Shown here: positions 1 through 64,000 of the stretch, piece by piece | Layout: the number at the start of each line of letters is the position of its first letter | Numbering within the stretch: the first letter of the stretch is position 1 | NCBI GenBank assembly: GCA_964514135.1 | Contig: CAZEPL010000003.1 | Location: 6,549 to 70,548, forward strand | DNA: 64,000 nucleotides | From: an uncultured Spirochaetaceae bacterium | GTDB taxonomy: Bacteria > Spirochaetota > Spirochaetia > SZUA-6 > RPPD01 | Direction of reading: 5' to 3' | Notes under the pieces: generated by a model | Seen by the model: the letters and a program-made list of their open reading frames with translations, nothing else | Told to the model about the DNA's origin: nothing | Databases searched by the model: none | Made by a program: the position numbers and the translations under genes

Positions 1-4
1 TAAC

Positions 5-1147
5 TTGCGGACTATGGCAGTCGAAACGCTTTGGAAAACAGAGCATAAGATTGAGGCTGAATACATCATAAAAGCCAACCGCCTATTCAGAGAGGTCAGC
101 TGGATTGGCCAAGACCTTATTACCTCGTTTGATATAGGCAAATTGAAGCAGGTTTTAATTGCATCCCTTCCCAGTTTGGGGATTAAGCGCTTTTATGTAA
201 CCGGATTCACCCGCCAGGATAATGACACGGCATTCAGCCGTTTCATAGAGGCCTTCGAATGGGGAAAAATCCGTCATGATCTTCTACGTAAAGAGGAAAT
301 GGAAACCAAGTTTATTATACCTCTCTGCTTCAAAGTACAAGAAAATAAAGAATGCCTTATTATTATGCCCCTGTTTGTTCAAACTGAAAAACTGGGTTTT
401 CTTATACTGGAACACAGCAGTATCGAAGGCCCAATTTATGAAAATCTGGCCATTCAGGTGAGCAACGCATTAAAAGGCGTAAAACTTGTGGAAAAGCTTT
501 CCCAACAAGCTGAATCTCTATCCGCGTCCAATAAGGAAAAGGAGCTTCTTCTTAAGGAAGTACACCATAGAGTAAAAAATAATATGCAGGTAATAAATAG
601 TCTTTTGAATCTGCAAAGCCGCCAGTCCCACAATAAGGATACGGCTCATCACTTCAAAGCCATTCAAAATAGAATAAAGTCCATGTCTATAATTCATGAA
701 CACCTCTATAAAAGCAAGGATTTGACAAGACTCAATCTCAGACATTATTTACAAGAACTTGTAGAAAGTCTTAAAATGTCTTATTCAATTAATAACACTG
801 TAATTACAAAGGTAGATTCGGAGGAAATTTATATACCACTTGAAAAGGCCATTCCACTCGGGCTTGTGGTAAACGAACTTGTATCGAATTCTTTAAAGCA
901 TGCCTTTCCTCCGGAATATAAAAATAAATCTGCCAAAATAGAAGTTATATGCTGCCGTGCTAAAGACAATAAATTGTTCTTAAGTGTACAGGACAACGGT
1001 ATAGGCTTGGGCAAAGGATTTGACATGCGCAATACCGCATCTCTGGGCATGCAAATCGTATATAGCATAATAGAAAACCAATTGGATGGAAACCTCGACC
1101 TTGTACATGATCAGGGCCCTCATTTTAAGATGCTTATACCCCTTTAA
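5..1147 (+). CDS. Sensor histidine kinase, HisKA_2/HWE-type, with a GAF-like N-terminal sensor; N-terminus cut by the window edge
   Basis: The motif HHRVKNNMQVINSLLNLQSRQS (H-box of HisKA_2) precedes an HATPase_c-like C-terminus (NELVSNSLKHAF...DNGIGL). The ORF runs from the window edge. Confidence 0.7.
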   Translation: MRTMAVETLWKTEHKIEAEYIIKANRLFREVSWIGQDLITSFDIGKLKQVLIASLPSLGIKRFYVTGFTRQDNDTAFSRFIEAFEWGKIRHDLLRKEEMETKFIIPLCFKVQENKECLIIMPLFVQTEKLGFLILEHSSIEGPIYENLAIQVSNALKGVKLVEKLSQQAESLSASNKEKELLLKEVHHRVKNNMQVINSLLNLQSRQSHNKDTAHHFKAIQNRIKSMSIIHEHLYKSKDLTRLNLRHYLQELVESLKMSYSINNTVITKVDSEEIYIPLEKAIPLGLVVNELVSNSLKHAFPPEYKNKSAKIEVICCRAKDNKLFLSVQDNGIGLGKGFDMRNTASLGMQIVYSIIENQLDGNLDLVHDQGPHFKMLIPL

Positions 1148-1444
1148 GCTTCAGTAGTATTTCAACACTTATGTTTTTCAGATTATACACCCGTACGTTT
1201 TTAATCATTTAAGTAGTTTTTTAATATACCTATAATTAAGTACTGGACGCTTTAATGTAAAATATATATGCTTTTTTTAATTAATGGAATACCTCCCATT
1301 AGGGCGAACAGGATTACAAGTATCTCAGCTTTGTCTCGGGACGATGTCGTTTGCTAAAGAAGCATGAGAAAACATATTATGAGATTACTGGCCGTTTAGA
1401 AGAAAGAAGCGGTATTGAATATTAAGGTGAAAAATAGATAAAAA

Positions 1445-2464
1445 ATGCTCAGCCATAAAACTCAAATTTATCTCCTCATCTGTATTTCTACAATACTTGT
1501 AAGTCTATATGGTTCCAATAATGATGCATTAGATAACGAACCGATGCATGATTCAGTTTTAGCAAAAACTCTCTATTTAAACGCTGTAGGAACAGTTGCC
1601 GATATGCGTTTCAAAAGTTCTTATATTGACTCTAACGGTGCTGTGGGAACGAATCAAGTTAGCTGGTCCAATCTCGCCATTCAAGTAGAGGCAGCATATT
1701 TGGGCTCTATTGTTGCCATAAGAAATAATGATTATGATCTGGCCAATAGATGTTTAAAGACTGTAGAATTTGCTTTGAGCCATCAAAACAACAACGGAAC
1801 TTTTACAGGTAGCAGCGCAAAAGATAAAGCACGCTTTATTGTACTCAGCTGTGCTGCACTTACCTTTTTAGAAAAAAGTATGTGGACAGACAAATTTGTA
1901 GATAGAATTAATTATGTTGTCAGCAAGTTTCATAAGATAGCATTGTGGGTAAAGGATCACTCTGCTAGTGAGCCAGCGATTCATAATACAAATATCAAAG
2001 CAGCAGTAGCATTGGTTTTACTAAAAGTTGGCTTTAAAGTGGATAATGATGAATTGTTTAAAGAGGGCGAAAGCTATTTAAAACAAGTTTTTGTCAATCA
2101 AGACAATTGTGGTTTTTATCTAGAAGAAGGCGGTTGGGATTCAAGTTACCAAATGGTCACCTGCTTTTTATTATATTCTATATATATCGCCGTTTTTTTT
2201 GAGGTCGAAAGGCAAACACAAATTATAAAATCATTAGAGTTAGCCTATGAATGGGAAAAGCAAAGAATAGATAAAAACAGCGGAAAAATCGATGGCACAG
2301 GCAACACCAGAACTGCGAATGAAATTGCAAAATCGCCGGAAAGCAAGTCAATTAATTATTTTGAAGCAACTTTGTCACTGGCCTATTTATATTCCCTTGG
2401 TTTTGAACAAGCAGATATCTATGCAGATTCCGTTGCTCGGTATTTAGTGGAAAATGTAAACTAA
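1445..2464 (+). CDS. Hypothetical exported protein with an N-terminal signal/TM segment
   Basis: The ORF is 339 aa with a hydrophobic N-terminus (IYLLICISTILVSLYG). No family is recognisable by eye. Confidence 0.35.
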   Translation: MLSHKTQIYLLICISTILVSLYGSNNDALDNEPMHDSVLAKTLYLNAVGTVADMRFKSSYIDSNGAVGTNQVSWSNLAIQVEAAYLGSIVAIRNNDYDLANRCLKTVEFALSHQNNNGTFTGSSAKDKARFIVLSCAALTFLEKSMWTDKFVDRINYVVSKFHKIALWVKDHSASEPAIHNTNIKAAVALVLLKVGFKVDNDELFKEGESYLKQVFVNQDNCGFYLEEGGWDSSYQMVTCFLLYSIYIAVFFEVERQTQIIKSLELAYEWEKQRIDKNSGKIDGTGNTRTANEIAKSPESKSINYFEATLSLAYLYSLGFEQADIYADSVARYLVENVN

Positions 2465-2633
2465 TTATTCTAAAATCAGAGGTCAAATAAAAAATAATCT
2501 TTCAATCTTTCTGTTAGCTCACATTAATATTATTAGCTTTATCGAATTTTAATATTGAACATGATTTTTTTATCAACACTTGACAATATTCCCCTTGTCG
2601 AATAGGGTATGGAGAAATTTAGTGGAGGAAACT

Positions 2634-3524
2634 ATGCATTTACTAAAGACTATTGCTTTTCTTTCTATATTTTTACTATTAATTACACTCTCCTGCGGCG
2701 GAGAAGGTTCGGAGTATAAAAAGATGGAACAAGACAAAGAAAAAAGCGACAGCTCTTATTCACCGCAAGAAAAAGGCCTGTACGCCTTTTTTTATACAAG
2801 TAAAGGAGAATTTGTAGTAAAGCTGTTCGACAAAAAGACACCCAAAACAGTTGAAAATTTTACAGGATTGGCAATGGGCACAAAAGAGTGGATAGAGCCT
2901 TCTACCGGGCAAAAGCTTAAAAAGCCCTTCTATAACGGTCTCATATTTCATAGAGTGATCAAAGACTTTATGATTCAAGGCGGATGTCCTTTAGGCAGCG
3001 GAACAGGCGGACCAGGTTACAAATTCGAAGACGAATGCTTTACGCAGGGATCAGAACTAAAGGGTAAAATTGGGGATGAAACCACAGCCATACAGGTCTG
3101 GAACTTTATAATTGTACCTTATGCTCAGGCCCATAACGGTGATGTACCCGATAAGGATATTAAAGCTGTAATCAAGCGCGTTGTTAACGAACAGAGTGTA
3201 CGACCCCTCATAGATAAGACCGTAGAATATTTCAAAGACAAAATCGGCATAACGGAAAAGGGGTACGGCATGGAGCTTGTTCATCCCGTAGATTATGCTA
3301 CGCTCTGTATGGCCAATTCCGGTCCGAATACAAACGGATCCCAGTTTTTTATTGTAACAAAGAAAGAAGGCTGTTCCTGGCTCAACGGTAAACATACGGT
3401 ATTCGGAAAAGTTGTCCATGGTAGGGAAACAGTGCATGCCATAGAAAATGCAGCCACAGGGAACCAGGATAAGCCTCTGGAGGATGTGGTTATACTACGG
3501 ATTGAGATTAAAAGAGTGGAATAG
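2634..3524 (+). CDS. Peptidyl-prolyl cis-trans isomerase, cyclophilin type, probable lipoprotein
   Basis: Cyclophilin motifs are present: FHRVIKDFMIQGGCP and GKHTVFGKVVHG. GGAGG lies 6 nt upstream of the ATG at 2634. The signal peptide ends in LSCGG. An upstream -35 TTGACA sits at 2579. Confidence 0.85.
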   Translation: MHLLKTIAFLSIFLLLITLSCGGEGSEYKKMEQDKEKSDSSYSPQEKGLYAFFYTSKGEFVVKLFDKKTPKTVENFTGLAMGTKEWIEPSTGQKLKKPFYNGLIFHRVIKDFMIQGGCPLGSGTGGPGYKFEDECFTQGSELKGKIGDETTAIQVWNFIIVPYAQAHNGDVPDKDIKAVIKRVVNEQSVRPLIDKTVEYFKDKIGITEKGYGMELVHPVDYATLCMANSGPNTNGSQFFIVTKKEGCSWLNGKHTVFGKVVHGRETVHAIENAATGNQDKPLEDVVILRIEIKRVE

Positions 3525-3600
3525 CCAAAGGAGCATAGGATTTTTATACAACAGCCAGTTCTTAAAAAAGCTGTGCATACACCGCGGATTATTTCTCTCT

Positions 3601-4914
3601 TCACTCATGTTCGGGAGCGGTCTTAAGCCTTTGGTAATTGGTGGCTTTTTCCAGGCCCTCAACACGATATTTTGACCTGCCGTTTATAATCTCGGCCAGC
3701 TTAATTTCCGGAATCAGATTAAAAAAAACAGGATAGAGAAACTCATCATATGATTTAAAATTGATAAGATGTTGTTTCAGGGCATGGTTTTTGCGGACTG
3801 TTTCAAACAGCGGAGTGCCCGGGTAAATTCTATAATAAGAGTTCACACCAACGGTAGCAACAGGCTGGTCATCAAGGAAATCAATGACAGCTTTGGCCTG
3901 GGCAGGGTCTTCTCCCGGAGCACCTACAGAAAGGTCTACGGCTACCTTGATGTGATACAGGGAAGCCAGCCGGAAAAACTGCTCAAGTCGTGACAGTGAA
4001 CCTGTCCTCATACAGGGAGTATCCAGGCTTAAAGTAAGAGACTTGGCCCCTGATTCTTTTAAACGGCTAAAAAGCTCTTCGGAAAACGGTTCGGGCTTCA
4101 TGTAAAGAGACCAGTTGATGCTGCCCGCCTGCTCCACTATAGCTTTACACACAGCAATACAGTGCTCAAGCTGTTGATTGAACTCACTGTCACACAAATG
4201 AAAATCATTAAAGCCCATAGCCTTTAATTCAGCGAGCTCTTTTCCCGTGGCCTCCGGCGGATGAAAAACCAGCCGCTTTCTAGCTTCAACACAGAAGAAA
4301 CAGTTTTCCGTACATCCCATCTGTGTACGAAAGCCTACAATACCCTCTTTTTCAAGGTACGGCGTATAATCCACTGCTTTTTTTCTGGGAAAGGAAAATC
4401 CATCCGGGATGTCAAATCCGTTCCATATACTGTCCACAGGCTTCTCTTTCTCTACAGCATCCAATAGACGGGGCAGGGCTTTCTCTCCAGGACCGACAAC
4501 TCCCCAATCCGCTCCAGTATACTGCAAAACGGCTTCCGGCATTATGGAGAATCCCGAGCCGCCCAGAATAACTTTGAGTCCGTGTTTCTTACAGCAGCTG
4601 ACATAATCTCTTATCTGATCCAGAAAAAACTCGTTGTTCTGATAGAGTACCGTATCTATCTGGCGGATAGTAAGCCCTGCGACACCGGGATTGCTTTTCA
4701 TAATCGCAGCATCAATCTCGCTCTGCGGATCGGAAGAAAAACAGAGGTCAAGCACAGTGCAGTCATGCCCGGACTGTTCCATGGCCCCGGCCAGATATTC
4801 AAGACCAAGCGGAATAACAGGAGGAAAATGATAGCGATTAGGGTTTATTAATAAAAGATGCATGTTCAATACTACCCTATAAAAAGTATCAAGACCATAG
4901 ACAATCAACTTCAA
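3601..4914 (-). CDS. B12-binding-domain radical SAM protein
   Basis: A cobalamin-binding-like N-terminal domain is followed by a CxxxCxxC cluster (GCTENCFFC) typical of the radical SAM superfamily. The true start may be the internal Met (MHLLLINP). Confidence 0.75.
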   Translation of the reverse strand: MKLIVYGLDTFYRVVLNMHLLLINPNRYHFPPVIPLGLEYLAGAMEQSGHDCTVLDLCFSSDPQSEIDAAIMKSNPGVAGLTIRQIDTVLYQNNEFFLDQIRDYVSCCKKHGLKVILGGSGFSIMPEAVLQYTGADWGVVGPGEKALPRLLDAVEKEKPVDSIWNGFDIPDGFSFPRKKAVDYTPYLEKEGIVGFRTQMGCTENCFFCVEARKRLVFHPPEATGKELAELKAMGFNDFHLCDSEFNQQLEHCIAVCKAIVEQAGSINWSLYMKPEPFSEELFSRLKESGAKSLTLSLDTPCMRTGSLSRLEQFFRLASLYHIKVAVDLSVGAPGEDPAQAKAVIDFLDDQPVATVGVNSYYRIYPGTPLFETVRKNHALKQHLINFKSYDEFLYPVFFNLIPEIKLAEIINGRSKYRVEGLEKATNYQRLKTAPEHE

Positions 4915-5045
4915 TGGAGGTATGTTTTTAGGATCTTAATTCTAGATCGCTTATAAAACAGGTAAAAGACTGTGGGGGTTTTTGTAGGGCTTAAGGTGCC
5001 GCTTCGCGTCCGGCACAGTGTTACTTTTATCAACATGTCTGCAAT

Positions 5046-5444
5046 TTAATACACATCACTTCCCTGTGGTCCCAGACCCGATTCAATAAAATATTCCCCA
5101 AGAATAAAATTAATACACGTATTTTTATAAGCCGTTCCTTTATATATATCGCTTATTTTAATTTTGATATTTTCTACTTCCTGATTAAATTCAATAACCT
5201 GTATCCCTGCCGTATCACTTAATTCAAATTCTACTAATTTATCATTTGTATCAGCATCAAAGATTATAATTGACTTTAGCCGAGAATTTTTTAAAAAAAG
5301 ATCCGGTTTATTGTAACAAATATAGCCATTTGAAATAATTAATCTATTAATAGCGGCCTCAAATTTTATGTATATATATTCATTAATCGCATAGCGAGCG
5401 CCGGCGTTTGCCCACGATTTTTTTAACTCCATGTAAATACCCAT
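5046..5444 (-). CDS. Hypothetical protein
   Basis: The ORF is 132 aa. The in-frame upstream stretch reaches about 5580 without a canonical start codon. Confidence 0.3.
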   Translation of the reverse strand: MGIYMELKKSWANAGARYAINEYIYIKFEAAINRLIISNGYICYNKPDLFLKNSRLKSIIIFDADTNDKLVEFELSDTAGIQVIEFNQEVENIKIKISDIYKGTAYKNTCINFILGEYFIESGLGPQGSDVY

Positions 5445-5600
5445 ATTCGCAGGAGAATAATGTATGCTGCCTTCTACTAAATAAGAAGTTGCAGAGTATT
5501 GGCCGTTTACGAATTGAAATGAATTATCGGGCGTTGGGAAATATCCTTCATATAAAAGGCTGTCGTCATCTCCATATATGAATCACCACTTGCTTTCTAT

Positions 5601-6341
5601 TTAATCCAACTCAAAACTTACGGACACAGTCTCTTTTATGGAAATCTGGCCCAGTGCAATGGTTGCCATATCCACTGTATCTTGGGTGTTTGTGTTTACC
5701 GCAACATTAGTTAATAAATAACTATCCCGGTGCAGCCAATTTCTTTCGGGCTGCCATTCACTTATAACGTGAGGACGGCCTGCTCTTTGTCCGAGTCCCT
5801 GCGCCATTGTAAGTGCTTTTTGTTGTGCCGCATTTAATGCCAAGGAGCGAGCCTGTTCCCTGAATTCGCTTAATTTTGTGGTGCGGAACTGGATATGATA
5901 GACATAATTGATCCCTGTTTTCAGCAGTTCGCATAATAATTCTTCAAACTGATCGATCTTTGTCAGGGTAATTGAAATTCTTTTATATACATTATATCCC
6001 TCAATATTCCTTGTGCCATGACTGTAGCTGTCGGCATAATCGGGTACCACATTCAAGTAATCCGTCATTATGTGTTTGGGTTCAATATTAAATTGTTTAG
6101 CTACCTGTTTAACCTTTTTTACAATGCTGTCATTTTCCTCTCTGGCTTTTTGTACCGACTTGTGCCATGTGCCTGCTCCCACACAAAAGATAATCTGGTC
6201 GGGCACTACCTTTACCTCGGCTTCTCCTACCACGGAAATGAGCCGCGGCTCGTCTGATTGATTACCTTTGGATGAAACGGTGAAAATAAATCCCAATAAA
6301 ACCATACCTGCGATTATTATCTTGGATGTATTGTCTTTCAT
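5601..6341 (-). CDS. SIMPL/DUF541-like periplasmic protein (BP26/OMP28 family)
   Basis: A signal peptide is followed by ISVVGEAEVKVVPDQIIFCVGAGT, which matches the DUF541 N-terminal pattern. Confidence 0.5.
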   Translation of the reverse strand: MKDNTSKIIIAGMVLLGFIFTVSSKGNQSDEPRLISVVGEAEVKVVPDQIIFCVGAGTWHKSVQKAREENDSIVKKVKQVAKQFNIEPKHIMTDYLNVVPDYADSYSHGTRNIEGYNVYKRISITLTKIDQFEELLCELLKTGINYVYHIQFRTTKLSEFREQARSLALNAAQQKALTMAQGLGQRAGRPHVISEWQPERNWLHRDSYLLTNVAVNTNTQDTVDMATIALGQISIKETVSVSFELD

Positions 6342-6489
6342 ATATACCTCCTAAAGTAGAATGAATTATCTATTTAAGGATTATGATATGAATTGAAACT
6401 AGAGTTGTTATAAAAAGGTAAAAAAATGTAAAAAGGTGTAAATAGCTACATGATTGGATTATTTTACATATTATCTACTCATTTGCTTT

Positions 6490-6760
6490 GTATTGGATAT
6501 TGGCAGATAAATAAAGCTGCCTTCTTCATCATACCCGCCTTCTAATAGTATTCCATGCCAGTGAGGATGAAATCGAGCGAAGTCACCTGCTGTATGATAG
6601 GACAGGATCAAACCAGTTTTGATATTAAGCACAGAATATCATAGCTAAATAGATTCTGTCCGGTGAGATAAAGGAAGGCAATACCGTGGTTATAGAGAGA
6701 GTAAAAGATAATTTCGCCGTGAAAAAGGGGTAGTACATGATTTCACCCTTGGTATATATA
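6490..6760 (-). mobile_element. Degenerate IS91-family (Y2 HUH rolling-circle transposase) gene remnant
   Basis: The minus-strand translation LSYHTAGDFARFHPHWHGILLEGGYDEEGSF matches the IS91 HUH motif region (HTWG..L..HPHxHxLV.GGG). The reading is broken by a frameshift and there is no intact ORF. Confidence 0.45.
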
Positions 6761-6767
6761 CTAATTA

Positions 6768-7677
6768 TTACTTTAATCTTATCAAATCGTTTTTGGATAC
6801 TCTAAAAAGGTCTCCCTGTTCATTAGAAATGAGTAGTTCTTGATCGTTTAAAAAGCAGATCGCTTCGCATTGTTTGGCATCTATGGGTAACCACAGAACT
6901 GTACCATAAAAAAAATTATCTTCTGTATAATCCTCAAATACCCAAATGGCAGTATAAGTAAGAATTGCCAAGGCTTGGCCTGATAATAGAGCATCAGCTG
7001 ACGTTACTTGTTCATCGCTATTAAACAAAGCTATTAACTCGGGAATATTACACTCATTTTGTTTTGCTGTTAAAGCGGTAGAGTTTAGTATATTTATCGC
7101 CCAGGTGTTTCGTGAGTAGATAGAGTTTGCCTTGTGTAAAAAAGATTGCTTCGCAATCAAAGTTTCTCTTGTTAAGAGGGGGAGGAAACTCATTTTGGTC
7201 TGGATATTTAAAATTATACTTAAAAATCTCTTCTACTACTGTGATCTGATCTGGATCAACTTCCGGTACAACATATATGCAGAGATCCTGACGACTATTG
7301 TCGTTATTTCCACAGTCACCAATTATCAGATTATTGTTACCATCAATTGAAATATCTTCCCAGTCTATGTTAACTGCATGGTCAATCTTTATACCCTGGT
7401 TTATATCGGTGCCAGGTGGGTATTTATCGCTACCATCAAGCTGCACGGCAAATATTCTGGCAATGTCTCCGGAGTCATTATGGGTCCAGATAACATTACT
7501 ATATTGGCGGCTCTTAATAAGTCCTGAGGATTCACTAATGAGATCATTGGCGAATTGGGCAATTGGTTCTAATATAACAGATGTCTCCGCTGGAATATCT
7601 ACACTTTTTAAAGGGGGCAGTGAAACACAACTCTGGAATAAAAAAAATAATAAAGCATATATGTAATATTTTTTCAT
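6768..7677 (-). pseudogene. Lipoprotein, beta-propeller-like, split across two overlapping frames (frameshift)
   Basis: ORFs 7054..7677 and 6768..7193 overlap by 140 nt in different frames. The upstream one has the lipoprotein signal peptide (LFFLFQSCVS), and the downstream one has no credible independent start. Confidence 0.45.
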
Positions 7678-8004
7678 AAATCTATTCGCATCCGATAATA
7701 GATAAAATATAGCCTTAAGTCAAGGAATATTCTTAAGCTACCTATTAAATGATAGCTAAATTTATAATTTCGCTTAAGGAATTTTTTGGAAAAAAGTGGG
7801 AAAATCGAAAAAATTGTGCAAGCATTAGCAAACTAAAAGTAAAAAATCTCTCTTTTAAAAGTCATCAATTTAGACTTTCCAGATCAAAGGTTGGAGGCGA
7901 GCGCCCGTTTTTAACTAAATGACACAATATTCAGGATCTTAAATCTACCTTGTGTAATGTTCTGTTTTTCACTATCATATCCCCGTGTCTAGTGCGCATT
8001 ATTA

Positions 8005-9042
8005 ATGAATATTAACAACAAAAAATTACTATTAATTTTATTTATTACATCTCTTTTATTATCCACATGCGGTAAACACAGACAAACACATGTTTGCTTT
8101 TTTTACTGGCAGCAGAACTTTACTCTCTCCTCCAAGCAGCTTAAGTACCTTGAAAAATTAAATACAGATAAATTATACCTTAAATTCTTTGATGTGGATT
8201 GGGATGAAACTGTGAAAGATGCGGTCCCGCTTGCCAAGATTCACTTTAAGACGGGAGTACCTGCTGACATTGATATTATACCCTGTGTTTTTATAACCAA
8301 TAGAGCTTTGGAAAAGATAACCTCTCATGACATCCCACTCATGGCTCAGAGGATTGTCACTCTTTTAAAAACACTTCAAAACACATATAACATTAATCAC
8401 TTGAGCAAACTGCAGGTCGACTGCGACTGGACACTAAGCACAAAGCAAAAATATTTCGCTCTTTTAAAGCAGATAAAAAGTCTCGAAGGACAATTAACAC
8501 TCTCGGCCACCATTCGACTGCACCAGGTTAAATATTCCGACACAACCGGAATACCCCCTGTTGATAAAGGAGTGTTGATGTTTTACAACATGGCGGATCT
8601 TGACGACATCCAAACCGATAACTCAATTATCGATCTCAGTGCGGGAAGGGATTACCTAGATGATTTGCCCGATTATCCATTGCAGATCGATATCGCCTTA
8701 CCCGCATTTTCCTGGGCTGTTTTGCTGCGGTTCGATAAAGTGACAAAACTAATCCACAATGTAACACTCGATATGCTTGAAAAAATGACACAGTTTGAAC
8801 AAATAGCAAAAAAGCGCTTTAAGGTAAAGCAAAGTTGTTATTTTAACGGGTATTATCTATACAAAGATGATATATTACGCTATGAGGACGTTGAGATGCC
8901 TGTATTACGAGAGGCGGCCGGAATGCTTGCCTCAAAAATTCGTAATCAGGATCTTAATATCATTTTTTTTCATTTAAACACATACTTAATAGAGGAGTAT
9001 TCGTATGAAGAACTGGAAAGTATTATCAATCGTTTTCATTAG
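8005..9042 (+). CDS. Hypothetical lipoprotein
   Basis: The signal peptide carries a lipobox (LLLSTCGK). The 3' end overlaps the next gene by 38 nt. Confidence 0.5.
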   Translation: MNINNKKLLLILFITSLLLSTCGKHRQTHVCFFYWQQNFTLSSKQLKYLEKLNTDKLYLKFFDVDWDETVKDAVPLAKIHFKTGVPADIDIIPCVFITNRALEKITSHDIPLMAQRIVTLLKTLQNTYNINHLSKLQVDCDWTLSTKQKYFALLKQIKSLEGQLTLSATIRLHQVKYSDTTGIPPVDKGVLMFYNMADLDDIQTDNSIIDLSAGRDYLDDLPDYPLQIDIALPAFSWAVLLRFDKVTKLIHNVTLDMLEKMTQFEQIAKKRFKVKQSCYFNGYYLYKDDILRYEDVEMPVLREAAGMLASKIRNQDLNIIFFHLNTYLIEEYSYEELESIINRFH

Positions 9043-11293
9043 TTATTTACTTATACTGCCTGTTTATAACACATACGCCTGCGGCTGGGTGGATTTCACC
9101 ATGTACTATAACCTCTTTGATCCCACTCTCTTGCTGACAGATGAGTACTCTCCTCTCTTTTATACTACGCCGTTGTATTCCAACCATTGGATACACGGGA
9201 GTTCGGCGCAGGATGATAATGTGGCCGAGTGGGCGCGTTTTTTGCTAATTAACTCACCTGATAACAATATTCACGCCATGATATACGATACCACGCTTGA
9301 AGAGTTGGAAGCAGCCTATAACGGAAACTACAGAGGTAGTAATAAACTGCTTCATTATCTAATAAAAAACAATCGTAAAGAAGTCTTACACTATATACTT
9401 TTCGCAAAGCAATGCGAAAAATACTGCAACATACGTGATTACTGGGATGAAAAACCCAGTGACAACGGGGAAGTTGAACTTATTGAACTGGGGAAAACAG
9501 GAAGTACTGAAAGTAAATCTCGCTTTATCAGGCTGCGTTATGCTTTTCAGACCGTTAAGTTATTGCACCATTATGACAGGCTTAGGGAGTGTATTTTGCT
9601 TTATGACGAGGTTATTGCTCCATCCGGCGAAGACAGTATTATCAAATACTGGGCGCTGGATCACAAAGCCGGTGCACTGCTTAAGCTGAATAAAAGAGCA
9701 GAGGGCTTATATCTTTTCTCCAGGGTGTTCGCCGCATGTCCGAGTAGAAGATACAGCTCATTTTATAGCTTTGATGTGGCCACACAGCAAGAGTGGGAGC
9801 AGTGCCTTGCCTATTGTAAAAATAATGATGAAAAAGCCACCCTCTACTTTTTAAGGGCCATGGACCCCAGCAGCGTGGCACTGGAAGAGATTAAGAGCAT
9901 TTACCGGCTAAATCCGGCAGCGGAATATTTGAATTTATTAACCGTGCGGGAAATAAACAAACTGGAAAATGAGCTTCTAAAAGATGAGCTAAAAGATAAC
10001 TATATTATTATAAGAAAAAGCGGCGGAACTCATAACTATCACAAGCTCCTGAATTACCTTAAAGAACTGAAAGATTTCGTGAACATGGTTATCAAAGAAA
10101 AACCAATACAGCAAAAAGCGTTCTGGCAGATATGTTCTGCGTACCTTGATTTTTTGAGCTATAATCTGAAGACAGCTAGAAGTACACTGAACAGTATTTC
10201 AACCGTGAACAGCAGTTACAGGAGACAGATCAACATCATACACACGGCAATTGCCGCAAGCGGGCTTAACACCATAGATAAGAAAGCTGAAAATGAAATC
10301 ATGACGATGTTATTAAATGCCTACCCTGAAAATATTGCTAATCGTGAAATTACCCGATACGTGCTTGATTCAATGCGTGCTCTCTATACTAAAAAAAAGC
10401 CGTTCACATATTATTACACCGGTATATACGATTTACGCTGTAATCCCGACCAGGCGACCATACAGCAGTTGTTTGATCTGGCAAGCCAAACGCAGCATAC
10501 GCTTTTTGAAAAATTCCTCCTGCTAAGAATGAACGCCTATTTCAGCGGTGAATATGTATTTTCGGCAGAGGTGCTTATGAATAAAACGGATTACATGGAA
10601 CTGAAAAATTCACTGCTTGAGATGAAAGCTATGCTCCTGTTACTTGCTGATGAAATCCAGGAGGCTATTGCCATCTATGCTTCTTTACCCGAAAAAGTGA
10701 GGAGTGAACGCAGATTCATCGATCCGTTTACCACAAGTATACACGATATTATTTGGGATGATTATTATGACGGGAAATTGATATCAAGATTCGAGTTCGC
10801 CAAAAAACTGCTGGAATTAAAAACCAGTATAAAAAAGAATCCCCAAAACGCCCACGCCTATTACCTGCTGGGCAATGCCTATTACAACATAACCTATTTC
10901 GGGAAGTCCTGGGATCTGGTGGGTTATTTCAGAAGCGGGTCTTATTATTCGGGCTTCACCGATTGCTCCAGGGCTTTGAACTATTATAAAAAGGCCTTTG
11001 AGCTTTCCAAAGACAGGGAGCTGAAAGCGGAATGCTGTTTTTTAATGGCAAAGTGCCGACAGAACATGTTCGATCTGGAGTATAATACGGAAGATTATGG
11101 GTATGGATATGGGTCCGATAAATGGAAAAGGTATATACGTGAAAATGAATATTGGAAAGCCGAAGAATTAAAACACGATAAAGGATACAGGGAATATTTT
11201 AAGATATTAAAAGGCGCCTATAGCGATACTGATTATTACAGAAAAGTAATAAAAGGGTGCAAGTATTTTAAGTTTTATGCGTCGCGTTTTTAA
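9005..11293 (+). CDS. Large hypothetical secreted protein with a TPR-like C-terminal region
   Basis: The ORF is 762 aa with an N-terminal signal sequence. Tyr-rich helical repeats near the C-terminus include AHAYYLLGNAYYNITYFG. It overlaps, and is probably co-transcribed with, the upstream lipoprotein gene. Confidence 0.5.
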   Translation: MKNWKVLSIVFISYLLILPVYNTYACGWVDFTMYYNLFDPTLLLTDEYSPLFYTTPLYSNHWIHGSSAQDDNVAEWARFLLINSPDNNIHAMIYDTTLEELEAAYNGNYRGSNKLLHYLIKNNRKEVLHYILFAKQCEKYCNIRDYWDEKPSDNGEVELIELGKTGSTESKSRFIRLRYAFQTVKLLHHYDRLRECILLYDEVIAPSGEDSIIKYWALDHKAGALLKLNKRAEGLYLFSRVFAACPSRRYSSFYSFDVATQQEWEQCLAYCKNNDEKATLYFLRAMDPSSVALEEIKSIYRLNPAAEYLNLLTVREINKLENELLKDELKDNYIIIRKSGGTHNYHKLLNYLKELKDFVNMVIKEKPIQQKAFWQICSAYLDFLSYNLKTARSTLNSISTVNSSYRRQINIIHTAIAASGLNTIDKKAENEIMTMLLNAYPENIANREITRYVLDSMRALYTKKKPFTYYYTGIYDLRCNPDQATIQQLFDLASQTQHTLFEKFLLLRMNAYFSGEYVFSAEVLMNKTDYMELKNSLLEMKAMLLLLADEIQEAIAIYASLPEKVRSERRFIDPFTTSIHDIIWDDYYDGKLISRFEFAKKLLELKTSIKKNPQNAHAYYLLGNAYYNITYFGKSWDLVGYFRSGSYYSGFTDCSRALNYYKKAFELSKDRELKAECCFLMAKCRQNMFDLEYNTEDYGYGYGSDKWKRYIRENEYWKAEELKHDKGYREYFKILKGAYSDTDYYRKVIKGCKYFKFYASRF

Positions 11294-11322
11294 GGATGTG
11301 ATAGCATTAACTTCATTTCAAT

Positions 11323-11781
11323 TTAATACATCATATTGATTACAATATGCTGCTCTAATTCCGAAACCACAATTGAGGCATCTTTAAAGGAGGGGGCACT
11401 CATAAAGCCCATGGCGTCATTGGAAAAACCATATCCTTCGAGTGGTATTCCAAAAAGGCCTTTGTCCATAGAGCCGTTGCTGTTTTCATCATGTAATAAA
11501 CACACGGCATAGGTGCCTGACTGGGCAAGATTAAAAACAGCCTGCGCTTTTCCATTCTTGATGGAGACTGCCGCTTTATCAATGGCTTTTTCGGCGTCTT
11601 CCGGGAAACCCGCTTCGCTGTTATACAGGGCAAGCAATACTTTTCCCTTGTCATTTCGCAGCCCCTTTATGGTTACATGCAGAGTGCTTGCTTCCTGCTC
11701 AGCCCAAAGCGTAACTAAAAAACATATGGTTATCAGTAAAATTATTATTCGTTTCACTATTACTCCTATCAGCGGTTTCAT
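11323..11781 (-). CDS. DUF2141 family protein (copy A)
   Basis: A signal peptide is followed by LHVTIKGLRNDKGKVLLALYNSEAGFPED...GIPLEGYGFSN, which is the DUF2141 signature. Confidence 0.7.
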   Translation of the reverse strand: MKPLIGVIVKRIIILLITICFLVTLWAEQEASTLHVTIKGLRNDKGKVLLALYNSEAGFPEDAEKAIDKAAVSIKNGKAQAVFNLAQSGTYAVCLLHDENSNGSMDKGLFGIPLEGYGFSNDAMGFMSAPSFKDASIVVSELEQHIVINMMY

Positions 11782-12160
11782 TTATTATTAAACACCGCTC
11801 TCTTTCTAAAATGTCACCTGTGCTCTTTTTTTTATTATACTTCATAATTATAACACTAGTTTACTTTGAATTCTTTCTTATCTTTACAGCACAGTATCTG
11901 AATAAGATCTCTGCTGCACTTGGTAACCGCCGGTACTGCTCCGCCGGGCTGCACCCATTGGCCGGTCATATAAAAACCTTTTAGCCCCGGCAGGGTCCTC
12001 TCATACTGCTTGCCGAAGTTTTCCGGTGTAAACAACCAACCCTCAAATGATCCCTGCCGGTTACCTGTATACTTATAGGTGGTCATGGGAGTTGCGATAT
12101 CTACCACTTCAATTTTAGCTTTAATCCCCGGATAACGCGTTTCCAGATAATCCACAATAT
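11323..12160 (-). repeat. Direct repeat copy A (~830 bp; DUF2141 gene plus oxidoreductase 3' fragment)
   Basis: This segment aligns base-for-base with 14789-15540 at roughly 90% identity by eye. Confidence 0.8.
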
Positions 12161-12700
12161 CTCTTTTTATACTCTCTTTTTCCTTATTATACGCAATGCG
12201 GTTTTTTGATAATTTTTACCAAAAAGAAAATGAAGTCGGGAATAACACAGTAACTAAACTCTTGCTACCGGTTTGTAAAGAAGCATAAAAAGCATAGTTC
12301 TTTACCCACAATCCATCAACATTAAAACTGCCGATTTTAATTGACTTAACAAGGAGGTGAATATCCGTATGCGTAACGGCCTTATATTCAGATCTCAGCC
12401 CCAAAGAAATCATCATCAAGGATCACCACAACTTTGCATTTTTGTAACGCTTGTTTATTTTTTTATTTATAAACTTCCCATCCAGCATATTATAAATAGT
12501 TGCATAACCGTCCGCAGCGCTTATTATAAGGTCCGCATGAGCCTGTATTCCGTTCTCCAGCTCAATTCCCACTGCCCGCCTTTTCTTGAGTAATATCTTA
12601 TTTACTTTACAGTTATAGTTAATTTTTGCTCCCATAGCTTTACATTTCGACTCTAATACCCTGGCAAGAAGTCTCGCCCAAGCCTTGCGGCTTGCCCGTT
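11856..12700 (-). pseudogene. Decayed phytoene-desaturase-family (CrtI-like) FAD oxidoreductase
   Basis: Three consecutive minus-strand ORF pieces are frameshifted: 12423-12700 (AMGAKINYNCKVNKILLKKRRAVGIELENG...ADLIISAADG), 12216-12419 and 11856-12155 (C-terminal YTGN...PGGAVP). The N-terminal Rossmann part is missing. Confidence 0.55.
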
Positions 12701-13016
12701 GTGTCACTATAACGGATTCACCCCCTGCTTCCGCCTGAGCGCGCGCGGCGCTACCGCCCCATCCGTACCACTTCTCCGCAGCTCTCAACTTGAGTGCCGG
12801 ACGCTTCTTCCACGTGCAGCGGCTTCTTGAGGAATAGACGCCATACCGCCGCACCACGTGCTTGCCCTTTGGCGGAATATGCAGCGTAAGCTGCGCGATG
12901 AAATCCAAGCCGTAAAAGTACCTGTCCTCGCCCCGAAGAAGTAGCAAATCACTTTTAAAGGATACCGTAAAACTGTCAAGGGCAAAAAATGAGGGTGAAG
13001 CTTTAAGGCAAATCAC
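12700..13016 (-). mobile_element. IS91-family transposase C-terminal remnant fused in-frame to the oxidoreductase fragment
   Basis: HIPPKGKHVVRRYGVYSSRSRC matches the IS91 C-terminal motif (HVLPKGFHRIRHYG). The DNA is locally GC-rich, around 60%, against an AT-rich background. Confidence 0.55.
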
Positions 13017-13063
13017 GAACTATTAACTGTGCGATAAAAGCACTAATTTTATTTTTTAGAAGT

Positions 13064-14698
13064 TTAAAATAATTTTCTATTTAATTTTTCCGCTATGGTT
13101 TTTCCTGTTAAGAATGCATTCGGCATACCTCCGCCGTATACAGTCTGATGACCTATGAAATAAAGACTTTTTATTTTATCATAATAATCAAAATATTTAC
13201 CAGGTAAAGTACCTTTTACAAAAGTTTTTTCTTTGTCCCATGTGAATCCGCAAGACGAACCGTCTGTATTCCCTGTATATTTTTCAATTGTAAATGGAGT
13301 GCCTAATTCGCATACTTCTATCTTTGATCTATTTTTGATTTCCGGAATTAATTTTTCCAGCACATCTAAAACTTGTTTTGTTATCATTTTTTTTATTTTT
13401 TCATACTCTTCGGTTTTATTTCCATTTTTAATTCCCCAGTTGTTATTCCAACCTTTTGGAGGAGAAGGCATTAGGATTAAAATATTGCTTTTATTTTCTG
13501 GAGCATGCCCGGGATTAATAAGGCATGAAGAAAACAATCCTAAACCTATATTTTTAAAATAATTTTTATCATTCAGCCTACTGGAATTTTTTATCATATA
13601 TTGAGAATAATATAAATGCTTGGCACCGTTAAAATATTTTCTAATTTTAATTCTTGAAACATTTAATCCTAAGTATAACGGAATATATGTTTCAGACATT
13701 TCCTGATTTTTTATTTTATCTAAAAATACTTCATCAATATATTCATCTCCTATAAGATTTAAAAAAACTTTTTTTAAATCCATAGCAGTTATTATATTTT
13801 TACCGTACAATTTTTTTATATTTGCTTTCTTAATTAATTCAACTCCAACAGCTTTATCATTTTCAATAATAATTTTTTTAACTTTCACAGAAGTTAATAA
13901 TTCTCCGCCAAAAGATAAATATTTTTCCTTCAATTTATTTGCTAATCCCTGGAATCCATTATATGGGTAATTTTCCATTTCAATTAAGCTTACCCATTCT
14001 GCAATAAAATAAAATAGATCAACGCCCTTATACCCCCAGTTTGAAAAAAAATCATAAGCTTCTCCATTTTCGTCCAGGTATTTTTTTAATACATCGACTG
14101 CTTTATATTTCTTGAGTTCCTTCATGACTTTCATACAGTTTTTCGGCATGATTTTTCCATAATCCATGAATTTCCTTATTTTTTTTAAACCTTTATATGA
14201 AAAAGGATTGGGGATTTTTGAAATCGCTGAATAAACATTTATTCCTTCTTCTATATGCTTATAAAAAGCAAGTATCTGATTTTTTTCTCTAACAAATAAA
14301 TCCGAAATATCTTCAAAGAATTCTTTTACAGTTCGTGGAGAAAAGTTAAAATCCTTAAAACTGAATGAACTCGAGTATTGCTTAAAATTAACTTCAGCAA
14401 TTAAATCCAATTCTTCCATAAAACCCTGGATAAAAGGAACCCCGACACTTATGACTCCGGAATCAAAAAAATAACCTTTCCTGGTGAACCCGCTTGCATG
14501 ACCACCTACTACATTGTGTTGTTCTAATATTATTACTTTTTTCTTTTTTTTAGCTAGAATGATAGCAGCGGTCAGTCCGCTTATCCCTCCGCCAATAATT
14601 AATGCTTCATATGACATATTTATCTCCTTTATAATAATTAAGATAGTTCCAGAATCACTTAGCTGTGTGATTCTTCCAAATAAACAATGCTCAATCAA
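13064..14698 (-). CDS. NAD(P)/FAD-dependent oxidoreductase, phytoene desaturase (CrtI/CrtD)-like family
   Basis: The N-terminal Rossmann motif is IIGGGISGLTAAIIL...ILEQHNVVGGHA. The C-terminus resembles the CrtI family. The DNA is very AT-rich. Confidence 0.75.
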   Translation of the reverse strand: MIEHCLFGRITQLSDSGTILIIIKEINMSYEALIIGGGISGLTAAIILAKKKKKVIILEQHNVVGGHASGFTRKGYFFDSGVISVGVPFIQGFMEELDLIAEVNFKQYSSSFSFKDFNFSPRTVKEFFEDISDLFVREKNQILAFYKHIEEGINVYSAISKIPNPFSYKGLKKIRKFMDYGKIMPKNCMKVMKELKKYKAVDVLKKYLDENGEAYDFFSNWGYKGVDLFYFIAEWVSLIEMENYPYNGFQGLANKLKEKYLSFGGELLTSVKVKKIIIENDKAVGVELIKKANIKKLYGKNIITAMDLKKVFLNLIGDEYIDEVFLDKIKNQEMSETYIPLYLGLNVSRIKIRKYFNGAKHLYYSQYMIKNSSRLNDKNYFKNIGLGLFSSCLINPGHAPENKSNILILMPSPPKGWNNNWGIKNGNKTEEYEKIKKMITKQVLDVLEKLIPEIKNRSKIEVCELGTPFTIEKYTGNTDGSSCGFTWDKEKTFVKGTLPGKYFDYYDKIKSLYFIGHQTVYGGGMPNAFLTGKTIAEKLNRKLF

Positions 14699-14788
14699 TA
14701 TTTTAACATTTTTATATAATGCATTATATGCTCAACACCTTTTTTATATACACCCGCATCTTAAGAGAGCGTGTTTAAAAATATTTTT

Positions 14789-15247
14789 TCAATATACTAT
14801 ATTAATTGTGATATAATAATCTGATCCTATAACCTCTATCGAGGCATCTTTAAAGGGGGGGGCGCTCATAAATCCTTTGGCATCATTAGAGAACCCATAC
14901 CCTTCCAGTGGAATACCAAAAAGGCCTTTATCCATGGAGCCGTTATTGTTTTCATCGTGTACTAAACACACCGCATAGGTACTGGAATGGTCAAGATTAA
15001 AAACAGCCTGCGCTTTGCCATTCTTGATGGACACTACCGCCGTATCAACGGCTTTTTCGGCGTCTTCCGGGAAACCCGCTTCACTGTTATACAGGGCAAG
15101 CAGTACTTTTCCCTTATCATTTCGCAGCCCCTCTATGGCTACATGTAGAGTGCATTCTTGTTTCTCAGCCCAAAGCGAGACTAAAAAACATATGGTTATC
15201 AGTAAAATTATTATTCGTTTCATTATTACTCCTTTTTGCGGTTTCAT
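14789..15247 (-). CDS. DUF2141 family protein (copy B, paralog)
   Basis: It is about 85% identical to copy A at protein level by eye. A C8/G8 homopolymer lies in the codons for APPF. Confidence 0.7.
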   Translation of the reverse strand: MKPQKGVIMKRIIILLITICFLVSLWAEKQECTLHVAIEGLRNDKGKVLLALYNSEAGFPEDAEKAVDTAVVSIKNGKAQAVFNLDHSSTYAVCLVHDENNNGSMDKGLFGIPLEGYGFSNDAKGFMSAPPFKDASIEVIGSDYYITINIVY

Positions 15248-15360
15248 TTATAAATAAAGCACCGCCTTATTTTCTAAAATGTCACCCGTTTTAATTTTTT
15301 TTATTATCCCTCATAATCATAATACTATTTTATTCTGAATTCTTTTTTATCTTTATGGCA

Positions 15361-15540
15361 CAGTAATTGAATAAGATCTCTGCTGCACTTGGCAACCGCC
15401 GGCACACCTCCCCCCGGCTGCACCCACTGTCCGGTCATATAAAAATCTTTTAGTCCCGGCAATCTTTTTTCATACTGCTTACCAAAGTTTTCCGGTGTAA
15501 ACAGCCAGCCCTCAAACGATCCCTGCCGGTTCTTTTATTA
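15361..15540 (-). pseudogene. CrtI-like oxidoreductase C-terminal remnant (second copy)
   Basis: The DNA is near-identical to 11880-12060 and encodes the ...PGGVPAVA...ILFNYCAIK-like C-terminal end. It is truncated upstream. Confidence 0.5.
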
Positions 15541-15544
15541 ATAA

Positions 15545-17344
15545 TTAATCTATTATACATATATCTGGTATTTTTTTTTCAATAAAGAATTTATAATTCG
15601 ATTGCGGATAGCCTAAGGCAAGAGCACCATGCACTTTATATTTTTTTTGAATCTGTAATAATTTTCGTAGCTTCTGTGATCTCTGGATTGCCGTTACAAT
15701 ATAGCCAGCATAACAAGTTCCAATACCCAGTGAGTGGGCAGCAAGCATGGCATTGGAAAGAGCAAGTTGCGCGTTTATTTCCGGAAGTCGAAGAGTTGGC
15801 CCGGAATAAAAAAGCAACAAACATCTGGCATTGTGCAGGAATGGATCACTGTGGTTGTTAAAATTAGATATAATAATTTCTAGTTCTTTTATAATCTTAC
15901 GCATCTCATTACCATATAAAAATACTGCAAAAAATTTATTTATTGGATTTTTTAATCCGGTATATAATTTTTTATAGTATGAAAAGATATTTTCTTTAAT
16001 GGCATTTAATACTTCGGGTTTTTGTATAACTATGTATTTTGTACTCTGTATATTATGTGCGCTGGGAGCAAGTTGAGCAGCACTGATTATATTATTAATA
16101 TCATTCTCTGAAAGGCTTTCTCCATTAAAACTACGAATAGATCGTCTGCTTTTTAAGAACTCAATAAAAATCTTGTATGAAAATAATACATTATTATGAA
16201 TAGGATGCATTTTCTTTTCTTTAAAAAAACTGTGGCTGATAGCATTTTTTGAGCAGAGAATCACGCAATGTCCACAGGAAATACATAGGTCTGTGTTTTT
16301 TAAAGAGGGTACTATACTATCATTATGTTTTTGAAAAACAGAAGCAGGACAATTGTTAAGGCAATTCATACAGGAATTACAGAGGTTTAGATTAATGGTA
16401 ATGGATAGATCATTCCTTGACTTTTTATACTTCGACTTCAGGGCCTGTAAGGAGGTATACTTTGGTTTAAAACCAAAATCTCTTTTTAATTTCTCATTGG
16501 AAGCAGTCCATCGATATTGCCAGTAGGAAAAGGATGAAACCGGAGTCTTGAATAAATTTAGCTTATAGAACAAATCACAGATTTTCATTAAAAAAGGAGT
16601 GAGTTTACTCCATTTGACTCTTCCTCCCGCAACTTGAGCCGCTTCACTTAAGTTTATCACATCATCAGGAACAAGGTTAAAAACACCTTTTATCTTATTC
16701 TTTTTTACGGCTGTATAATAGCACTCTATCATATCCTCTTCATGAAGAAACTGGTAAGCAGGATCAAATCCCTCAAACAGATAAACATTTTTCTTTTCTA
16801 AAACCCTTGAATAGTCCATGTCTACTTCCGGTCCATATAACTCACACATTCTAAAGATAATATAATCCATCTCAGGGTGAGATCTGAAAAAGGAAAGACA
16901 CAATTTCTCTACCTCAACTTTATCATGATAATAATAGTACTCTGGATTGCCCCTGTAAGGAGAGCTTTCCTTTAGAAAAAGTGGGTTATCAGGATTTGCC
17001 CCATACACAACAGTGCTGCTTGGAATAATTATCTTTTTAATTCCTGTATGTGACGAGGCATTTAAAATATTCTTTGTTCCTTCCACATTGATACTATAAG
17101 CCAATTTTTTATTCTTAAACGGCGGCATTAAAAAAGCCAGGTGAATAATTGTTTCAATATTCTCTTCTTTCAAAATTTCTTTAATCTTAAGGTTTCTAAC
17201 ATCAAATTGATAGAATTGATGGCCTAAAGGAAGAAGGACCTTTTTCATATCTATCCCTGTTATCTTTATATCAGGATCCTGTAATAATCGTGATAATAGC
17301 TTTTGGCCCATATACCCTGAAATACCCGTAATGGCCACATTCAT
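15545..17344 (-). CDS. Three-domain fusion: NAD-dependent epimerase/dehydratase-like + 2x[4Fe-4S] ferredoxin + nitroreductase
   Basis: The N-terminal Rossmann motif is VAITGISGYMGQ. The middle region has CNSCMNCLNNCP...CISCGHCVILC. The C-terminal nitroreductase-like region is RRSIRSF...APSAHNIQ. An AGGAGG RBS is present. Confidence 0.65.
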   Translation of the reverse strand: MNVAITGISGYMGQKLLSRLLQDPDIKITGIDMKKVLLPLGHQFYQFDVRNLKIKEILKEENIETIIHLAFLMPPFKNKKLAYSINVEGTKNILNASSHTGIKKIIIPSSTVVYGANPDNPLFLKESSPYRGNPEYYYYHDKVEVEKLCLSFFRSHPEMDYIIFRMCELYGPEVDMDYSRVLEKKNVYLFEGFDPAYQFLHEEDMIECYYTAVKKNKIKGVFNLVPDDVINLSEAAQVAGGRVKWSKLTPFLMKICDLFYKLNLFKTPVSSFSYWQYRWTASNEKLKRDFGFKPKYTSLQALKSKYKKSRNDLSITINLNLCNSCMNCLNNCPASVFQKHNDSIVPSLKNTDLCISCGHCVILCSKNAISHSFFKEKKMHPIHNNVLFSYKIFIEFLKSRRSIRSFNGESLSENDINNIISAAQLAPSAHNIQSTKYIVIQKPEVLNAIKENIFSYYKKLYTGLKNPINKFFAVFLYGNEMRKIIKELEIIISNFNNHSDPFLHNARCLLLFYSGPTLRLPEINAQLALSNAMLAAHSLGIGTCYAGYIVTAIQRSQKLRKLLQIQKKYKVHGALALGYPQSNYKFFIEKKIPDICIID

Positions 17345-17463
17345 ATAGATTCCTCCTTTTTGTGGAATAAAAACTGTTCTACATAACAGTTCTTTTGCGC
17401 ATAATAGGCGGCGGTTAATCCCGCAATACCTGCTCCGATTATGATAATCTTCTTTTCTTTCAC
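17341..17463 (-). pseudogene. Mini-ORF encoding only an FAD-binding Rossmann N-terminus (VKEKKIIIIGAGIAGLTAAYYA...), with its stop overlapping the start of the 599-aa gene (ATGA)
   Basis: I translated the minus strand by hand. A GTG start is followed by 38 codons. The GxGxxG fold N-terminus has no remaining body. This is either a gene remnant or a leader ORF. Confidence 0.4.
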
Positions 17464-17695
17464 AGCAGCCCCTCTCCTTATCAATAGTTTTGCTTTTTCA
17501 GCCGCATGCACTCTTTACACTTATCACATTATTACCCGGCGCATTTTGGCGGAATAGATTATTCATATTGAAATATAGTGTTAAAACTGCGCAATGTCGT
17601 CTTAAATATTATTTGAGACTTATTTTTTTGTTTATAAAAAAAAGATTTTAATTATTAATCATTATCCGGCTGCTGCTCTCTGGGGCTTAGTCGTT

Positions 17696-18775
17696 TTAAG
17701 AACTCTGCCGGCGGAATTCTTTGGGAACCATACCGGTTTTTTCTTTAAACACCCTGTTAAAAGTGGCTTTGGAATTAAAACCGGCAGCAAAAGCCAGTTC
17801 CAATATTGATTTTTTATTGTTTGCGAGATTTTGCAGCAATTTTTTTACCTCATTTAAGCGGTAGGTGTTTAAGAATTCGTTAAAGTTAATTTCTTCATGC
17901 TTACGAATGATCTGCGATAATCTTACCGGAGGGATAATACGAGTCAAAGCTGAGAGATCACCCAAGGTAAGTTCTATATCTATATATGCTTTTTGTTGTT
18001 CCATCACGGATTTGAGCCTTTTATATTCTTGATCCGTATCTTCATCGGTTAAAAACTGTTTAACCGGATATTTCTTATCGTAATCGATTTCATCAACAAA
18101 AATGACAGGATGTAATAATGAAAAGTAACCCAACAAATATATTACAAAGGCTACATTTAAGGCTATCATAGCATGCATGAGTTCTTTGAATGCAGCTGAG
18201 TCCACCAAGCTGTAAGCAAATATTATTAAGAGAACAGAAGCTATCCATGATAAAATCGATATAATAATAAGAGAAAAAATCCATATTTTACGCTCAAGTG
18301 TTATCATCCAATTATAAAATCCGTATCGCTTTTTAAAAAGGATAATGATGTTTGCCAGAGAAAATACTGAGGCCCAAACAAATGATGTTAATGCATAGTT
18401 ATAATACTGTGTAAATAGAGCGGCATCTGTTGTTAAGTATATTATAAAGGCAAAGAAAGAAATGGCGGCCGGGGAGAGATAAAATAAATATATTTTTTTA
18501 AATTCAAAATTGATATCGGTTAAAGACTTAATATAAAAATACGAGAGCGGTCCCAGCAAAAACAAATCAAACTCAATGGAAAAAAAGAAACAAATGTGTG
18601 TTGGAATAATTCCTGCTAAATAAAGGTATGTGTTGAGCAGCAAATAGACAAGTGCATAAATCCATAAGCTTAAAAATAAATTTGATTGGCTTTTTTTTCT
18701 TTTATTAAAGACGGCAATTCCAAGGAAAGTTCCATGTAAAGCTCCCAGCAGAATTAATATTCTTAAAATAAACAT
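17696..18775 (-). CDS. AraC-family transcriptional regulator with a multi-pass membrane N-terminal domain
   Basis: About six hydrophobic helices at the N-terminus are followed by a C-terminal AraC helix-turn-helix (LAFAAGFNSKATFNRVFKEKTGMVPKEFRR). Confidence 0.75.
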   Translation of the reverse strand: MFILRILILLGALHGTFLGIAVFNKRKKSQSNLFLSLWIYALVYLLLNTYLYLAGIIPTHICFFFSIEFDLFLLGPLSYFYIKSLTDINFEFKKIYLFYLSPAAISFFAFIIYLTTDAALFTQYYNYALTSFVWASVFSLANIIILFKKRYGFYNWMITLERKIWIFSLIIISILSWIASVLLIIFAYSLVDSAAFKELMHAMIALNVAFVIYLLGYFSLLHPVIFVDEIDYDKKYPVKQFLTDEDTDQEYKRLKSVMEQQKAYIDIELTLGDLSALTRIIPPVRLSQIIRKHEEINFNEFLNTYRLNEVKKLLQNLANNKKSILELAFAAGFNSKATFNRVFKEKTGMVPKEFRRQSS

Positions 18776-18939
18776 AGCTTAACCACCATTACATCTCTAT
18801 GCAGTATTCTTTTCCTTTTAAAACGGTTATAATAAAAATAGGATATATGGCCTGCCCTGTCAATTATGAGAGTTAATCAGACAGCTCAAAAGCTATTTTA
18901 TAATAAGAAAAAACAGTATATAATGGATCCGGTTTTGCT

Positions 18940-20775
18940 ATGAAGATATTCAGAACGCTTTTTATTGCCATTCTCATTATTATTATTGGTTTTTTCGGGG
19001 CATTCCTGCTCCTTTACTCAATAAACACGGTTACACATAACATAAATGAGATCTCAAAGCAGGCCTCAATTACCCTTTCCAACATCAATGAACTCAATTA
19101 TAAATTAAAAGTAATCCTCGGGCAGAAAGACGACATTCGTATTGTCCAACATGAATATCAAACTCTGATTGAGGAGTGCAACCATAATATGGAGCTGATC
19201 ACGGAAATCAGTGCCGCCTTAACTGCTGAGACTAAAACCATAGCTCTTAATGTAGGCCGGTTATGGAATATTATTTATCCCAGCCTGCAGGAAGGCAACA
19301 GCAACCTCATTGCTTTAATTCAAGCAAGGAAGTATTCAGAGATCGGGGATAAAAGTATAGAGGGCTTCTTACAGGAGCTTTCACGGTTTGAAAACAGAGA
19401 TAAGGTCCCTGAGTACAGACCTCTGTTTTGGTTTAAAAAAAGCATACAAATTGTAGAATATTCTACTAAGGGTTTTACCAAGAATTTAAAACAACTGAGT
19501 CAACTTCTCAATGAACAAAGCGGTGTAATTACTTCCGTAAACACAATTGTGTCATGGATTATCGCTGCTGCTGAAGTGATTTTTGCCATTGCTTTTGTGT
19601 TGATTTTTTCAAAAAACCTTACCCAGCGTTTTATAAAATTAAACAATTACCTTAACAACATCTTAAACTCAATGCCTTCCATTATAATTACCATAGATAG
19701 TATGGGTAAAGTTACTCAATGGAACTATAAAGCAAAAGAAGCTACGGGTCTGAGTTCGGAACAGGCCAAGGGTAACCTTTTCTCCAAGGTCTTCCCTCTT
19801 TTAGAACTGGAGCGGGAGAAGATTCAAAGAGCAATTAAAAACCAAATCGTAGTACATGATTACAAAATTGTTGATGAAAAACAGGGTGTCATACGCTATT
19901 CGGATTTGACAATATATCCTCTTGTAGCCAATGGCGTGGATGGCGCGGTTATCCGTATTGATGATGTAACCGAAAAGGTAAAACTGGAAGAGATCATGAT
20001 CCAATCCGAAAAAATGCTCTCGATCGGAGGTTTAGCCGCAGGTATTGCTCATGAGCTCAACAATCCTTTGGCAGGTATTATTCAGAATATAGAAGTCGCC
20101 TTAAACCGCTTCAATAAAGAAATACCAGCTAATGTAAAAATGGCGAAAGAAATCGGAATTAATATGGACATGCTTATGACATATATAAAAAAGAGAATGA
20201 TTCAGGATACCCTGGAAGACGCTCATAAAGAGGCAAGGCGCGCGGCTGAACTAGTGGAAAATATGCTCAGATTTTGCCGCAAAACAGATTCAAAGAAAGA
20301 GAAACAAAACCTAAGTGAACTTCTTGAACAGACCATCGACATGGCTTCCAATGATTATGATCTTAAGAAAAAATATGATTTTAGGAAGATTAAAATAAAC
20401 CGCAATTATAAAAGTGTTCCGGATGTTTTGTGTTCTAAATCGGAGATTCAACAGGTATTCTTAAATCTTTTAAAAAATGCTGCGCAAGCCATGCATGATG
20501 CCGAAACTTCCGATCCGCAGATCCACGTAAGTATCTCAACAAAGAAAAACAAAGTAACTGTTGAAATAGAAAATAACGGCCCCGGTATTCCCGAAAATAT
20601 CAGAAAGCGTATTTTTGAACCGTTTTTTACAACCAAAACCGCGCATAAGGGTACGGGTCTGGGTTTATACATATCCTATTTTATAATTGTGGAAAATCAT
20701 CAGGGTGAAATCAACGTACATCGCTCAAAAAAGGGCGAAACCCGATTTGTCATCCAGCTTCCGCTAGAGGTATGA
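18940..20775 (+). CDS. Sensor histidine kinase with TM/HAMP-like, PAS, HisKA and HATPase_c regions
   Basis: The H-box is [16 protein letters not shown]. The N, G1 and G2 boxes are [10 protein letters not shown]...GTGLGL. Confidence 0.8.
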
Positions 20776-20790
20776 TGATATATACAAAAA

Positions 20791-22329
20791 CTATTCAGTC
20801 CAATTTTCCACACGGAAATCAATAACTTCCTGATAGTACTCTTCAACCGAATCTCTGTTGGGTATTTTTTCCAACGCAGCAAGATACTCCTTCCATACAG
20901 CATCGTATTTTCCCGCAGGTGCGGAGATTAAGAGTGGCGTATACTTCTCACGTAAATTCATAACCGCTTCTTCGGCAGTCTTTTCCGGACTGTCTTGTTC
21001 CATGGCAGCGGAAGCCGTCCATAAGGGAAAATACACAGCCCGCCGCATATCCGGTGGTTTAAACATTTCATACCAGGTTTTTACACCATACATGTTTAAT
21101 ACCTCTTTTTCGGAATCGTTTAAGCGGGCATAAAAGATAAGATGATTGTATTTCGGGTTAACACTATTACCGTCCGAATACACGGAATAATCGCTAAATC
21201 CGCAGAACTGACTCCAATAAATAGCACCATAGGTTTTTATTCTCCAGGTCTCATCCGTCCATTTGTCTATCTGTTCGGAAGTTCTATAGAAAATACCGTC
21301 TTCATTCACCAGATAATCTTCACCCTCAAATCCCCATTTTCTGATTTTCATCACCTCTTCCCGACAGAGAAAATCAAAATACTTAATTATTAAGACAGGA
21401 TCTTCACATGCGATAGTGATCCCGATTCCTTGATCGGTCTGCGGTTCAATAGGCCCTTCATACTCTTCTTCATATCCTTTCATAACCAATGGAAGCGGAA
21501 CAAACCACCTGTCCTGATCCTGTTCCAAAAGATAGGTCTGGGCAGGGTTAATATGCCAGCGGTGGTCATAGAATCCGAGAATCCTTCCGGATTTTAACTT
21601 TTCCAGATATTTTTCGTAGTCCATGATAAAGGATTCGGCATCGTATAATCCCTTTAAATACATCTGGTTATAAAGCTTATATAGTTTGTAACTTTCTTCC
21701 CCATCATAATAGCGTTTAGCCACCCATCCACCCTTTTCATATTCCACATTAGCCGAAGAGTCATTGGGATGCCCGCTTAAAACCGAAGGGGCGTTTAAAA
21801 GCGAGAACTTGCGCCATCCCGTAGCCATGGCGGTAAAACCAAGTGTTTTCTCTCCGTTTATTGAGGGGTATTTCCGCGCGTACTTTTCCAAGAGTTCGAT
21901 AAACCCTTCAAAGTACTTGATTTTTGGATAACCAAACTCTTTCAATACCGCTTTTTGGATCCAGACAGCATGATGAACATTTGTTCTGGCTACTCTGTCT
22001 TCATAAGGCCAGAAGGGCGGCAGATAATAGATGTGGCCGTCCTCATGTCTGAACCGTCCCATATATTTTCCGTACAGCTTCTTGATATTGGGACCGTACT
22101 TTTCAATTAAATCGTCCAAAGGAATGAGTACACCGGCTTCCACTAGCTTGATTGTTTGATTGCGTGCTTGAATAATATCCGGGTACTGCTTGCCGGCAAT
22201 CATGATTTCTATTTGAGTTTCCTGCTCGCCTTCTAGGAACTGAAAAGTTTGCCGTACTCTTGTTTCCTTTTCAAGCCAATCACCGAATATAGTGCCATCC
22301 ACCGGATAATCTTCCTGGGCAAAAGCCAC
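20791..22329 (-). CDS. Putative large extracellular solute-binding protein (ABC-transporter substrate-binding-protein-like)
   Basis: The mature protein is about 510 aa. The frame continues upstream to about 22433 and encodes a signal-peptide-like stretch (KKLLSFIVLILPVLFLTFC), but has no ATG, GTG or TTG start. Confidence 0.4.
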   Translation of the reverse strand: MAFAQEDYPVDGTIFGDWLEKETRVRQTFQFLEGEQETQIEIMIAGKQYPDIIQARNQTIKLVEAGVLIPLDDLIEKYGPNIKKLYGKYMGRFRHEDGHIYYLPPFWPYEDRVARTNVHHAVWIQKAVLKEFGYPKIKYFEGFIELLEKYARKYPSINGEKTLGFTAMATGWRKFSLLNAPSVLSGHPNDSSANVEYEKGGWVAKRYYDGEESYKLYKLYNQMYLKGLYDAESFIMDYEKYLEKLKSGRILGFYDHRWHINPAQTYLLEQDQDRWFVPLPLVMKGYEEEYEGPIEPQTDQGIGITIACEDPVLIIKYFDFLCREEVMKIRKWGFEGEDYLVNEDGIFYRTSEQIDKWTDETWRIKTYGAIYWSQFCGFSDYSVYSDGNSVNPKYNHLIFYARLNDSEKEVLNMYGVKTWYEMFKPPDMRRAVYFPLWTASAAMEQDSPEKTAEEAVMNLREKYTPLLISAPAGKYDAVWKEYLAALEKIPNRDSVEEYYQEVIDFRVENWTE

Positions 22330-22631
22330 AAAAACACTAAATTCCTTTATTTCTTTTGGCCATGAATCCCCATCTTGGGTACAAAATGTCAGAAATAATA
22401 CAGGTAAAATTAATACTATAAAAGATAATAATTTTTTCGTAACAACCTCCTTCCTTTTTATATATTAATTAATTCTTATTGATATCTCCTTGTTTTGCAA
22501 GTATGATCTTAAAGTTTATCTAGGTCAAAAGAGGAACAAATTTAAAATTGCTCTATGCTCTTTTTTTTGCATAACACTCGTACATATAGTATACTATAAA
22601 TATTAATACTTGATAGTAGCAGAGTGTAACC

Positions 22632-23009
22632 GTGAAAAACAAGAAATATAATATATTAGTTGTAGATGATGAGCCTTCCATATATAAAAGTATTGCCCGC
22701 TATCTGGAAGATTTCAATTTTCATGTAGATACTGCCGCAGATGGCAAAAGCGGACTTCAATGTATAGAAGAAAGAGATTTTGATTTAATGATCGCAGACC
22801 TCAGACTCCCGGACATGTTGGGGGAAGAATTTATTAAAAATGTGCATAGTATCAAGCCGCATATCAAGATTTTTATATTTACGGGTTCGCTGGATTATGT
22901 GTTAACCAAGGATATGCTTGACATCGGTTTAAAACAGGAAGATATACTTTACAAAACTTTTATAAACTTTGATCAACTTTTGGAAAAAATAAATACAGTT
23001 TTAAAATAA
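22632..23009 (+). CDS. Single-domain response regulator (CheY-like receiver)
   Basis: The receiver motifs are ILVVDDEPSI...MIADLRLPDM. The start codon is GTG. Confidence 0.7.
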   Translation: MKNKKYNILVVDDEPSIYKSIARYLEDFNFHVDTAADGKSGLQCIEERDFDLMIADLRLPDMLGEEFIKNVHSIKPHIKIFIFTGSLDYVLTKDMLDIGLKQEDILYKTFINFDQLLEKINTVLK

Positions 23010-23025
23010 ATAACGGAGGGAAGAT

Positions 23026-23607
23026 ATGAAACTCAAGCCTATCGCATATATAGGTATAGTTTTTTTACTGCTTGCTTTACCGTTATCTGCCCAGCGCGCA
23101 CCGGATATAGATTCCTTTAAAGAGGGATTTGCCCGCTATACCGTAAACGGGAAATACGGCTTCATCGACAAAACCGGAAAGCTAGCCATAGCTGCTGTGT
23201 ACGAGAACGCCATTTACTTTAAAAACGGAGTTGCCGCCGTAAAGAAAAACAGGAAGTGGGGTTATATTAACGCCGATGGGGTATTAATAATTCAGCCGCA
23301 ATTTGAAGATGCTGACAGTTTCAGCGAGGGTTATGCCTGTGTCCGAAAAAACGGTAACTACGGCTTTATTAATAAAAGCGGGACATTTGTCATTCAGCCC
23401 CAGTTTGATTATGCATTTTCATTTACGGAGGGTTTGGCAGCGGTTAAAAAAGATAAAAAATGGGGATTCATAACCCCGACCGGTTCATATGCCATACTCT
23501 TGCAGTTTGAAAGCGTGATGTCATTTAGTGAAGGACTTGCTGTAATCCGGATAAATGAAAAGCATGGATATATCGATAAAACAGGGGAGATTAAAATCGC
23601 AGCTTAA
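23026..23607 (+). CDS. WG-repeat (WG_beta_rep) lipoprotein, N-terminal part ending at an in-frame TAA
   Basis: It has a signal peptide and repeated KWGYI(N/D)..G motifs. Confidence 0.6.
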   Translation: MKLKPIAYIGIVFLLLALPLSAQRAPDIDSFKEGFARYTVNGKYGFIDKTGKLAIAAVYENAIYFKNGVAAVKKNRKWGYINADGVLIIQPQFEDADSFSEGYACVRKNGNYGFINKSGTFVIQPQFDYAFSFTEGLAAVKKDKKWGFITPTGSYAILLQFESVMSFSEGLAVIRINEKHGYIDKTGEIKIAA

Positions 23608-23646
23608 TATAAGGATGCAACTAGTTTTAAAAACGGGCGCGCGTCC

Positions 23647-23937
23647 GTGGAGGATGAACAGGGTCTTGCCATTATCGATAAAACCGGCACGATTATTTTT
23701 CGAGTAGATTACGACACCTACTTTAATTACTTCTTCGACGGACTGCTCCTCTCTAATAAACAGGGTAAATACGGTTATATCAATAAAAAAGGTGAAGTGG
23801 TCATATCACCTCAATTCGAAGATGCCTGCAGTTTTTCGGACGGAGCCGCCGCAGTACTTAAAGACGGTAAATGGGGCTATATTGATACCAGCGGAAATTT
23901 TATAATCCCTCCCCGGTTCGATCCCATTCATTGGTAG
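23647..23937 (+). CDS. WG-repeat protein, continuation in the same frame after the TAA at 23605-23607
   Basis: It is in the same frame as 23026..23607. The repeat register continues uninterrupted across the stop. Confidence 0.55.
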   Translation: MEDEQGLAIIDKTGTIIFRVDYDTYFNYFFDGLLLSNKQGKYGYINKKGEVVISPQFEDACSFSDGAAAVLKDGKWGYIDTSGNFIIPPRFDPIHW

Positions 23938-23947
23938 CGGTATCTTG

Positions 23948-24097
23948 CTAGATAAAGCGTTCGAAACGCTCCTTTTTTGCCTTACAAACCGGGCAGACCT
24001 CCAGCGGATTATTTCTGGCACAGAGATATCCGCAGACCTTACAGCGCCATACGGGGTAGGAAAGATTGTTAACCTCACCTGAGTTGCTCGGCTGCAT
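23948..24097 (-). CDS. Rubredoxin-like zinc-ribbon protein
   Basis: There are two CxxC pairs, WRCKVCGY...CPVCKAKK. Confidence 0.5.
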   Translation of the reverse strand: MQPSNSGEVNNLSYPVWRCKVCGYLCARNNPLEVCPVCKAKKERFERFI

Positions 24098-24308
24098 AAA
24101 TTGTCTCCTTTTATGTTTTTGCGGTCTCCTCTCGGGGATCGGTTTGACAGGAATTTCCCCTTTTACCGCCTGCACGGATACATACAGAGCACAATAATCA
24201 GGAAATCAATTTTTATCACTTGTTAAAATATGCTGCCCGTAACCAACATCCCGCCAGAGGTGGTTTTTAAAAGGAGTAACATCTGCGAACTGTGTTATAA
24301 AATAGCGC

Positions 24309-26612
24309 TTACTTTATGACTTTACTCACTAAGAGTATCTCGCCCTGGTCAGTCGCCAGAATGAGCTGTTTATCTCCGACAAGCGGGCGGCAGCCGATCC
24401 GGGCATCGATTTTAATCAATCTCTGCACATTGCCTGTCATAGCGTCTGCAATGACCAAGGTTCCGTCATTCCTGCTGTAGTATAGTCTTCCGTTCAGATA
24501 AAGCGGAGGAGCCGTTACATGAGGAAGCGGTCTAAATAATGCCCTGCCGTTTGCAGCAGAGAATGCGTAAATCTTATCGGCAGCATATATGTATACTGCT
24601 TTTTCAAGCGCAATTATTTCTTGATGCGGGTAGATATTTGAATTAGGATCAAGTTTTTTCTGCCAGACTATGCTTTTGCTATTCAGATCAACACATACCA
24701 GCATACCTTTTCTTCCACAGAAATAAGCCCTGCCCTGGGAAACACTGATTGGAATAGCTATCGGACCGAAAGCTTGGGTTTTCAGCGGCTGAGGATCAGG
24801 CGCTCCGCTCTGTACGTCCATACTAACAAGCTCTCCCGTTAGGTTAACTATATATATTTTACCTTTATACACCACTGGTGTCATTAGTGAACCGCCGGGT
24901 ATCTGATACTCTTTTTGGGTGGTGCCATTCTGTAAATCGATAATTTGGATAGCGGAATCAGTAGCAAAAAGCCCGTTATTGCCTAATACCACTATACGCC
25001 TTCCGAACATTTGATTTTCCACGGTAGTCAATGCTCTGCGCTTAAGCACCTTACCCGAAGCGACCTGTATGATAACCAGCTCTCTGGAACCCGCGAAGTA
25101 GAGATTACTGCCGATAACTTTAGGCCAGGAATTATGATTGGGATTGTTCGACGTTTCTTGCGACCATACAATACTGCCATTGCTGTCAAAGGCATAAACT
25201 TTTCCCTGGTTACTGGCTGCTACGATCAGCTCACCTGCCGGCAGCATTTCTCCCACAAAACGAGCGTCAGCCAGCTTAACTTTCTTAATCGGAACTACTT
25301 CTCTTGTTATCCCGGCCGGTTTCTTCTCTTTGCCTGTATCTATTAATCCCACTGCCTTATTCAGCTCATCCTTTGCTTTGACTTCGCTTTTAGGCTCCTT
25401 TTCTTCCTGCTCCTTTTCCGCCTTTGAAAGCTCCTGTAATACAATAGTGTAGTCCTTTTGGGTTGCTATATTGGTTTCTACTGTTACACTTTGCTTATTA
25501 AATCCGGATTTCTTTACCGTAAATTCAAGCGTTTTACCTTCTTCATATAGTTTTTGAAATCTTCCTTTGCCAACAGATACACCGTCAAGATATATATCCG
25601 CATCTTTTGGTTCGGTTGCGATTTTAATCTTAATTAATACGGGGACCGTTTTTGTTAATTGAATTTTATCTTTATCTTCGGAAGACTTTTCCGCTGCCAT
25701 ACTGACTTCTTTAATCTCTACCTGATCCAGCTTTTTAAGTTCATCCTCTTTTTCAGCTGAGATCTCTTGCGGCGGTTTAATTACCTTATTAATCTTATCA
25801 TTCGTTTCTGTAACCAGAGCAGAAACTGTTTCCAACTCCGCTTCTGTGAGCTCTTCAGCCTGATCGGCCTTTTTTACTTCATCTACCATAACCTTGACTA
25901 TCTGCTCGGTTTCTTTCGCGGCTTCTTCATCTATGGTCACTTCCTGACGCGCTGTAACAACCAACGCCATACCCTCCATTTTTTTAACCAACGCTTTAAG
26001 CTTGGTATTGTCAAGTTGAGTCTGCTCCTGTATCTTATCCGATTCCGCGCTCTCAGGGACTATTGTTACCGCTCCCTCTTTTACAGCTAATACGGTTTCT
26101 TTAGACTCCGTTACCCGTACTGAAAATTCAGTTCCGCGGATACCGCATACTGCCGTGCGAGTACGGACTTTAAAAGACTCTTTACCGGATAATTTGGAAA
26201 CTTTGCACAGAACCGATCCCACAGCCAGATCAATGTCTACTGCTGTCTGTTCCGGTTCCAACCAAAATTCCTTTAGGGAAATTTCCGTATTCTCCTGAAC
26301 TCTTACCACAGATTTCTGTCCAAACTGCAGCTCGCAAAGTGAATCAGCTCCGACCTTCACAACTTCATCGGGATGCACGATATTGCCAATTTCTAAATAC
26401 TCCCATTCAGCTGTCCCTTTAACATACACCTCGCCGGATACGAAGATTACCAAAGCCTCTTCATAGGTCAAAGTTGCTTTTCCCGATTCAAGGTCTTGAT
26501 CCGATAAAGATTCAGTTCGAGTAACCATCTGTGCAGGCTGGGGACATGAATAGAAAAAAGCACATACTCCTATCATGAAAATTATGAGGATTAACTTTGT
26601 CGGTTTAAGCAT
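24309..26612 (-). CDS. Exported multi-domain protein: FecR-like + coiled-coil + PEGA + PQQ-like beta-propeller repeats
   Basis: After the signal peptide, the FecR-like region is VVRVQENTEISL...GIRGTEFSV. The PEGA domain is IATEPKDADIYLDGVSVGKG. Propeller repeats near the C-terminus include GKVYAFDSNGSIVWSQ. Confidence 0.55.
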   Translation of the reverse strand: MLKPTKLILIIFMIGVCAFFYSCPQPAQMVTRTESLSDQDLESGKATLTYEEALVIFVSGEVYVKGTAEWEYLEIGNIVHPDEVVKVGADSLCELQFGQKSVVRVQENTEISLKEFWLEPEQTAVDIDLAVGSVLCKVSKLSGKESFKVRTRTAVCGIRGTEFSVRVTESKETVLAVKEGAVTIVPESAESDKIQEQTQLDNTKLKALVKKMEGMALVVTARQEVTIDEEAAKETEQIVKVMVDEVKKADQAEELTEAELETVSALVTETNDKINKVIKPPQEISAEKEDELKKLDQVEIKEVSMAAEKSSEDKDKIQLTKTVPVLIKIKIATEPKDADIYLDGVSVGKGRFQKLYEEGKTLEFTVKKSGFNKQSVTVETNIATQKDYTIVLQELSKAEKEQEEKEPKSEVKAKDELNKAVGLIDTGKEKKPAGITREVVPIKKVKLADARFVGEMLPAGELIVAASNQGKVYAFDSNGSIVWSQETSNNPNHNSWPKVIGSNLYFAGSRELVIIQVASGKVLKRRALTTVENQMFGRRIVVLGNNGLFATDSAIQIIDLQNGTTQKEYQIPGGSLMTPVVYKGKIYIVNLTGELVSMDVQSGAPDPQPLKTQAFGPIAIPISVSQGRAYFCGRKGMLVCVDLNSKSIVWQKKLDPNSNIYPHQEIIALEKAVYIYAADKIYAFSAANGRALFRPLPHVTAPPLYLNGRLYYSRNDGTLVIADAMTGNVQRLIKIDARIGCRPLVGDKQLILATDQGEILLVSKVIK

Positions 26613-26808
26613 TCTACCCCCCCCCTCTAGTCATTATTTCTGTAACTTTCTACCATATGCTTTCTTAGATCGAAGTAAAAAACAGAAAAAATTGATTCCA
26701 TTTCAAATTTTACACCTTATCTCAGGCATTTTCAATTATTATGGAAAAAAACTACGTTATGTAAAAAAGTGATCGTCGAATCCGGTGTTTTCTAACCCGA
26801 TAAAAGCG

Positions 26809-27921
26809 CTAAAAACGATAAGCCGCACCCAAAGATATGAACTGTATCTGTACTGCAGAACCCTGACCTTCATAAGGAAGCTCAAGGCCGGCAATCAGTC
26901 CGAATAAAATATGCGGATTGAACACAAATGAAAAATTTGTTTGTACTGCTATATTCGGACTTATATTATAGATAAAGCTGATGCGTAAGGGTATTTGAGC
27001 AAAAAAGAGCCAGGCTGATTCTCCTGCCGCGAGAGAGAGCTGCTCCGGATTTTTATTGTCTAAATCCTGCTTGGCGGTTACCTGCACCGCTCCCGCGAGT
27101 AATGAAATGGAATAGCTGGAGGAAAACACACCGAGTGTGCGAAACACATAACCGGCACCTGCTAAAAATATCAGATTATCGGAAGCAGCCGGCAAGTCAT
27201 CCGGACTGACCGCATCGAATCCGAAGAACATATAATCGTTATAATCAAAATATACTGAAATCAGCAGACCCTGCTGCCGTTCAAAATACCAGACAAAATC
27301 CAATTCCAAAGGAAAGGGAAATTGAATTCTTGGCCTGAGCGTGAATTTGGCCTCGTCAATATCCGAAGTATTGGCTTTTAAAATCGATCCCACCCATATG
27401 CTGAGTTCAAACGGTCTGGCCATAGCCTCTGCAAACTGAACGGCCTGTATAGTGTCTTTTGTCTCAACATCTTTGATAAGGGAAGTTATCTTTACTTCAG
27501 GCTCTACTTCTCCCAGATGAGAGCTGAACTTGCGGGCCGTGGTTTCGATAAAGCCCTTAAAAGCAGCGTAATTAAGCTTATCGGCAGGGTAGCTAAACTC
27601 AGCGCTGGTAATATTCTCTTTACCCCGTTTAAGTTCAACCAGAACCGTAATCTGATTTGATCCGCCTTTTGTCACAGTAGTTGTGACAACCGATTTGGCC
27701 GCTTCCTTATATTCGGTATTAATTATAGGCTGGATAACCGTAATTAGCGAAGAGAGCATATCAGGTATTGTGGATAACAGCTCTTTGTCCGACTGTGTTT
27801 TATGATTTACCGGTTCAAAATACACACGGTGCAGTACCAATTCCTTATCCTGGGCGCAGAGTGAAAATAAAAGACAAAGCATCAGAAAAAAACTGCACAG
27901 CACTTGTTTCATAAATGCCAC
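26809..27921 (-). CDS. Hypothetical outer-membrane beta-barrel-like protein
   Basis: It has a signal peptide, C-terminal alternating hydrophobic strands and a terminal Phe (LGAAYRF). Confidence 0.4.
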   Translation of the reverse strand: MAFMKQVLCSFFLMLCLLFSLCAQDKELVLHRVYFEPVNHKTQSDKELLSTIPDMLSSLITVIQPIINTEYKEAAKSVVTTTVTKGGSNQITVLVELKRGKENITSAEFSYPADKLNYAAFKGFIETTARKFSSHLGEVEPEVKITSLIKDVETKDTIQAVQFAEAMARPFELSIWVGSILKANTSDIDEAKFTLRPRIQFPFPLELDFVWYFERQQGLLISVYFDYNDYMFFGFDAVSPDDLPAASDNLIFLAGAGYVFRTLGVFSSSYSISLLAGAVQVTAKQDLDNKNPEQLSLAAGESAWLFFAQIPLRISFIYNISPNIAVQTNFSFVFNPHILFGLIAGLELPYEGQGSAVQIQFISLGAAYRF

Positions 27922-29750
27922 CCCAGTCCTACATAGAGCATCATATGCAGAGGCACATAAGAAATACCATCGGGTTCGTCTAAACGCAAGGTTACGGCGT
28001 CAAAGAGAATACCGGTATCAAGATAAAAAGGCATATCACTCATACGGTTGGTAAAATAAAATTTCATACCCGCATTAATCATGGCCCCAAAATAGAGATA
28101 AGGTCCGAAATTATAATCAACACCCATATCAGTTATGGTTATTGCAGGGGTGTACGATGCCGAAACCAGGAGACCGACATAGATATCGCTTTTACTGGAA
28201 CGGAAATAAAATTTTGGTCCCAGAGAAGCATGAAAGTCTATGGCCATCACATCTTCGTCACCCAAAGAGCACGCACCTGCATGTGCACCCACGGCAGCCG
28301 AAAGCGAAATAATAGGATCAAAGATATATTCATATTCGATTCTTAAGGCATTTAAGGGAGTTCGCGGTGTGTTTCTCAACTCCTGCTCCGTAGAACTCGG
28401 TGAGAGGACCTGGTCGCCCAGCATCTGAAGACCCCCCAGCACTGTGAGCACATGCGGCCAGGAACACCTCTTGGCTATAATCCGGTTTTTATAGACCTGC
28501 TTTTCATACGCTGCCAGCTCGGCGGAAACATCACCCTCCTGCTCAAAAATCGGATTACCCGGTTTGGGCAGTACGCGTGAGACCGCTTTACTAAAATTGA
28601 GTGATATATCATCGATGGAATCAAATACGGAAAACCCCGCTTCGCTTATATAGAGTACAGCGTATTTTACGCGCTCTGACTGCACGTCGTACAGGAGCGC
28701 ATGTACAAAAAGTTTTCCCTGGTTTTCCTGATATCTGCCGGCCACAACCAGCTCGGCACCGTTTTTCGCAGCCAGACCGAGATCCGGATAATCGCTTCGA
28801 CCGGGATTGCTGTTCTGTCCGGCGATCCGGATAACCTTTAAATCCTTATCTTTAATGAAGTTAACGTTAAAGGTACTTAAAAATATATTTCCGTAGGGAT
28901 TGTAGTTCTCATCCTGAATATTTAAAAAGGGAAATACCATAATGCTGAAGGTATCTTTTTTAGGTACTGTCGTGTCTTTACCCAGAGCTTCAAGCGTATA
29001 GTACTCCTCCTTATTTATTTCAACGGAAATGATTCTCTTAAGTGGTTTATAACCTTCTTTTTCCAAACGCAGCAGATATTTACCCGTCGAAAGCTCTACT
29101 GCTTTGGGTGTGGTACCCCATTCGATATTATCTATAAAGACACGCGCCCCCGCGGGATTACTATTGATGGTAATGCTCCGGCTGCTTTGGGAAAGATACA
29201 TTTTGGGACGGGCTTTGCCGAAGCCAATATAACCGCTGCCTACCCACGGTTCAAAATCTATATAACCTAAAAGCAACTGAACCGCCTTCTGCTGTTCATC
29301 GGGAGTCACCGGAAGATAAGAAAGCTTTCCGTTTTCCGCTATGTCAAAAGAGTAGGGGAACAGAATAACGGCCTGCGGCTTAATCTCATATTGTTTAATA
29401 AGGGGAGCCCCGTTATTCCCTGCCAAACGTACCTGGTAAGATCCTGCCGTAAGCTTTACAGTCTTTATTCCCCATTCACTACATTGCAGCTCTACCGCAG
29501 CAGTCGTGGGACCGCTGAACTCGAGACTTCCGGCATTATCGATTTGTTTTCCTCTTGAATTCTGCACAGATTTTTGGCAAATGATCACAACAAGGGACTC
29601 GTTTGAATTTGAGGGAGCAGGAAATGTACTACAATTACTGAGAATTAAAAGAATAGCAGTTACTACAAATCCTAATTCTTTTTTCATTATATTAAAAATC
29701 AGATGTTTGTCTATAATTATGACATAGTGTGGGTAAATTGTCAAACACAT
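27909..29750 (-). CDS. Exported PEGA-domain protein
   Basis: The PEGA-like segment is ITINSNPAGARVFIDNIEWGTTPKAVELSTGKYLLRLEKEGYKP. The 3' end overlaps the next gene by 13 nt. Confidence 0.45.
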   Translation of the reverse strand: MCLTIYPHYVIIIDKHLIFNIMKKELGFVVTAILLILSNCSTFPAPSNSNESLVVIICQKSVQNSRGKQIDNAGSLEFSGPTTAAVELQCSEWGIKTVKLTAGSYQVRLAGNNGAPLIKQYEIKPQAVILFPYSFDIAENGKLSYLPVTPDEQQKAVQLLLGYIDFEPWVGSGYIGFGKARPKMYLSQSSRSITINSNPAGARVFIDNIEWGTTPKAVELSTGKYLLRLEKEGYKPLKRIISVEINKEEYYTLEALGKDTTVPKKDTFSIMVFPFLNIQDENYNPYGNIFLSTFNVNFIKDKDLKVIRIAGQNSNPGRSDYPDLGLAAKNGAELVVAGRYQENQGKLFVHALLYDVQSERVKYAVLYISEAGFSVFDSIDDISLNFSKAVSRVLPKPGNPIFEQEGDVSAELAAYEKQVYKNRIIAKRCSWPHVLTVLGGLQMLGDQVLSPSSTEQELRNTPRTPLNALRIEYEYIFDPIISLSAAVGAHAGACSLGDEDVMAIDFHASLGPKFYFRSSKSDIYVGLLVSASYTPAITITDMGVDYNFGPYLYFGAMINAGMKFYFTNRMSDMPFYLDTGILFDAVTLRLDEPDGISYVPLHMMLYVGLGWHL

Positions 29751-29906
29751 GAATGGACGACCTTAAGATACTTTGCTGTTATTTTTAGCGTTTCCAGTAG
29801 CATTATTTATTTTGCTACTATTTTTGCCAATAAATACTTATATTTTTCATAATTGGGATTAAAATTCAATCGACCTCAAACCTGTTCCAAAGAGAAGGGA
29901 TACTGA

Positions 29907-31106
29907 ATGAATAAAGAAAAAGCACAGATTCCGGAATGTACAACCGGTACGCACAAGCTGCTGCCCTGGCTGCAGACAGGATCGCTCTACCTTGTTTACC
30001 TGCTTTTAGGAATGAATTTGGTTTCCGTTGGTCCGTGTATCAACGATCTTTCCGCCCAGAACGGTGTTGATGTGGAACAGTTCAGTCTTATTTTTATTAT
30101 CCGCACCATAGGAGCACTGGTGGGTTCTTTGTTTGGGGTCAGGCTCTATGACCGCCTTTCAGCAAAAACAATTCTGCTTTTTATCCTTGTTTCCTCGGGA
30201 GTTTTTTTTGCGGGCATTCCTCTATTCACGACCTTTTTTGTTACAGCTTCATTGTTCTTTTTAATAGGAATTTCCTACAGTCTGTGCACCGCAGGCGGCA
30301 ATATAATAATCACTCGGCTTCACGGTAAGCGCTCCGCGTCTTTCCTTAGCGGTCTGCACTTTTCTTTTGGAATCGGCGCTTTTTTAATTCCGCTGGTCAT
30401 CTCTCAAATTCGTCTGCACACAGGTACAGCAGTCTATACCTACTGGTTTATTGCAGCATCTGCTTTACTTGTTGCTCTCATTGTCGCCGTGCTTCCCCCT
30501 CTTCCGGCCGGTAAAAAGCCGGCCGCACACATTAATCAAGACATTAAGCAGGCATTTATTATATTTTCCGTAGTTTTCTTTTTCTTCTTTGTGGGCGTTG
30601 AGCTTGCTTTCGGAGTGTGGATCTATAACTATTCACTTGTAAGGGAAGTCGCCGATGATCAATCCGCCGCCTACCTTACCTCTCTTTTTTACGGGGTGTA
30701 TACGGCAACCCGCTTTGTGATCATTCCGTTTGCAGCACGGTTCGATAATAGAAAAATCTTTATTCTCTTTCTTACGGGAGGACTGGCAAGCTTTATCGTG
30801 ATGTTAGTGTCTCCGGCTGTTCCGTGGCTTATTTTTGCTATTACAGCAGTTATTGGTTTTTTCCTGGCGCCGATCGTTCCCCTTACTATTTCGCTGATAG
30901 AAAAGAAGTCGGGTTTAACAGGCAGAATTGCAGGATTACTGCAGGTGGGAATGGTAACAGGAGGGATGGTCTTCCCCTGGATAATCGGACAGCTGCTTAA
31001 ACCGGCAGGTCATTTTTTCTTACCCCTGATTCTGAGCTTGAGCATGGCCATGGCATTGGGTTTGGGAATCGTACTTGTATCCATAAAGACCGATAAAAAT
31101 AAATGA
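29907..31106 (+). CDS. MFS transporter
   Basis: About 12 TM helices are present, with an RLYDRLSAK-type loop. Confidence 0.7.
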   Translation: MNKEKAQIPECTTGTHKLLPWLQTGSLYLVYLLLGMNLVSVGPCINDLSAQNGVDVEQFSLIFIIRTIGALVGSLFGVRLYDRLSAKTILLFILVSSGVFFAGIPLFTTFFVTASLFFLIGISYSLCTAGGNIIITRLHGKRSASFLSGLHFSFGIGAFLIPLVISQIRLHTGTAVYTYWFIAASALLVALIVAVLPPLPAGKKPAAHINQDIKQAFIIFSVVFFFFFVGVELAFGVWIYNYSLVREVADDQSAAYLTSLFYGVYTATRFVIIPFAARFDNRKIFILFLTGGLASFIVMLVSPAVPWLIFAITAVIGFFLAPIVPLTISLIEKKSGLTGRIAGLLQVGMVTGGMVFPWIIGQLLKPAGHFFLPLILSLSMAMALGLGIVLVSIKTDKNK

Positions 31107-31192
31107 CAACCATATATTATTCTTGCAGTAAACTTTTTTTTAGATTACCATAGGCTTGGATATTATAGAAAAAAGCGATTTATGGAGGTGGT

Positions 31193-31807
31193 ATGCGGGA
31201 AAAAATTATGATTATCGCTGCCAGAAGCGTATTTATTCTCGGTATATTATTGTTCGCCACAGCCATGTTTCTGCTCAATCACAACGAGTTTGCGCAGAGC
31301 TCGTTGAAAGCGGAAAGAGCTCTGCTTGATTTGGAGTTGGAACAAAAATACAAGGTTACGCCGGCGCAAAAACCCTTTGATTTTTCCGCATTATTACCTG
31401 AACCTGTAATGCCGCCTGAAACTGCCGAAGCCGCAGAAAATGAGGCCTATGAGCAGCGGCTAAAAGAGTATGAAGAATTGAAAAAGCAGGAAGAGGAATA
31501 TTTTTCAGCCGCACAAAAAGAATATGATCAATTAATGCGGCAGCAGGACTATAAGATAAAACTCAATAATTATTATAAAAGTAAAGAATCATACGCTTTT
31601 TATGAGAAAAAACGCGAGCTTGATACGAAGATTGTAGTACAGGAAGCAGCCACCGCTCTGGTTTCCCATAAATATGTGTTGCAGTATATCGGTATAATCC
31701 TTATCTTGATAGGCGCGGCAGGAATACTGATTCTCGGTGAAAATTGGGAAAGAGCCGCCCTGCTTGTGTTTCTTGGATTTGCCTTCAGGACAATAGTAGG
31801 ATTATAG
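31193..31807 (+). CDS. Hypothetical membrane-anchored coiled-coil protein
   Basis: An N-terminal TM segment, a charged coiled-coil region and a C-terminal TM segment are present. Confidence 0.4.
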   Translation: MREKIMIIAARSVFILGILLFATAMFLLNHNEFAQSSLKAERALLDLELEQKYKVTPAQKPFDFSALLPEPVMPPETAEAAENEAYEQRLKEYEELKKQEEEYFSAAQKEYDQLMRQQDYKIKLNNYYKSKESYAFYEKKRELDTKIVVQEAATALVSHKYVLQYIGIILILIGAAGILILGENWERAALLVFLGFAFRTIVGL

Positions 31808-31858
31808 CGTACAATATCCAAATAATTTGACAAAATATATTTCAGGAGGTATTTAAAG

Positions 31859-32467
31859 ATGTCTAAAATAAAACTAAAACTGATTTTTTTCTTAAGTATT
31901 ATTGCTGTAAGCATATTTTGTACGACATGCAAGTCCGCACCGGCCGCCAGCCTTGCACACGAAGATAATATAAAAAAATCCATGACCATAGCCGGTTACA
32001 CTTACGAGCTTCCGACATGGTGGGATTCCGTACAAGTAACCGTGCCCCAGACTTTGAAGAATGAAAATGATGTAAGGGATTTCGTGGGACAGAATTACGG
32101 AGCGGACACGGGCACAAAGAAGACCTGGAAACAGGCCCTTAAAACATGGGCCCTGGCCTGCCAGCGGTTCAATATATTCCCTATTTACCTCGGGCACTGC
32201 CATCGGGTAGGCGAAGAATTTGAACGCGCTGCCCAAATATTCGCGGATCTCTATCAGCTTGCCGATACTCAGAAGCAAAACAGGGATTGGTATAGGGTAT
32301 ACCTTGCCTACAATGCGGGAGAACTCTACGCTCAACTGGGAAATAAGGATAAAGCCAAACTATGGTTTTCACGGGCCGCGGAGTACGTCGGTTATTCCGA
32401 TTCTTCGATTAAATACTACGCGGGAGTGGCTGCCAACCGCCTTAAGGCACTGGAAAAGAATAAATAA
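31859..32467 (+). CDS. Hypothetical lipoprotein with a TPR-like C-terminus
   Basis: The lipobox is SIFCTTC. The RBS is AGGAGG. Confidence 0.45.
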   Translation: MSKIKLKLIFFLSIIAVSIFCTTCKSAPAASLAHEDNIKKSMTIAGYTYELPTWWDSVQVTVPQTLKNENDVRDFVGQNYGADTGTKKTWKQALKTWALACQRFNIFPIYLGHCHRVGEEFERAAQIFADLYQLADTQKQNRDWYRVYLAYNAGELYAQLGNKDKAKLWFSRAAEYVGYSDSSIKYYAGVAANRLKALEKNK

Positions 32468-32478
32468 CGTCGCCCTCA

Positions 32479-33609
32479 TTATTCAAGCACATGAATGTTC
32501 TTTTTTCTACACATGTCTTTTAATATCTTAGGCCATACGGAAACAGTGACCTCTCCGAGGTGCGCGGCTCGTAAAAGATACATAAAGGTCCGGGCCTGAC
32601 CGATACCCCCTCCTATGCTTAAGGGAATCTGATCATTCATAATCATGTTATGATATGGAAGTTTGAGAAAATCCGTCTGACCTGTTATTTCCAACTGTTT
32701 CTTAAGCGTATCTTTGGTTACGCGAATGCCCATAGAGGTGAGCTCATGGCGGCGCTTTGTTACCGGATTCCATACAAGGATATCCCCGTTTAGTCCGTGC
32801 ATCGGCCTTCCATTTTCCGATACGGTTTCCGTAACCCAATCATCATAATCAGCGGCTCTCATTTCGTGCGGATAGCCGTCTTTTAGTATCCAGCCTATTC
32901 CTATAATAAAAACAGCCGGATATTCCTGCAATATTTTTTCTTCCCGCGCTTTTCGCGGCAGATCGGGAAATTTTTCAAGTATTTCTTCCGCATGCAGAAA
33001 AGTCAGCTCTTCGGGAATTTCAGAATACTTGGGGGTGGAAAGCTGTGGAAAAAGCTTTCTTGCATGCTGCCCCGCCCCCCGAATCACCTTCCATATTTTC
33101 CTCACTATTTCTTTAAGCAAGTCCGGATTACGCTGGTCGGCTGTAATTACTCTTTCCCAGTCCCACTGATCCACATAACATGAATGATCATGGTCCAAAA
33201 AATAATCCTTTCTTACGGCCCTCATATCCGTGCAGATGCCCTCCCCCGGTTTGCAGTCAAACTGCTTCAGGGCAAACCTTTTCCACTTGGTAGCCGCCTG
33301 GACTACTTGCGCATCAATGGGATTCTTATCATAATCATTGGAGATGTGGAAACCGATAGGGGTGCGGGATCCGTCCCGGTCAAGCAGATCGTTCATACCG
33401 CTGTCACGGTCTACAATTAAGGGAACCTGCACCATCTGCAGGTTTAGTTCTTTACACAGATTCTCTTCAATATAATTTTTTACTGCAAAAACCGCCTTCA
33501 TTCTTTCCATGGGGGATAGTAACGGTTTATAATCATCGGGCAGTATTTTCTCAAGTTCAGCATAATCACCGATGCCCGGTCCCGCTAAATCCGCTTTTTT
33601 ATCTGACAT
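32479..33609 (-). CDS. asnA: Aspartate--ammonia ligase (asparagine synthetase A)
   Basis: VDQWDWERV, GDILVWNPV, SSMGIRV and IGGGIGQAR match the E. coli AsnA signature blocks. Confidence 0.85.
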   Translation of the reverse strand: MSDKKADLAGPGIGDYAELEKILPDDYKPLLSPMERMKAVFAVKNYIEENLCKELNLQMVQVPLIVDRDSGMNDLLDRDGSRTPIGFHISNDYDKNPIDAQVVQAATKWKRFALKQFDCKPGEGICTDMRAVRKDYFLDHDHSCYVDQWDWERVITADQRNPDLLKEIVRKIWKVIRGAGQHARKLFPQLSTPKYSEIPEELTFLHAEEILEKFPDLPRKAREEKILQEYPAVFIIGIGWILKDGYPHEMRAADYDDWVTETVSENGRPMHGLNGDILVWNPVTKRRHELTSMGIRVTKDTLKKQLEITGQTDFLKLPYHNMIMNDQIPLSIGGGIGQARTFMYLLRAAHLGEVTVSVWPKILKDMCRKKNIHVLE

Positions 33610-33711
33610 AACAAATACTCCTTTACATGTATATTATTTATTCCTGCCGGAGCAAGAATTATAGGTACAAATAAAATATTATTTTTTGAGGGTGTGTTCA
33701 ATACTGCCTTC

Positions 33712-34521
33712 TCAATACAAAGGCTCATAATAGCCGCGGCATTCCAAAACCAGATCCCCTGCCGTATTTTCCGGTATGCTGAATTTAAGCTCAACAGCAT
33801 CTCCCTTTTTCAACACCAGGTATGAATCGTTGATATTTATAAGCTCGGCCGGACACTCAAGCGGCTGCAAAGAAGTCTGGCCTACCTTTAAGTTTATATA
33901 GTTTAAATACGTTATTTCATAGAGACTTTCTTCTATTCTGATAACAAGCTCATTGTTATGAATAAAAGAAGCAGAAATGCTTCTGCTATCGGTTTTTTCG
34001 TTATCCTTATTAATATTCTTGCCTATGATCTCACCCAGTTTTATAAACTCCGAAACGTTATACGCAAATATGTGGGGACAGGCCATGCCTATGGATTCCA
34101 TATATCCTGTCTGTTTTGATAGATTGACGATGGTTTTGGAATCAACATCAGCTTTATAGATATTCCCCTCATAATTCTCATCATATTCCGTAAAAATAAA
34201 ACCCTTACCCCGATTTATCCAACCATAACAGTGAATCTCACCGGACGAAAGAGATATGATTTTTTCATAAACAAATGTCACGATATCCATTACATACAAA
34301 TCCGTGTTTTCATTCTTCGTAGCGCAAAACATGATTTTTTTACTGTCCGGTGACCATCTATATTGGTTGTTCTGCTCCCCTTTAAAACCCAAAAAAGCAA
34401 ATCCCCTTTCCACTCTTTGGCCGCTCTCATCGACCTGAGATGAAGTTACATACATAAACACAAATAAAAACAGCAGAATAAGAAAAACATATCTTCCGCG
34501 TAATGACCTTTTATACAGCAT
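33712..34521 (-). CDS. Secreted TolB-like (PD40 beta-propeller repeat) protein
   Basis: After the signal peptide, a PD40-like repeat WSPDSKKIMFCATKNENTDLYVMD is present. Confidence 0.4.
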   Translation of the reverse strand: MLYKRSLRGRYVFLILLFLFVFMYVTSSQVDESGQRVERGFAFLGFKGEQNNQYRWSPDSKKIMFCATKNENTDLYVMDIVTFVYEKIISLSSGEIHCYGWINRGKGFIFTEYDENYEGNIYKADVDSKTIVNLSKQTGYMESIGMACPHIFAYNVSEFIKLGEIIGKNINKDNEKTDSRSISASFIHNNELVIRIEESLYEITYLNYINLKVGQTSLQPLECPAELININDSYLVLKKGDAVELKFSIPENTAGDLVLECRGYYEPLY

Positions 34522-34549
34522 ATGACCTTCCTTAATAAAAGCAGGCAGC

Positions 34550-34741
34550 TTACCTTCCCCTGTCCGCGATTAAACTACCGCCCGAGCCTACATTTTCCGG
34601 CGGATTTTCTTTTATTATTACCGTAAATACGGTACGCGGTAGCTTGTAGGCTTTTTCTAACGCATCCGTTACATCTTTTACTAAAATCCTCTTAATATTG
34701 ATATCCCGGATTTTGGGTCCCTCGATGGTTGCATTAGGCAT
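34550..34741 (-). CDS. Tautomerase (4-oxalocrotonate tautomerase family)
   Basis: A Pro1 N-terminus follows the internal Met (MPNATIEGP...). The length is about 63 aa. Confidence 0.55.
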   Translation of the reverse strand: MPNATIEGPKIRDINIKRILVKDVTDALEKAYKLPRTVFTVIIKENPPENVGSGGSLIADRGR

Positions 34742-34992
34742 AAACCGCTCCTTTCGTAAAAATTCTAAAACAATGGAGTGAAAATAGATTATCACTCGAG
34801 CTGTTATTTCCCGCCGCAGAGATCGTCCTCTTCACCGAAGCAGACAACAGCATCCTGAGTCTTAATTGTATTATCCATTATAAACAAATCAGGGCCGATT
34901 TAAAAGAATTTTTACCAGTATCAATTATTCTTTACAATTCGGAATATTATCTGTACAATCGACACAAAGAAATAATAAGGAGGAACTACTGT

Positions 34993-35424
34993 ATGAAAAA
35001 AAAGACTGCATCGCGAAAGGTCACCCTCACTCCTGTCACTTTATTGATGCTTAGTCTGGGTGTTTTCTTTATCCTGCTCGGTCTGATGGGTGTGCTGCCC
35101 ACTGTTCAGGAAAGTGTTTTTTCATTGACAGATACATACCTGTATATTGAAGTGCTATTTGGCATCGTGGAGATTGCTTTCGGTGTATTTCTGATTAGCA
35201 GTCTGTTCACTTTCTTCACCAAGAAAATCAAGTATACGATGAGTTTTCTTATATTCGTTTTCTGGGCTGCGCGGATCATTTTTTCGAAAGTTATCTGGGG
35301 ATTTGCCATCACCAGCAGCGGTATCCGGTTTACACCCGACTTCGGCACATGGCTGCTTATATTAAGTTGCGAGCTGATTATTGCCGCTTGCCTTTGGATT
35401 AATGTGAAAGCAAACCAAACGTAG
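34993..35424 (+). CDS. Hypothetical membrane protein
   Basis: Four predicted TM helices are present. Confidence 0.4.
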   Translation: MKKKTASRKVTLTPVTLLMLSLGVFFILLGLMGVLPTVQESVFSLTDTYLYIEVLFGIVEIAFGVFLISSLFTFFTKKIKYTMSFLIFVFWAARIIFSKVIWGFAITSSGIRFTPDFGTWLLILSCELIIAACLWINVKANQT

Positions 35425-35427
35425 GTC

Positions 35428-35964
35428 TTGAAGTATTTTATAAAAAACCTATATACTCTTTTTCTTCTTGTGTGCGTGCTTTTTTTTGCCATGTGCAGTG
35501 GAAATACAGATCCTTCTGAGATTAAAATTGAGTCAGTTCGAACCTCGAGCACCCTCTATTCCGACGATGACAGGTACGTGGCGGACAATTTAATTGACAG
35601 AACCTTAAAAGCATGGAGTGAGGGAGAAGCAGGAAGCGGAATCGGTGAAATTATTAATATATTTTTCAGTAATGAGGTTACCATATCATCTTTCTATATA
35701 TATAACGCTATACCGAAAGATTTCTACGAGAATAACAGGGTAAAAACGCTTTCCGTAAACAATCAAAAGGTGCGGGTGGAGGACCGGAACGGATTGCAGC
35801 AGGTCACTCTTCCCCAACCTATCACAGATAGTGAGCCGGGGTTAGTTATCGAGGCTGTGTATCCCGGCGACATGTGGGACGATACCTGCATAACCGAAAT
35901 CTGTTTTGAAAACAAAGAGCTGTTCGCTACTAACGATCAAAGATATAAAAATATTTCTTTCTAA
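35428..35964 (+). CDS. Hypothetical lipoprotein
   Basis: The lipobox is FFAMCSGN. Confidence 0.4.
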   Translation: MKYFIKNLYTLFLLVCVLFFAMCSGNTDPSEIKIESVRTSSTLYSDDDRYVADNLIDRTLKAWSEGEAGSGIGEIINIFFSNEVTISSFYIYNAIPKDFYENNRVKTLSVNNQKVRVEDRNGLQQVTLPQPITDSEPGLVIEAVYPGDMWDDTCITEICFENKELFATNDQRYKNISF

Positions 35965-36028
35965 GAATGATTACAGTGATCAACCGTGTATAGTGTATTT
36001 CGGTGAACTATCCCAAGATATATTAAGT

Positions 36029-36150
36029 GAGGAAATTGCAAAACTCAAAATATATTAACTTAGTAAAATACTTATTCTCTATACCATAATAAGTTAGCAA
36101 TTTCCATTTTAGGAGCTTCTTGCAAAAATAACATTTTTGCAAGAAGCTCA
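36029..36150 (+). repeat. MITE-like element copy A: 9-bp TIRs (GGAAATTGC...GCAATTTCC) plus an adjacent 16-bp stem hairpin
   Basis: It aligns with 39764-39840 and with the reverse complement of 61095-61214. Confidence 0.75.
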
Positions 36151-36186
36151 GAGAATAAGAAATAAACACTCACTTAAACCGGCGAA

Positions 36187-36915
36187 TTATTCAAGAGTAA
36201 GAAGTTCCTGATACGTGTAATCCGGAATATATGAAATCTCCCCGGAAATTAACAATTTTATGTTCGTTAAGTAGTAGGTTGTGTGTTTAAATACCTCGAA
36301 GAGCACGTCGATTTTCATCATATTGTATTCGGGCATAATACGAACAAGATCATCAAAGGTAAGATCCTTAAAATACTTATCCACTCGAACACGGATGTCA
36401 TAAAAATAATTTGAAAAAGCCACTTTTGATCTTGAGCTTACGGAAAAAACATGATCGACAAATTGATTGGGATTAAAGACCCATTTATCGATATATTTTA
36501 ATATCTTCCCAACATAAATCCAAAGTGGTATGCCCGCATATTCTTTAAACAAGAGCACAGGATCCAACTCACGCAGAAAATCTTCAATATCCCAAAGGAA
36601 CATATTAAGCTGGTTATAAACGGTTTGAATGATATTCTCACGTTCCGGGACGGCGGTTGTTGTTTTTTTTCCATGCTGTTTATCTAGGCCGCGGCGGGCT
36701 TTTAAAAATAAATCATATTGCTTTCGCCGTTCTTCATCGCTTAATATCGAATAGGCATTGAGCAGTACCTTAAAGTAACCTGCGGATTCGGGTGAATTTT
36801 TATGCTTATCCGGGTGATACGCTTGAGCAAGTTTTCGAAAAGCTCTCTTAATCTCCTGCGGGTCGGCGTCTTCATTCACACACAGTAATTGATAATAATT
36901 TTGCACAACTTGCAT
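36187..36915 (-). CDS. J-domain (DnaJ N-terminal domain) protein with a non-DnaJ C-terminus
   Basis: The J-domain sequence YYQLLCVNEDADPQEIKRAFRKLAQAYHPDK contains the HPD motif. Confidence 0.7.
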   Translation of the reverse strand: MQVVQNYYQLLCVNEDADPQEIKRAFRKLAQAYHPDKHKNSPESAGYFKVLLNAYSILSDEERRKQYDLFLKARRGLDKQHGKKTTTAVPERENIIQTVYNQLNMFLWDIEDFLRELDPVLLFKEYAGIPLWIYVGKILKYIDKWVFNPNQFVDHVFSVSSRSKVAFSNYFYDIRVRVDKYFKDLTFDDLVRIMPEYNMMKIDVLFEVFKHTTYYLTNIKLLISGEISYIPDYTYQELLTLE

Positions 36916-36985
36916 AAGTACTAGATTATATCTTTTGTATCTGTCAGTCCATTATATACCAAGCTGCTTTCGTATAAAAGTATGC

Positions 36986-37250
36986 TTATATAATATAATG
37001 CGGACCGGTATTTGAAGCATGATAGCTGGGCGCTTCAGCTGATATCAACGCATCGGCCAAACTGGAAAGACCGATCAAATGTCCTCCGCCTCGTTTAATC
37101 ATATAAGGGATTACCAAAGCTGCGGTCTTTACCATACCCAGAAGGTTTACATTTATAATATCAACCTCACGGTCCATAGCAGAAAAATCAAGCAGCTCAC
37201 CTATCCCCACACAGTAAACGCATGAAGCACCTGAACCGGAAATTATTACG
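36986..37250 (-). pseudogene. Short-chain dehydrogenase/reductase (SDR) internal fragment
   Basis: The fragment is ...IISGSGASCVY...VNLLGMVKTAALVIPYMIKRGGGHLIGLSS...YHASN. It lacks the N-terminal Rossmann part, and the catalytic YxxxK is degenerate. Confidence 0.45.
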
Positions 37251-37368
37251 AAATTAATAAATCAGATATGAGCGGCAAACTCTTTGTTAAAGTGAGCGAT
37301 TGTATGGGCTGTTATCATAACAATTCGGGGTCTCTAACAATTAAAATAATTATCTCCGAAAAAGATAA

Positions 37369-37620
37369 CTAATCTATTATTTCTAAGATAACCCTCTTTT
37401 TCGATTTGGCGGCAGCGGCACTTAAGATAGTCCTTAATGCCATTGCTATTCTTCCGTGCTTGCCGACAACCTTTCCGATATCACTCTCCGCTACCTTAAG
37501 TTCAAGTATTGTTGATCTCTCCCCCTCTATGCAATTAACCGAAACACTGTCCGGATCATCCACCAATGTTTTCACTATGTATTCAAGAAAATCTTTTTCC
37601 ACAACTTCCTCCTGGTTCAT
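37369..37620 (-). CDS. KH-domain RNA-binding protein (KhpA/YlqC-like)
   Basis: The KH motif is ...IGKVVGKHGRIAMALRTIL..., and the length is 83 aa. Confidence 0.65.
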   Translation of the reverse strand: MNQEEVVEKDFLEYIVKTLVDDPDSVSVNCIEGERSTILELKVAESDIGKVVGKHGRIAMALRTILSAAAAKSKKRVILEIID

Positions 37621-38007
37621 GTAGTTCCTCTTTACTTAACAAATCTGCAAGAGCTACGCTACTGTTAAATTTTTTAAAACCCAATCAATTCTTAAAATCT
37701 GTCTTTTTTTAAACTGGCAGTGTTAAGAACTTGCTTTTTAGTAACTATGGATCATTATTCCAATAAATTCAATGCCTTTTTGTGAAGAATTGATAGATTG
37801 CGATGTTTTTTTAAACTGCTTGTTTGCCATAAACAGCGCATACAATATAAAAATAAAACGCAAGGACGCATAGAGGTTGCTGCGGGCTTTTTATAACTGC
37901 GCTCTGGTATAATTATCCTTACAGGTATACAATTATAGTACAAGGCCTTGGCCACGAATTGTTTTAATTAAAATAAGGAGGCCAACCGCTATGAAAAAAG
38001 AATCCTT

Positions 38008-39624
38008 GTGTTTGAAACAAAGGCCATGCAGGATTATGCCTTTAATATTAAGATTACCTGTGTGGAAACAATTTTGGGAGCTTATACTTCAAAATATTAT
38101 GGCCCGGAAACATTTGGGAAAATATCTCCTTCCTTTATTACGACAATCGAAGAAGCGCTCACCTCTCTGTTTTTAAGTAAATCGGTAACTGATCTTATTA
38201 ATGACCTTAATCCTAACAGCATGAGTTTTGAACAAAAAGAAGAGTTTATATTCGGAAGTGACGATGCGGGAATGACACCCTTGTTTAAAGCGGCAAAATA
38301 TGGAAACAGTGATGCTATAACCTTTCTGTTAAATAACTGCGCTTTTATAAACCAGGTCTCACCCAAAGGCAAATCCGCCTTGATGTATGCGGCCGAATAC
38401 GGCCGCGACGATATTATCAACCTTCTCATTGAACTTGGGGCCGATACCGGTCTTATAAGCGACGAAAACAAGACCGCCCGTCAGTATGCCGAACAAAACA
38501 AGCATCACAAAATCGCTTCCATGCTTAACAAAATAAATATACCCTCTCCCGGGTACGCACCGGGGGAGCTGGTCGGCGATTGGTCCGGAGCATATAAAGT
38601 CCATAATACGACAGTTTATATGGATCTTAAGATACGCCTGCAGCATAACCGCTTAAAGGCCAACGGAACAATCTATAAAGGTCTTGCCAAAGAGGATCGT
38701 GAGAAAGCATTTAAGGGAAAGCTGACTCCTAAGAATAACAGAAGCTATAGCGATGATTTTATTGCAGAAGCATGGTTTGACATTTATATAAGAGGTAAGG
38801 ATATAATTATTAATGGTAGATATTTTAAAAAAATCGGACCTACCGGGGAATTACACGGAGTGAGAACCTCCTTTACTTCCAATAATGAAAAAGTATGCTG
38901 GCATATGATTTTATTTACACTTCAGGGCAAACGAAACAATCATGGAGTTATTACAGGCCATGCCCATAACGCCACAGACGAAACAATCTTTTATCTGGTT
39001 CCCAAACATGCATTGAATACTCTGCCGCCACTGACTCTACCAAAAGCGGAAACCGTAACTGTTGCCTGTCTGGATTTTCCACAATACAAATACAACTGTT
39101 ATATTCCGTCCGGATATAATCAAAAAAATGCCATGCCGGTTATCCTTTTTGATAACGCCGGCAAAAATGCCAAACCGCTTAACATCCGGACAGCCGAAGA
39201 GATGGGTTGTATTTCAGTGGGTATAATCGAACCTGATACTATTAAAAATATTAATTACTTTTGGACCTTTGCCACAATACTGGATATAAAACGTAGATTT
39301 AATATTCTTCCTGGGAAAATTATTATGGCAGGATTCTCAGGCGGAGCTCAGTTTTTTCAACAGTTTATAAGTTCTTATCTTGATGACTGCTGCGGTGTGA
39401 TTGATATAGGAATCGGAGATACTATGGCATTAGAGCACGGAATTCCGGTTTTTTACATAATGGGAGAAAAGGATGTGCGTTACAAATCACTAAAAAGCAA
39501 GTTCCCGGATTTAGAAAAAAAATATGGAGAAAAAGTAAACATGGCAACGCATGCGGGCGGGCACATGTGGGGAGTGCCCGATTTATTGGACCAGGCAATA
39601 CGATGGATGTTTAAGTTTCCTTAA
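38008..39624 (+). CDS. Ankyrin-repeat protein fused to an alpha/beta-hydrolase (esterase/PHB-depolymerase-like) domain
   Basis: The ankyrin repeats are GMTPLFKAAKYGNSDAITFLL...GKSALMYAAEYGRDDIINLL. The C-terminal nucleophile elbow is GFSGG. Confidence 0.55.
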   Translation: MFETKAMQDYAFNIKITCVETILGAYTSKYYGPETFGKISPSFITTIEEALTSLFLSKSVTDLINDLNPNSMSFEQKEEFIFGSDDAGMTPLFKAAKYGNSDAITFLLNNCAFINQVSPKGKSALMYAAEYGRDDIINLLIELGADTGLISDENKTARQYAEQNKHHKIASMLNKINIPSPGYAPGELVGDWSGAYKVHNTTVYMDLKIRLQHNRLKANGTIYKGLAKEDREKAFKGKLTPKNNRSYSDDFIAEAWFDIYIRGKDIIINGRYFKKIGPTGELHGVRTSFTSNNEKVCWHMILFTLQGKRNNHGVITGHAHNATDETIFYLVPKHALNTLPPLTLPKAETVTVACLDFPQYKYNCYIPSGYNQKNAMPVILFDNAGKNAKPLNIRTAEEMGCISVGIIEPDTIKNINYFWTFATILDIKRRFNILPGKIIMAGFSGGAQFFQQFISSYLDDCCGVIDIGIGDTMALEHGIPVFYIMGEKDVRYKSLKSKFPDLEKKYGEKVNMATHAGGHMWGVPDLLDQAIRWMFKFP

Positions 39625-39763
39625 TTTTTTGGTAGCACATTAAGATTTTTCTTGATCTTTCTTATTCATGTATTGACTAGGATTTTAAGTCTATCTATCA
39701 TTTTAAATATAATGGAGGTGTTATAATGAAAAACCCTGAAAAAAAATGTATTCTTATTTTAGC

Positions 39764-39840
39764 GAGGAAATTGCAAAACTCAAAATATATTAAGTTAGTA
39801 AAATACTTATTCTTTATACCATAATAATTTAGCAATTTCC
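39764..39840 (+). repeat. MITE-like element copy B (core with both TIRs, no hairpin)
   Basis: It aligns with the 36029-36105 core. Confidence 0.7.
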
Positions 39841-39930
39841 TCTACTGTTAATTAAATTATACAATTGCTCAATATTATAATTTCTTCTATTATATCCTCT
39901 AACGCTACGTAAAGAGGAGGAACAAACAAG

Positions 39931-40143
39931 ATGGCGGGATTCTTTAAAATATGTGCAATACTGTTAATCATAGCCCCCTTTGCCTTTATCGTATCGCTCT
40001 TTTCTCCACATGTGAATATTTATGAGGTTCACAATAATGGGGCATGGTATAATCTGGGCTTTATAATCGGGCTGATCATTATCCTCGGCGGAGGAAGCGG
40101 CGGTGCGGTAAGGGTTAAAACCGTAAAAAGAAAAAATGATTAA
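39931..40143 (+). CDS. Small membrane protein
   Basis: The ORF is 70 aa with two TM helices. The RBS is AGGAGG. Confidence 0.35.
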   Translation: MAGFFKICAILLIIAPFAFIVSLFSPHVNIYEVHNNGAWYNLGFIIGLIIILGGGSGGAVRVKTVKRKND

Positions 40144-40170
40144 TGAGATAATTTTATAGGGCTTATAACA

Positions 40171-40209
40171 AAAAAAGAGCCAGGCTTTTAACACCTGGCT
40201 CTTTTTTTG
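40171..40209. terminator. Bidirectional rho-independent terminator
   Basis: The sequence is AAAAAAGAGCCAGGC-loop-GCCTGGCTCTTTTTTT, lying between two convergent genes. Confidence 0.7.
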
Positions 40210-40221
40210 ATTTAAGACATA

Positions 40222-40497
40222 TTAATAACTATAGCTATTCTGTCTCGGTTTTTTTGCGTGCGCTTCATTCACCCGTAGTGCACGTCCGTCTAATTCGGTA
40301 TTATTTAAAGCGGAAATAGCTGCGTTTGCCTCTTCCTCTTTTTCCATCTCAACAAAGGCAAAACCTTTTGGTCTGTTGGTATAGCGATCTTTCACTATAT
40401 TAACTTCCAACACCGTTCCGTGCTGCGCGAACAATTCTTGAAGCTGATTTTCGCTGGTGTCGTAACTCATGTTACCGACATAAATTTTCTTTGACAT
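40222..40497 (-). CDS. RRM-type RNA-binding protein
   Basis: The RNP2 motif is IYVGNMSY and the RNP1 motif is KGFAFVEM. Confidence 0.85.
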   Translation of the reverse strand: MSKKIYVGNMSYDTSENQLQELFAQHGTVLEVNIVKDRYTNRPKGFAFVEMEKEEEANAAISALNNTELDGRALRVNEAHAKKPRQNSYSY

Positions 40498-40805
40498 AAA
40501 AATACATCCTTAAAAAAATCATTATTTAGTTTATCAACGATAAACTTAGGTATCAATTTAATCTTATACTTTGGAATTACTCTATGTTAAAAGAATACCA
40601 AAATGATTTTATTGTATTTACAGAAATGCAATCCAAGAATGAAAATCATAAAACACAAATAGCAGATTAAAAAGACCATGCTGTATTTCGGAATACAACG
40701 CTTATAATATATCATTATATTTTCTGTTAGTCAACTATTTATTGCTATTTATTGCTAAAAGATAAACTGTTATGCTACTATAAAAAACAGACAGAGGAGA
40801 TCCTG

Positions 40806-41486
40806 ATGGATTTAAATTATCAAGACATCGCCAAGATGATCGACCATTCTCTTCTTAATCCCACGTTAAGCGATAAAGAACTGGAACAGGGATGCCGAAT
40901 CGCCGTGCAGTATGATGTGGCCAGCGTGTGCACAATGCCTTTTTATTTAAGGCATTGTGCGGATATTTTGGCAGGCAGCAGCGTACAAGCCAGCACCACA
41001 ATCGGCTTTCCCCACGGCGGTCATACCACAGCCGTTAAAATAATTGAGGCCGAACAGGCACTCAAAGACGGCGGCCAGGAACTGGATATGGTCGTCAACA
41101 TCAGCAAGGTCCTAAGCGGCGATTGGGGATATGTTTATAATGATATTAAGGCCGTGCTGACTGCAACTCACACAGCAGGGCAAAAATTAAAAGTAATTTT
41201 CGAAAACTGTTATTTAACAGACGAGCAAAAAATCCAATTATGTCAAATTTGCGGTGAGATAGGTGCAGACTGGGTCAAAACCTCCACGGGCTACGGTTCC
41301 GGCGGTGCCACCCTTCATGATGTCAAACTCATGCGGGCTCATTCACCCGCGCATGTACAGATAAAAGCAGCAGGGGGCGTAAGAACCTTAGATCGGCTGC
41401 TGGACATGCATGCTGCCGGAGTAACGAGAATCGGAGCCAGCCGGACGGTCGAAATACTTGAGCAAGCCAACCAATGCTTAAAATAA
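40806..41486 (+). CDS. deoC: Deoxyribose-phosphate aldolase
   Basis: The DeoC active-site region DWVKTSTGY is present, and the 5' region is DeoC-like (MIDHSLLNPT). A GGAG RBS lies before the ATG at 40806. Confidence 0.8.
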   Translation: MDLNYQDIAKMIDHSLLNPTLSDKELEQGCRIAVQYDVASVCTMPFYLRHCADILAGSSVQASTTIGFPHGGHTTAVKIIEAEQALKDGGQELDMVVNISKVLSGDWGYVYNDIKAVLTATHTAGQKLKVIFENCYLTDEQKIQLCQICGEIGADWVKTSTGYGSGGATLHDVKLMRAHSPAHVQIKAAGGVRTLDRLLDMHAAGVTRIGASRTVEILEQANQCLK

Positions 41487-41494
41487 GTAAATAA

Positions 41495-42382
41495 TTATTG
41501 AGAATAATCTTCATATATCTCTATTCTATTTCTACCTTTTTTCTTAGCCAGATAGAGCAGGGCATCGGTTTTTTTAATAAAGGAAGCGAAACTTTCTCCG
41601 GCATACTGCTTAACACCCGCACTGATTGTTACTTTAAGCCCTTCCTGCTCCCACTTCTGACTCTGGGTCCGTTTGCGTAAGCGTTCCAGGGCAATAAAGG
41701 CTTGCACGCTGTCTGTTTCCGGCATAACAATCAAAAACTCTTCCCCTCCGTACCTGCCGGCACTGTCTGTTTCCCGGATTTCTTCTTTGATCACCTGGGC
41801 AATTGTCACAAGCACAATATCGCCTGTCTGATGTCCATAGGTATCATTAACCTTTTTAAAATGATCCAAATCAATCATGGCAAGCGTAAGCGGCTGTTTC
41901 ACTGCGGCGGCATGCGCTACATGTTTTTTAAGAATATCAATAATCGAATTGTGATTGTTAAGCCCGGTGAGCCCATCGGTATAAGCCTTCTTCTCAACCT
42001 GCTTTATATACTCGTACTTTGCTATACCCTCGGTTATTACGGCCCGAAGATCCTGTTTCAAACATGGTTTTTCCAAAAAACGAAAGATGTTACCCTTATT
42101 CACCGCCTCAACAGCGGTCTGCATATCGGCATAGCCGGTAAGCATGATGCGTATGGTATCGGGAGCAATTCTTTTAATCTTATGCAGAAATTCTACTCCG
42201 TTCATATCAGCCATTCTCATATCAGCCACAATAACCGCATACTCACAATCGCTGTGGATTTTTATCAGCGCTTGTTCAGCGTTTACTGCAGTCTCTACTT
42301 CAAATTCAGTTTTAAAAGCATGCTCCAATCTTTTAAGGGTTTTAATATCATCGTCAACAAACAGTATTTTACTCTTGGCCAT
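41495..42382 (-). CDS. Response regulator with a GGDEF output (diguanylate cyclase)
   Basis: The REC domain is ILFVDDD...VADMRMADM. The GGDEF domain is RYGGEEF. Confidence 0.85.
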   Translation of the reverse strand: MAKSKILFVDDDIKTLKRLEHAFKTEFEVETAVNAEQALIKIHSDCEYAVIVADMRMADMNGVEFLHKIKRIAPDTIRIMLTGYADMQTAVEAVNKGNIFRFLEKPCLKQDLRAVITEGIAKYEYIKQVEKKAYTDGLTGLNNHNSIIDILKKHVAHAAAVKQPLTLAMIDLDHFKKVNDTYGHQTGDIVLVTIAQVIKEEIRETDSAGRYGGEEFLIVMPETDSVQAFIALERLRKRTQSQKWEQEGLKVTISAGVKQYAGESFASFIKKTDALLYLAKKKGRNRIEIYEDYSQ

Positions 42383-42448
42383 ACATTATAATTATTGTAT
42401 ACAATACGGCAAACCGCAATTTTTTTTGGATATAATCGCTGCACTGCT

Positions 42449-43819
42449 TTATTTTGTATCTATACCTGAAAAGCGGGGGTCCTTTACCACAAATAAAAAA
42501 CAGAAAAGAGCCAGACCTGCAAACAGAGCACCTATGGTAAAAAGTGAGTTATATGTTAACAGCTTTGTTGACAGCAGAATACCCCCCGCAAGGGGTGTAA
42601 GCCCGAATAAGGTGGCGGAGATGGTGGTCGACAAAGCCGAATAGCGAATTCTATCCTTATCGTTTCCGAACTCGGTAATAAATACCTGAAAACTGTTGAG
42701 CCGCGCATTTACAGTTATTCCCACCATGATAAAGATTATATAGAAAATAAAATGAGTAGGCCAGAATATTACCAAAACCAGCGCTGCCAGTGTGGTAAAA
42801 GCTCCGATCTGCAGTACTCGCAAGTTCCCGGTTTTATCGCCGATAAAGCCGAGCAGTACACCAAATATGAGAAAACTAAGGTTTAACAGAAATGTATAAA
42901 ACACAACCGTACTTTCATTAATTTTTAGAAGGTCAATAGCATAATAGGTTAAAAAGGCCGAGCCGCATTCCGAGACACTTAAGATCGCCTGGGTGCAGAG
43001 GAAGCGTACGAAATTTTTATCTCTCTTTAGAATCTTTACCAGTGAGGAAAAGTACTGTCCAAATGGTTTTTTGCGAACAGCAGGCGATGCTTCCGTTTCT
43101 TTTATGGAAAGAAAACAGATAAATGAGACGGAGAGCAGTAAAAAACCCGCGAGAAAATTCAACCTGTAATTCTCCGGAAACTCATAGCTCGTGAGGAAAT
43201 AATTTATCAGCAGCGGCAGAAGAATACCTCCTGCGCCGGCAATAACAGCGCGCAGGGAATTTGTTCTGGCCCTGTAGCGCACGGGGATGGTTTTGGCACT
43301 GAAATCCAGCCAGGCAGGCGTACCGATTCCTCCGAAAAAAGAAAAGCCGAAATAGAAAAACAGCACAAAGGCCACGGTAACGTAAGGGCCGAACGGCTCC
43401 AGCAAAAAGGTGCTTAAGGCCATTAAAAGAATACAAATCCGCTGGATAAAGCCGAATACTCCGATATATTTCTTTCGTATGGCGTGCCTTTCCGCCATGC
43501 GGGTTGTGAAAAGCCCGGGAAGGTTAAAACCGATAAGCAGTAGCGCCGGGATCAGACTAATTACAAGGGGTGAATCATACAGACGCTTTACAAAGGCCAC
43601 CATAATGGTCATCTGGTGAAAAAATACCATAGCCATCACAAAAATACCGCTGTCCAAAGATTGAAAGAGAATGTTTCTTCGTATGAGCTTTTTATTTTCT
43701 ATTCCCATAAAGCACAATTCCTGCCATATTGTATACTGTGCCTTATGATCTTTAAGAACAGTTAAAAAGTCAATATATGAAATCAAGAATAAACGAAGGG
43801 AGGTAAAGCATGCGGACAT
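42449..43819 (-). CDS. MFS transporter
   Basis: It has 12 or more TM helices. Confidence 0.7.
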   Translation of the reverse strand: MSACFTSLRLFLISYIDFLTVLKDHKAQYTIWQELCFMGIENKKLIRRNILFQSLDSGIFVMAMVFFHQMTIMVAFVKRLYDSPLVISLIPALLLIGFNLPGLFTTRMAERHAIRKKYIGVFGFIQRICILLMALSTFLLEPFGPYVTVAFVLFFYFGFSFFGGIGTPAWLDFSAKTIPVRYRARTNSLRAVIAGAGGILLPLLINYFLTSYEFPENYRLNFLAGFLLLSVSFICFLSIKETEASPAVRKKPFGQYFSSLVKILKRDKNFVRFLCTQAILSVSECGSAFLTYYAIDLLKINESTVVFYTFLLNLSFLIFGVLLGFIGDKTGNLRVLQIGAFTTLAALVLVIFWPTHFIFYIIFIMVGITVNARLNSFQVFITEFGNDKDRIRYSALSTTISATLFGLTPLAGGILLSTKLLTYNSLFTIGALFAGLALFCFLFVVKDPRFSGIDTK

Positions 43820-44525
43820 TATCTGTTTTTATCGTAACGGCATTACTCATTTTTAGCCAATCCTGTCTGCATAATAAGTTCAAGGATTCCATATCCAAGC
43901 TCCACGTGGAGAAACTTGTGGTTATCGAGCAAAAGGAGCTTTACTTTAAAGACAGCGCTATCATAGGGCTTTCCCCCGACGGATGTAAACTGGCGGTTTA
44001 TAATTCTAATAACAGGCGTCTGAGCGTGCATGATGCTGATACTCAGGAAGAAATTACGGGTATGAATATGAAAAGCAGCTTATGGGAAACGATGAGAAGC
44101 TTTCATATCCCATGCTTATGGATGTGTCTGCCGACGGCTCCAAAGCCGTTATCTGCTATCGCCAGCTGATAAGCCGTCACCTCTTTGACCAAAAGAGAGC
44201 GCATCTGAAAAGCTATCATTATCTACCGGATGTGCGCAGGCTTGAAACAAGAGAAATCATCTCGCTTAACCATATGCAGTCTGTATCCTTTTTAATCCGC
44301 AATGCGGTATTTTCCCCGGACGGCTCAAAATTACTGCTATCCTTTCGTGAATCGGATGGTAAATACCACGTCGCTGTGCAGAATATTGAAGGCACACAGG
44401 AAAAGATCCTCTTTTCGCACCATCAGCCGATCGGCGTCTCAGGAAAATATCTTGGCATCGGTCTTAACTGGGCGGCTAACGGCAAAATTTTTATTCGTGA
44501 AGGCCCGGTCGGAAGCCGGGGCTGA
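43810..44525 (+). pseudogene. PD40/TolB-like repeat lipoprotein split by a frameshift near 44060-44100
   Basis: ORFs 43810..44169 (frame 1) and 44082..44525 (frame 3) overlap. The same SPDG/SADG/SPDG repeat motif appears on both sides. Confidence 0.45.
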
Positions 44526-44629
44526 CTGCTTACCTTAGGCCCGGAATAGATGGAAATAAATTATTAATTGACAGCCCCGATAATTACACTTATGATATGG
44601 ATCATTAATTAAGGAATAAGATTATAAGG

Positions 44630-47596
44630 ATGAATATTCAACGTATTACAGCCAGAAACTGTTCAAAAAATCCATTGGCATCGGCTCATGAGCTTTATGC
44701 AGAGCTGCTAAAAGACAATAAAGTAAACGATGCTCTCTTTGTTGACGGTTCTTTTAGCAATCTGATTGCCGTAGCCGGTTTACCAATCCGCATACCCTGT
44801 GTTGTGGATCTGTTTAAACATCATGTAGTTGAAAAATACTTGCGCGCTCTTACCCAATCCGGGAAGTCAATATTATTATTATACCAGGAAAACTCCTTTT
44901 TTTTATATAAAAAAGACGATCAAGCGGCAATTACCCAGGTCGCGCTCACCGATTCCCTGCAACAGGCGATTTTAGATTCCATTCACTATATCAATACGGG
45001 CGCCGGTTATTTAAATGAAGCCGGCGAGCACTCCATAGATCTCACGGCACCTAATCCCGGGCCTCATTTCTCCGTAAACTTATTACTGGGGAACCGTTTG
45101 GACTTTAATTACCCCATCCAAACAACACCAAAGAGTGTGGTAGACAGACTGGGAGGAGGCAGCTTTCGCTCTCATGCCTTTACTCAGGTGCTGGCTATCC
45201 GCTGGGATTTGCGTCAGGAAGAAAACGGATTTCCCGCCAACAGACAGTTTTATCTGGTTGAAGAGGGAGAGCTGATCTTTTATTCCCGCGAACCGGAAGG
45301 GCCCAATATCCAATCTGCCTGGTGCCGTCATTCTCAAAATTATACGGAGATAACATATAAAACAAAATGTGGTTTAGAGATAATTCGAAACATTATGTTG
45401 TTACAGCACAAAAAGGGTTTTCCTATTGCAAGCGAAGTCCAAAATATAACAATAAAAAACAACAGTACAAAAAAAAGATCTTTAAGGGTGGTTTATACGG
45501 GAATGTTCGGCACCGAAGTTCCTCATGCCATGATGGAGGATGTGCTGTATTCCAATATCATTATGCAGGCCGGGATACTCAAGAACAATGACGGAACTAT
45601 CCTGGCATTAACTCATGATTATCATCCTCTTAACCGACAATCTGATCTACGTTTTAACAGCATGATTGCTTACACCGGGTCGGGATTGTGTTTTTCTAAG
45701 GAGTTCTGTACGGATTATAATGATTTTGTGGGTAACGGCTCTTTGAGTATGCCGGATGCTCTGAACTATTTACCTAACCGTATTGCCCGTAAAGGGCCCG
45801 GATTCTTTGCCTACGCCCTGCCCGTAACGGTTGCATCTCATCACACCGCTCACATGGTAAATTTTACGGGTTTGGTATCTTCCGTGGATAATCCGGAATT
45901 TTCAAGAAATACATTGACAAAAGAAATTAATGCACTGGTAGCAGAGTTCGCTCCCGAAAGCTCATTTAGCACGCATCTTGAAAAAAATAACGATTTTCTA
46001 AAAGCATATACAAGTTATCTGCAAGTTAGATCGAGTGATAATAATCTACAGTCCTTTATCAATAAAAACATGCCTTTTCAAATTCTGTATCAGACCTTTG
46101 TGTCGAGGTCGTTTTCTCAAACCCAAAAGGGTTATAGGGAACTGGGCTTTCGTGAAATCCAGGATCTGTTCGCTTCCATGTACTACTTTGTGGCAATGGG
46201 AAAAGCGCAGTTCGTGCGCCGGGCTATCCTTACCTGGTGTGAAAATGTGTATGATTTCGGTTATACGAACCACAATTTTTTCTGGAAAGGCAAAGAACCC
46301 GGTCACTGGAGCGACGACGGGCTGTGGCTGGTTCAGGCTGTCTACCGCTATATTGAGCTTACGGGGGATATCGCTTTTATCGATACACCCTGTAAAATTG
46401 CCGGTGCCAAAAAAAGCCGACCTATTTACCCCACCCTCAAAAGAATTATTTTCTATTCCTCCGAAGTTTCCGTGGGCGCGCACGGTATGCCCCTTATAGA
46501 TAAGGCCGACTGGAACGACTGCCTGAAGGTGGACACTGATTATCTAAGCGGTGCGGATAAAGAAAAATTTTATAATCAAAACCCTGAGAAGGTAAAAACA
46601 GTACTGGCTGAGTACAGCGAAAGTGTCATGAATGCGTTTCTCCTAAAACTGGCTCTTGATCATATGCAAAACCTTGCGGAGCAAAAGGGCAATCACGATG
46701 ATTTACAGCTGTTTAAAGAGCAGTCAGCGGAGTTAAAGCAAAAAATAAATAAGCATGCTTGGAAAAAGGATTTTTATGCCAGACTGCTTTTCAACCGCCA
46801 TAAAGATAACGGTTACTTGTTTCTGGGGGCGGAAGGAGACAACCTGTCTTTGAATCCTGAAATAAACGGGTCGTACTATCTTAATTCTTTCAGCTGGGCA
46901 ATTCTCTCAGGTTGTGCGGATGACAGCCAAATTAAAATCATGCTGGAACGCCTCGACAAATATCTAAAAACCCCGCTCGGTTACAAACTGTGCACTGAGG
47001 TTGATTTAAACAAAATATCACCACGTACCGCGGCAAATGACTATTTCCCCGGCGATAGAGAAAACGCGGCTATTTTCAAACACGCGTCCATGATGGCTGT
47101 GAGCGCAATGTTCAAAGCAGCTAAACAAGTAAAGGATGTAAATTTAGCCAGACGCTTGGCGGACAATGCCTACTGGATGCTTGAAAAAGTATTACCCTAC
47201 AAAACCATGGAAGATCCTTATGCGCTTAAGGGGAATCCGCGTTTCTGCACTCAGTATATAAACAGTAATACGGGAGAGCATATCGGCCCTATGCTCAGCG
47301 GAACAGCCTCATGGTTAGCACTGGCTTTTTTTGAAAGTCTGGGTCTTGAATACAAGCAGCAAGGCATTATATGTGATCCTATGCTAAAAAAAGATGTGGA
47401 GTCGGTCTCGTACGAGTTAAAAACAGAAAAAGCTGTCTATCAGATTTCCATAAAGAAACCAAAGGGATTCTTTCGCTGCAAAGACAATAAAGTGCATTTT
47501 GTTTTGGACGGAAAGCGGATCGAAGGTAATATAATTCCTCTTTTTGTTGACACTAAAAAACATACGCTGCTCATTGATTTTTGTGAAAAATCTTAA
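44630..47596 (+). CDS. Large (alpha/alpha)6-barrel glycoside hydrolase/phosphorylase-like protein (GH94/GH65-like)
   Basis: The motifs DKADWNDCL and RENAAIFKHA resemble conserved blocks of glycoside phosphorylases. The ORF is 988 aa. Confidence 0.4.
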   Translation: MNIQRITARNCSKNPLASAHELYAELLKDNKVNDALFVDGSFSNLIAVAGLPIRIPCVVDLFKHHVVEKYLRALTQSGKSILLLYQENSFFLYKKDDQAAITQVALTDSLQQAILDSIHYINTGAGYLNEAGEHSIDLTAPNPGPHFSVNLLLGNRLDFNYPIQTTPKSVVDRLGGGSFRSHAFTQVLAIRWDLRQEENGFPANRQFYLVEEGELIFYSREPEGPNIQSAWCRHSQNYTEITYKTKCGLEIIRNIMLLQHKKGFPIASEVQNITIKNNSTKKRSLRVVYTGMFGTEVPHAMMEDVLYSNIIMQAGILKNNDGTILALTHDYHPLNRQSDLRFNSMIAYTGSGLCFSKEFCTDYNDFVGNGSLSMPDALNYLPNRIARKGPGFFAYALPVTVASHHTAHMVNFTGLVSSVDNPEFSRNTLTKEINALVAEFAPESSFSTHLEKNNDFLKAYTSYLQVRSSDNNLQSFINKNMPFQILYQTFVSRSFSQTQKGYRELGFREIQDLFASMYYFVAMGKAQFVRRAILTWCENVYDFGYTNHNFFWKGKEPGHWSDDGLWLVQAVYRYIELTGDIAFIDTPCKIAGAKKSRPIYPTLKRIIFYSSEVSVGAHGMPLIDKADWNDCLKVDTDYLSGADKEKFYNQNPEKVKTVLAEYSESVMNAFLLKLALDHMQNLAEQKGNHDDLQLFKEQSAELKQKINKHAWKKDFYARLLFNRHKDNGYLFLGAEGDNLSLNPEINGSYYLNSFSWAILSGCADDSQIKIMLERLDKYLKTPLGYKLCTEVDLNKISPRTAANDYFPGDRENAAIFKHASMMAVSAMFKAAKQVKDVNLARRLADNAYWMLEKVLPYKTMEDPYALKGNPRFCTQYINSNTGEHIGPMLSGTASWLALAFFESLGLEYKQQGIICDPMLKKDVESVSYELKTEKAVYQISIKKPKGFFRCKDNKVHFVLDGKRIEGNIIPLFVDTKKHTLLIDFCEKS

Positions 47597-47642
47597 CAAA
47601 TTGAATCCACTCAATCGCTCGCTGCAATTCTATTACAGTATT

Positions 47643-47680
47643 ATTAAAAAATACCGGCGCCCGTAAAGAACGCCGGCCAG
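47643..47680 (-). terminator. Rho-independent terminator after the htrA pair
   Basis: On the minus strand, GGCCGGCG-loop-CGCCGGT is followed by ATTTTTTAAT. Confidence 0.6.
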
Positions 47681-47706
47681 TAGAATAGGAGGAGTGTATA
47701 CGAGTA

Positions 47707-49164
47707 TTACCGGACTAAACCGATAATCAGTTCCGTTTTTTCTCTGAGAATCCTAAAACGAATATCCTGATTTTTTTCCTGACTTAAATAGCGATAAAAA
47801 TCACGCGTATTCTCGATTTTCTTCTCATTTATTCTGGTTATCACATCACCCTGCTTAAGACCCACAGTAAAAGCGGCGCTTCCGTTAGCTACATGTAAGA
47901 TAACCACACCGCTGGTTTCCGTTTTTAGCTTCAACTCACTGCTGGTCTCCGGGGTAATAGGAAGTACAGAAAATCCCGGCCAGATTTTATCAGCCTGATT
48001 TGCTATTGTTTTTTCATCACCTCGCGACCCGAGTTTCACATTTATGTCCATTTCTTTACCGTCACGAATGAGGTTTAAAAGGGTGGCGGCGCCCGGTGAC
48101 AGGTTGCCTATTATGTGTAAAAGATGAGATGAATCTCTCAGCTCTTTACCGTTCACCGCCGTTATAAAATCGCCTGGGAGAACTCCTGCCTTAAAAGCCG
48201 GTGAATTTTTAAACAAACCATATACAAGAGCGCCACTTTTACCCTCTATTTTCAAATCCACGGCTAGCTCCGGAGGAATCCCTCCCATGGTAATACCCAG
48301 CCAGCCGTATTCCACTTTTCCTTTGGTAAGAAAATCTTCGATGTCTTTTTTTGCATTATTAATGGGAATGGCAAAGCCCAAACCGACACTGCCGCCGGTA
48401 GGTGATGCGATCCAGGTATTAATTCCTATCACTTTCCCTTCTATATTTACTAGTGCGCCACCCGAATTACCCTGGTTGATGGCCGCATCAGTCTGTATGT
48501 ATTCGGTAAAATTACCTCTTCCTGCTTCAAGAGCACTTTCACGGCCGACGGCGCTAATAATGCCTGAGGTAATGCTCGAAGAAAAACCGAATGGATTGCC
48601 GACAGCCAATACCCAGTCGCCCACCTGAATATCATCCGAATCACCCAGTTCTGCAATGGGTGTCTGTTCCTGGGTTTCGAAAACCAGGAAAGCCAGGTCC
48701 TTTTTATCGTCCACGCCAACCAATGAAGCATTAAACTCACGCTTGTCGGAGAGGGTAATATTTATTTCTTCGGCTTCTCCGGCCACATGGTAATTGGTAA
48801 GTACATACACCTTATTACCGATTCTCTTCACTATAATACCGGAGCCCAAACCATACTGCCTGTACTCCCTCTGCTCAGGTTTACTGTTGTTATCCGGATT
48901 ATCAAAAAAGAAATCAAATGGTGATGTAAAAGCAGGAGCTTTCACCACATCTGCTATTTTCACTTCCACTACCACAGGTATCACCTTCCCGGCCACAAGA
49001 TGAAAGGCATTCTGAATATTCTCTAATGTGGCAATACCCTGATTAATCTGCTCCGCTTTATCGTCACTATCAGCTCCTATAAAAAGAGTGGAAAATAATA
49101 AAAGTATTGCAAAAACTATTACCGTGCCGAGCGGTTTTTTTATAAATCTTATTTTATTTTTCAT
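47707..49164 (-). CDS. htrA: HtrA/DegP-family serine protease (trypsin domain + 2 PDZ)
   Basis: Motifs are HVAGEAEEI, DKKDLAFL and GNSGGALVN. Confidence 0.9.
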   Translation of the reverse strand: MKNKIRFIKKPLGTVIVFAILLLFSTLFIGADSDDKAEQINQGIATLENIQNAFHLVAGKVIPVVVEVKIADVVKAPAFTSPFDFFFDNPDNNSKPEQREYRQYGLGSGIIVKRIGNKVYVLTNYHVAGEAEEINITLSDKREFNASLVGVDDKKDLAFLVFETQEQTPIAELGDSDDIQVGDWVLAVGNPFGFSSSITSGIISAVGRESALEAGRGNFTEYIQTDAAINQGNSGGALVNIEGKVIGINTWIASPTGGSVGLGFAIPINNAKKDIEDFLTKGKVEYGWLGITMGGIPPELAVDLKIEGKSGALVYGLFKNSPAFKAGVLPGDFITAVNGKELRDSSHLLHIIGNLSPGAATLLNLIRDGKEMDINVKLGSRGDEKTIANQADKIWPGFSVLPITPETSSELKLKTETSGVVILHVANGSAAFTVGLKQGDVITRINEKKIENTRDFYRYLSQEKNQDIRFRILREKTELIIGLVR

Positions 49165-49181
49165 AATTTTTCTCCTTATAA

Positions 49182-50759
49182 CTAGTTAACCAGTCCCAGC
49201 AACAACTCTTTGTTGTCGCGGCTGAGTTTAAATATTATTTCAGACTGCCCGGATTCATTTATTGCTTTATAGAAATCCGTCACGTTATAAATTGGTCTAT
49301 TGTTTATTGAGCGTATGATATCGCCTGACTGAAAACCGGCTACTCCTGCAGCGCTGTGCTGCTCAACTCTACTGATAATCACATTACCGATGGTGTTTGC
49401 CAGATTAAGACGAGTACGAATATCATCCGTGATACTTATGGCAACCAATCCCGGCCAGAGCAGGGCGGCCTGGTCTGCTTCCTGCTCTGAGGCAGGTCTT
49501 TCCTTTACGTGCAATGTAAGATTCATCTTTTTCGCATAACGGATTAACTCCACCACTGCCTGCTCGCCAGGCTTTAGACTGCCTGCAGTAAGCAGCAGCT
49601 GCATCATATCGCTTATCTCTTCTCCATTAACACGGGTTATATAATCGCCGGGAAGTATCCCCGCTTTATAAGCGGGTGAATTCTTATACACACCGTACAC
49701 AAATGAACCCTTTGTATCAGCCAGATTGAGATCTTTCTGCAATGCAGCCGGAAGATCGCCGCTCTCTACCCCTATCCAGCCGTAGGACACTTTACCTTTG
49801 GTAATAAACTCCTCAATCGCGGTTTTCGCGTTATTTGTGGGAATGGCAAATCCTATACCCACATTTCCGCCGGAGGGTGATGCGATCCAGGTGTTTATGC
49901 CTATAACCTCACCACGAATGTTTACCAGTGCACCGCCGGAGTTTCCCTGATTGATAGCAGCGTCTGTCTGAAAATAATCGGTATATACCGCAATCTCGGA
50001 ATGAGGTAACGACCTCCTTCCTATGGCGCTAATAATGCCCTGTGTTACTGTGGAATCAAATCCCAGCGGATTCCCCACTGCAAGCACCCAGTCACCGACC
50101 TGAACAGAACTTGAGTCTCCGAGTACGGCTACGGGAATGTGTGCTTTAGCTTCAAACATCACCAAAGCCAGGTCTTTTTTATCATCTTTGCCCACCAGCG
50201 CGGCTTTGTACTCTTTATTATCTGCGAATTTAACGGTTATCTCATCAGCATCACGCACCACATGATTGTTGGTGAGTACATATACATTTCCGTCCACCTG
50301 ACGCACAACAATACCGGAACCTAATCCCTGGCGCCGAAATTCTCTTTGCTGGGGCGCGGAGTTATTTTCATCGGGACCAAAAAAGAATTCAAAAGGTGAA
50401 AAATCAGACGGCGCATCCTGTTTTACTACATCGACAACCGCAATCTCCACAACAGCGGGAAGAACCTTGCCTGAAATATCCTGCAGGGCCGTTTGAATGT
50501 TCGACATTGAAGCAAATCCCTCGTTAGCATTATGCGGAAGCTCCAGATTAAAGGAGCTCCCTGTTATAAATCCGTCCGGATGTGTCGAAATAATATAAGG
50601 GGACACTAACATCCCTGAGATAAAGAAGATGAGCGCTGCAACGGGCAGCTGAACAAATCTATGTTTAATTATTTGCTTTATGGTCATAACAACCTCCTCG
50701 TTTATAATGTTACGCTTTAAACATAACGGAGCAAGCTTACGGTAATATGACCGCAACAT
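49182..50759 (-). CDS. htrA: HtrA/DegP-family serine protease (tandem paralog)
   Basis: Motifs are HVVRDADEI and GNSGGALVNIRGEVIGINT. Confidence 0.9.
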   Translation of the reverse strand: MLRSYYRKLAPLCLKRNIINEEVVMTIKQIIKHRFVQLPVAALIFFISGMLVSPYIISTHPDGFITGSSFNLELPHNANEGFASMSNIQTALQDISGKVLPAVVEIAVVDVVKQDAPSDFSPFEFFFGPDENNSAPQQREFRRQGLGSGIVVRQVDGNVYVLTNNHVVRDADEITVKFADNKEYKAALVGKDDKKDLALVMFEAKAHIPVAVLGDSSSVQVGDWVLAVGNPLGFDSTVTQGIISAIGRRSLPHSEIAVYTDYFQTDAAINQGNSGGALVNIRGEVIGINTWIASPSGGNVGIGFAIPTNNAKTAIEEFITKGKVSYGWIGVESGDLPAALQKDLNLADTKGSFVYGVYKNSPAYKAGILPGDYITRVNGEEISDMMQLLLTAGSLKPGEQAVVELIRYAKKMNLTLHVKERPASEQEADQAALLWPGLVAISITDDIRTRLNLANTIGNVIISRVEQHSAAGVAGFQSGDIIRSINNRPIYNVTDFYKAINESGQSEIIFKLSRDNKELLLGLVN

Positions 50760-50782
50760 TACAGTTTTGAAAGCTTTCTTTA

Positions 50783-52162
50783 TTACACCGAAGGAAGTCT
50801 TACTTGAAAGGCGGTGTATTCCCCGACTACGCTTTGTGCGCTGATCTGTCCTCCGTGGGCTTCAACGACTGCTTTGGCCAGGCTTAAACCCAATCCTGCG
50901 CCCTTCTGCTGCTTGGCTTCTTTACTGCGGTAAAAGCGGTTCCAAATCTGCTTGATGTCATCATCCGCAATGCCCGAACCGGTATTCTTTACCTGAATAA
51001 CAACTTGTTCATTCTCAGACCAGGTAGTGACTTCTATTTTCCCCTCCGGAGGTGTGTATTTAAAGGCGTTTTCCAATAAATTGGATAATATTTGACGAAT
51101 ACGGTTGATATCGGCAAAGACGAAAAGACCGTGTACAAACTGGTTATTTAAGGTAATTTTTTTTTCTTCAGCAAGATAATGATAAAAATCGCTCAGATCC
51201 AGAATGAGTTCAGAAAGATCAATCTTTTTTTTATTAAGATTAATAACACCAGATTCAGCTTCCGAAATATCAAGCAATGTGTTCAGAAGATGTAATATAT
51301 GCTCGGATTCACTAATACCTTCGCTGAGTGCTTTTCCCATGGTTTTTTTATCACGGGGCGAGTTTAAAGCCATATCCGCTATGCCGCGCAGACGGGTCAG
51401 AGGAGTGCGTATTTCATGTGCGACATTATCCAAAGTATGGTGCAGGTTTCTCATAAGGTTATCGATTTTTTCGAGCATTTGGTTAAAAAGTACAATCACC
51501 TCATCCAGCTCATCTTTGTTCTTTGGCAAAGGAATTCGCATGTTCATTTGGCCTGTTTTAATAATCTCTTTAGTTACGTTTACAAGGCTCTTTACAGGTG
51601 ACAGGAAGCGGGATGAAAAGAAGAGGCCCCCCAAGAAACTTAATACAATCAAAGGAATAATGACCAGAAAAAAGGCCTGACGAAACTGAGCTAATGTTTT
51701 TTCCCGCTGCGTGTTTGATATGCCTATCTGCAGGATATTCTGATCCGGCAGGTAGACTGAAGATATATCCAATTCTTGCGAAGTTTCATGCGAAGCCAGT
51801 TTTATTATTTCTCCTTCTTTAATAAAGCGGAATTTTTCCAGCTCATAAAAATGGAATCCACGCCAATGATCCGGAACAAAGAGGTAGAGCGTGTTATTGT
51901 ATCTTCCCGCAATCCGGACCATGTATAATTTCTCCTCTTTTAAAAAGCGCTGTAGAGATATTTCTTTTATAAGCAGATCCAGGCTGCCTGTTTGATAAAT
52001 GGCCCAGTATTCAAGCAGCTTTGATTCCAGAAAAGCATATTCTTCGCTTATTATCGATGAAGAAATGATAAAATAAGAAGCAACATAGAGTATTAACGAG
52101 CACAATAAAAATATAATCGTGAAGAGCAGGGTAATGCGAAATCTAAACGACCTTAAGTACAT
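50783..52162 (-). CDS. Sensor histidine kinase (TM-HAMP-HisKA-HATPase)
   Basis: Motifs are HEIRTPLTRLRG and GAGLGLSLAK. The start overlaps the response regulator by 20 nt. Confidence 0.85.
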   Translation of the reverse strand: MYLRSFRFRITLLFTIIFLLCSLILYVASYFIISSSIISEEYAFLESKLLEYWAIYQTGSLDLLIKEISLQRFLKEEKLYMVRIAGRYNNTLYLFVPDHWRGFHFYELEKFRFIKEGEIIKLASHETSQELDISSVYLPDQNILQIGISNTQREKTLAQFRQAFFLVIIPLIVLSFLGGLFFSSRFLSPVKSLVNVTKEIIKTGQMNMRIPLPKNKDELDEVIVLFNQMLEKIDNLMRNLHHTLDNVAHEIRTPLTRLRGIADMALNSPRDKKTMGKALSEGISESEHILHLLNTLLDISEAESGVINLNKKKIDLSELILDLSDFYHYLAEEKKITLNNQFVHGLFVFADINRIRQILSNLLENAFKYTPPEGKIEVTTWSENEQVVIQVKNTGSGIADDDIKQIWNRFYRSKEAKQQKGAGLGLSLAKAVVEAHGGQISAQSVVGEYTAFQVRLPSV

Positions 52163-52817
52163 ACCCCACGCCCCTTACCGTGTGCAGCAGCTTTTTCTCA
52201 AATCCTTTATCTATTTTATTACGCAGCCTGTGAACAAGCACATCCACAACATTAGTTTCGGGATCGAAATGATAATCCCATACATGCTCCATAATCATGG
52301 TTTTGGACACCACGTTGCCGCTGTTGCGCATCAGATATTCTAACAGTGAATATTCCCTTGGTTGAAGCTCAATTACTTTAGAACCTCTTTCAACACGGCG
52401 CGTAAAAAGATCCATGCACAAATCACCAACAGTGAGTGTTGTAGTCTGCTGCTGCCGGGATGATCTTCGCAAAAGCGCCTGCAGCCGTGCCAAGAGTTCG
52501 GAAAAAGAGAACGGTTTGGTAAGATAATCATCCGTACCCGCCCGAAATCCTTTCAGTTTATCGTCAAGACCGCTTTTGGCACTTAGAATTAAGCACGGGG
52601 TAAATTTCTTTTTAGCTCTCAGTCGCTCAATAAGCGTAAACCCGTCAAGCTGCGGAAGCATAATATCAATAATCAGAGCATCGTAATCAACGCTTTGAGC
52701 CTGAATAAGGCCGCTTTGACCGTCGCTCATATGATCCGCTGCATAACCGGCCTGCTTTAGACCCTTTATAATAAAAGAGGCGATCTTTTTATCATCTTCA
52801 ACCACAAGAATTCGCAT
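52143..52817 (-). CDS. OmpR-family response regulator
   Basis: MRILVVEDD is followed by a winged-helix C-terminus. Confidence 0.9.
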   Translation of the reverse strand: MRILVVEDDKKIASFIIKGLKQAGYAADHMSDGQSGLIQAQSVDYDALIIDIMLPQLDGFTLIERLRAKKKFTPCLILSAKSGLDDKLKGFRAGTDDYLTKPFSFSELLARLQALLRRSSRQQQTTTLTVGDLCMDLFTRRVERGSKVIELQPREYSLLEYLMRNSGNVVSKTMIMEHVWDYHFDPETNVVDVLVHRLRNKIDKGFEKKLLHTVRGVGYVLKVV

Positions 52818-53052
52818 AAAAACCTATATTTTAACAATAATTCCAACTAAAAAAAGCATAGTGGATAAACAGCAGCCGCGTCAAGATCCAGGCTCCTTCT
52901 CATCTACAGCATGCCGGCTTTCAGAGCCTATGCTGCAGGAGGATTTATCTCTCACAATATTGACAAATCCAAGTTTTTGTTTTTATGATAACAGATTGCG
53001 GGTAATAACTAGTTTTCCTGCCGTTAGCGGGAGGAGGTAAGGCAGGCAGAAC

Positions 53053-54894
53053 ATGATGGGCACATATCTTACCATAGCTACTATAATCTGCATATACTTT
53101 TTACTGCTTTCTCTAAAAAACAAAGAAACCCTGAAGACTCTTACCTATTTACCGGATATAAAAGCGACACCTAAAGTCTCCGTACTTATCCCGGCGCGTG
53201 ATGAAGAGATAAATATTAACGAATGCCTTGATTCTCTGCTTGATCAGGACTACCCCAATTATGAAATTCTTGTAATCGATGATAATTCCGGCGACCGCAC
53301 CTGGGAGATACTCAAACAGTATGCAAAGAAAAATAAGAAGATTAAAGTATATAAGGGCAAACCGCTGCCGGAGGGCTGGGTGGGAAAACAATACGCCTGC
53401 CAGCAGTTAATAGAATCGGCAGACGGCGAATATCTGATGTTTACCGATGCGGATACCATTCATACTTCAAAAAGCATATCCTGGGCCATAACCAATATAT
53501 TACATCATAAAGCGGACTTTATGTCGGCCTTTTTGCACCACCTTATCGTTTCACTGGGTGAAGCGCTTATCGTTCCGGCGATATATATTATGACCACCAT
53601 CCTTATGCCGCTATGGAAAATTCCGCAGCAAGGAAATCCCTTTTTTTCCTTTGCCATCGGTCAGTTTATGATCTGCCGTAAAGAACCTCTCCTGGCCATC
53701 GGTGGTTATAATTCATTCAAAGACTCTCTGGTAGAAGATATGTCTCTGGCCAGGGCCATGAAAGAACACGGTTACAAAACAATCTTTATTGACGGTAAAA
53801 ATTACATTCACTGCAGAATGTATCATTCTTTTAAAAGTGCCTTTAAAGGACTTGTCAAAAACATGTTCGGAGCCCTGCATCAGAGCATTCTGTTTCTGGC
53901 AGTGCTCTTCCTGGTGGTTGCCGCGGTGATCGAAATTCCCGTGCTCAACCTTATCCAGCAGTGTTATTCGGGGGGCGAAAACCTTGTTTTGTCCATAATA
54001 CCCGTTAGTATGTTCAGCGGTATCTGGTTTATCGTATTGCGCGACAGAAAGGTATCACTTTCCATAACCCTGTCGTATCCCATACTCTTTTTTATGGTAA
54101 TGGTCATAGCCGTTACCTCCACCATAAAAACCGGATTCCTGGGGGGAGTGGAGTGGAAAGGGCGTCTGGTTCGTTGTAATTTTAGGAATATTAACCGGTC
54201 CACTCAGTTTAAGCCCAAGATCACTCGAATCAACGGCAGATACCTCTACCCGCTTTGCAGTGGGTATGCCAAATTTATTTACTGGCTCACCTTCTTACCG
54301 GTAATTCTCTTTAACATTCTCATCTTCCGGCTGCGTATAAAGGGGCGTAAGCACTTGAGGGGTATGGATCAAGGCGGGTTCTATATCTCAAACCACACTC
54401 TCTATCTGGACCCGGGGATTATTGCCAATACAATCGCACCGCACTGTACCTACTTTACCGCCATGGAACAGACCTTCGATATGCCCTTCGTGGGATATTA
54501 TATCAGACTGCTGGGTGCTTTTCCCGTCTCAGAAAAACTGCCCTTTGCCAGTCTTGTCAGGGTAGTGAAAAAAATTACCGCTGAAAAGAAATTTATCCAC
54601 TTTTTTCCCGAGGGAGATTTAATCCGTATGAGTCATACTATGGCCCCCTTCAGACAGGGTGTTTTTTATTTGGCTTATCTGCTTGATAAACCCATTATCC
54701 CGATTGTGATTAATCCCATACGAAAAAAAATATTCGGTAAAACGATCAATAAATTTTTTATGCGGGTGGAAGCCACCATATGCAAACCCATCTATCCTCA
54801 CTCCTTTAAAAACAAGGAAAAAAAGAAAGCGGAGATTATTCAAGAAATGACTCAGCATACCCATGCGCTCATGTCGGCTGTATTAAAACGTTAA
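53053..54894 (+). CDS. Fusion: GT2 glycosyltransferase (N-terminus) + PlsC-like lysophospholipid acyltransferase (C-terminus), with TM segments between
   Basis: The N-terminal region SVLIPARDEE...ILVIDDNSGDRT carries a DxD. The C-terminal region NHTLYLD (HX4D) is followed by FPEG. Confidence 0.65.
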   Translation: MMGTYLTIATIICIYFLLLSLKNKETLKTLTYLPDIKATPKVSVLIPARDEEININECLDSLLDQDYPNYEILVIDDNSGDRTWEILKQYAKKNKKIKVYKGKPLPEGWVGKQYACQQLIESADGEYLMFTDADTIHTSKSISWAITNILHHKADFMSAFLHHLIVSLGEALIVPAIYIMTTILMPLWKIPQQGNPFFSFAIGQFMICRKEPLLAIGGYNSFKDSLVEDMSLARAMKEHGYKTIFIDGKNYIHCRMYHSFKSAFKGLVKNMFGALHQSILFLAVLFLVVAAVIEIPVLNLIQQCYSGGENLVLSIIPVSMFSGIWFIVLRDRKVSLSITLSYPILFFMVMVIAVTSTIKTGFLGGVEWKGRLVRCNFRNINRSTQFKPKITRINGRYLYPLCSGYAKFIYWLTFLPVILFNILIFRLRIKGRKHLRGMDQGGFYISNHTLYLDPGIIANTIAPHCTYFTAMEQTFDMPFVGYYIRLLGAFPVSEKLPFASLVRVVKKITAEKKFIHFFPEGDLIRMSHTMAPFRQGVFYLAYLLDKPIIPIVINPIRKKIFGKTINKFFMRVEATICKPIYPHSFKNKEKKKAEIIQEMTQHTHALMSAVLKR

Positions 54895-54974
54895 ATAGTG
54901 CTACGAAGCTTGTTTTTATGTATTGTATATTTTCTTCGAATATATACACTTATCTCAAAATAGATTTATAAAGC

Positions 54975-55200
54975 GTAAAAATCTTTAGCTCAATATATAG
55001 CAAGGTGTCCCATATCTCAGGAGAAAATTGGATATGAACCCTTTCATGGAAAGGATTTTGGAGCACTCCCCACATGCTGTTAGGTTAGCATCTTCCGGAT
55101 GGGAAAATAAGCTAAAAGCAACCTGTGCTCGATTAATCAAGAAGGTCTATGGCACTGATCATTTGGTTTGACCAAGCTGTGGCTCTGAATTGAAGAATAA
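54975..55200 (+). mobile_element. IS91-family remnant fragment, sharing ~90 bp with 59130-59215
   Basis: The direct repeat is ATCTTTAGCTCAATATATAGCAA...ATGAACCCTTTCATGGAAAGGATTTT. Copy 2 is contiguous with a HUH transposase fragment. Confidence 0.35.
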
Positions 55201-55264
55201 TTCCTCCGCAAGTTGTTATCTTTCCTTCATATAATAATACTCAATAAAAATCATGGATTTACTA

Positions 55265-57418
55265 TTACCCCAAACCTAATAAGCTTCCTCCCTGATAAAC
55301 AATTAAAGCCATAATATATGCTAATGCAGTTGTATATATCATTTGGAACAGAACTTCTTTTAAACTTTTTGTCTCTTTATAAAACACTACCATTGCTGCA
55401 ATACAGGGAAAGTAAAGCAGAACAAAAATCATTAAAGAAAATGCTATTAAAGGAGAATATGCTATATCATTTCGTAATTTATCCCTTAATGTTTCTGATT
55501 CTTCATCAGCTTCTCCTACACTATAAACTGTGCCAAGTGTTGAAACTATTACTTCTTTGGCTGCAAATCCGGCAAATAGGCCTATCCCTAATCTCCAGTC
55601 AAACCCAAGAGGTTTAATTACAGGCTCTATTGCTTTTCCAATCCTTCCTGCAAAACTATATGACAAATCTTCTGTTGCCCTTTCATTTTCAAAATCTTCA
55701 ATCTTATTTTCTTTAATTTCTTCTATTTGATTACTTGTCTCTATTCCATTTATAAGCTTATAATAATCTTTTGAATATGAAGTAACTTTTGGAAAACTCA
55801 TTAATACCCACATAATAATTGAAACTGCAAGTATTATTGTACCGGCCTTTTTTAAATATAACTTTCCCTTTTCCCACATATGAATTAGAATACCTTTAAT
55901 AGTAGGAAGATGATAAGGCGGTAGTTCCATTACAAAAGGAGCAGACTCACCACGAAATCTAACCTTTGAAAATATTTTTGCCATAGCAACTGCAATAACT
56001 ATCCCTAAGATATATATTATAAATATAATATTCCCTGCAGCTTCTTTAGGAAAGAAAGCACCGGCAAAAAGTACATATACAGGCAATCTTGCTCCACAGC
56101 TCATAAATGTATTCACATGCATTGTAACCAGACGATCTCTTTTGCTTTCAAGTATTCGGCATCCCATGTATGCAGGTATTGTACAACCAAATCCTATAAG
56201 CATTGGAATAAATGATTTACCATGCAGTCCAAATTTATGCATGATCCTGTCCATAATAAACGCTGCTCTCGACATATATCCTGAATCTTCTAAGATAGCA
56301 ATTGCAATAAATAAAATTAGTATATTGGGAAGAAATACTAATACACCACCAACACCTCCTATTATCCCATCAACAATTAATGAATTGATTATGCCTTCAG
56401 GTATTACATTTCCTATAAGTTCTCCAAACCATCCAAAAAAGCTTTCTATCCACTCCATCGGTTTTTCTGCTAAAGTAAAAGTCATTTTAAATATAAGCCA
56501 CATGAAAAAAGCAAAGATGGGTAGTCCTAATATTCTATTGGTTAATATCTTATCTATTTTATCTGAAACATCTAATTTATGTCTTTCAAGCTGCCTGGCA
56601 GATTCTTTTACTACTCCTTTAATAAATCCATATCTCATGTCAACAATACGGCCTTCTACATCCTCACCAAAAATCATCTCCAAATGTTTTGTGCTTTCTT
56701 CGATTTGATATATTGCTTCTTGTTCAATAGAAGAGCCTTTGATATGCTCTAATTCTTCTTTGTCGTTTTCTAATAGCTTTATGCTAATATATCTGGCAGA
56801 TACTTTTTGCGTAAGACTTTTATCTTTTTTAATTATTTCTAACAATTTTTCTAATTCATTCTCTATTTCCTTTCCAAAATTTACTTGCACAGGCTTTATC
56901 TTTGACTCCCCTGTAGCAACCGTTATTATTTTCTCAAATAAAGCTTCAATTCCCTCTTTTTTATGGCCTACCGTAAAAACTATTTCACAGCCTATTAATC
57001 TAGAGAACAGATTTTCATCCAATCTTAAACCTTTTTTCTTGGCAATATCACTCATATTAAGACATAATATGAATGGTATACCCAATTCTGCCAATTGAGT
57101 AGCCAAATATAGATTTCTTTGAAGATTTGAAGAATCAATTATATCAACAACAACATCTGGTCTTTCTTCTATGAGAAATTTTCTTGCTACTACTTCATCA
57201 AGAGAATATGCTGTAAGGCTGTAAGTACCCGGAAGATCTACCACCTTTATTTTGTAATCCTTATAATTACATTTTCCTTCTTTTTTCTCCACAGTTACAC
57301 CTGGATAATTTCCTACATGCTGTCTCGCTCCGGTAAGAGCATTAAAAATAGTTGTTTTCCCTGAATTGGGATTACCAGCCAACGCTATTGTAATCTCGTT
57401 TTTATTGTTCTGACCCAA
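55265..57418 (-). CDS. feoB: Ferrous iron transporter B
   Basis: The G-domain is IALAGNPNSGKTTIFNALTG, followed by a polytopic membrane domain. The DNA is very AT-rich. Confidence 0.9.
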   Translation of the reverse strand: MGQNNKNEITIALAGNPNSGKTTIFNALTGARQHVGNYPGVTVEKKEGKCNYKDYKIKVVDLPGTYSLTAYSLDEVVARKFLIEERPDVVVDIIDSSNLQRNLYLATQLAELGIPFILCLNMSDIAKKKGLRLDENLFSRLIGCEIVFTVGHKKEGIEALFEKIITVATGESKIKPVQVNFGKEIENELEKLLEIIKKDKSLTQKVSARYISIKLLENDKEELEHIKGSSIEQEAIYQIEESTKHLEMIFGEDVEGRIVDMRYGFIKGVVKESARQLERHKLDVSDKIDKILTNRILGLPIFAFFMWLIFKMTFTLAEKPMEWIESFFGWFGELIGNVIPEGIINSLIVDGIIGGVGGVLVFLPNILILFIAIAILEDSGYMSRAAFIMDRIMHKFGLHGKSFIPMLIGFGCTIPAYMGCRILESKRDRLVTMHVNTFMSCGARLPVYVLFAGAFFPKEAAGNIIFIIYILGIVIAVAMAKIFSKVRFRGESAPFVMELPPYHLPTIKGILIHMWEKGKLYLKKAGTIILAVSIIMWVLMSFPKVTSYSKDYYKLINGIETSNQIEEIKENKIEDFENERATEDLSYSFAGRIGKAIEPVIKPLGFDWRLGIGLFAGFAAKEVIVSTLGTVYSVGEADEESETLRDKLRNDIAYSPLIAFSLMIFVLLYFPCIAAMVVFYKETKSLKEVLFQMIYTTALAYIMALIVYQGGSLLGLG

Positions 57419-57429
57419 AATGTCCTCCT

Positions 57430-57663
57430 TTAAATAACAATTATTTTGTGAGCCATACCATGACCAATGGCAATTTTAGAACCCTTTATTTTTATCATTA
57501 CTGGTCCCGGATGGCCCGAACTTATAAGTTCAATTTTTTCTCCTGGAATAAAACCCATCTCTTTCATCCTGTTGACAAACCCATACCCTCCATGTATTTC
57601 AACAATAGTTAGATTTTGCCCTTGGTGCATCATATATAGAGGGGCACTGTGTTTTTCTGTCAA
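57430..57663 (-). CDS. feoA: FeoA-family protein
   Basis: It is a small SH3-like FeoA protein (GEKIELIS...PVMIKIKGSKIAI). Confidence 0.7.
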   Translation of the reverse strand: MTEKHSAPLYMMHQGQNLTIVEIHGGYGFVNRMKEMGFIPGEKIELISSGHPGPVMIKIKGSKIAIGHGMAHKIIVI

Positions 57664-57896
57664 TCTTTAACCTCCACTATAATATTGATTGCTTCTTCTT
57701 TTCTTAATGAGAGATGATAGTCCTGGATAAGTAAATCAATCGGATCGCCTAATGGTGCTTTCTTCTTAACTTCAATCTCTGAACCAGCAATTACACCCAT
57801 ATCCATAATTCTTCTCTTTAAAATTGGCTTTCCCATAATGCTTTTAACCCTTCCTTTTTCACCTGGCTTAAGCTGGCTTAATTTCTTTTCTATCAT
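57660..57896 (-). CDS. feoA: FeoA-family protein
   Basis: LKPGEKGRVKSI...GDPIDLLIQDYHLSLRKEEA is FeoA-like. It overlaps its neighbour by 4 nt. Confidence 0.7.
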   Translation of the reverse strand: MIEKKLSQLKPGEKGRVKSIMGKPILKRRIMDMGVIAGSEIEVKKKAPLGDPIDLLIQDYHLSLRKEEAINIIVEVKD

Positions 57897-57941
57897 AATT
57901 ATCTACCTCCGGTATTATTAATGACTATTTGCAATTCTTAG

Positions 57942-58673
57942 CTAATTCACAACTTCAATAATTATTAATTCAGCTTCCTTTTTTCTTAAAGAAAGATGGT
58001 AGCCTTTAATATAAATATCAATTGGATCTCCAAGAGGGGCTACCTTTTCTACCATAATAACTTCATTAGGAATTAACCCCATACTTAAAAGCCTTCGCTT
58101 TATTTCTCTATCTCCTTCAATTCTTTTGATAATTCCTTTTTCGTTTTTTTCTAAGTTTGATAATTTTTTAATATTAGTTACTTCTAATTTCTTATCTATA
58201 TTTTCTTTTAAATATTTTGAAAAATTATCTATAAACTTACTATCAGCATCTATCTGCTTAATATATTTCATAAAACATACAATATTATTATATGTTTCTT
58301 CATGAATATAATGTTCTATATTACATGCGTCTTTCTTAGATATTTCTTCATCCGTTAGTAATATTTTTGAAAAAAAAGTAACAAGATTTTGGTGCTTTTC
58401 ATATATTCTTCTTGCTACGATTGTACCGGTTTTGGTTAATTCAATATGTTCAAATTTTTCATGTACAATTAGGTTCTTTTTTAATAAAACTTTTATTGCA
58501 TTGTTTATTGACGACACCTTATAGTTAAAAAATTCCATTAAATCTTTTACCCTAACGATTTTTTTCTTTAAGCTAATTATCCAGATAGCTTCCAGATAAT
58601 CTTCCATACTTTGTGATAATTCATACATATAGTCTCTCCTATAAAATATAGACTTACCTATATTTAATAGCAA
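57942..58673 (-). CDS. DtxR/MntR-family metal-dependent regulator with a C-terminal FeoA domain
   Basis: The N-terminal DtxR HTH is SQSMEDYLEAIW. The C-terminal FeoA-like domain is GLIPNEVIMVEKVAPLGDPIDIYIKGYHLSLRKKEA. Confidence 0.7.
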   Translation of the reverse strand: MLLNIGKSIFYRRDYMYELSQSMEDYLEAIWIISLKKKIVRVKDLMEFFNYKVSSINNAIKVLLKKNLIVHEKFEHIELTKTGTIVARRIYEKHQNLVTFFSKILLTDEEISKKDACNIEHYIHEETYNNIVCFMKYIKQIDADSKFIDNFSKYLKENIDKKLEVTNIKKLSNLEKNEKGIIKRIEGDREIKRRLLSMGLIPNEVIMVEKVAPLGDPIDIYIKGYHLSLRKKEAELIIIEVVN

Positions 58674-58899
58674 TTTCTATATTAGTCAAGTTAAATGCAC
58701 ACTTTTTTCTGCACCTGAAAGAATAAAATCTTTTCCATAGACTTCCTTAAACTTTTTTCTAGCAAGATTACCTGAACAATGATAAGGAGACACTTTCTCA
58801 ACACCCTAATCCTTTAATACATTGACAATTTCCATTATTTAACCTATATTCATCCAGCACAAATGAAAGCCTCCTAATATTAAATAAACATCTTTATAT

Positions 58900-59250
58900 T
58901 TTTATAGAATTTTTAACGATGTTTTTCGCATGAAAATAGTTACAGGTCTTGTACTCTCCTATCAGACAGCAGGAGATTTCGCCAGGTGGAATCCACATTA
59001 TCATTGACTTCTTCTAGAAGGTAGTTTTGATGCGGAAGGCAATTTTGAAGAACTGATAAATGAGAATTTTGCTAATAAATTACTATCCTGGAAGAATTCA
59101 GGATTTTCAATTGATAACTCTGTAAGAATCTTTAGCTCAATATATAGCAATGCGTCCCATATCTCTGGAGAAGATTAGATATGAACCCTTTCATGGAAAG
59201 GATTTTAGAGCACTCACCTTTGGGAACTATGCGCAATTAACTCTAAGGAG
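58900..59250 (+). mobile_element. IS91-family transposase remnant (HUH region) with an in-frame stop
   Basis: The sequence LSYQTAGDFARWNPHYH*LLLEGSFDAEGNF matches the IS91 HUH block. It is followed by the ~90-bp segment shared with 54975-55065. Confidence 0.5.
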
Positions 59251-59378
59251 AGATGATTCCTTATATTTTTTCTACCGTTTATAGACGTTCTGGAATTTTT
59301 GCCGTATATTTCTATTTTTCTTTGTAAAAATCCTTACATAAAATTATAAGTTTAGCTATCATTGCATTGTAGTACTAC

Positions 59379-60035
59379 TTAATCGGTACACAGGGATATA
59401 AGCTCTTTAATCGTGGGCGGCGTCCCCGGACCGCCGTGGACCGCTTGATAACGAATATATCTGCCGTCTGCCAGCGCAAACCAGTAATCCGCATGCCAGA
59501 AGTTACCGGCAAATCCCAACGCCTTTATTCTTATTCGTACCGCCTTGATTGAACGGCCTGAAATCTTTACTTTTTCTATGTTCATTTTAAGCGCTTCAAA
59601 CTCAAACAGAGCCAGGTCGTTGGGAGAGATTATCCAAAACTCCACCCGCTGTTTCATAGAAAGAGCAAACTTCTGTAAAGTAACCTCCGGGTACTGATAC
59701 CAGGGTCGGGAGTCTATAGTATATTCTTTGCTCACCGGCTGGCGCTTGAATGTACCTTGGAGCTTAATCGTATTTCCGTTGCGCTGCGCTTTAAAACTGT
59801 TGCCCTCCGCTGCCTGGGTGACTTCCCACACAAGCTGATTAGAGCTGCTGTCATAACTGTTCAGGCTGATTGGCGTTTTCAACACAAATCCCGCAGAGGT
59901 ATGTTCAAAAACAAGCACTTCGTATGCTATATTTTGGCCGGTGCTTACTTTGAATGTATACGATTCCTGGGCAGATACGGTATTGGCCATGGCTATTAAT
60001 ATAAGTAAAAGTGTAAATAACTCAAGATATTTCAT
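59379..60035 (-). CDS. Hypothetical secreted protein
   Basis: It has a signal peptide. The 5' end overlaps the upstream gene by 4 nt. Confidence 0.4.
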   Translation of the reverse strand: MKYLELFTLLLILIAMANTVSAQESYTFKVSTGQNIAYEVLVFEHTSAGFVLKTPISLNSYDSSSNQLVWEVTQAAEGNSFKAQRNGNTIKLQGTFKRQPVSKEYTIDSRPWYQYPEVTLQKFALSMKQRVEFWIISPNDLALFEFEALKMNIEKVKISGRSIKAVRIRIKALGFAGNFWHADYWFALADGRYIRYQAVHGGPGTPPTIKELISLCTD

Positions 60036-61045
60036 TTTTGTATCGGGTAATCCGGATTGGAAAGGTCATACTCGAAATTACCAAAATCAAGAGCATAGCC
60101 TGACAGTGTTTTACCATCAGCCGTAAGCTTAAATTTGCTCAAACTTCCCGATTGGCTATCTGCATGTTCGGCTGATGCGAATTTTGGAATAAGCTTTTCA
60201 GAGAGCTTATTATTGGAGACATTATATATATGAAAATGATAATAGCCTTTAATAACAACATATTTTAAATTTCTTTCATTATGGTGTAATACAATCTCAT
60301 ATGGAAAATCGGAAGAAACATTAACGGGAAGGAGTATTTTATTTATTACAGAAAAACCATTGCCATATTCTATTGTGACAAGCTGCCTTAAGCAAGGTAG
60401 ATTATTTTCATTATAGGCAGCAGAATCGGCTGCTATGCGAATGATAGTTTTTATTTCAGGAAAGACAACTTCCGAGCCAAGCCTGTACTTTGCTATTTTA
60501 AATCCTTTCTCAATAACAGGTAATACTATTGTTTGACCGGGCTTCAAAGGAACAGCAGGATTATGGTTATTAAGTTTTTGGATAATATCAATATACTCGT
60601 CTATTAAATAAGGATCAAAATCCGAAAAGGAAGCGGACATTAATTCCTGTACGATTTCGTGTAATGATGGGATACTCTTTCCCGTCGCATTCCGGGGCAC
60701 CGTATATTCCTGTGTTTTAATAATAACAGTGCATTCACCGCTTAAATCATACCTGTACCAACCTTCATCAGTTTTTACACCGCCTGTAATACCTCCTTTA
60801 AAGTCTACTTTTATTCCTACAGGAAAAATATGCAGAGCATAGGTTGAAAGCATTTCTCCATAAAACACACGAAAATTACCATAAACCGGCACAAAACGCA
60901 TAATACCTTGATCATTCCCTAAAATGCCTTTCTCACCGTTATCCGTTAATACAATTGTTCCTTGAAAAGCGACTGCCCCGCCGCTAAAGGCGTGTAAAGT
61001 GCTTAATGTAATAAAAATGACCACAGCAATAATTTTTTTAATCAT
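60032..61045 (-). CDS. Hypothetical secreted protein
   Basis: It has a signal peptide. No family is recognised. Confidence 0.4.
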   Translation of the reverse strand: MIKKIIAVVIFITLSTLHAFSGGAVAFQGTIVLTDNGEKGILGNDQGIMRFVPVYGNFRVFYGEMLSTYALHIFPVGIKVDFKGGITGGVKTDEGWYRYDLSGECTVIIKTQEYTVPRNATGKSIPSLHEIVQELMSASFSDFDPYLIDEYIDIIQKLNNHNPAVPLKPGQTIVLPVIEKGFKIAKYRLGSEVVFPEIKTIIRIAADSAAYNENNLPCLRQLVTIEYGNGFSVINKILLPVNVSSDFPYEIVLHHNERNLKYVVIKGYYHFHIYNVSNNKLSEKLIPKFASAEHADSQSGSLSKFKLTADGKTLSGYALDFGNFEYDLSNPDYPIQK

Positions 61046-61094
61046 TTCGGACTCCCTCTTTGTTTTACTTTAATACATACGATTTTTAACCGGT

Positions 61095-61214
61095 ATATTA
61101 AATGAGTTTCTTGCAAAAATAACATTTTTGCAAGAAACTCCTAAAATGGAAATTGCTAAATTATTATGGTATAAAGAATTAGTATTTTACTAACTTAATA
61201 TATTTTGAGTTTTG
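61095..61214 (-). repeat. MITE-like element copy C (inverted orientation; core plus hairpin)
   Basis: Its reverse complement matches 36029-36150 at about 90% by eye. Confidence 0.75.
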
Positions 61215-61326
61215 CAATTTCCTCAAATAATAAGAATTTACCATTTACTCCCGGGCTGCTCATGATTTGGCCGAATCCGCCACAATCCATTTTATCGCAA
61301 ATATAAAAATATTCCGGTCTTTTTCT

Positions 61327-62847
61327 TTAATTATTGATATGTTCTTTTATATATTTACCTCTTGTTAATCCTTTTTTTACCCTTTTTATTCCCTCTCGGA
61401 TTTGTTCAAGGCTAAGATTCCCATAACCTAAAATAAGTTTATTGTTGTTCCGGTTCTTTACGATTGCATGATCCTCTACTCTATAAACACGTACACCTTG
61501 GTCAAGGAGTGTGTTTACAAGCTTGTCCGTAAAAACAATATCTTTAAACCCGGCAACAATATACAAACCCGTAGAATCACCGCTTATAGTTACATTATCA
61601 TTAAACTCCTCATGCAATATATTGATTATCCATTTTCTTTTTTCTTTATACAGTCTTTTCATTTTGTTGACATGTCGATCAAAATGTCCCTGTAATATAA
61701 AATCGGATAAGGCAACCTGGGGCAGGGAAGATGTAATAAGGCCACATTCCTGTTTTACTCTCACACACGGCTTTACCAGTTGTTCCGGAAGAACCATATA
61801 ACCAAGACGAAGCGAAGGATAGATTGATTCACTGAAGGTCCCAATATGGATAACTATTTCGGGATCAAGCAGATGCAGGGAGCTGATGGGAGAACCGGTA
61901 TGTCTGAACTCGCTGTCATAATCATTTTCTACTATAAAGGTTTTAAGTTTCCGTGCTATTTCTATAAGCCTTACCCTACGCTGAATGGACAGCACACTTC
62001 CGGTGGGAAACTGATGCGAAGGTGTTACCATAATAAAATGATCTTTGACAGCTTCCGGAATAAGCTTTACCCGCATACCTTTTTCATCAACGGGAATTGG
62101 ATGGTATTGAATGGCAAGACTTGAAAATATTTTTTGGATTCCGTCATACACGGGATCCTCGATTATTACACCGCTGAAATCCGTTTTAAACAGCCTGCCT
62201 ATAATCAAGAATCCTTCCAGCGATCCGGACAAGACAATAATCTGATCGGGATGACAACTTATGCCTTTTTTTTTAAACAGAAAATCCGCCAATGTTGCCC
62301 TGAAGGCAAAAACTCCCTGTGCGTTACCGTAATCCAATAGATGATCGGGCATATCAAGAAATGAGTACTTTAAGAATTTTGACCATAGCTTCCTGGGTAC
62401 TCTTTTGAAATCAGGAAGACCGCTGTTAAAATCTATGATATGGGTCTGGCTTTTTCTCTCAATACTGTATGTATTTGCCTTTTTTATGGCCGTTTTATAA
62501 TCAACAAGATGAGTGTCATCCGCCACATATGTACCCGATCCCCTGCTGCTTGAAAGATAACCTTCAGCAGTTAGCTGTTCAAATACTTCAATTATTATAT
62601 TTCTGGATACTTCTAATTCTAGTGCCATAGTTCTGGTCGATGGCAGTTTTTCTCCGCTTTTTAATTCATTCTTTAATATTTTATCCCTAACTTGAGTAAA
62701 TATCTGCTCAGTCAATGTAGTCTTTTTAGATCTGTCTATATGAATCCAAAACATTGAAGACACCTCAAAAGTGGTACTATAAAAAAAGTTGAAATGTGGC
62801 TCTTTTCCATACCTCTTTTTATTACTATATATAACATTAAAAATCAA
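61327..62847 (-). CDS. MocR/GabR-family regulator (GntR HTH + class I/II aminotransferase domain)
   Basis: The HTH is LPSTRTMALELEVSRNIIIEVFEQL. The body is PLP-aminotransferase-like. The true start may be an internal Met. Confidence 0.75.
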   Translation of the reverse strand: MIFNVIYSNKKRYGKEPHFNFFYSTTFEVSSMFWIHIDRSKKTTLTEQIFTQVRDKILKNELKSGEKLPSTRTMALELEVSRNIIIEVFEQLTAEGYLSSSRGSGTYVADDTHLVDYKTAIKKANTYSIERKSQTHIIDFNSGLPDFKRVPRKLWSKFLKYSFLDMPDHLLDYGNAQGVFAFRATLADFLFKKKGISCHPDQIIVLSGSLEGFLIIGRLFKTDFSGVIIEDPVYDGIQKIFSSLAIQYHPIPVDEKGMRVKLIPEAVKDHFIMVTPSHQFPTGSVLSIQRRVRLIEIARKLKTFIVENDYDSEFRHTGSPISSLHLLDPEIVIHIGTFSESIYPSLRLGYMVLPEQLVKPCVRVKQECGLITSSLPQVALSDFILQGHFDRHVNKMKRLYKEKRKWIINILHEEFNDNVTISGDSTGLYIVAGFKDIVFTDKLVNTLLDQGVRVYRVEDHAIVKNRNNNKLILGYGNLSLEQIREGIKRVKKGLTRGKYIKEHINN

Positions 62848-62887
62848 GTTATGCGTAATACAATCTTTGTGTATTTAGGAGCAGACA

Positions 62888-63400
62888 ATGAAAATCGAAA
62901 ATATACATTATTCTGATCACGCAAAGGAATTAATTAATTCTTTTCCTAAAGGTATTTTATTACTAACAAAATATAAAGAAAACATTAATATAATGACAAT
63001 TGGATGGTGTCTCTTAGGTTATATGTGGAACAGACCAATCTTTCAAACTATCATTCGTACCTCACGGTTTACTTTTAATCTTATAGGAAAAAGTAAAAAT
63101 TTTTCTGTTAATGTCCCTTTAAAAGATAAAATGAAAGAAGAAATATTATTTTGTGGTACAAATTCAGGAATAGATATTAACAAAATTAAGAAATGCCGTT
63201 TTACTATCTCTAATTCACAATTAATTGATTCTCCTATCATATCAAATTGCGATTTATTTTTAGAATGTAAAGTAATAGCAAAATTACCAATTGAGAATAT
63301 TAATGGAGATAATTCACATGAAAATCTTAGCGATAATCATTTCCATATGATGTATTATGGAGAAATAGTATTAAGTTACATTAAAGGAGGAAACAGATGA
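62888..63400 (+). CDS. Flavin reductase-like (FMN-binding split-barrel) protein
   Basis: LLLTKYKENINIMTIGWCLLG is flavin-reductase-like. It lies divergent from the MocR regulator. Confidence 0.5.
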   Translation: MKIENIHYSDHAKELINSFPKGILLLTKYKENINIMTIGWCLLGYMWNRPIFQTIIRTSRFTFNLIGKSKNFSVNVPLKDKMKEEILFCGTNSGIDINKIKKCRFTISNSQLIDSPIISNCDLFLECKVIAKLPIENINGDNSHENLSDNHFHMMYYGEIVLSYIKGGNR

Positions 63401-64000
63401 ATAACAGTTTTAAAAGAACATTGGGGAAATCAGGGATACAGGTAAGCGCCCTTGGTCTGGGATGCTGGGCTATCGGAGGCCCGTGGAATTTCCTGGGCAG
63501 TCCGGCAGGCTGGAGCACTGTGGATGACGCGGAATCAATAAAAGCGATTCATAAAGCCATGGAATTAGGTGTCAACTTCTTTGATACGGCCGCTAACTAC
63601 GGCTGCGGGCATAGCGAACGCATACTGGGACAAGCAATCAAAGGAAAACGGCAGCAGGTCGTGATCGCCACCAAATTCGGTTACCTTGTGGATGAGGCTA
63701 CCAAGAACGTCTACCCATACGGAGAAACTGAAGAGCAGAGTGATGTTGCCGGTCATGTACGGGCAGAGTTGGAAAAAAGTCTCCAACGTCTGCAAACCGA
63801 TTACATAGATGTTTACCAGCTGCATGTATGGGGTCTTACGATTGAGCGCGCTTTGGAAGTGCGAGAGGTGCTGGAAGTTTTGGTAGAAGAAGGCAAGATC
63901 CGCACTTATGGCTGGAGTACGGATCGTACCGATGCGGTTAAGGCCTTTTCAACCTCACCTAACTGCGGTGTTGTGCAGCAGCAGTTAAACATATTTGACG
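63397..64000 (+). CDS. Aldo/keto reductase (partial, runs off the window end)
   Basis: The AKR N-terminus is GLGCWAIGG...FFDTAANYGCGHSE. A GGAGG RBS is present. Confidence 0.85.
   Translation, partial: MNNSFKRTLGKSGIQVSALGLGCWAIGGPWNFLGSPAGWSTVDDAESIKAIHKAMELGVNFFDTAANYGCGHSERILGQAIKGKRQQVVIATKFGYLVDEATKNVYPYGETEEQSDVAGHVRAELEKSLQRLQTDYIDVYQLHVWGLTIERALEVREVLEVLVEEGKIRTYGWSTDRTDAVKAFSTSPNCGVVQQQLNIFD

Follow-up and report, generated by a model that had tools for sequence, protein, structure and literature searches.

A DUF2141/oxidoreductase direct repeat in an uncultured Spirochaetaceae bacterium as a probable by-product of an insertion-deletion in one resident operon

Gene content of the locus

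The window analysed here (the whole 64-kb stretch of DNA) harbours, between the gene of an AraC-family regulator and a convergent gene coding for a TPR-containing protein, a direct repeat in two copies (A and B) together with an intact CrtI-like oxidoreductase gene (oxC) and pieces of another one (ox). With the exception of the TPR gene, all features of the locus are encoded on the minus strand:

9005..11293, plus strand: TPR-containing protein, 762 aa, syntenic right flank, convergent
11322..12062, minus strand: repeat copy A (DUF2141-A, 74 bp of intergenic DNA and the final 68 ox codons), from self-blastn
11323..11781, minus strand: DUF2141-A, 152 aa, intact; Pfam PF09912, 125.7 bits
11856..12668, minus strand: oxA, ox codons 226-495 and stop; 5'-truncated pseudogene in a single frame
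12669..13016, minus strand: IS91-family (Y2) transposase fragment, 55% GC, fused in frame to oxA
13064..14617, minus strand: oxC, intact 517-aa FAD oxidoreductase of the CrtI/CrtISO superfamily
14788..15531, minus strand: repeat copy B (DUF2141-B, an intergenic stretch and ox 3' remnant B), from self-blastn
14789..15247, minus strand: DUF2141-B, 152 aa, intact; Pfam PF09912, 117.9 bits
15328..15531, minus strand: ox 3' remnant B, codons 428-495 and stop, without start codon
15545..17344, minus strand: 599-aa fusion gene (SDR-type epimerase/dehydratase, 2x[4Fe-4S] ferredoxin and nitroreductase)
17383..17463, minus strand: ox 5' remnant, GTG start, codons 1-27 (perhaps to ~36), GxGxxG motif
17571..17619, minus strand: putative promoter/operator-like region downstream of the AraC gene, with the palindrome GTCTCAAATAATATTTAAGAC at 17599-17619
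17696..18775, minus strand: AraC-family regulator, 359 aa, syntenic left flank; Pfam HTH_18 and HTH_AraC

The IS91 fragment, the ox 5' remnant and the 599-aa gene that truncates copy B had escaped an earlier, sequence-only reading of this DNA.

That reading had proposed an extended repeat, and a blastn alignment of the window against itself indeed joins copies A and B over 744 columns (110 mismatches, 3 gaps, E = 0), far beyond a chance match; this ~0.74-kb pair is the longest direct repeat within the 64-kb window and was recovered as families D1 and D2 in a repeat scan. The identity is 84.8%, not the ~90% estimated by eye, and the homology of copy A, which had been drawn to 12160, stops at 12062. 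Copy B does break off sharply, at 15531 rather than at about 15540, where the stop codon of the 599-aa gene lies 13 nt away. As had been noticed, each copy contains an intact DUF2141 gene and the 3' end of the CrtI-like gene, namely its final 68 codons and stop; broken down by part, the DUF2141 ORF is 85.2% identical, the ox 3' end 86.0% and the intergenic DNA between them 79.2%. The copies lie in the same orientation, 3.47 kb apart. They are two direct copies with significant extended similarity, as in a tandem duplication, but do not abut head to tail, being separated by 2.7 kb of unrelated DNA; between them stand oxC, the IS91 fragment and ox codons 226-427, the last being absent from copy B.

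Both DUF2141 proteins belong to PF09912 (gathering cut-off, 24.4 bits), covering profile positions 1-110 (A) and 1-106 (B) of 112. They share 80% amino acid and 85% nucleotide identity with a dN/dS of 0.25, and all 16 family-invariant columns of a 20-sequence alignment (HDEN motif, G-x-P-x-EGYGFSN) are kept in both; the nearly invariant G89 is a serine in DUF2141-B. DUF2141-A is predicted to carry an N-terminal hydrophobic helix (export signal or anchor) and to fold as a beta-sandwich (AF2 model, pLDDT 85). An extended -10-like motif, TGTTATAAT, lies upstream of DUF2141-A and is degraded to TATTATGAT before DUF2141-B.

The ox gene is present in pieces. The pseudogene oxA had been described as a multiply frameshifted body; however, its coding match (12668-11859) aligns without any gap with the intact orthologues of two relatives, L174 and L006 (82.6% and 71% identity, respectively, in ungapped tblastn), and the gene is damaged by the loss of its 5' part and by two nonsense codons in frame, TGA at 12423-12425 (codon 307) and TAA at 12216-12218 (codon 376). 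Remnant B, preceded by in-frame stops just upstream, matches the same two proteins, ungapped, at 85% and 80%. The ox 5' remnant shares 92.6% (L174) and 79% (L006) nucleotide identity with the start of ox, carries the motif IIGAGIAG with Rossmann-type matches in Pfam and belongs to an ORF ending at 17341, which overlaps the ATG of the 599-aa gene; weaker similarity extends to ~17356. This 5' stub lies by the AraC gene and the long pseudogene lies by DUF2141-A, and they are therefore two halves of one gene. Judging from these alignments, ox codons ~28/37 to 225 (~600 bp) are missing from the window, in which probably no functional orthologous ox remains.

A 4.7-kb block (17382-12669) sits where these ~600 bp are missing and comprises, in minus-strand order, the 599-aa gene, ox 3' remnant B, DUF2141-B, oxC and the IS91 transposase fragment. 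The 599-aa gene fills the place of ox codons ~28/37-427; its product matches PF01370, Fer4 families and PF00881, its orthologues at the same locus in the relatives L008 and L010 are 74% and 62% identical, and the 25 nt ahead of its start codon have their match in the promoter-proximal leader of L008. As had been pointed out, oxC, which stands between the two copies, is intact and AT-rich: it has 29.2% GC (23% GC3) against 41.1 +/- 3.5% GC in 23 background ORFs; it has AAGGAG 7 nt ahead of its ATG at 14617, matches Amino_oxidase and NAD_binding_8 in Pfam with the motif IIGGGISG, and is 61% identical to its closest database relative and only 25-28% identical to ox (tblastn).

Like members of the CrtI/CrtISO/CrtD superfamily (TIGR02734, TIGR02730, TIGR02733), ox and oxC show full-length similarity and the N-terminal GxGxxG FAD fold, the Rossmann motif being present in both oxC and the ox 5' remnant (NAD_binding_8). 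Unlike curated carotenoid enzymes, they score below every cut-off (90-113 bits vs 238-587): L006 ox and oxC reach 100.5 and 89.9 bits with TIGR02734 (cut-off 238.1), and 113.2 and 104 bits with TIGR02730 (cut-off 586.9). These profile scores point to CrtI-superfamily relatives rather than to identified desaturases or isomerases.

The IS91 fragment is contained in a chimeric 197-aa ORF (12423-13016) and is recognized by PF04986 (Y2_Tnp, 28.3 bits, cut-off 20.9) at profile positions 149-179 of 183 only. It is not a complete transposase, as ~115 codons are left, fused to oxA; no second copy was found in the window and no relative among plasmids. The junction with oxA falls inside CTTGCCAGG, a motif similar to the CTGGCCAAG of ox codon 226, and 1.28 kb of dead DNA extends from oxC to DUF2141-A. 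Since oxC and the IS91 fragment differ by 26 GC points, they cannot share one source, which implies a multi-step history of the block.

The locus in relatives

The close relative L174 (87-100% nucleotide identity) encodes, in this order, the AraC regulator, an intact 495-aa ox, DUF2141 and the TPR protein; it matches the window at 19204-17382 and then at 12646-9474, and the counterpart of its positions 6133-6747 is absent from the window. This undisturbed single-copy locus, together with the AT-rich, foreign-looking oxC and the GC-rich transposase remnant between the copies, bears out the earlier suggestion of a mosaic built by recombination or insertion. The ox-type locus is also found in L006 and L007, and in L008 and L010, from the nearest clades, a 599-type gene takes the place of ox before DUF2141. 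The AraC gene is syntenic in L006, L007, L008 and L174, and the TPR neighbour is also present in L008, L174 and L003; 29 bp separate DUF2141-A from the TPR gene, an arrangement shared by L174 and L008. The putative promoter region, with a -10-like ACACTATATTT at 17571-17581 and ACGACA-17-TATATT in a consensus scan, is invariant in the window, L174, L006 and L008, whichever gene follows (ox or 599-type). Furthermore, independent assemblies of at least 5 samples contain the structure of the window (99.5-100% identity); the arrangement persists with few SNPs in several samples, and a variant with a 111-bp deletion exists.

The pairing of DUF2141 with a CrtI-like oxidoreductase in both copies had been taken as fixed and as a hint of a functional unit, but this hint is weak, and the pairing is not widespread. 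A CrtI-like gene lies within 4 kb of DUF2141 at only 3 of 80 loci from diverse genomes, a DUF2141 gene flanks ox-family loci in only 1 of 80, and no amine-oxidase family figures in the top 25 upstream neighbour families. On the loci surveyed, the pairing is specific to this clade, and it occurs in both copies because both are copies of one ancestral ox-DUF2141 operon. Co-location of DUF2141 with crtG has been described among the carotenoid genes of Sphingomonadales and Qipengyuania (PMC5989583, PMC9241875). The DUF2141 genes of the window likewise adjoin a gene of a carotenoid-type enzyme family, but the partner there is the 2,2'-beta-hydroxylase CrtG and here a CrtI-like flavoenzyme, and no other crt gene is present at the locus among the immediate neighbours (AraC, DUF2141, TPR and 599-aa genes).

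DUF2141-A does not differ from the alleles of L174 and L003 (100% identity) and is part of a 620-bp tract that is identical in the window, L003 and L174. Apart from these alleles, no sampled DUF2141 gene is closer to A or to B than the other copy, and the two cluster to the exclusion of the L006/L010 and L008/L009 clades (85% vs 71-78% nucleotide identity). In the ox 3' end, A is 90.5% identical to L174 and ~86% to B, and L003 shares 85-88% with A and 80-85% with B; a divergence of ~15% is the usual distance between alleles in this population. A comparison of syntenic loci had been advised for finding the ancestral copy: it yielded the single-unit locus of L174, but oxA itself is ~85% identical to L174, thus ~15% away from it, so that identity alone cannot tell which copy is resident. 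Tracts of 97-100% identity beside tracts of 71-89% are signs of frequent recombination at the locus, and the identity of the AraC gene to L174 falls sharply from 99% to 71% at ~18508.

The dN/dS of oxA against L174 is 0.149, compared with 0.139 for the intact orthologue pair, and that of remnant B is ~0.12 against A, L174 and L006. Codon changes specific to the oxA lineage comprise 18 synonymous, 8 non-synonymous and 1 stop (17 synonymous and 7 non-synonymous for L174), and the A-B differences in the ox 3' end number 6, 6 and 17 by codon position, all these tests relying on few events, 8 to 27 changed codons in each lineage. As both ox remnants retain signatures of purifying selection, the damage is recent.

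Origin of the repeat

The repeat probably (about 60%) arose as a by-product when a recent insertion-deletion disrupted one resident operon, and not as a duplicated functional module. The label of segmental duplication holds in that two copies exist, but plain duplication is not the most economical account, the flanking ox pieces being halves of one resident gene. The ancestral locus would have had the order displayed by relatives: AraC, conserved promoter/operator, CrtI-like ox, exported DUF2141 and convergent TPR. Copy B most likely arrived with the block from a lineage diverged by ~15%, whose version of the locus may already have had a 599-type gene nested inside ox. Entry would have occurred via homology on the AraC/promoter side; on the other side, the transposase fragment would have been joined illegitimately to ox codon 226, at a microhomology-type junction, and an IS91-type element may have helped the joining. 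Because the inserted DNA was partly homologous to the resident locus, a repeat would have been created. At present, the 599-aa gene and DUF2141-B would stand behind the old promoter, with oxC as a possible stand-in flavoenzyme. A donor allele (599-type gene nested in ox, then DUF2141-B and oxC) was absent from every collection examined, and we infer the import of the block.

In homology-facilitated illegitimate recombination, foreign DNA enters by an insertion-deletion with one homologous flank as anchor, in natural transformation of Acinetobacter and Streptococcus. The window similarly has (i) one homologous side (AraC gene, promoter and ox 5' end, with the break at ~18508), (ii) a non-homologous junction at the microhomology CTTGCCAGG vs CTGGCCAAG and (iii) a loss of ~600 bp of resident ox along with a gain of 4.7 kb; it differs in that the insert is partly homologous to the resident locus, and the mechanism is deduced from the end product alone. 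IS91/ISCR rolling-circle elements co-mobilise DNA adjoining their transposase gene. Likewise, the Y2-transposase fragment lies exactly at the junction, with the passenger-like oxC directly upstream on the same strand. Unlike such elements, the fragment has ~115 residues (31 Pfam profile positions) and no plasmid match, no element ends were apparent at the locus, and a common origin with oxC is impossible (55% vs 29% GC).

The main rival, possible but clearly less probable, is an old in-situ head-to-tail duplication of ox-DUF2141 in an ancestor of the lineage. Both units would long have been functional (dS about 0.4-0.6) before two separate recent breakages, the 599-aa gene having taken the place of codons ~28-427 in the upstream ox, and oxC with the IS91 element that of codons 1-225 in the downstream ox, which later acquired two nonsense mutations. 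The same-orientation direct repeats at 3.47 kb, the clustering of A with B against the other clades and the purifying selection on the ox 3' end and the DUF2141 gene of each copy, as if functional, are consistent with this history, and the position of A and B as nearest relatives among the sampled genes also fits it. However, only one unit exists in the close relative L174; according to the ox 3' end (90.5% vs 86.1%), the duplication would predate the split between A and L174, so that the loss of a copy in L174 would be needed. Furthermore, at least three independent recent events within the same few kb would be required, the outermost ox pieces (codons 1-27/36 and 226-495) form one gene without a second copy, and an intact tandem was not found in any relative examined.

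An adaptive duplication, in which a two-module arrangement (599-aa fusion with DUF2141-B, oxC with DUF2141-A) was selected, is improbable. Both DUF2141 genes are intact, with a dN/dS of 0.25 and all 16 invariant residues, an intact redox gene stands upstream of each, the arrangement is maintained in several samples with few SNPs, and DUF2141 of relatives follows ox or a 599-type gene. However, the A-B divergence probably arose in separate genomes, so that dN/dS says little about selection since the joining; moreover, oxC and DUF2141-A stand 1.28 kb apart with dead DNA in between, the -10-like motif ahead of DUF2141-B is degraded, and the 111-bp deletion variant indicates continuing decay.

Finally, a metagenome assembler that joined two strain variants of one locus in tandem is scarcely credible, for although the assembly and its closest matches (MAG/metagenome contigs) are of metagenome type, the ~15% difference is also a between-strain distance and no independent contig covers both copies in full, every junction is 99.5-100% identical in independent contigs from other samples (L175, 18288-12737; L005, 16542-12195; L001, 14434-11318), L002 and L004 include copy A and reach the TPR flank, the sequences on either side of each copy are unique, and a 2.2-kb overlap of L005 and L001 in unique sequence ties the copies together physically.

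With an insertion-deletion in one resident operon as the preferred reading, the locus does not indicate a new system and would represent ordinary genome mosaicism.

The direct repeat and its setting

Comparison of the window with itself revealed a direct repeat between positions 11322-12062 (copy A) and 14788-15531 (copy B), which align over 744 columns with 84.8% identity, 110 mismatches and 3 gaps (E = 0) and form the longest direct repeat of the 64-kb window. The extended match proposed by the sequence-only reading was thus recovered, at a measured identity of 85% in place of the roughly 90% estimated by eye, and homology stops at 12062, short of the proposed end of copy A at 12160. The DUF2141 ORF reaches 85.2% identity, the intergenic region 79.2% and the oxidoreductase 3' end 86.0%; identity is evenly spread (82-92%), and its longest uninterrupted run is 43 nt, which argues against a recent gene conversion between the copies. 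As had been noticed, each copy carries (i) a complete DUF2141 gene of 152 aa (11323-11781 in A, 14789-15247 in B; Pfam scores of 125.7 and 117.9 bits, respectively, for a cut-off of 24.4) and (ii) the 3' end of a CrtI-like flavoenzyme gene (ox), namely its last 68 codons, which form remnant B in copy B and the end of a longer pseudogene, oxA, in copy A. The locus comprises the following features:

18775-17696, minus strand, AraC-family regulator
17619-17571, minus strand, conserved palindrome and -10-like motif
17463-17341, minus strand, short ORF encoding a flavoenzyme N-terminus (VKEKKIIIIGAGIAGL...)
17344-15545, minus strand, 599-aa fusion of an SDR epimerase, a 2x[4Fe-4S] ferredoxin and a nitroreductase
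15531-15328, minus strand, remnant B, last 68 codons of ox, 13 nt past the fusion gene
15247-14789, minus strand, DUF2141-B
14617-13064, minus strand, oxC, intact 517-aa gene of the CrtI superfamily, 29.2% GC
13016-12669, minus strand, IS91-family Y2 transposase fragment, 55% GC
12668-11859, minus strand, oxA, codons 226-495 of ox, fused in frame with the transposase fragment
11781-11323, minus strand, DUF2141-A
ending at 11293, convergent, 762-aa TPR gene

The AT-rich intact oxidoreductase gene earlier placed between the copies is indeed present as oxC. It and the transposase fragment are compositional outliers in opposite directions, because background ORFs average 41.1 +/- 3.5% GC. An Rfam scan of the window returned no RNA family, and a promoter and terminator scan gave signal no higher than the shuffled expectation.

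This arrangement is not an assembly artefact. Independent contigs of other samples, retrieved by exact-protein look-ups, are 99.5-100% identical across all junctions (L175 covers 18288-12737, L005 covers 16542-12195, L001 covers 14434-11318, and L176, L177, L004 and L002 cover further parts), and the overlap of L005 and L001 comprises 2.2 kb of unique sequence linking copies A and B. These contigs come from JGI samples 3300031278, 3300031337, 3300031351, 3300031369 and 3300031586.

Other repeats are found elsewhere in the window. A short repeat of 83-129 nt, with copies 92-97% identical and terminal inverted repeats GGAAATTGC...GCAATTTCC, occurs at 36022-36150, 39758-39840 and 61103-61231 (minus strand), and at 1152-1280 of L174, a locus of a close relative. 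The window is empty at the site of the L174 copy, which suggests a mobile MITE/REP-like element. A 97-nt direct repeat (54975-55071 and 59122-59218) is 92% identical over a spacing of 4.1 kb, and two adjacent ORFs on the same strand (47707-49164, 485 aa; 49182-50759, 525 aa) share 213 nt at 75% identity and are probably tandem paralogues.

A resident flavoenzyme gene probably interrupted by a 4.7-kb block

Among named relatives, the closest is a MAG with the label Spirochaetales bacterium (GCA_016930675.1), and related loci are organized as follows:

L006 and L007 (GCA_016930675.1): AraC, intact 502-aa ox, DUF2141
L174 (87-100% nucleotide identity to the window): AraC, intact 495-aa ox, DUF2141, TPR
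L008: AraC, 597-aa fusion gene, DUF2141, TPR
L010: 599-type fusion gene immediately ahead of DUF2141

The decisive sequence comparison is that with L174, which shows a single, undisturbed ox-DUF2141 locus. L174 matches the window without a break from 19204 to 17382, i.e. to ox codon 27, and then again from 12646 to 9474. L174 contains a stretch (6133-6747) whose counterpart is absent from the window. This pattern indicates that a single resident gene has been split into the 5' stub of ox and oxA, its codons ~28/37-225 apparently having been replaced by a 4.7-kb block (17382-12669). In L006 (6276-7184) and L007 (1576-2484), a VIT1-family gene lies between a PAS/HisKA sensor kinase gene and the AraC gene, where neither the window nor L174 has one.

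The oxidoreductase body beyond copy A had been described as multiply frameshifted. However, oxA aligns without gaps to two intact orthologues (71% amino acid identity to L006 and 82.6% to L174), which excludes frameshifts; the gene is instead interrupted twice by nonsense codons, at codons 307 (TGA, 12423-12425) and 376 (TAA, 12216-12218). Recoded stops are excluded as well, as there is one TGA and one TAA, the genes nearby follow the standard code and the first 225 codons are absent. Remnant B lacks a start codon and is preceded by in-frame stops. The window seems to retain no functional orthologous ox.

The dN/dS of oxA against the intact L174 ox is 0.149, for 0.139 between the intact L174 and L006 genes. 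With L006 as the outgroup, 18 synonymous changes, 8 non-synonymous changes and 1 stop fall on the oxA branch, and 17 synonymous and 7 non-synonymous changes on the L174 branch. Remnant B gives a dN/dS of ~0.12 against each of A, L174 and L006, and the A-B differences in the ox 3' end are distributed 6, 6 and 17 over the three codon positions. These values suggest, as a trend based on small counts, that nearly all the divergence of both ox pieces accrued inside working genes and that the truncations and nonsense mutations are therefore recent. A variant from another sample (L002), in which 111 bp (12022-12132) inside oxA are deleted, points to continuing decay.

Origin of the block

DUF2141-A and DUF2141-B share 85.3% of their nucleotides, and each is 71-78% identical to its homologues in the L006/L010 and L008/L009 clades. 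Over the ox 3' end, copy A shows 90.5% identity to L174 and 86.1% to copy B, and L003 shows 85-88% to A and 80-85% to B; oxA as a whole is ~85% identical to L174. A distance of ~15% is also what usually separates the alleles of distinct lineages within this population.

Homologous exchange between lineages is clearly frequent at this locus. Indeed, the window and L174 form a mosaic of tracts, 97-100% identical beside 71-89% identical, and at about 18508, within the stretch 18409-18608 of the AraC gene, their identity falls abruptly from 99% to 71%, which marks a recombination breakpoint. Furthermore, a 620-bp DUF2141-A tract (11301-11920) is 100% identical in the window, L003 and L174 between flanks that differ by 10-15%, a sign that this allele was transferred by homologous recombination, or swept, very recently.

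The most economical history, in our view, is that the block was imported from a ~15%-diverged lineage. The donor allele would already have held the 599-aa gene nested in ox, with oxC and the IS91 element downstream of its DUF2141. The join on the AraC/promoter side would have been homologous, and that at the far end illegitimate, CTTGCCAGG in the transposase fragment resembling CTGGCCAAG at ox codon 226. The donor allele was not found in any search, including a scan of a genome collection with a DUF2141 profile and a metagenome scan with the L006 ox protein, in both of which the relatives, among the matches listed, were all at most 50% identical. A homologue search with the oxA translation did not recover the 71-83% identical orthologues, which were found instead through DUF2141 contexts. 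The best match of oxC is 61% identical and lies in an unrelated context, and the IS91 fragment had no match among plasmids.

The main rival explanation is that the unit was duplicated in tandem in situ long ago, that two independent disruptions came recently and that L174 lost one unit, a less likely scenario that requires more events than import. The proposed segmental duplication is real but partial, and the locus is most plausibly a scar left by recombination in a broken operon, an ordinary type of event documented in unusual detail.

DUF2141 and the enzyme slot ahead of it

The pairing of DUF2141 with a CrtI-like oxidoreductase in both copies had been taken as a hint of a functional unit. 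This linkage is not general: a CrtI-like gene lies within 4 kb of only 3 of 80 DUF2141 loci from diverse genomes, and a DUF2141 gene flanks 1 of 80 ox-family loci, in each case among the matches listed. A Pfam scan of the same-strand upstream neighbours of DUF2141 in 69 genomes likewise gave a heterogeneous set, with TraB/PrgY/gumN (7), UbiD (6-7), AMP-binding (3), SQS_PSY (2) and MlaC (2). The pairing recurs here because both copies descend from one ancestral operon. In a more distant relative (L011, 5586-8435), a 573-aa Flavodoxin_2/FMN_red/SCP2 fusion and a PEMT-family methyltransferase precede a 50% identical DUF2141 gene, under a MarR regulator; here too, DUF2141 lies behind a redox enzyme.

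Both DUF2141 genes retain all 16 family-invariant residues (dN/dS = 0.25 between them). The predicted structure (pLDDT 85) consists of a hydrophobic helix at the N-terminus and then a beta-sandwich; its PDB matches are generic beta-sandwiches (Ole e 1-like, CnaB and CBM20; TM ~0.4) that give no functional lead, and a sequence search of the PDB found no meaningful match and no solved relative. The literature on DUF2141 reports only its co-location with crtG in Sphingomonadales and Qipengyuania (PMC5989583, PMC9241875). As for the enzymes, oxC shares 25-28% identity with ox, and both belong to the CrtI/CrtISO/CrtD superfamily with 90-113 bits, far below all the curated cut-offs (238-587).

In L008 and L010, the 599-type gene is an alternative occupant of the ox slot, ox being apparently reduced to about its last 20-25 nt before the conserved DUF2141 upstream region. 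The 25 nt ahead of the ATG of the 599-aa gene of the window match the promoter-proximal leader of L008, and its final six codons differ from those of L008 and L010; the gene therefore looks like a piece excised from an L008-type allele and inserted in ox. Downstream of the AraC gene, the region 17571-17619 (minus strand), with a palindrome GTCTCAAATAATATTTAAGAC at 17599-17619 and a -10-like motif ACACTATATTT, is invariant in the window, L174, L006 and L008, whether ox or a 599-type gene comes next, and is a candidate operator/promoter.

A broader reading, which we consider unlikely, is that in this spirochaete clade the slot between the AraC-linked promoter/operator and DUF2141 serves as a swap site, where unrelated redox enzymes (the CrtI-like flavoenzyme, the SDR-ferredoxin-nitroreductase fusion and, in the window, a xenologous CrtI-like gene) would be exchanged by recombination before an invariant exported DUF2141 acting as a generic extracytoplasmic partner, the window being a hybrid caught mid-exchange. 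If true, DUF2141 could, for instance, bind or carry a redox substrate or product of lipophilic or quinone-like nature, which would provide a first functional handle on this family.

In summary, these results are foremost of use in annotating the region. The 197-aa 'gene' at 12423-13016 is a chimera of transposase and oxidoreductase, the ORFs of 56, 67 and 99 aa all belong to a single dead gene, and the genes left intact (the 599-aa fusion, oxC, DUF2141-A and DUF2141-B) are likely the only functional ones here. The sole point of wider interest is that different redox genes are swapped ahead of DUF2141, which itself stays in position and conserved, as does the AraC-linked control region upstream; this is a lead, not an established function. 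The locus is a clean, datable case in which recombination between ~15%-diverged lineages would have produced partial duplications and killed genes in an uncultured spirochaete population.

Follow-up and report, generated by a model that had tools for sequence, protein, structure and literature searches.

A ferredoxin module with two [4Fe-4S] clusters located directly N-terminal to an FMN-dependent nitroreductase is the hallmark of the Fd-NR proteins, represented by NR1 and NR2 of Giardia lamblia and by proteins of anaerobic bacteria and archaea. The protein described here has the same arrangement in its C-terminal half, but an entire extended SDR is placed in front of it, and the likeness to the Giardia enzymes that is meant here is one of domain order. 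With extended SDRs such as GalE, RmlB, 3-beta-HSD and OleD-like enzymes, the N-terminal half shares the GxxGxxG motif, the Ser-Tyr-Lys triad, the C-terminal substrate-binding lobe and the GalE/RmlB fold; in contrast to these enzymes, it fails the specific NCBIfam models and belongs to a distinct subfamily marked by the motifs AFLMPPFK and VYGA[NH]PDN. In the fatty-acid saturation pathway of Lactobacillus plantarum, a dehydrogenase, CLA-DH, and a nitroreductase-fold FMN enzyme, CLA-ER, act sequentially on one lipid. This system may serve as a working analogy for the mechanism proposed below, although the CLA proteins are separate and lack Fe-S clusters, and the match of the fusion to PDB entry 4qlx ('Enone reductase CLA-ER') is weak (profile E-value 3.8e-9) and ranks well behind those of many uncharacterised nitroreductases. 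The CrtI/CrtISO/RetSat family of flavoenzymes is also represented at the locus, by a gene stump that carries the FAD-binding N-terminus of the family and by a remnant, a pseudogene (copy B) and a gene for a 517-aa protein, which match the family below the equivalog cut-offs.

The window, i.e. the whole stretch of 64,000 nucleotides from an uncultured Spirochaetaceae bacterium that was analysed, contains the following features (coordinates, strand, description and basis):

17696-18775 (-): AraC/XylS-type regulator with a polytopic N-terminal membrane domain (Pfam, synteny, hydropathy)
17572-17631 (-): promoter-like ACGACA-17-TATATT and a preceding 36-nt element (comparison with the sister species, L002)
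17363-17568 (-): 206-nt block, apparently the stump together with the 105 nt that originally preceded the flavoenzyme gene (pairwise alignment with L002)
17341-17463 (-): mini-ORF of 40 codons, the probable 5' stump of a CrtI-family flavoenzyme gene (weak FAD-Rossmann Pfam matches, matches to N-termini, missing in L002)
15545-17344 (-): fusion gene, 599 aa, extended SDR + 2x[4Fe-4S] ferredoxin + nitroreductase (FMN) (ORF, Pfam, orthologues of identical architecture)
16430-17344 (-): SDR/epimerase-like domain of the fusion, aa 1-305 (PF01370, alignment with the GalE triad, Foldseek)
16229-16411 (-): ferredoxin module of the fusion, aa 312-372, with two CxxCxxCxxxC motifs (Fer4_9, Fer4 and Fer4_6 matches)
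15548-16168 (-): nitroreductase-fold domain of the fusion, aa 393-599, with R400-R401-S402-x-R404 and APSAHN (PF00881, structural model, Foldseek)
15325-15531 (-): 3' remnant of a CrtI-family flavoenzyme gene, 68 codons and stop, frame intact (translation, comparison with copy B)
14789-15247 (-): DUF2141 gene, copy A, secreted, one N-terminal hydrophobic segment (PF09912 at 118 bits, hydropathy, syntenic in L002)
13064-14698 (-): intact, divergent CrtI-family (RetSat-like) flavoenzyme, 517 aa from the ATG at 14617 (Pfam, NCBIfam, composition)
12669-13016 (-): C-terminal fragment of an IS91-family (Y2_Tnp) transposase (PF04986 at 28 bits versus a cut-off of 20.9; 55% GC)
11856-12668 (-): pseudogene B of the CrtI flavoenzyme family, reduced to its middle and C-terminal parts (comparison, translation)
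11323-11781 (-): DUF2141 gene, copy B, intact (part of a 744-bp duplication)

The first-pass annotation had described one 599-aa protein with epimerase-like, ferredoxin and nitroreductase domains in an architecture that it did not recognise, and both statements hold. Within the single open reading frame, Pfam identified the Epimerase family PF01370 at aa 3-223 (1.1e-30, 107 bits versus a threshold of 20.9), Fer4 models at aa 315-370 (Fer4_9 33.5 versus 27) and the Nitroreductase family PF00881 at aa 397-579 (4.7e-26, 92 bits versus 23.5); a single curated family or solved structure spanning the whole protein was not found, and a literature search for an SDR/ferredoxin/nitroreductase architecture yielded nothing. 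The fusion is a new domain architecture assembled from known parts. In the SDR domain, the Rossmann motif reads G7-x-x-G10-x-x-G13, and S110, Y138 and K142 line up with S124, Y149 and K153 of E. coli GalE; the best Foldseek matches of this half were GalE and RmlB (3ehe, 6bi4, 8rdi; probability 1.0, TM(target) about 0.6). It remains below every specific NCBIfam model (e.g. GalE TIGR01179, 52.3 bits versus a cut-off of 262.3) and also matches 3Beta_HSD and OleD-type models. The name 'UDP-glucose 4-epimerase', which JGI gives to P0002 and P0003, is unjustified, as the GalE equivalog cut-off is not reached. The motifs CNSCMNCLNNCP and CISCGHCVILC were found in the fusion protein, and the full set of eight Fe-S cysteines (C322/325/328/332 and C354/357/360/364) is there, seven being invariant among 34 homologues. 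The one exception is C325. The nitroreductase domain superimposes with a TM of 0.79 on the FMN-bound nitroreductases 3pxv and 3ek3 (Foldseek), and its FMN-phosphate motif RRSxR is kept in homologues, with R400, R401 and R404 invariant and S402 nearly so. In the AF2 model, pLDDT is moderate in the N-terminal half, where the alignment is shallow, and 85-97 in the C-terminal half; at a pTM of 0.51, the geometry of the domains relative to each other is unreliable.

About 5.8 billion proteins and 185,579 species genomes yielded full-length relatives of the fusion from no more than three lineages, each of which seems to belong to the Spirochaetota; the orthologues, which have the same architecture, are 99%, 75% and 45% identical. 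The search for the fusion elsewhere, which had been suggested at first pass, thus reveals it to be extremely rare. A GTDB scan with the single fusion protein yielded no relative; an alignment-based rescan recovered one full-length fusion locus. Comparison with the sister species gave a dN/dS of 0.21 for the whole protein and of 0.205, 0.12 and 0.21 for the SDR, ferredoxin and nitroreductase parts, respectively: purifying selection acts on every domain.

Hundreds of stand-alone ferredoxin-nitroreductases (Fd-NTR; about 285 aa) can be aligned end to end with the last 290 residues of the fusion; their homologues were searched for in metagenomes with a 6-sequence alignment as the query. On one metagenome contig (L086), a gene for a 308-aa epimerase, 48% identical to the N-terminal half of the fusion, is followed after a gap of 4 nt by an Fd-NTR gene, the product of which (P0043) matches the C-terminal half better than any other stand-alone protein. 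The presence of the two halves as separate genes 4 nt apart suggests that the fusion is a Rosetta-stone fusion of a gene pair. Such a split pair was seen only once, 80 other Fd-NTR loci being devoid of an SDR, and tblastn with the C-terminal half detected no Fd-NTR within 10 kb of 80 epimerase-only GTDB loci. By eye, the conserved neighbours at epimerase-only GTDB loci (31-36% identity) resemble aldolase, sugar kinase and 2-hydroxyacid dehydrogenase genes, which we judged uninformative. The nearest members of the SDR subfamily adjoin Fe-S or flavin enzymes, not sugar-nucleotide genes. A stand-alone relative is located next to an FAD enzyme in L084; in L177, another overlaps a B12-radical-SAM gene within a cluster of radical SAM, lipid kinase and UbiA prenyltransferase genes; in L171, the SDR gene overlaps the gene for a CCxCCC + 2x[4Fe-4S] protein, and in P0109 the SDR is fused to such a module. 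No hint at the function came from the genes beside the distant fusion orthologue in L004 (penicillin amidase, methyltransferase, histidine kinase).

With moderate confidence, we propose that the fusion is a selectively maintained join of an extended SDR and a ferredoxin-nitroreductase and the first gene of an AraC-controlled operon, with the flavoenzyme debris and the mechanism as outlined here and below. Our best guess for its function is an inducible modification of a hydrophobic small molecule in two redox steps. The membrane-embedded regulator may sense a membrane-partitioning compound; the two [4Fe-4S] clusters would hand low-potential electrons to FMN, which would reduce a C=C bond, a quinone or a nitro group, and the SDR domain would interconvert alcohol and ketone on this molecule with NAD(P)(H). 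The substrate classes suggested at first pass (lipid, isoprenoid, nitro-aromatic) are guesses; a substrate of the isoprenoid, polyene or lipid-like kind is slightly favoured by the context. This hint is derived from the CrtI-family partners, relatives of which are named retinol 13,14-reductase by JGI, from the 3Beta_HSD and OleD-type matches, from the neighbours of the SDR relatives and from DUF2141, which adjoins crtG in Sphingomonadales (PMC5989583).

Alternatively, the fusion might be a xenobiotic-detoxifying quinone/nitro reductase in which the SDR performs a second detoxifying step and the link to the CrtI family is incidental, a possibility to be taken seriously even though we regard it as somewhat unlikely. 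AraC/XylS regulators commonly respond to xenobiotics, which counts for this explanation. The characterised Fd-nitroreductases, Giardia NR1/NR2, act on quinones and nitro drugs, not lipids, and menadione, tetracycline and nitro drugs are reduced by those Fd-NTR proteins that have been assayed (PMC7938412). Similarly, Fd-NTR modules are elsewhere fused to a GNAT (P0052) or methyltransferase domain (P0120) or reside in TetR - acyltransferase - Fd-NTR - GNAT clusters, which points to the handling of xenobiotics. However, identity of the fusion's C-terminal half to the stand-alone Fd-NTR family is just 30-39%, the fusion reaches no nitro- or quinone-specific NCBIfam model (48 bits against the NfsA/NfsB-type model NF008033, cut-off 223), and both the ancestral operon partners (the CrtI-family enzyme and DUF2141) and the nearest relatives of the SDR point to lipid/isoprenoid chemistry. 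The SDR subfamily's repeated and independent pairing with Fe-S modules (in the fusion, L086, L171, P0109 and L177) gives rise to yet another idea, to which we attach little weight: the fusion could be a self-sufficient, ferredoxin-driven SDR, in which electrons would pass from the [4Fe-4S] clusters to FMN and, as hydride, to the SDR nicotinamide or directly to the SDR product. If so, this SDR subfamily would draw its electrons from Fe-S partners and not from free NAD(P)H. Should the fusion reflect real catalytic coupling, it would tie together in one pathway three large families, namely the uncharacterised SDR subfamily, the physiologically unexplained yet widespread Fd-nitroreductases, and the CrtI-like saturases along with DUF2141, and would offer one polypeptide on which to test the coupling in vitro; the practical impact is modest, as the organism is uncultured and the fusion family tiny.

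The proposed regulator, described at first pass as a membrane-anchored AraC protein, indeed combines a C-terminal HTH_18 domain (aa 284-357, 60.9 bits versus 33.6 in Pfam) with about 6-7 hydrophobic segments in the first 230 residues (Kyte-Doolittle). It has a dN/dS of 0.13 and, in the sister species as well, is encoded by the gene immediately preceding the fusion. The 36-nt element in front of ACGACA-17-TATATT is 94% identical between the two species, and, judged from this conservation, both together may form the AraC operator/promoter. The element was not detected as an inverted repeat, and its one weak second match in the window is within chance. In an Rfam scan of 15200-17750, the sole match was to an sRNA, below threshold and inside coding sequence.

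The mini-ORF between promoter and fusion starts at GTG 17463, which is preceded by the Shine-Dalgarno-like GGAGAGG, and its TGA (17343-17341) overlaps the fusion ATG (17344-17342) as ATGA. The first-pass annotation had correctly noted the ORF and the overlap but counted 38 codons, whereas there are 40 sense codons. About 27-34 codons are flavoenzyme-derived, the remainder being read-through into the fusion leader; over its first 27 residues, the ORF is matched by the N-terminal ends of P0285 and P0283, which are CrtI-family proteins homologous to the neighbouring pseudogene. At the corresponding position, the sister species lacks the 206-nt block with the mini-ORF; both flanks are conserved there, and the promoter is joined directly to the ribosome-binding site of the fusion; no homology above shuffles was found between the L002 spacer and the 105-nt leader of the stump. 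In L003 and L004, the region upstream of the fusion orthologue is unrelated. The counterpart of the stump begins 13 nt past the fusion stop, as a 3' remnant 85% identical to the C-terminus of copy B (dN/dS 0.126, dS 0.59). A complete CrtI polypeptide (about 460-520 aa) is not encoded here, as only about 27-34 N-terminal and 68 C-terminal codons are present with the fusion gene between them, and we interpret both the mini-ORF and 15325-15531 as non-functional pseudogene fragments. Of the two explanations offered at first pass, the stump of another flavoenzyme gene is therefore strongly favoured by the N-terminal match, the lack of the block in L002 and the 3' end just downstream of the fusion: the mini-ORF is, as judged from these comparisons, the leftover head of a broken CrtI-family gene and not a regulatory peptide.

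Copy B of the flavoenzyme gene belongs to a 744-bp duplication (11322-12062 / 14788-15531) that includes DUF2141, for which no solved relative was found. Two in-frame stops (TGA 12423-12425 and TAA 12216-12218) interrupt it, and frame translation shows the IS91 fragment, which has no match in the plasmid collection, to be fused to it in frame. Proteins of the 'phytoene desaturase family' are 35-45% identical to the 3' remnant and to pseudogene B; a close intact orthologue was not present in the protein collection, the best being 42-45% identical, and the genomic context of the best homologue (P0200) was uninformative. The neighbouring CrtI-like oxidoreductase of the first-pass annotation corresponds to the 517-aa flavoenzyme, which matches the crtI_fam and carot_isom models. 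In the sister species, the last eight flavoenzyme codons and the downstream spacer are kept between the fusion and DUF2141 (local alignment score 48 versus 21.5 +/- 2.8, maximum 31, in 200 shuffles). Together with the stump and the 68-codon remnant, this relic suggests an ancestral operon in which AraC was followed by fusion - CrtI-family flavoenzyme - DUF2141. In the window organism, the flavoenzyme gene would then have been destroyed, leaving its 3' 68 codons right after the fusion stop, and its 5' end, along with the 105-nt leader preceding it, would have come to lie between the promoter and the fusion ribosome-binding site, where the 40-codon mini-ORF arose with an accidental ATGA ending. 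In the duplicated flavoenzyme-DUF2141 copy, the flavoenzyme is truncated by the IS91 fragment and has two nonsense codons, and a probably imported, very AT-rich RetSat-like paralogue sits between the two copies. As neither L002 nor L004 has an intact CrtI-family gene beside the fusion, the flavoenzyme appears to be dispensable for it.

Other explanations of this arrangement were considered. A working leader peptide or upstream ORF acting on the fusion by translational coupling through ATGA would explain the GTG start, the Shine-Dalgarno-like sequence, the intact frame and the overlapping stop, and the mini-ORF is identical across all assemblies of the window species; these assemblies are, however, 99.5-100% identical and thus uninformative on constraint, the orthologous loci in L002, L003 and L004 have no mini-ORF, its sequence is that of a CrtI-family FAD-binding N-terminus, and a strong AAGGAGG that belongs to the fusion itself precedes the fusion ATG by 7 nt, which makes this role very improbable. 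The locus is rather a clean example of how gene remnants can mimic 'translationally coupled leader peptides' in raw sequence. We also think it unlikely that the fusion, from ribosome-binding site through stop, was inserted as a cassette into the CrtI-family gene of an AraC - promoter - CrtI-family - DUF2141 locus, replacing its middle, with both ends later lost in L002. Such an event would fit the N- and C-terminal fragments of one enzyme family flanking the fusion CDS within 17 nt and 13 nt, as well as the 8-codon relic, but the 206-nt block resembles a clean single-site insertion relative to L002, in which a deletion would need the identical junction. Furthermore, remnant and copy B diverged under purifying selection, and copy B retains the middle that is missing from copy A, which suggests that the gene beside DUF2141 stayed intact well after the split from L002; this split is dated by a dS of about 1.8 for DUF2141 or 1.30 for AraC, although the dS of 0.73 for the fusion is close to the 0.59 between the flavoenzyme copies. 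Finally, acquisition of the whole AT-rich block (AraC, fusion and flavoenzymes) as a recent genomic island is improbable. The AT-richness noted at first pass is confirmed for the fusion (GC 0.333, GC3 0.30) and AraC (GC 0.327) against about 0.42-0.45 in typical window genes; GC3 is 0.30-0.33 in these two and 0.23 in the 517-aa flavoenzyme (GC 0.29) versus typically about 0.40-0.47, and an IS91 fragment is present. On the other hand, the stump, the remnant and the DUF2141 genes are of ordinary GC (0.40-0.45), and AraC - fusion - DUF2141 is syntenic in L002 (proteins 72-75% identical, dS 0.7-1.8) and relatively AT-rich there too, suggesting that the core is old. The horizontally acquired module of the first-pass annotation is thus reduced to the RetSat-like gene and the 55%-GC IS91 fragment, which alone look recently imported.

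The arrangement that underlies the proposed history, namely AraC and the fusion with flavoenzyme debris around it, was reproduced at 99.5-100% identity by four independent assemblies from other samples (L001, L172, L173 and L174), which jointly cover 27345-12195 of the window, and their agreement indicates that it is not an assembly artefact.

The 599-aa open reading frame that the first-pass annotation had described as an unfamiliar three-domain protein is present in the window, with the following features around it:

17696-18775: AraC-type gene with a C-terminal HTH_18 domain and about 6-7 hydrophobic segments in the N-terminal 230 residues
17596-17631, minus strand (7680-7715 in the sister-species locus L002): 36-nt intergenic element, 94% identical between the two species
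15545-17344, minus strand: fusion gene, 599 aa, with Pfam domains
15531-15325, minus strand: flavoenzyme 3' remnant of 68 codons in intact frame (NRQGSFEGW...KEFRIK*), 13 nt past the fusion stop
13064-14698, minus strand: intact RetSat-like gene of the CrtI family (517-aa paralogue), GC 0.29, GC3 0.23, between two DUF2141 copies
12669-13016, minus strand: C-terminal fragment of an IS91/Y2_Tnp transposase, 55% GC, joined in frame to the 5' end of pseudogene B
11856-12668, minus strand: flavoenzyme pseudogene B, middle and C-terminal parts, with in-frame stops TGA 12423-12425 and TAA 12216-12218

All three proposed domains were recovered by Pfam, namely an NAD-dependent epimerase/dehydratase (SDR) domain at aa 3-223 (1.1e-30), 4Fe-4S dicluster models at aa 315-370 and a nitroreductase domain at aa 397-579 (4.7e-26), and the motifs quoted for them are found. 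The SDR carries GxxGxxG and aligns S110/Y138/K142 with the GalE catalytic triad; the eight cluster cysteines are all present, seven being invariant in 34 homologues, and the RRSxR arginines are invariant among the fusion's homologues. Structural modeling with AlphaFold gave pLDDT 85-97 for the ferredoxin-nitroreductase (Fd-NTR) half and lower values, with a shallow alignment, for the SDR half; pTM was 0.51. Foldseek matched the N half to GalE/RmlB and the C half to FMN-bound uncharacterised nitroreductases (3pxv, 3ek3; TM 0.79). Comparison with L002 indicates purifying selection, with a dN/dS of 0.21 overall and of 0.205, 0.12 and 0.21 for the SDR, Fer4 and nitroreductase domains, respectively. 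Four contigs of the same species from other samples (L001, L172, L173 and L174; 99.5-100% identity, jointly spanning window 27345-12195) agree with the locus, which rules out an assembly artefact. The source is an uncultured member of the Spirochaetales, and a neighbouring protein clusters with MBN1799799.1.

No NCBIfam model or PDB chain spans more than one module of the protein. A word-indexed search of 5.8 billion proteins returned three full-length relatives, at 99%, 75% (L002) and 45% (the distant locus L003) identity, and a single full-length match, P0003, stood among the best 150 of an exhaustive phmmer search of 1.84 billion cluster representatives. Apart from P0003, the latter search yielded stand-alone proteins by the hundreds, which correspond either to the N half (about 310 aa, up to 49% identity) or to the C half (about 285 aa, 30-39% identity). 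Of 185,579 species genomes one, a Spirochaetota MAG (L004), holds a full-length copy, 45% identical to the fusion; L003 and L004 are 98% identical over the single neighbouring protein compared. The JGI source annotation of the orthologues P0002 and P0003 reads 'UDP-glucose 4-epimerase', a label which we rejected since the GalE equivalog model gives 52 vs 262 bits and two of three domains are ignored. The fusion combines known families into a new domain architecture of which no member has been described; it is real and rare, and probably functional. Pending a substrate, we consider its interest to be moderate rather than high.

Among stand-alone proteins, P0043 matches the C half best; its gene in locus L086 lies 4 nt 3' of that for a 308-aa epimerase sharing 48% identity with the N half, and the split point corresponds to the short linker of the fusion at aa 306-312. 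The 599-aa protein thus either arose as a Rosetta-stone fusion of two adjacent genes, or the gene pair came about by fission. An epimerase neighbour was found at none of 80 other metagenome Fd-NTR loci, indicating that the pairing is specific. The Fd-NTR module is otherwise promiscuous in its partners, being joined to a GNAT acetyltransferase in P0052 and to a methyltransferase in P0120, and residing within TetR - acyltransferase_3 - Fd-NTR - GNAT - GNAT clusters (L168-L170); these contexts suggest that family members generally serve to 'reduce, then modify'. The closest stand-alone SDR relatives also adjoin redox partners: a FAD-Rossmann gene in L084, a gene for a CCxCCC + 2x[4Fe-4S] protein in L171 (overlapping, 3232-4916) and a B12-radical-SAM gene in L177 (overlapping, 4529-6939), the latter two relatives showing 38-40% identity. 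In P0109 the CCxCCC + 2x[4Fe-4S] protein and an SDR form one chain, and the L177 cluster also holds adh_short, a lipid kinase, AIRS and a UbiA prenyltransferase.

The small open reading frame directly upstream starts with GTG at 17463 and comprises 40 codons, not 38 as first counted, and its TGA does overlap the fusion ATG as ATGA. It had been proposed to be either a flavoenzyme stump or a leader peptide. Over the first 27 residues, VKEKKIIIIGAGIAGLTAAYYAQKNCY, it matches the N-terminal ends of the CrtI-family proteins P0285 (VKKKIIIIGAGIAGLAAGCYAQINGY) and P0283, both of which came from a homologue search with the neighbouring pseudogene. Alignment with the L002 promoter region reveals one clean extra block of 206 nt (about 17363-17568), which contains the stump together with a foreign leader of 105 nt and is flanked by the conserved TATATT(TCA) on one side and a conserved AAGGAGGAAT ribosome-binding site on the other. 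A counterpart is missing from L002, L003 and L004, and the fusion has a strong Shine-Dalgarno sequence of its own. Thus, the fragment is a stump whose ATGA overlap is a by-product of where it landed; nothing favours a dedicated leader peptide, while an incidental upstream-ORF effect on the fusion is conceivable. We are highly confident in this structural and evolutionary description of fusion and stump.

The 68-codon remnant encodes the C-terminal end of an enzyme of the CrtI family. The stretch 14788-15531, which comprises this remnant and DUF2141 copy A, recurs at 11322-12062 (85% nucleotide identity), and the two flavoenzyme C-terminal copies differ with a dN/dS of 0.126 at a dS of 0.59, indicating that both still belonged to functional genes until rather recently. 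The L002 order is AraC - fusion - DUF2141 without a flavoenzyme gene; however, its 148-nt fusion-DUF2141 spacer retains a relic of the last 8 flavoenzyme codons and the following spacer (local alignment score 48 vs a mean of 21.5 +/- 2.8 and a maximum of 31 in 200 shuffles). In a three-way alignment this relic, at 9598-9642, is decayed and its stop is lost (TAG to TCG). Both lineages would accordingly descend from a fusion - CrtI-family flavoenzyme - DUF2141 operon, an ancestry that we consider likely, and as the deletion end points differ, the flavoenzyme losses were independent. The 5' block may have reached its place upstream of the fusion through a duplication with subsequent deletions, or by template switching; insertion of the fusion gene into a single flavoenzyme gene, which would leave the N-terminal stump and the C-terminal remnant on its two sides, is conceivable but less parsimonious. 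The intact RetSat-like gene shares just 28% identity with pseudogene B, has its best database relative at 61% identity, and its relatives are labelled retinol 13,14-reductase or phytoene dehydrogenase-like by JGI; it may have taken the place of the destroyed flavoenzyme as a xenologue. The IS91/Y2_Tnp fragment had no match in the plasmid collection.

The 36-nt element, 94% conserved where coding regions of the same species are only about 75-80% identical, holds an imperfect palindrome, GTCTCAAAT-AAT-ATTTAAGAC, with a promoter-like ACGACA-17-TATATT just downstream, and may be the operator at which the membrane AraC regulator acts. Taken with the polytopic membrane domain of that regulator, the arrangement suggests that the inducer is a ligand partitioning into membranes. 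In the pathway we propose, such a ligand would be sensed by the AraC-type regulator, low-potential electrons would reach FMN through the two Fe-S clusters, the FMN would reduce a quinone, a nitro group or a C=C bond, and the SDR would catalyse an alcohol/ketone conversion of the same molecule with NAD(P)(H). The ancestral CrtI-family and DUF2141 partners, 3-beta-HSD/OleD-like matches of the SDR and the L177 context mildly favour an isoprenoid, polyene or lipid substrate; DUF2141 has been linked to crtG in Sphingomonadales (PMC5989583). Evidence also favours a role in xenobiotic handling, as those Giardia Fd-nitroreductases that have been assayed act more readily on quinones than on nitro compounds (PMC7938412) and Fd-NTR modules occur in GNAT, methyltransferase and TetR contexts. 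Any specific chemistry assigned to the fusion is doubtful.

The proposal that the whole block was horizontally acquired holds only in part. GC3 of fusion and AraC is 0.30-0.33 vs about 0.40-0.47 in typical genes, but their L002 orthologues also lie below their neighbours in GC and synteny is kept, indicating that this core is old; the 517-aa paralogue and the IS91 fragment alone have the appearance of recent acquisitions. Low GC alone is not distinctive of the block, since other strongly AT-rich genes or segments occur at window 1445-2461, 55268-57055, 58001-59000 and 60035-61045 (GC3 0.22-0.30), with a GC of 0.27 at 58-59 kb.

Follow-up and report, generated by a model that had tools for sequence, protein, structure and literature searches.

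A candidate periplasm-facing outer-membrane module of Spirochaetaceae encoded by three linked envelope-protein genes

FecR-type regulators interact with their outer-membrane transducer through its periplasmic signalling domain, and in Escherichia coli the outer-membrane lipoprotein BamB contacts BamA through its LSLR and DVD motifs. PEGA domains were originally recognised in S-layer proteins; we take them to be in the same fold class as the carboxypeptidase-regulatory-like (CRD) domain. Many spirochaete lipoproteins are surface-exposed. The BamB candidates of spirochaetes are divergent (PMC11358297). PorE is a periplasmic, outer-membrane-associated lipoprotein with a WD40 beta-propeller and a CRD domain and is part of an outer-membrane complex (PMC7192894, PMC12773672).

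A 64,000-nucleotide stretch of DNA from an uncultured Spirochaetaceae bacterium (the window) carries three envelope-protein genes, here called A, B and C, which an initial annotation could match to no described system. This still holds, as the HMM libraries and the literature that we searched assign them to no characterised complex, no paper found in this search describes the A-B-C combination, and every named homologue is annotated as 'hypothetical'. Our leading, tentative interpretation (probability roughly 0.45) is that the locus represents a lineage-restricted outer-membrane module of Spirochaetaceae, a periplasm-facing scaffold for outer-membrane tethering or envelope biogenesis.

The three minus-strand open reading frames were confirmed at 24309-26612 (767 aa), 26809-27921 (370 aa) and 27909-29750 (613 aa), and the description of their products as envelope proteins with particular domains was borne out by the reading frames, by Pfam and NCBIfam domains and by export signals, which were found in A, B and C as had been proposed. 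All features given below lie on the minus strand. Gene A had been taken to start at 29750. We corrected this to the ATG at 29687 (gene A, 27909..29687, 592 aa), because a promoter-like element (29716..29744; TTGACA, 17-nt spacer, extended -10 TGtCATAAT) falls within the supposed 5' extension; all A homologues align from MKK, which matches this start. The element scored 11/12 in a consensus scan, with TG, and its core is invariant in four genomes (the window, L001, L003 and L010). Homologues of B are 366-367 aa long and start at MK, which matches the ATG at 27912 (gene B, 26809..27912, 367 aa). This start overlaps the stop of A by 4 nt (ATGA), and the identical overlap occurs in L001, L003, L007 and L009. 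The 13-nt overlap reported before would need a GTG start of B and is less probable than the 4-nt overlap. Gene C (24309..26612, 767 aa) lies 196 nt downstream of B, and this spacer contains a second, sigma-70-like promoter element (26707..26735; TTGAAA-17-TAAAAT; 10/12 in the consensus scan), which is kept in the window, L001 and L003. Thus, the tight linkage ascribed to all three genes applies to A and B only.

The co-occurrence of the trio was checked across genomes, as the initial annotation had demanded, and was confirmed. A and B were adjacent in 17/17 distinct related loci, with A identities down to 25-27%, and a C-type gene was linked to them in 12 of these. All 17 loci belong to Spirochaetaceae (Marispirochaeta and metagenome-assembled genomes), and the carriers, among them the cultivable Salinispira pacifica, are free-living spirochaetes of marine or hypersaline sediments, not host-associated ones. 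With its recurrence in 17 distinct related loci, the linkage is not due to chance. The gene order was A-B-C in six loci and C-A-B, with stop codons overlapping the next start, in five; in one locus C was convergent. In the remaining five, three Marispirochaeta genomes among them, no C-type gene was present within the flanks; conversely, C-type genes also stand alone beside housekeeping genes (EF-G, HtpG). No further neighbour was conserved across the A-B loci. The designation 'three-gene operon' is therefore too strong: A and B are coupled in translation, but a conserved promoter-like element of its own precedes C, which is found upstream or convergent elsewhere and is missing nearby in 5/17 loci.

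Protein A starts with a signal peptide and the lipobox LILSNC (29631..29687), whose Cys19 (LSNC) was invariant in all eight aligned family members, including two distant ones. A is probably also lipid-anchored at its N-terminus. An N-terminal beta-sandwich (aa 30-126; 29310..29600) was predicted by AF2 as all-beta strands with a pLDDT of about 75-80; it had neither a Pfam nor a PDB sequence match. It is followed by a PEGA domain (aa 171-231; 28995..29177; PF08308, E about 2.6e-16 to 2.8e-16, 59.7 bits versus a cutoff of 20.8), which was detected in 8/8 family members, and by an alpha/beta domain resembling TolB_N (aa about 245-378; 28554..28955). PF04052 matched this domain in six of eight family members (best E 1.2e-4), the window copy staying below the gathering score (14 bits versus 22.4), and a weak match to TolB was seen in the PDB. 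A conserved helix (aa 387-407) precedes the C-terminal outer-membrane beta-barrel of 8-10 strands (aa 412-592; 27912..28454; pLDDT 65-85). The top Foldseek matches of the barrel in the PDB were OmpA, Ail, NspA, OprF-N and OmpW (E 1e-6 to 1e-4, target-normalised TM up to 0.71). The AF2 models of A and B, built from alignments of 8 sequences, are of low confidence overall (mean pLDDT about 51) and give a poor picture of the N-domain of B and, in A, of the PEGA and TolB_N regions. Homologues of A align over the full length down to 26-34% identity; judged by column entropy, conservation peaks in PEGA, in the TolB_N-like domain and in the helix ahead of the barrel. Both the barrel and the TolB_N-like domain of A had been overlooked in the initial annotation.

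Protein B matched no Pfam family. At 50% identity its family comprises 85 clusters, almost all of full length. B carries a cleavable signal ending in AQ, the Cys of which is not conserved. The soluble, predicted periplasmic N-terminal domain (aa 22-135; 27508..27849), which had also escaped notice, consists of beta strands and then a helix in the low-confidence AF2 prediction. No PDB sequence match was obtained for it, and the motifs RRVYF, QPI and F..TA..FAP.LG.V.P are conserved across 50 members. The C-terminal part was modelled as an eight-stranded barrel (aa 168-367; 26812..27411; pLDDT about 70) with Foldseek matches to Ail, OmpA, NspA and OmpX (E 1e-6 to 1e-4). The OMP-type terminal phenylalanine noted earlier (AAYRF) was corroborated, as YRF is the family consensus across 50 relatives, with conservation of at least 90% for G362 and R366. 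Across 50 homologues, conservation is found in the strands and the short turns (turn T2, RTLG, has a mean top-residue frequency of 0.70), and variability is highest, with indels, in the four long loops that alternate with the turns.

Protein C is a lipoprotein (lipobox FYSC) whose Cys23 is invariant in the family; full-length homologues share 57-79% identity. The FecR domain (aa 84-182; 26067..26363; PF04773, E 5e-14) is the most conserved region of the family. When the helical region behind it is included (aa 49-315), it aligned to positions 36-309 of the 391 in the LipL45 model NF033165 (E 4e-19), with 68.9 bits versus a cutoff of 350 and hence far short of membership. The stalk (aa 186-322; 25647..26057) is 40% charged with 3% Pro/Gly and no aromatic residues. 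It had been called a long charged coiled-coil; the charge is evident, while a helical or coiled-coil structure is putative and derived from composition. Next comes a PEGA domain (aa 328-389; 25446..25631). The earlier assignment of PEGA domains to two of the three proteins is correct, strongly so for A, but for C the match is marginal (PF08308, E 2e-4, 21.7 bits versus 20.8). This profile segment is repeated one to five times in related C-type proteins. The C-terminus is formed by a PQQ_2/BamB-like beta-propeller (aa 446-767; 24312..25277; PF13360, E 1e-18), so that the FecR-like domain and PQQ-type propeller described initially were both recovered. Paralogues of the FecR-stalk module bear lectin-type heads (Lectin_C and ConA-like DUF1349).

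The barrel topology places the soluble parts of A (beta-sandwich, PEGA, TolB_N-like domain and pre-barrel helix) and the N-domain of B in the periplasm. A and B share a single promoter and are translationally coupled, and the small OmpA/Ail-type barrel at the end of each would be seated in the outer membrane. C is a separate lipoprotein in which a charged helical stalk, with a lineage-variable number of PEGA repeats, joins a LipL45-like FecR module to a BamB-like propeller. We propose that it might dock on the periplasmic faces of A and/or B. Likely contacts would be the FecR domain, by analogy with FecR-type regulators, or PEGA-PEGA interactions, and once docked, C would keep its propeller below the outer membrane at a fixed distance. 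The three proteins would probably form a scaffold, so far undescribed, that lines the inner face of this membrane and may act in tethering or in envelope biogenesis. It is solely the linkage of the genes that points to a complex of A, B and C. C may have a general role with only a loose tie to A-B, considering the five loci without it and the C-type genes alone in housekeeping neighbourhoods, and it could be located outside the cell, as spirochaete lipoproteins often are.

A surface-layer or outer-membrane scaffold, or an adhesion complex, had been suggested for this locus. The outer-membrane scaffold fits best. In an adhesive or S-layer-like complex, A and B would serve as surface anchors of C as a LipL45/Lsa-type adhesin. 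In its N-terminal half, C is similar to LipL45, Lsa33 and Lsa19 of Leptospira, the latter two of which are annotated as adhesins, and the lectin-type heads of the paralogues, the early recognition of PEGA domains in S-layer proteins and the surface exposure of many spirochaete lipoproteins would fit as well. However, the scores of C are far under the Leptospira family cutoffs (68.9 versus 350, 55.2 versus 420), and the carriers are not host-associated. An OmpA-type barrel implies a periplasmic position for the N-terminal domains of A and B, the conserved surfaces are periplasmic turns and domains, and the predicted surface loops of B are short (18-25 aa), most variable and contain indels. S-layer and adhesion functions are therefore unsupported, and we regard this explanation as unlikely. 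We judge it equally improbable that the module serves outer-membrane protein insertion, with C as a BamB-like protein and A and B as its partners or as client barrels dedicated to it. C is a lipoprotein like BamB, BamB chains lead the search of the C-family profile against the PDB (8orr, E 8e-19, aligned across the whole propeller), the known BamB candidates of spirochaetes are divergent, and genes alone beside EF-G and HtpG would be expected of a core function. Yet PQQ_2 propellers are common outside BAM and the PDB is enriched for BamB; C failed membership of the BamB equivalog TIGR03300 (54.1 bits versus 285.2). The BamA-contact motifs are not conserved, aligning, weakly at this point, to GGS(L/r)M and non-acidic residues, the FecR/stalk/PEGA extension of roughly 440 aa has no BamB counterpart, and neither bamA nor another BAM gene occurred in any examined neighbourhood.

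The TolB_N-like domain of A and the propeller of C recall TolB, and both proteins are predicted to be anchored in the outer membrane and to face the periplasm; a Tol-Pal-like tether split over two proteins could link the outer membrane to the wall or the inner membrane. We consider this very unlikely, given that the TolB_N match of the window A is sub-threshold, that the two domains reside on separate proteins and the propeller is of PQQ/BamB and not of TolB type, and that neither tolQRA genes nor a Pal/OmpA_C peptidoglycan-binding domain were found nearby. Least probable is FecR-type trans-envelope signalling, in which C would sense a signal at an outer-membrane barrel and, as in the response to ferric citrate, pass it on to a sigma factor. 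C shares a true periplasmic FecR domain with FecR/PupR-type anti-sigma regulators, and genes for outer-membrane barrels adjoin. But C is a lipoprotein lacking a cytoplasmic anti-sigma domain and a transmembrane helix, and it reached 20.8 versus a cutoff of 385 for the FecR equivalog NF007296. Beside the module in the window, L001 and L003 there was neither an ECF sigma factor nor a TonB-dependent transducer, none recurred across the loci, and the barrels of A and B are small, unlike those of transducers with their 22 strands.

Compared with known systems, C has its best solved-structure match in BamB and is closest in its N-terminal half to LipL45, Lsa33 and Lsa19 (NF033165, NF047849, NF047876), which are likewise spirochaete lipoproteins and have the same succession of lipobox, FecR domain and helical region. 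Unlike LipL45, for which barrel partners are not described, C further includes PEGA and the 320-aa propeller. PorE resembles C as a multidomain outer-membrane lipoprotein with a beta-propeller, an architectural analogy for which we claim no homology; it differs by its TPR and OmpA_C domains, by lacking FecR and by its occurrence in another phylum, and T9SS genes are absent from the A-B-C locus. Among barrel families of spirochaetes, DUF2715 and DUF3996 gave weak, sub-threshold matches to A/B. In OmpA the soluble domain follows the barrel, whereas in A and B it precedes it and is not an OmpA_C peptidoglycan-binding domain. A differs further from small outer-membrane barrels by combining a lipobox with a barrel that ends in GWHL, without a terminal aromatic residue. 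Although no sequence similarity to A or B was found, the C-terminal halves of both have the predicted fold of the OmpA N-domain, OmpX/Ail, NspA and OmpW (Foldseek E about 1e-6), and B shares with these small barrels the long variable loops, the short conserved turns and the terminal aromatic residue.

Three minus-strand reading frames in the window, A (29750..27909, 613 aa), B (27921..26809, 370 aa) and C (26612..24309, 767 aa), had been described in the initial annotation as a three-gene operon of envelope proteins. This description was largely correct, but the coordinates and the operon claim needed to be revised. All homologues of A begin with MKK/MRN...LSNC, which corresponds to the ATG at position 29687 of the window. 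The stretch from 29750 to 29687 contains a near-consensus promoter (TTGACA, 17 nt, TGtCATAAT), whose TTGACA/TGtCATAAT core is invariant upstream of A in four genomes with 60–100% protein identity. Because of the homologue starts and the position of this promoter inside the supposed 5′ extension, we moved the start of A from 29750 to ATG 29687, which yields a protein of 592 aa. Homologues of B are 366–367 aa in length and start at the residue equivalent to ATG 27912. With this start, the A stop and the B start share a 4-nt ATGA overlap, found equally in the related loci L001, L003, L007 and L009 from other genomes, while the 13-nt overlap reported before was the product of an upstream GTG start. 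The 4-nt overlap and the element upstream of A suggest that A and B are translationally coupled and lie behind one putative promoter.

The gap between B and C measures 196 nt and contains the sequence TTGAAA-17-TAAAAT, which is conserved in the window, L001 and L003. Probably, C has a promoter of its own. No convincing intrinsic terminator was found on the minus strand after B or C, and read-through from B into C is possible. The overlap of A and B agrees with an operon. At the junction of B and C, a promoter-like element is conserved and a clear terminator is missing, so that C may or may not belong to one unit with A and B. Just past the B stop (26766-26800, minus strand), there is a short hairpin-capable sequence with no T-run. 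The hairpin reads GGCG-TGAAAA-CGCC in L001, is weaker in the window and is absent in L003, and is therefore not convincing as a terminator. Searching the whole window against Rfam gave zero matches, hence the B–C spacer harbours no known RNA element.

Word-indexed searches among 5.8 billion sequences returned only 8–21 relatives per protein, and the named relatives with at least 57% identity to the query were all from Spirochaetales MAGs. For B, an exhaustive profile search revealed a wider family of 85 clusters at 50% identity, almost all of them of full length; the named members, which come from Salinispira pacifica and Spirochaetaceae MAGs among others, are all annotated as "hypothetical". 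To compare gene arrangements, loci were gathered through exact look-ups and by scanning genomes and metagenomes for patterns from the A-family alignment, and their six-frame ORFs were scored against profiles of A, B and C. The order A-B-C was present in six loci (the window, L001, L003, L010/L025, L027, L028) and C-A-B with overlapping junctions in five (L009, L017, L018, L029, L030). One locus showed A-B with a convergent C (L008), and five showed A-B and flanks free of C (L007, L013 and the three Marispirochaeta loci L014-L016, among them Ca. M. associata JC231). As A lies beside B in 17 of 17 loci, 12 of which also have a linked C-type gene in varied arrangements, A-B is the core unit and C a frequent partner, with gene order reshuffled and proximity kept. 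In an all-against-all clustering of the neighbouring ORFs, no other neighbour was shared by more than three loci.

In the window, L001 and L003, the neighbours of the three genes encode an MFS transporter, a response regulator, a histidine kinase, a WG-repeat protein and a glutaredoxin. The divergent MFS transporter gene upstream of A (29907-31106, plus strand) is kept only in the three lineages nearest to each other (the window, L001 and L010) and probably reflects simple synteny rather than a functional link. Genes for a glutaredoxin and a ferredoxin-thioredoxin-reductase-B/rubredoxin-like protein follow C in L001 (12327-13110) and L003 (6725-7532); in the window, with its rearranged neighbourhood, C is not followed by this pair. 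A WG-repeat (PF14903) gene at 23026-23937 (plus strand) is split in mid-repeat by an in-frame TAA at 23605-23607 (...IKIAA*YKDATSFKNG...) into two ORFs of 193 aa and 96 aa that share a frame, and could be a nonsense pseudogene or the result of a sequencing error. The equivalent response regulator of L001 has as its neighbour a 337-aa gene without Pfam annotation.

A carries in its signal peptide a cysteine (Cys19) that is invariant in the family, also in members of only 26–34% identity. An all-beta domain of the AF2 model (aa 30-126, pLDDT about 78) precedes a PEGA domain (PF08308, aa 171-231, E 2.6e-16), which scored 59.6 bits against a gathering threshold of 20.8 and was found in 8/8 family members. 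The region at about aa 245-378 resembles TolB_N (PF04052); the window copy remained below the threshold (14 versus 22.4 bits), six of eight family members matched with a best E of 1.2e-4, and the TolB match in the PDB was weak. The AF2 model is unreliable over this region. A conserved helix (aa 387-407) precedes the C-terminal barrel (aa 412-592, pLDDT 65-85), which is clear in the model, with an uncertain strand number of 8-10, and whose best structural matches by Foldseek were OmpA, Ail, NspA, OprF-N and OmpW. A C-terminal aromatic beta-signal is not present in A, which ends with GWHL. An autotransporter-like organization of helix and barrel was set aside, as the barrel of ~180 aa has its best matches among 8-stranded barrels and EspP-type matches had low TM values.

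The signal peptide of B is cleavable and ends in AQ, and a nearby cysteine is not conserved. The N-terminal domain is poorly modelled by AF2; aa 168-367 are modelled as an 8-stranded barrel (pLDDT about 70) with Foldseek matches to Ail, OmpA, NspA and OmpX at E about 1e-6. The C-terminus YRF is the consensus in 50 members and represents an aromatic beta-signal. In the AF2 model, the strands are joined alternately by long stretches of 18-25 aa and by turns of four residues. Conservation among 50 homologues lies in the strands and short turns (mean top-residue frequency of 0.70 for turn T2, RTLG), and variability is highest in the four long loops, which contain the indels. This conservation pattern is evidence independent of the AF2 model. 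B is thus predicted to have eight antiparallel strands, long external loops and short periplasmic turns as in OmpA and OmpX, and the predicted orientation fits a topology with both termini in the periplasm, which would also place the N-terminal domain there. Pfam assigned no family to the 50 B-family members, with one matching DUF3996 at E 0.0018. NCBIfam gave no meaningful matches for A and B, and PDB sequence searches with close and wide alignments of both gave nothing significant. A profile–profile comparison of A and B as possible paralogues detected no homology (probability 0.8%).

C starts with a lipoprotein signal containing an invariant lipobox cysteine (Cys23), directly followed by a FecR domain (PF04773, aa 84-182, E 5e-14, 52.9 bits versus a cutoff of 24). 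A charged putative stalk (aa 186-322; 40% charged residues, 3% Pro/Gly, no aromatics), a marginal PEGA match (aa 328-389, 21.7 versus 20.8 bits) and a PQQ_2 propeller (aa 446-767, E 1e-18) complete the protein. Residues 49-315 resemble Leptospira LipL45, Lsa33 and Lsa19 with scores far under the curated cutoffs; for LipL45 (NF033165), C reached 68.9 bits against 350, although the E value over these residues was 4e-19. By these scores, C is predicted to carry a LipL45-related module without being a member of LipL45.

Distant C-type proteins (30-38% identity, 870-1020 aa) have 2-5 tandem PEGA-like repeats compared with one in C. Their genes (L004 10001-13066; L005 10001-12661; L006 9484-12102) stand alone in housekeeping settings: htpG precedes them in L004 and L006, and in L004 and L005 they are followed by an EF-G gene and by a gene for a hypothetical protein of 234-237 aa. 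The length of the stalk seems to be evolvable, and C-type proteins may serve a function of their own apart from A-B. In the genomes that carry C, its FecR-plus-charged-stalk module is re-used with other C-terminal heads, the N-terminal half being 50-69% identical (L020 5115-9770, GCA_016930675.1; L021 5188-7119, GCA_964638895.1). One such paralogue has a C-type lectin head and lies beside a caspase (Peptidase_C14)-lectin protein and a DUF4384 protein, for which a literature search on DUF4384/caspase found nothing relevant; another has a DUF1349/GH43_C2 ConA-like head. Neither adjoins A- or B-type genes.

In A, the barrel is less conserved than the helix in front of it and the PEGA and TolB_N-like domains, and FecR is the most conserved part of C. 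Together with the pattern in B, selective constraint appears to be concentrated on the periplasm-facing parts. The gene overlap and the models point to A and B as two co-translated outer membrane (OM) barrel proteins with periplasmic domains, and C is a genetically linked lipoprotein that combines a FecR module and a BamB-like propeller with a stalk varying in length. FecR-type regulators use their FecR domain to contact an OM barrel protein at its periplasmic domain. By analogy, we infer that C may dock on A and/or B beneath the OM; PEGA domains, which both A and C carry, would be another possible contact. The complex would then form a scaffold that faces the periplasm and tethers the OM or takes part in its biogenesis. 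We consider this docking model tentative and assign it a probability of roughly 45%.

Several other explanations have to be weighed against it. C could be a BamB, a protein whose spirochaete versions are known as divergent (PMC11358297). BamB is indeed the best solved relative of the C-family profile, which aligns to residues 38-361 of the BamB structure 8orr, the whole propeller, at E 8e-19, and C is, like BamB, a lipoprotein with a PQQ-type propeller of full-length homology. Nevertheless, C missed the equivalog cutoffs by far (54.1 versus 285.2 bits for TIGR03300 and 53.9 versus 423 for NF008351). In E. coli BamB, the LSLR and DVD loops are the contacts to BamA POTRA3; the corresponding positions in C are PGGS(L/r)M and non-acidic residues and are not conserved, in a loop alignment of low confidence. 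Moreover, no bamA or other BAM genes occurred in any fetched neighbourhood, so that we regard BamB as an unlikely identity of C. Even less can be said for FecR-type signalling, which the FecR domain might suggest: C scored 20.8 against 385 for NF007296 and has neither an anti-sigma domain nor a membrane helix, and neither an ECF sigma factor nor a TonB-dependent transducer was found beside the three genes in the window, L001 or L003. This explanation is highly improbable.

A surface adhesin or S-layer, which the initial annotation had considered along with a scaffold, is favoured only by the LipL45/Lsa resemblance and the lectin-headed paralogues of C. The predicted topology and the constraint on periplasm-facing parts count against such a role, which we consider unlikely. 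The earlier interpretation is supported in part. The three genes are a real and conserved set with a putative function, restricted to a narrow clade. For a split Tol-Pal-like tether, the TolB_N-like region of A is weak domain evidence and there is no Pal or TolQRA context, making this quite improbable. A bolder reading can be envisaged, in which A, B and C would make up a so far undescribed machine, confined to free-living Spirochaetaceae, that spans the periplasm or tethers the OM. Here, a ring or array of doubly anchored A (lipid and barrel) together with B would recruit the stalked, BamB-like propeller lipoprotein and either set the OM-to-wall spacing round the periplasmic flagella or act as a lineage-specific OM biogenesis device. 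We regard this as speculative and rather unlikely.

The envelope architecture of spirochaetes is poorly understood beyond a few pathogens, and both the accessory proteins of BAM and the OM tethers in this group have diverged or are still to be identified (PMC11358297). The locus contributes two unannotated OM families, B with about 85 clusters and no Pfam model, and A with a predicted combination of lipobox and integral barrel. Furthermore, a genetically linked barrel pair becomes available as candidate partners for the FecR lipoproteins of LipL45 type, a large family of obscure function. Related genes occur in named genera (B in Salinispira pacifica, A and B in Marispirochaeta) and, if these strains are tractable, would open a route into spirochaete OM organization. 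The scope is limited by the narrow clade, the inferred function and the known domain types throughout.

Neither the A-B pair nor the set of three was described in the libraries searched or in the literature found on PEGA and FecR in spirochaetes, on BamB and FecR in Treponema, on the structure of LipL45, and on PEGA in combination with OM barrels and lipoproteins. In T. pallidum, TP0923 (PEGA, predicted OMP), TP0484 (FecR) and TP0487 (PQQ-like) are mentioned at the level of annotation alone. The closest citable architectural analogue of C is PorE, which belongs to the type IX secretion system and is a periplasmic lipoprotein associated with the OM that carries propeller and CRD domains (PMC7192894, PMC12773672); the likeness is one of architecture, with no homology or common context shown. 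Every domain type of the locus is known, i.e. small OM barrels, PEGA, TolB_N-like, FecR and the PQQ/BamB propeller. The locus can be placed with the OM barrel/lipoprotein type of envelope assembly, to which it adds two unannotated protein families.

Follow-up and report, generated by a model that had tools for sequence, protein, structure and literature searches.

An Expanded Poly-G Shine–Dalgarno Tract, Probably Polymorphic in Length, Ahead of a Predicted Lipoprotein Gene in an Uncultured Spirochaete

Results

A Predicted Lipoprotein Gene in a Conserved Cluster

The window, by which we mean the whole stretch of 64,000 nucleotides that was analysed, comes from a lineage of uncultured Spirochaetales known from environmental metagenomes only. 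A conserved cluster of three genes lies on its minus strand (24309-29750), encoding a 613-aa PEGA-domain protein, a 367-aa protein without a match in Pfam or NCBIfam, and a 767-aa protein with FecR, PEGA and beta-propeller domains; the first two share an ATGA overlap at 27909-27912, and the same order of the three genes is found in the contigs L008, L010, L012 and L014. The features around the start of the 767-aa gene are collected in Table 1.

Table 1. Features at the 5' end of the 767-aa gene (window coordinates)
Feature	Position	Strand	Basis or remark
Sigma-70-type promoter, TTGAAA-N17-TAAAAT (predicted)	26707..26735	-	promoter scan, 10/12 match; alignment of orthologues
Upstream ATG (26634-26632) and its frame	26614..26634	-	computed frame analysis
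G9 homopolymer (C9 on the plus strand)	26617..26625	-	expanded Shine–Dalgarno sequence by alignment; probably G8/G9 polymorphic among natural populations
TAGA spacer, 4 nt, from tract to start codon	26613..26616	-	read from the sequence
TAG inside the spacer	26616-26614	-	closes the upstream frame after six codons when the tract is G9
ATG, conserved start of the 767-aa gene	26610..26612	-	orthologue N-termini align on this Met
Signal peptide coding region, MLKPTKLILIIFMIGVCAFFYSC, with conserved Cys at residue 23	26544..26612	-	read by eye from translation and orthologue conservation, no predictor
CDS, 767 aa, predicted lipoprotein: LipL45-like FecR + PEGA + BamB/PQQ-like beta-propeller	24309..26612	-	Pfam, NCBIfam, orthologue set

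The FecR/PEGA/PQQ make-up that a preliminary description, made from the letters of the window, had given to the 767-aa protein agrees with Pfam, which places FecR at residues 84-182, PEGA at 328-389 and a PQQ_2/BamB-like beta-propeller at 449-604. NCBIfam adds matches to LipL45, Lsa33 and Lsa19, all three leptospiral lipoproteins, and to BamB; all of these fall far below the family cut-offs and are to be read at the domain level only. The N-termini of nine orthologues align on the Met of the ATG at 26612, about 22 residues ahead of a conserved lipobox-like motif, F-x-S/A-C-P, and because they share this Met, the start codon at 26612-26610 is, on the alignment, secure. The motif, with its Cys23, fits a lipoprotein signal peptide, and the product is thus a predicted envelope lipoprotein. 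Gene callers had missed the corresponding start in two of the orthologues, placing it 17 codons too far in for L008 (1450-1501) and six codons too early for L009 (1501-1519), where the added MEKGER reads through the Shine–Dalgarno (SD) sequence; this is the same kind of ambiguity as the G8 allele, described below, creates in the window gene.

The coding strand carries ATGACTAGAGGGGGGGGGTAGAATG exactly as the preliminary description wrote it, in the order AATAATGACTAGA-GGGGGGGGG-TAGA-ATGCTTAAA, and both the string and the geometry, nine G ending four bases before the ATG of the 767-aa gene, match the window. The run is the sole stretch of at least nine G or C in the 64 kb, which have a G+C content of 39%. 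Such a G9 or C9 run was nevertheless present in 21 of 100 dinucleotide-preserving shuffles of the window (mean 0.28), and we rejected statistical rarity as an argument in its favour; the interest of the run rests on comparative evidence, not on its improbability.

The second-longest G/C run of the window, a G8 on the plus strand at 14855-14862 (C8 in coding sense), lies inside an ORF on the minus strand (14789..15247) for a 152-aa DUF2141 protein. It forms the codons GCC CCC CCC TTT, around 25 codons before the stop, and a slip of one nucleotide would change the C-terminus; the sole other contig covering the site, L020, has the same run length, and a DUF2141 paralogue near 11392 has an interrupted run, CCCCCTCC. 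The two paralogous 152-aa genes and their upstream regions make up a duplicated module of about 85% identity (window ~15193-14500 vs 12062-11365), and the Logan contigs L012 and L021 end exactly at its edge, at 15193.

The Run Aligns with the Shine–Dalgarno Sequences of Orthologues

To place the run, orthologous 5' regions were gathered and aligned. A scan of genome contigs gave a single relative, the metagenome-assembled L003. Two scans of a metagenome contig collection that lacks the samples used here, one with the flank pattern ATGACTAGA-N{4,16}-TAGAATGCTTAAAC, which does work on the retrieved loci, and one seeded with the protein, gave no match. The leader of the window reads G9-TAGA-ATG, and it reads G8-TAGA-ATG in the contigs whose protein is 100% identical (L001/L014, L002, L012 and L015). 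At 98% protein identity (L004/L005) it becomes G6-AAAA-ATG, at 79% (L003) G5-AAAGA-ATG and at 77% (L006) again G6-AAAA-ATG, while the five orthologues at 57-62%, L007, L008, L009, L010 and L011, carry GGAGAGGGAG, GGAGAGGGAGG, GGAGAAGGGGGAG, GGGGAG and GGGAGAG, respectively.

The columns of the G run thus hold SD-type purine runs in all of L003-L011. Because the SD sequences of the orthologues, be they G5, G6 or of the GGAG type, fill the same alignment columns, the G9 tract is, judged by homology, the SD sequence of the 767-aa gene, and its assignment to that position in the preliminary description stands. The same alignment indicates that in this lineage an ancestral G5-G6 has lengthened to G8-G9, over a nucleotide divergence of about 2% at most. 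Other genes of the window use a canonical GGAGG, mostly 5-7 nt ahead of the start, which implies a canonical anti-SD. Among the G runs of at least five bases in the window, only the G9 tract sits directly before the start of a long ORF as its SD, and with this single case we rejected the idea that G-run SDs are a habit of the genome.

Nearly every base of the predicted promoter is kept in the orthologues, even in those whose proteins are 57-62% identical. Because the tract lies some 80 nt downstream of the -10 element of this conserved promoter, it falls, by position, in the 5' UTR and not in a promoter spacer; the promoter scan found no promoter-like site that uses the tract. The surrounding block, ATTGAAAA-N15-AAGGTRTAAAATTTGA (window 26707-26740, minus strand), recurs in L003, L004 and L006-L010 and is far better kept than the rest of the intergenic region, which suggests a strongly constrained promoter or operator.

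Tract Length Differs among Near-Identical Contigs

The preliminary description had asked for a comparison of tract lengths, and assemblies provide one. The four contigs that span the tract in full and encode an identical 767-aa protein all have G8 where the window has G9; they come from Logan SRR8556697 (L012) and from the JGI samples 3300031351 (L014, the same contig as L001), 3300031337 (L015) and 3300031586 (L002). This is a comparison of assemblies, not of reads, and as some of the Logan and JGI records may share libraries, the number of independent samples is probably about three. The tract is the sole difference between L002 and the window in 3061 nt, and L015 differs from the window by one substitution and the tract in 6.5 kb.

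Both lengths occur in one sample, JGI 3300031337, where the G8 contig L015 overlaps with a G9 contig, L017. The latter is 100% identical to window 30280-26612 and ends in ...AGA-G9-TAGAA; the initial 127 nt of L015 reach as far as the base at which G8 and G9 first differ. Logan SRR9707989, an assembly made with k=31, breaks at the tract: one contig (L018) ends exactly at ...ACTAGA+G8 and another (L013) starts exactly at G8+TAGAATG, both being 100% identical to the window. We infer that these breaks are branch nodes of the de Bruijn graph and that the reads contained both G8 and G9 or longer. Among runs of eight or nine A or T, the shared 15 kb contain one T9 and six A8/T8, none of which differs in any of the near-identical contigs, and the C8 at 14855 comes out of the assembly of the same sample unaltered.

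Only one other indel separates the near-identical contigs. A minus-strand run at 15410-15415, within GC-rich non-coding sequence, gtgggtgcagccGGGGGGaggtgtgccggcggttgc, between a 599-aa gene (stop 15545) and the DUF2141 gene (start 15247), reads G6 in the window as well as in L020 and L021, against G5 in L012. The window is one G longer here too, and this could hint at a technical bias.

Overall, the assemblies make it likely that the G8/G9 heterogeneity is real, and they point to a polymorphism between, and probably within, natural populations, with G8 the common length and G9 that of the window. The tract is thus a homopolymer of about eight or more G/C just upstream of a gene, as is typical of contingency loci, and, like theirs, its length varies among and within otherwise identical populations, as far as assemblies in which a technical error is possible can tell.

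Predicted Consequences of Tract Length

Slippage inside the run leaves its 3' edge 4 nt from the ATG, and at least five G are present in every allele. SD registers 4-8 nt from the start are available in both G8 and G9, and the modelled energy of the SD:anti-SD duplex reaches a plateau above about G7, or from G5 on with a short 16S tail. The duplex energies were -12.5 to -16.5 kcal/mol with generic CCUCC tails, which may not be the organism's own 16S end, and those of G8 and G9 differed by 0.5-1.4 kcal/mol, depending on the tail assumed. Rfam, at the gathering threshold, found no RNA family in the whole 64-kb window and thus neither a 16S rRNA nor a known leader element.

For every length from G5 to G12, folding of the leader from the predicted transcription start site (TSS) to codon 14 placed the G's at the 3' end of the run in a pairing with AUCCUC (codons 8-10); the last five of them were paired with a probability of 0.67-0.88 over this range, lowest at G9. 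The folds were worse than the mean of shuffled sequences (z-scores of +1.07 for 131 nt and +1.22 for 55 nt). An RNA structural switch that depends on tract length was rejected on these two grounds, the AUCCUC pairing being there at every length and the z-scores positive. The anti-SD-like ATCCTC (26583-26591; codons 8-10, TTA ATC CTC) is kept at synonymous positions in the window, L003, L004 and L006; its pairing with the G run was not accepted as a structure, given folds no better than those of shuffles.

An upstream ATG makes the reading frame of the leader dependent on tract length. With G8 or G11, it comes into frame with the gene and adds MTRGGGR to the n-region of the signal peptide; with G9 or G6, it opens a short upstream ORF (uORF) that ends at a TAG one base before the start, of six codons in G9 (MTRGGG-stop) and five in G6; and with G7 or G10, a uORF of 13 codons overlaps the start. 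The preliminary description had foreseen that G8 brings this ATG into frame and that G9 ends its frame at the TAG, and the computed frames bear this out; two details needed correction, as the ATG is at 26634-26632 instead of 26636-26638 and the G8 leader adds seven residues, not eight, ahead of the original Met. The upstream ATG lacks its own SD, is not in frame with the gene in L004 (G6) or L003 (G5), and shows no conservation beyond these; for these reasons, its contribution is expected to be small. We rejected it as the true start, which would have made the locus a classic intragenic frameshift switch, since the G6 and G5 relatives have it in another frame and every orthologue begins at the downstream Met.

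The preliminary description had gone further and seen in the tract an on/off or volume control. Neither the duplex energy, with at most 1.4 kcal/mol between G8 and G9, nor the folding of the leader, nor the frame of the upstream ATG lends support to that. These models suggest that the effect of the tract on expression is likely modest; calling it a candidate is fair, while "switch" is unproven.

Discussion

Variable G runs ahead of envelope genes are known from several bacteria, and the closest in phylum are those of Treponema pallidum, where upstream poly-G tracts of 7-11 bases at tprE/G/J, tprL and tp0126 vary within isolates and control transcription (PMC7864442). The likeness goes beyond the shared phylum, as G7-G11 runs lie directly upstream of predicted envelope genes and heterogeneity of 8 vs 9 G is found within populations. 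The T. pallidum tracts, however, are in the promoter, either between the -35 and -10 elements or 4 nt before the TSS, whereas ours is in the 5' UTR at the SD sequence, about 80 nt past a conserved promoter; judged from that predicted promoter, it is not a promoter-embedded poly-G of the type of T. pallidum tpr/tp0126 or N. meningitidis porA/opc. A variable homopolymeric G run in an mRNA leader of an envelope-related gene is found in Helicobacter pylori, where the G repeat of the tlpB-hp0102 leader exerts graded, not on/off, posttranscriptional control through the small RNA RepG (PMC8295292); that repeat is separate from the ribosome-binding site and needs the C/U-rich loop of the small RNA, whereas here, the run is the SD itself. 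In Mycobacterium tuberculosis espR, one additional G in a 5'-UTR poly-G raises translation, which has been attributed to a refolding of the UTR that frees the ribosome-binding site (PMC11898584). The single-G insertion proposed to alter translation efficiency there resembles our case; the leader studied here, on the other hand, folds no better than shuffles, and the predicted accessibility of its SD hardly depends on length.

Experiments on Moraxella catarrhalis uspA1 have shown that a one-G change in an upstream G(n) tract toggles between high and low mRNA, a graded control (PMC7302503). Both are G runs upstream of a surface gene, that of uspA1 a few tens of nucleotides before the adhesin ORF, but the uspA1 tract acts at the mRNA level and is not an SD, whereas the run described here is one and is known from sequence alone. 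Finally, intragenic poly-G contingency loci of Campylobacter jejuni and Neisseria (PMC11955535, PMC3786947) slip between G8 and G9 near the 5' end of the gene, and were the upstream ATG the real start, G8 would be ON and G9 OFF; the conserved start of our gene is, however, downstream of the tract, and the 767-aa reading frame is untouched by slippage. The locus thus appears akin to the known variable leader G runs before envelope genes and differs from them in that the run is the SD itself, and the sequence supports none of the known mechanisms.

The reading that we prefer, at a probability of roughly 0.55, is that of a hypermutable but mild SD tract, near-neutral or weakly modulating, rather than an on/off switch. 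The SD of a conserved spirochaetal lipoprotein gene would have grown from G5-G6 to G8-G9, a length at which the run would be prone to replication slippage, and the tract is, on this account, very probably hypermutable. Slippage, which we infer to be the cause of the length variation, would change the number of G's within the run while its 3' edge stays fixed 4 nt from the ATG; every allele would then offer the anti-SD at least five G in a usable register, and the gene is predicted to be translated in all observed states. The sole discrete consequence would be the frame of the SD-less upstream ATG, in frame in G8 and, in G9, opening a uORF of six codons that closes 1 nt ahead of the start. Elsewhere, a change of one G in a 5' leader strongly alters expression, as is known for uspA1 (PMC7302503), espR (PMC11898584) and tlpB (PMC8295292), and "mild" is for that reason a prediction and not a result.

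The same examples lend weight to a true contingency locus, in which the tract length would determine how much lipoprotein is made or which N-terminal form it takes, and would be selected for population heterogeneity. The tract reaches or exceeds the length from which known poly-G tracts vary (PMC7864442, PMC7302503, PMC11955535), G8/G9 variation is seen in assemblies, the growth from G6 to G8/9 took no more than about 2% nucleotide divergence, the gene is predicted to encode an envelope lipoprotein with a LipL45/Lsa-like domain, and both a graded, length-dependent G repeat in a 5' leader (PMC8295292) and a gain in translation from one G more in a 5' UTR (PMC11898584) are documented. Length could act through an over-long G:C/G:U duplex between SD and anti-SD, or unproductive registers, slowing initiation; through the upstream ATG, toggling between an extension (G8, G11), a terminating uORF with re-initiation (G9) and an occluding 13-codon uORF (G7, G10); or through a C/U-rich small RNA that would pair with the run in the way RepG pairs with the tlpB leader of H. 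pylori. We nevertheless consider a contingency locus unlikely: only two adjacent lengths are seen, and in both the SD persists with its 3' edge at the same distance from the start; tract length has hardly any influence on the modelled duplex energy or on leader folding; the upstream ATG is without an SD and its frame is not conserved; no small RNA partner is known, Rfam being without a match in the 64-kb window; and environmental metagenomes, the sole source of the lineage, give no evident host-immune pressure. Less probable still is a version suited to a free-living environmental spirochaete, in which one-G steps of a slippage-prone SD would cycle the leader through three states and make the translation of the lipoprotein heritably, reversibly and gradedly variable. 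G8 and G11 would then extend the signal peptide, the abutting uORF of G9 could couple re-initiation, and the overlapping uORF of G7 and G10 could occlude the start; we regard this as rather speculative.

About as doubtful as the contingency locus is the possibility that the tract is real but its G8/G9 difference technical, with homopolymer miscalls or PCR slippage in the library creating a false graph branch and the true length being fixed, probably at G8. Poly-G is a known weak spot of short-read data, as seen with pmpG (PMC4488443), and G9 is confined to the window and sample 3300031337, where its contig ends 5 nt past the tract in the manner of a graph tip; besides, both indels between the window and near-identical contigs are in G runs, with the window one G longer. 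An error would, however, have to account for a G9 that was chosen as the main path in a contig some 79 kb long and was independently assembled in L017, and for a k=31 assembly that kept both branches rather than removing one, in a region where the T9 and the six A8/T8 runs agree in all contigs and the same sample gives a clean assembly of the C8 at 14855. Very improbable, finally, is a promoter-type switch as in T. pallidum tpr/tp0126 or Neisseria porA, with the tract within or beside the core promoter and the -35/-10 spacing or the binding of an activator governed by tract length. The closest examples in the phylum are indeed promoter poly-G tracts in which the run is followed by the TSS after 4 nt (PMC7864442), and the TAGAAT directly after our tract looks like a -10 hexamer; a TSS following this TAGAAT would, however, fall inside the CDS. 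Given also the scan without a promoter at the tract, the promoter some 80 nt upstream, conserved to 57% identity, and the alignment of the tract columns with the SDs of orthologues, we rejected the promoter-spacer model.

The hypermutable but mild SD tract that we favour has consequences of its own. The locus would exemplify the growth of a G-rich SD into a mutational hotspot, and the tract would explain why contigs break at this point in several assemblies. It is also a warning for annotation, as the start codon and the length of the gene, 767 aa vs a possible 774 aa, hang on the call of a single nucleotide in a homopolymer. In structure and variability, the tract fits a contingency locus, while the in silico proxies predict a weak effect on expression. 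If the length polymorphism is both real and functional, it would represent simple-sequence contingency variation acting through the ribosome-binding site itself, and this in an uncultured spirochaete from the environment, unlike most documented cases, which come from host-adapted pathogens and act via promoters or reading frames.
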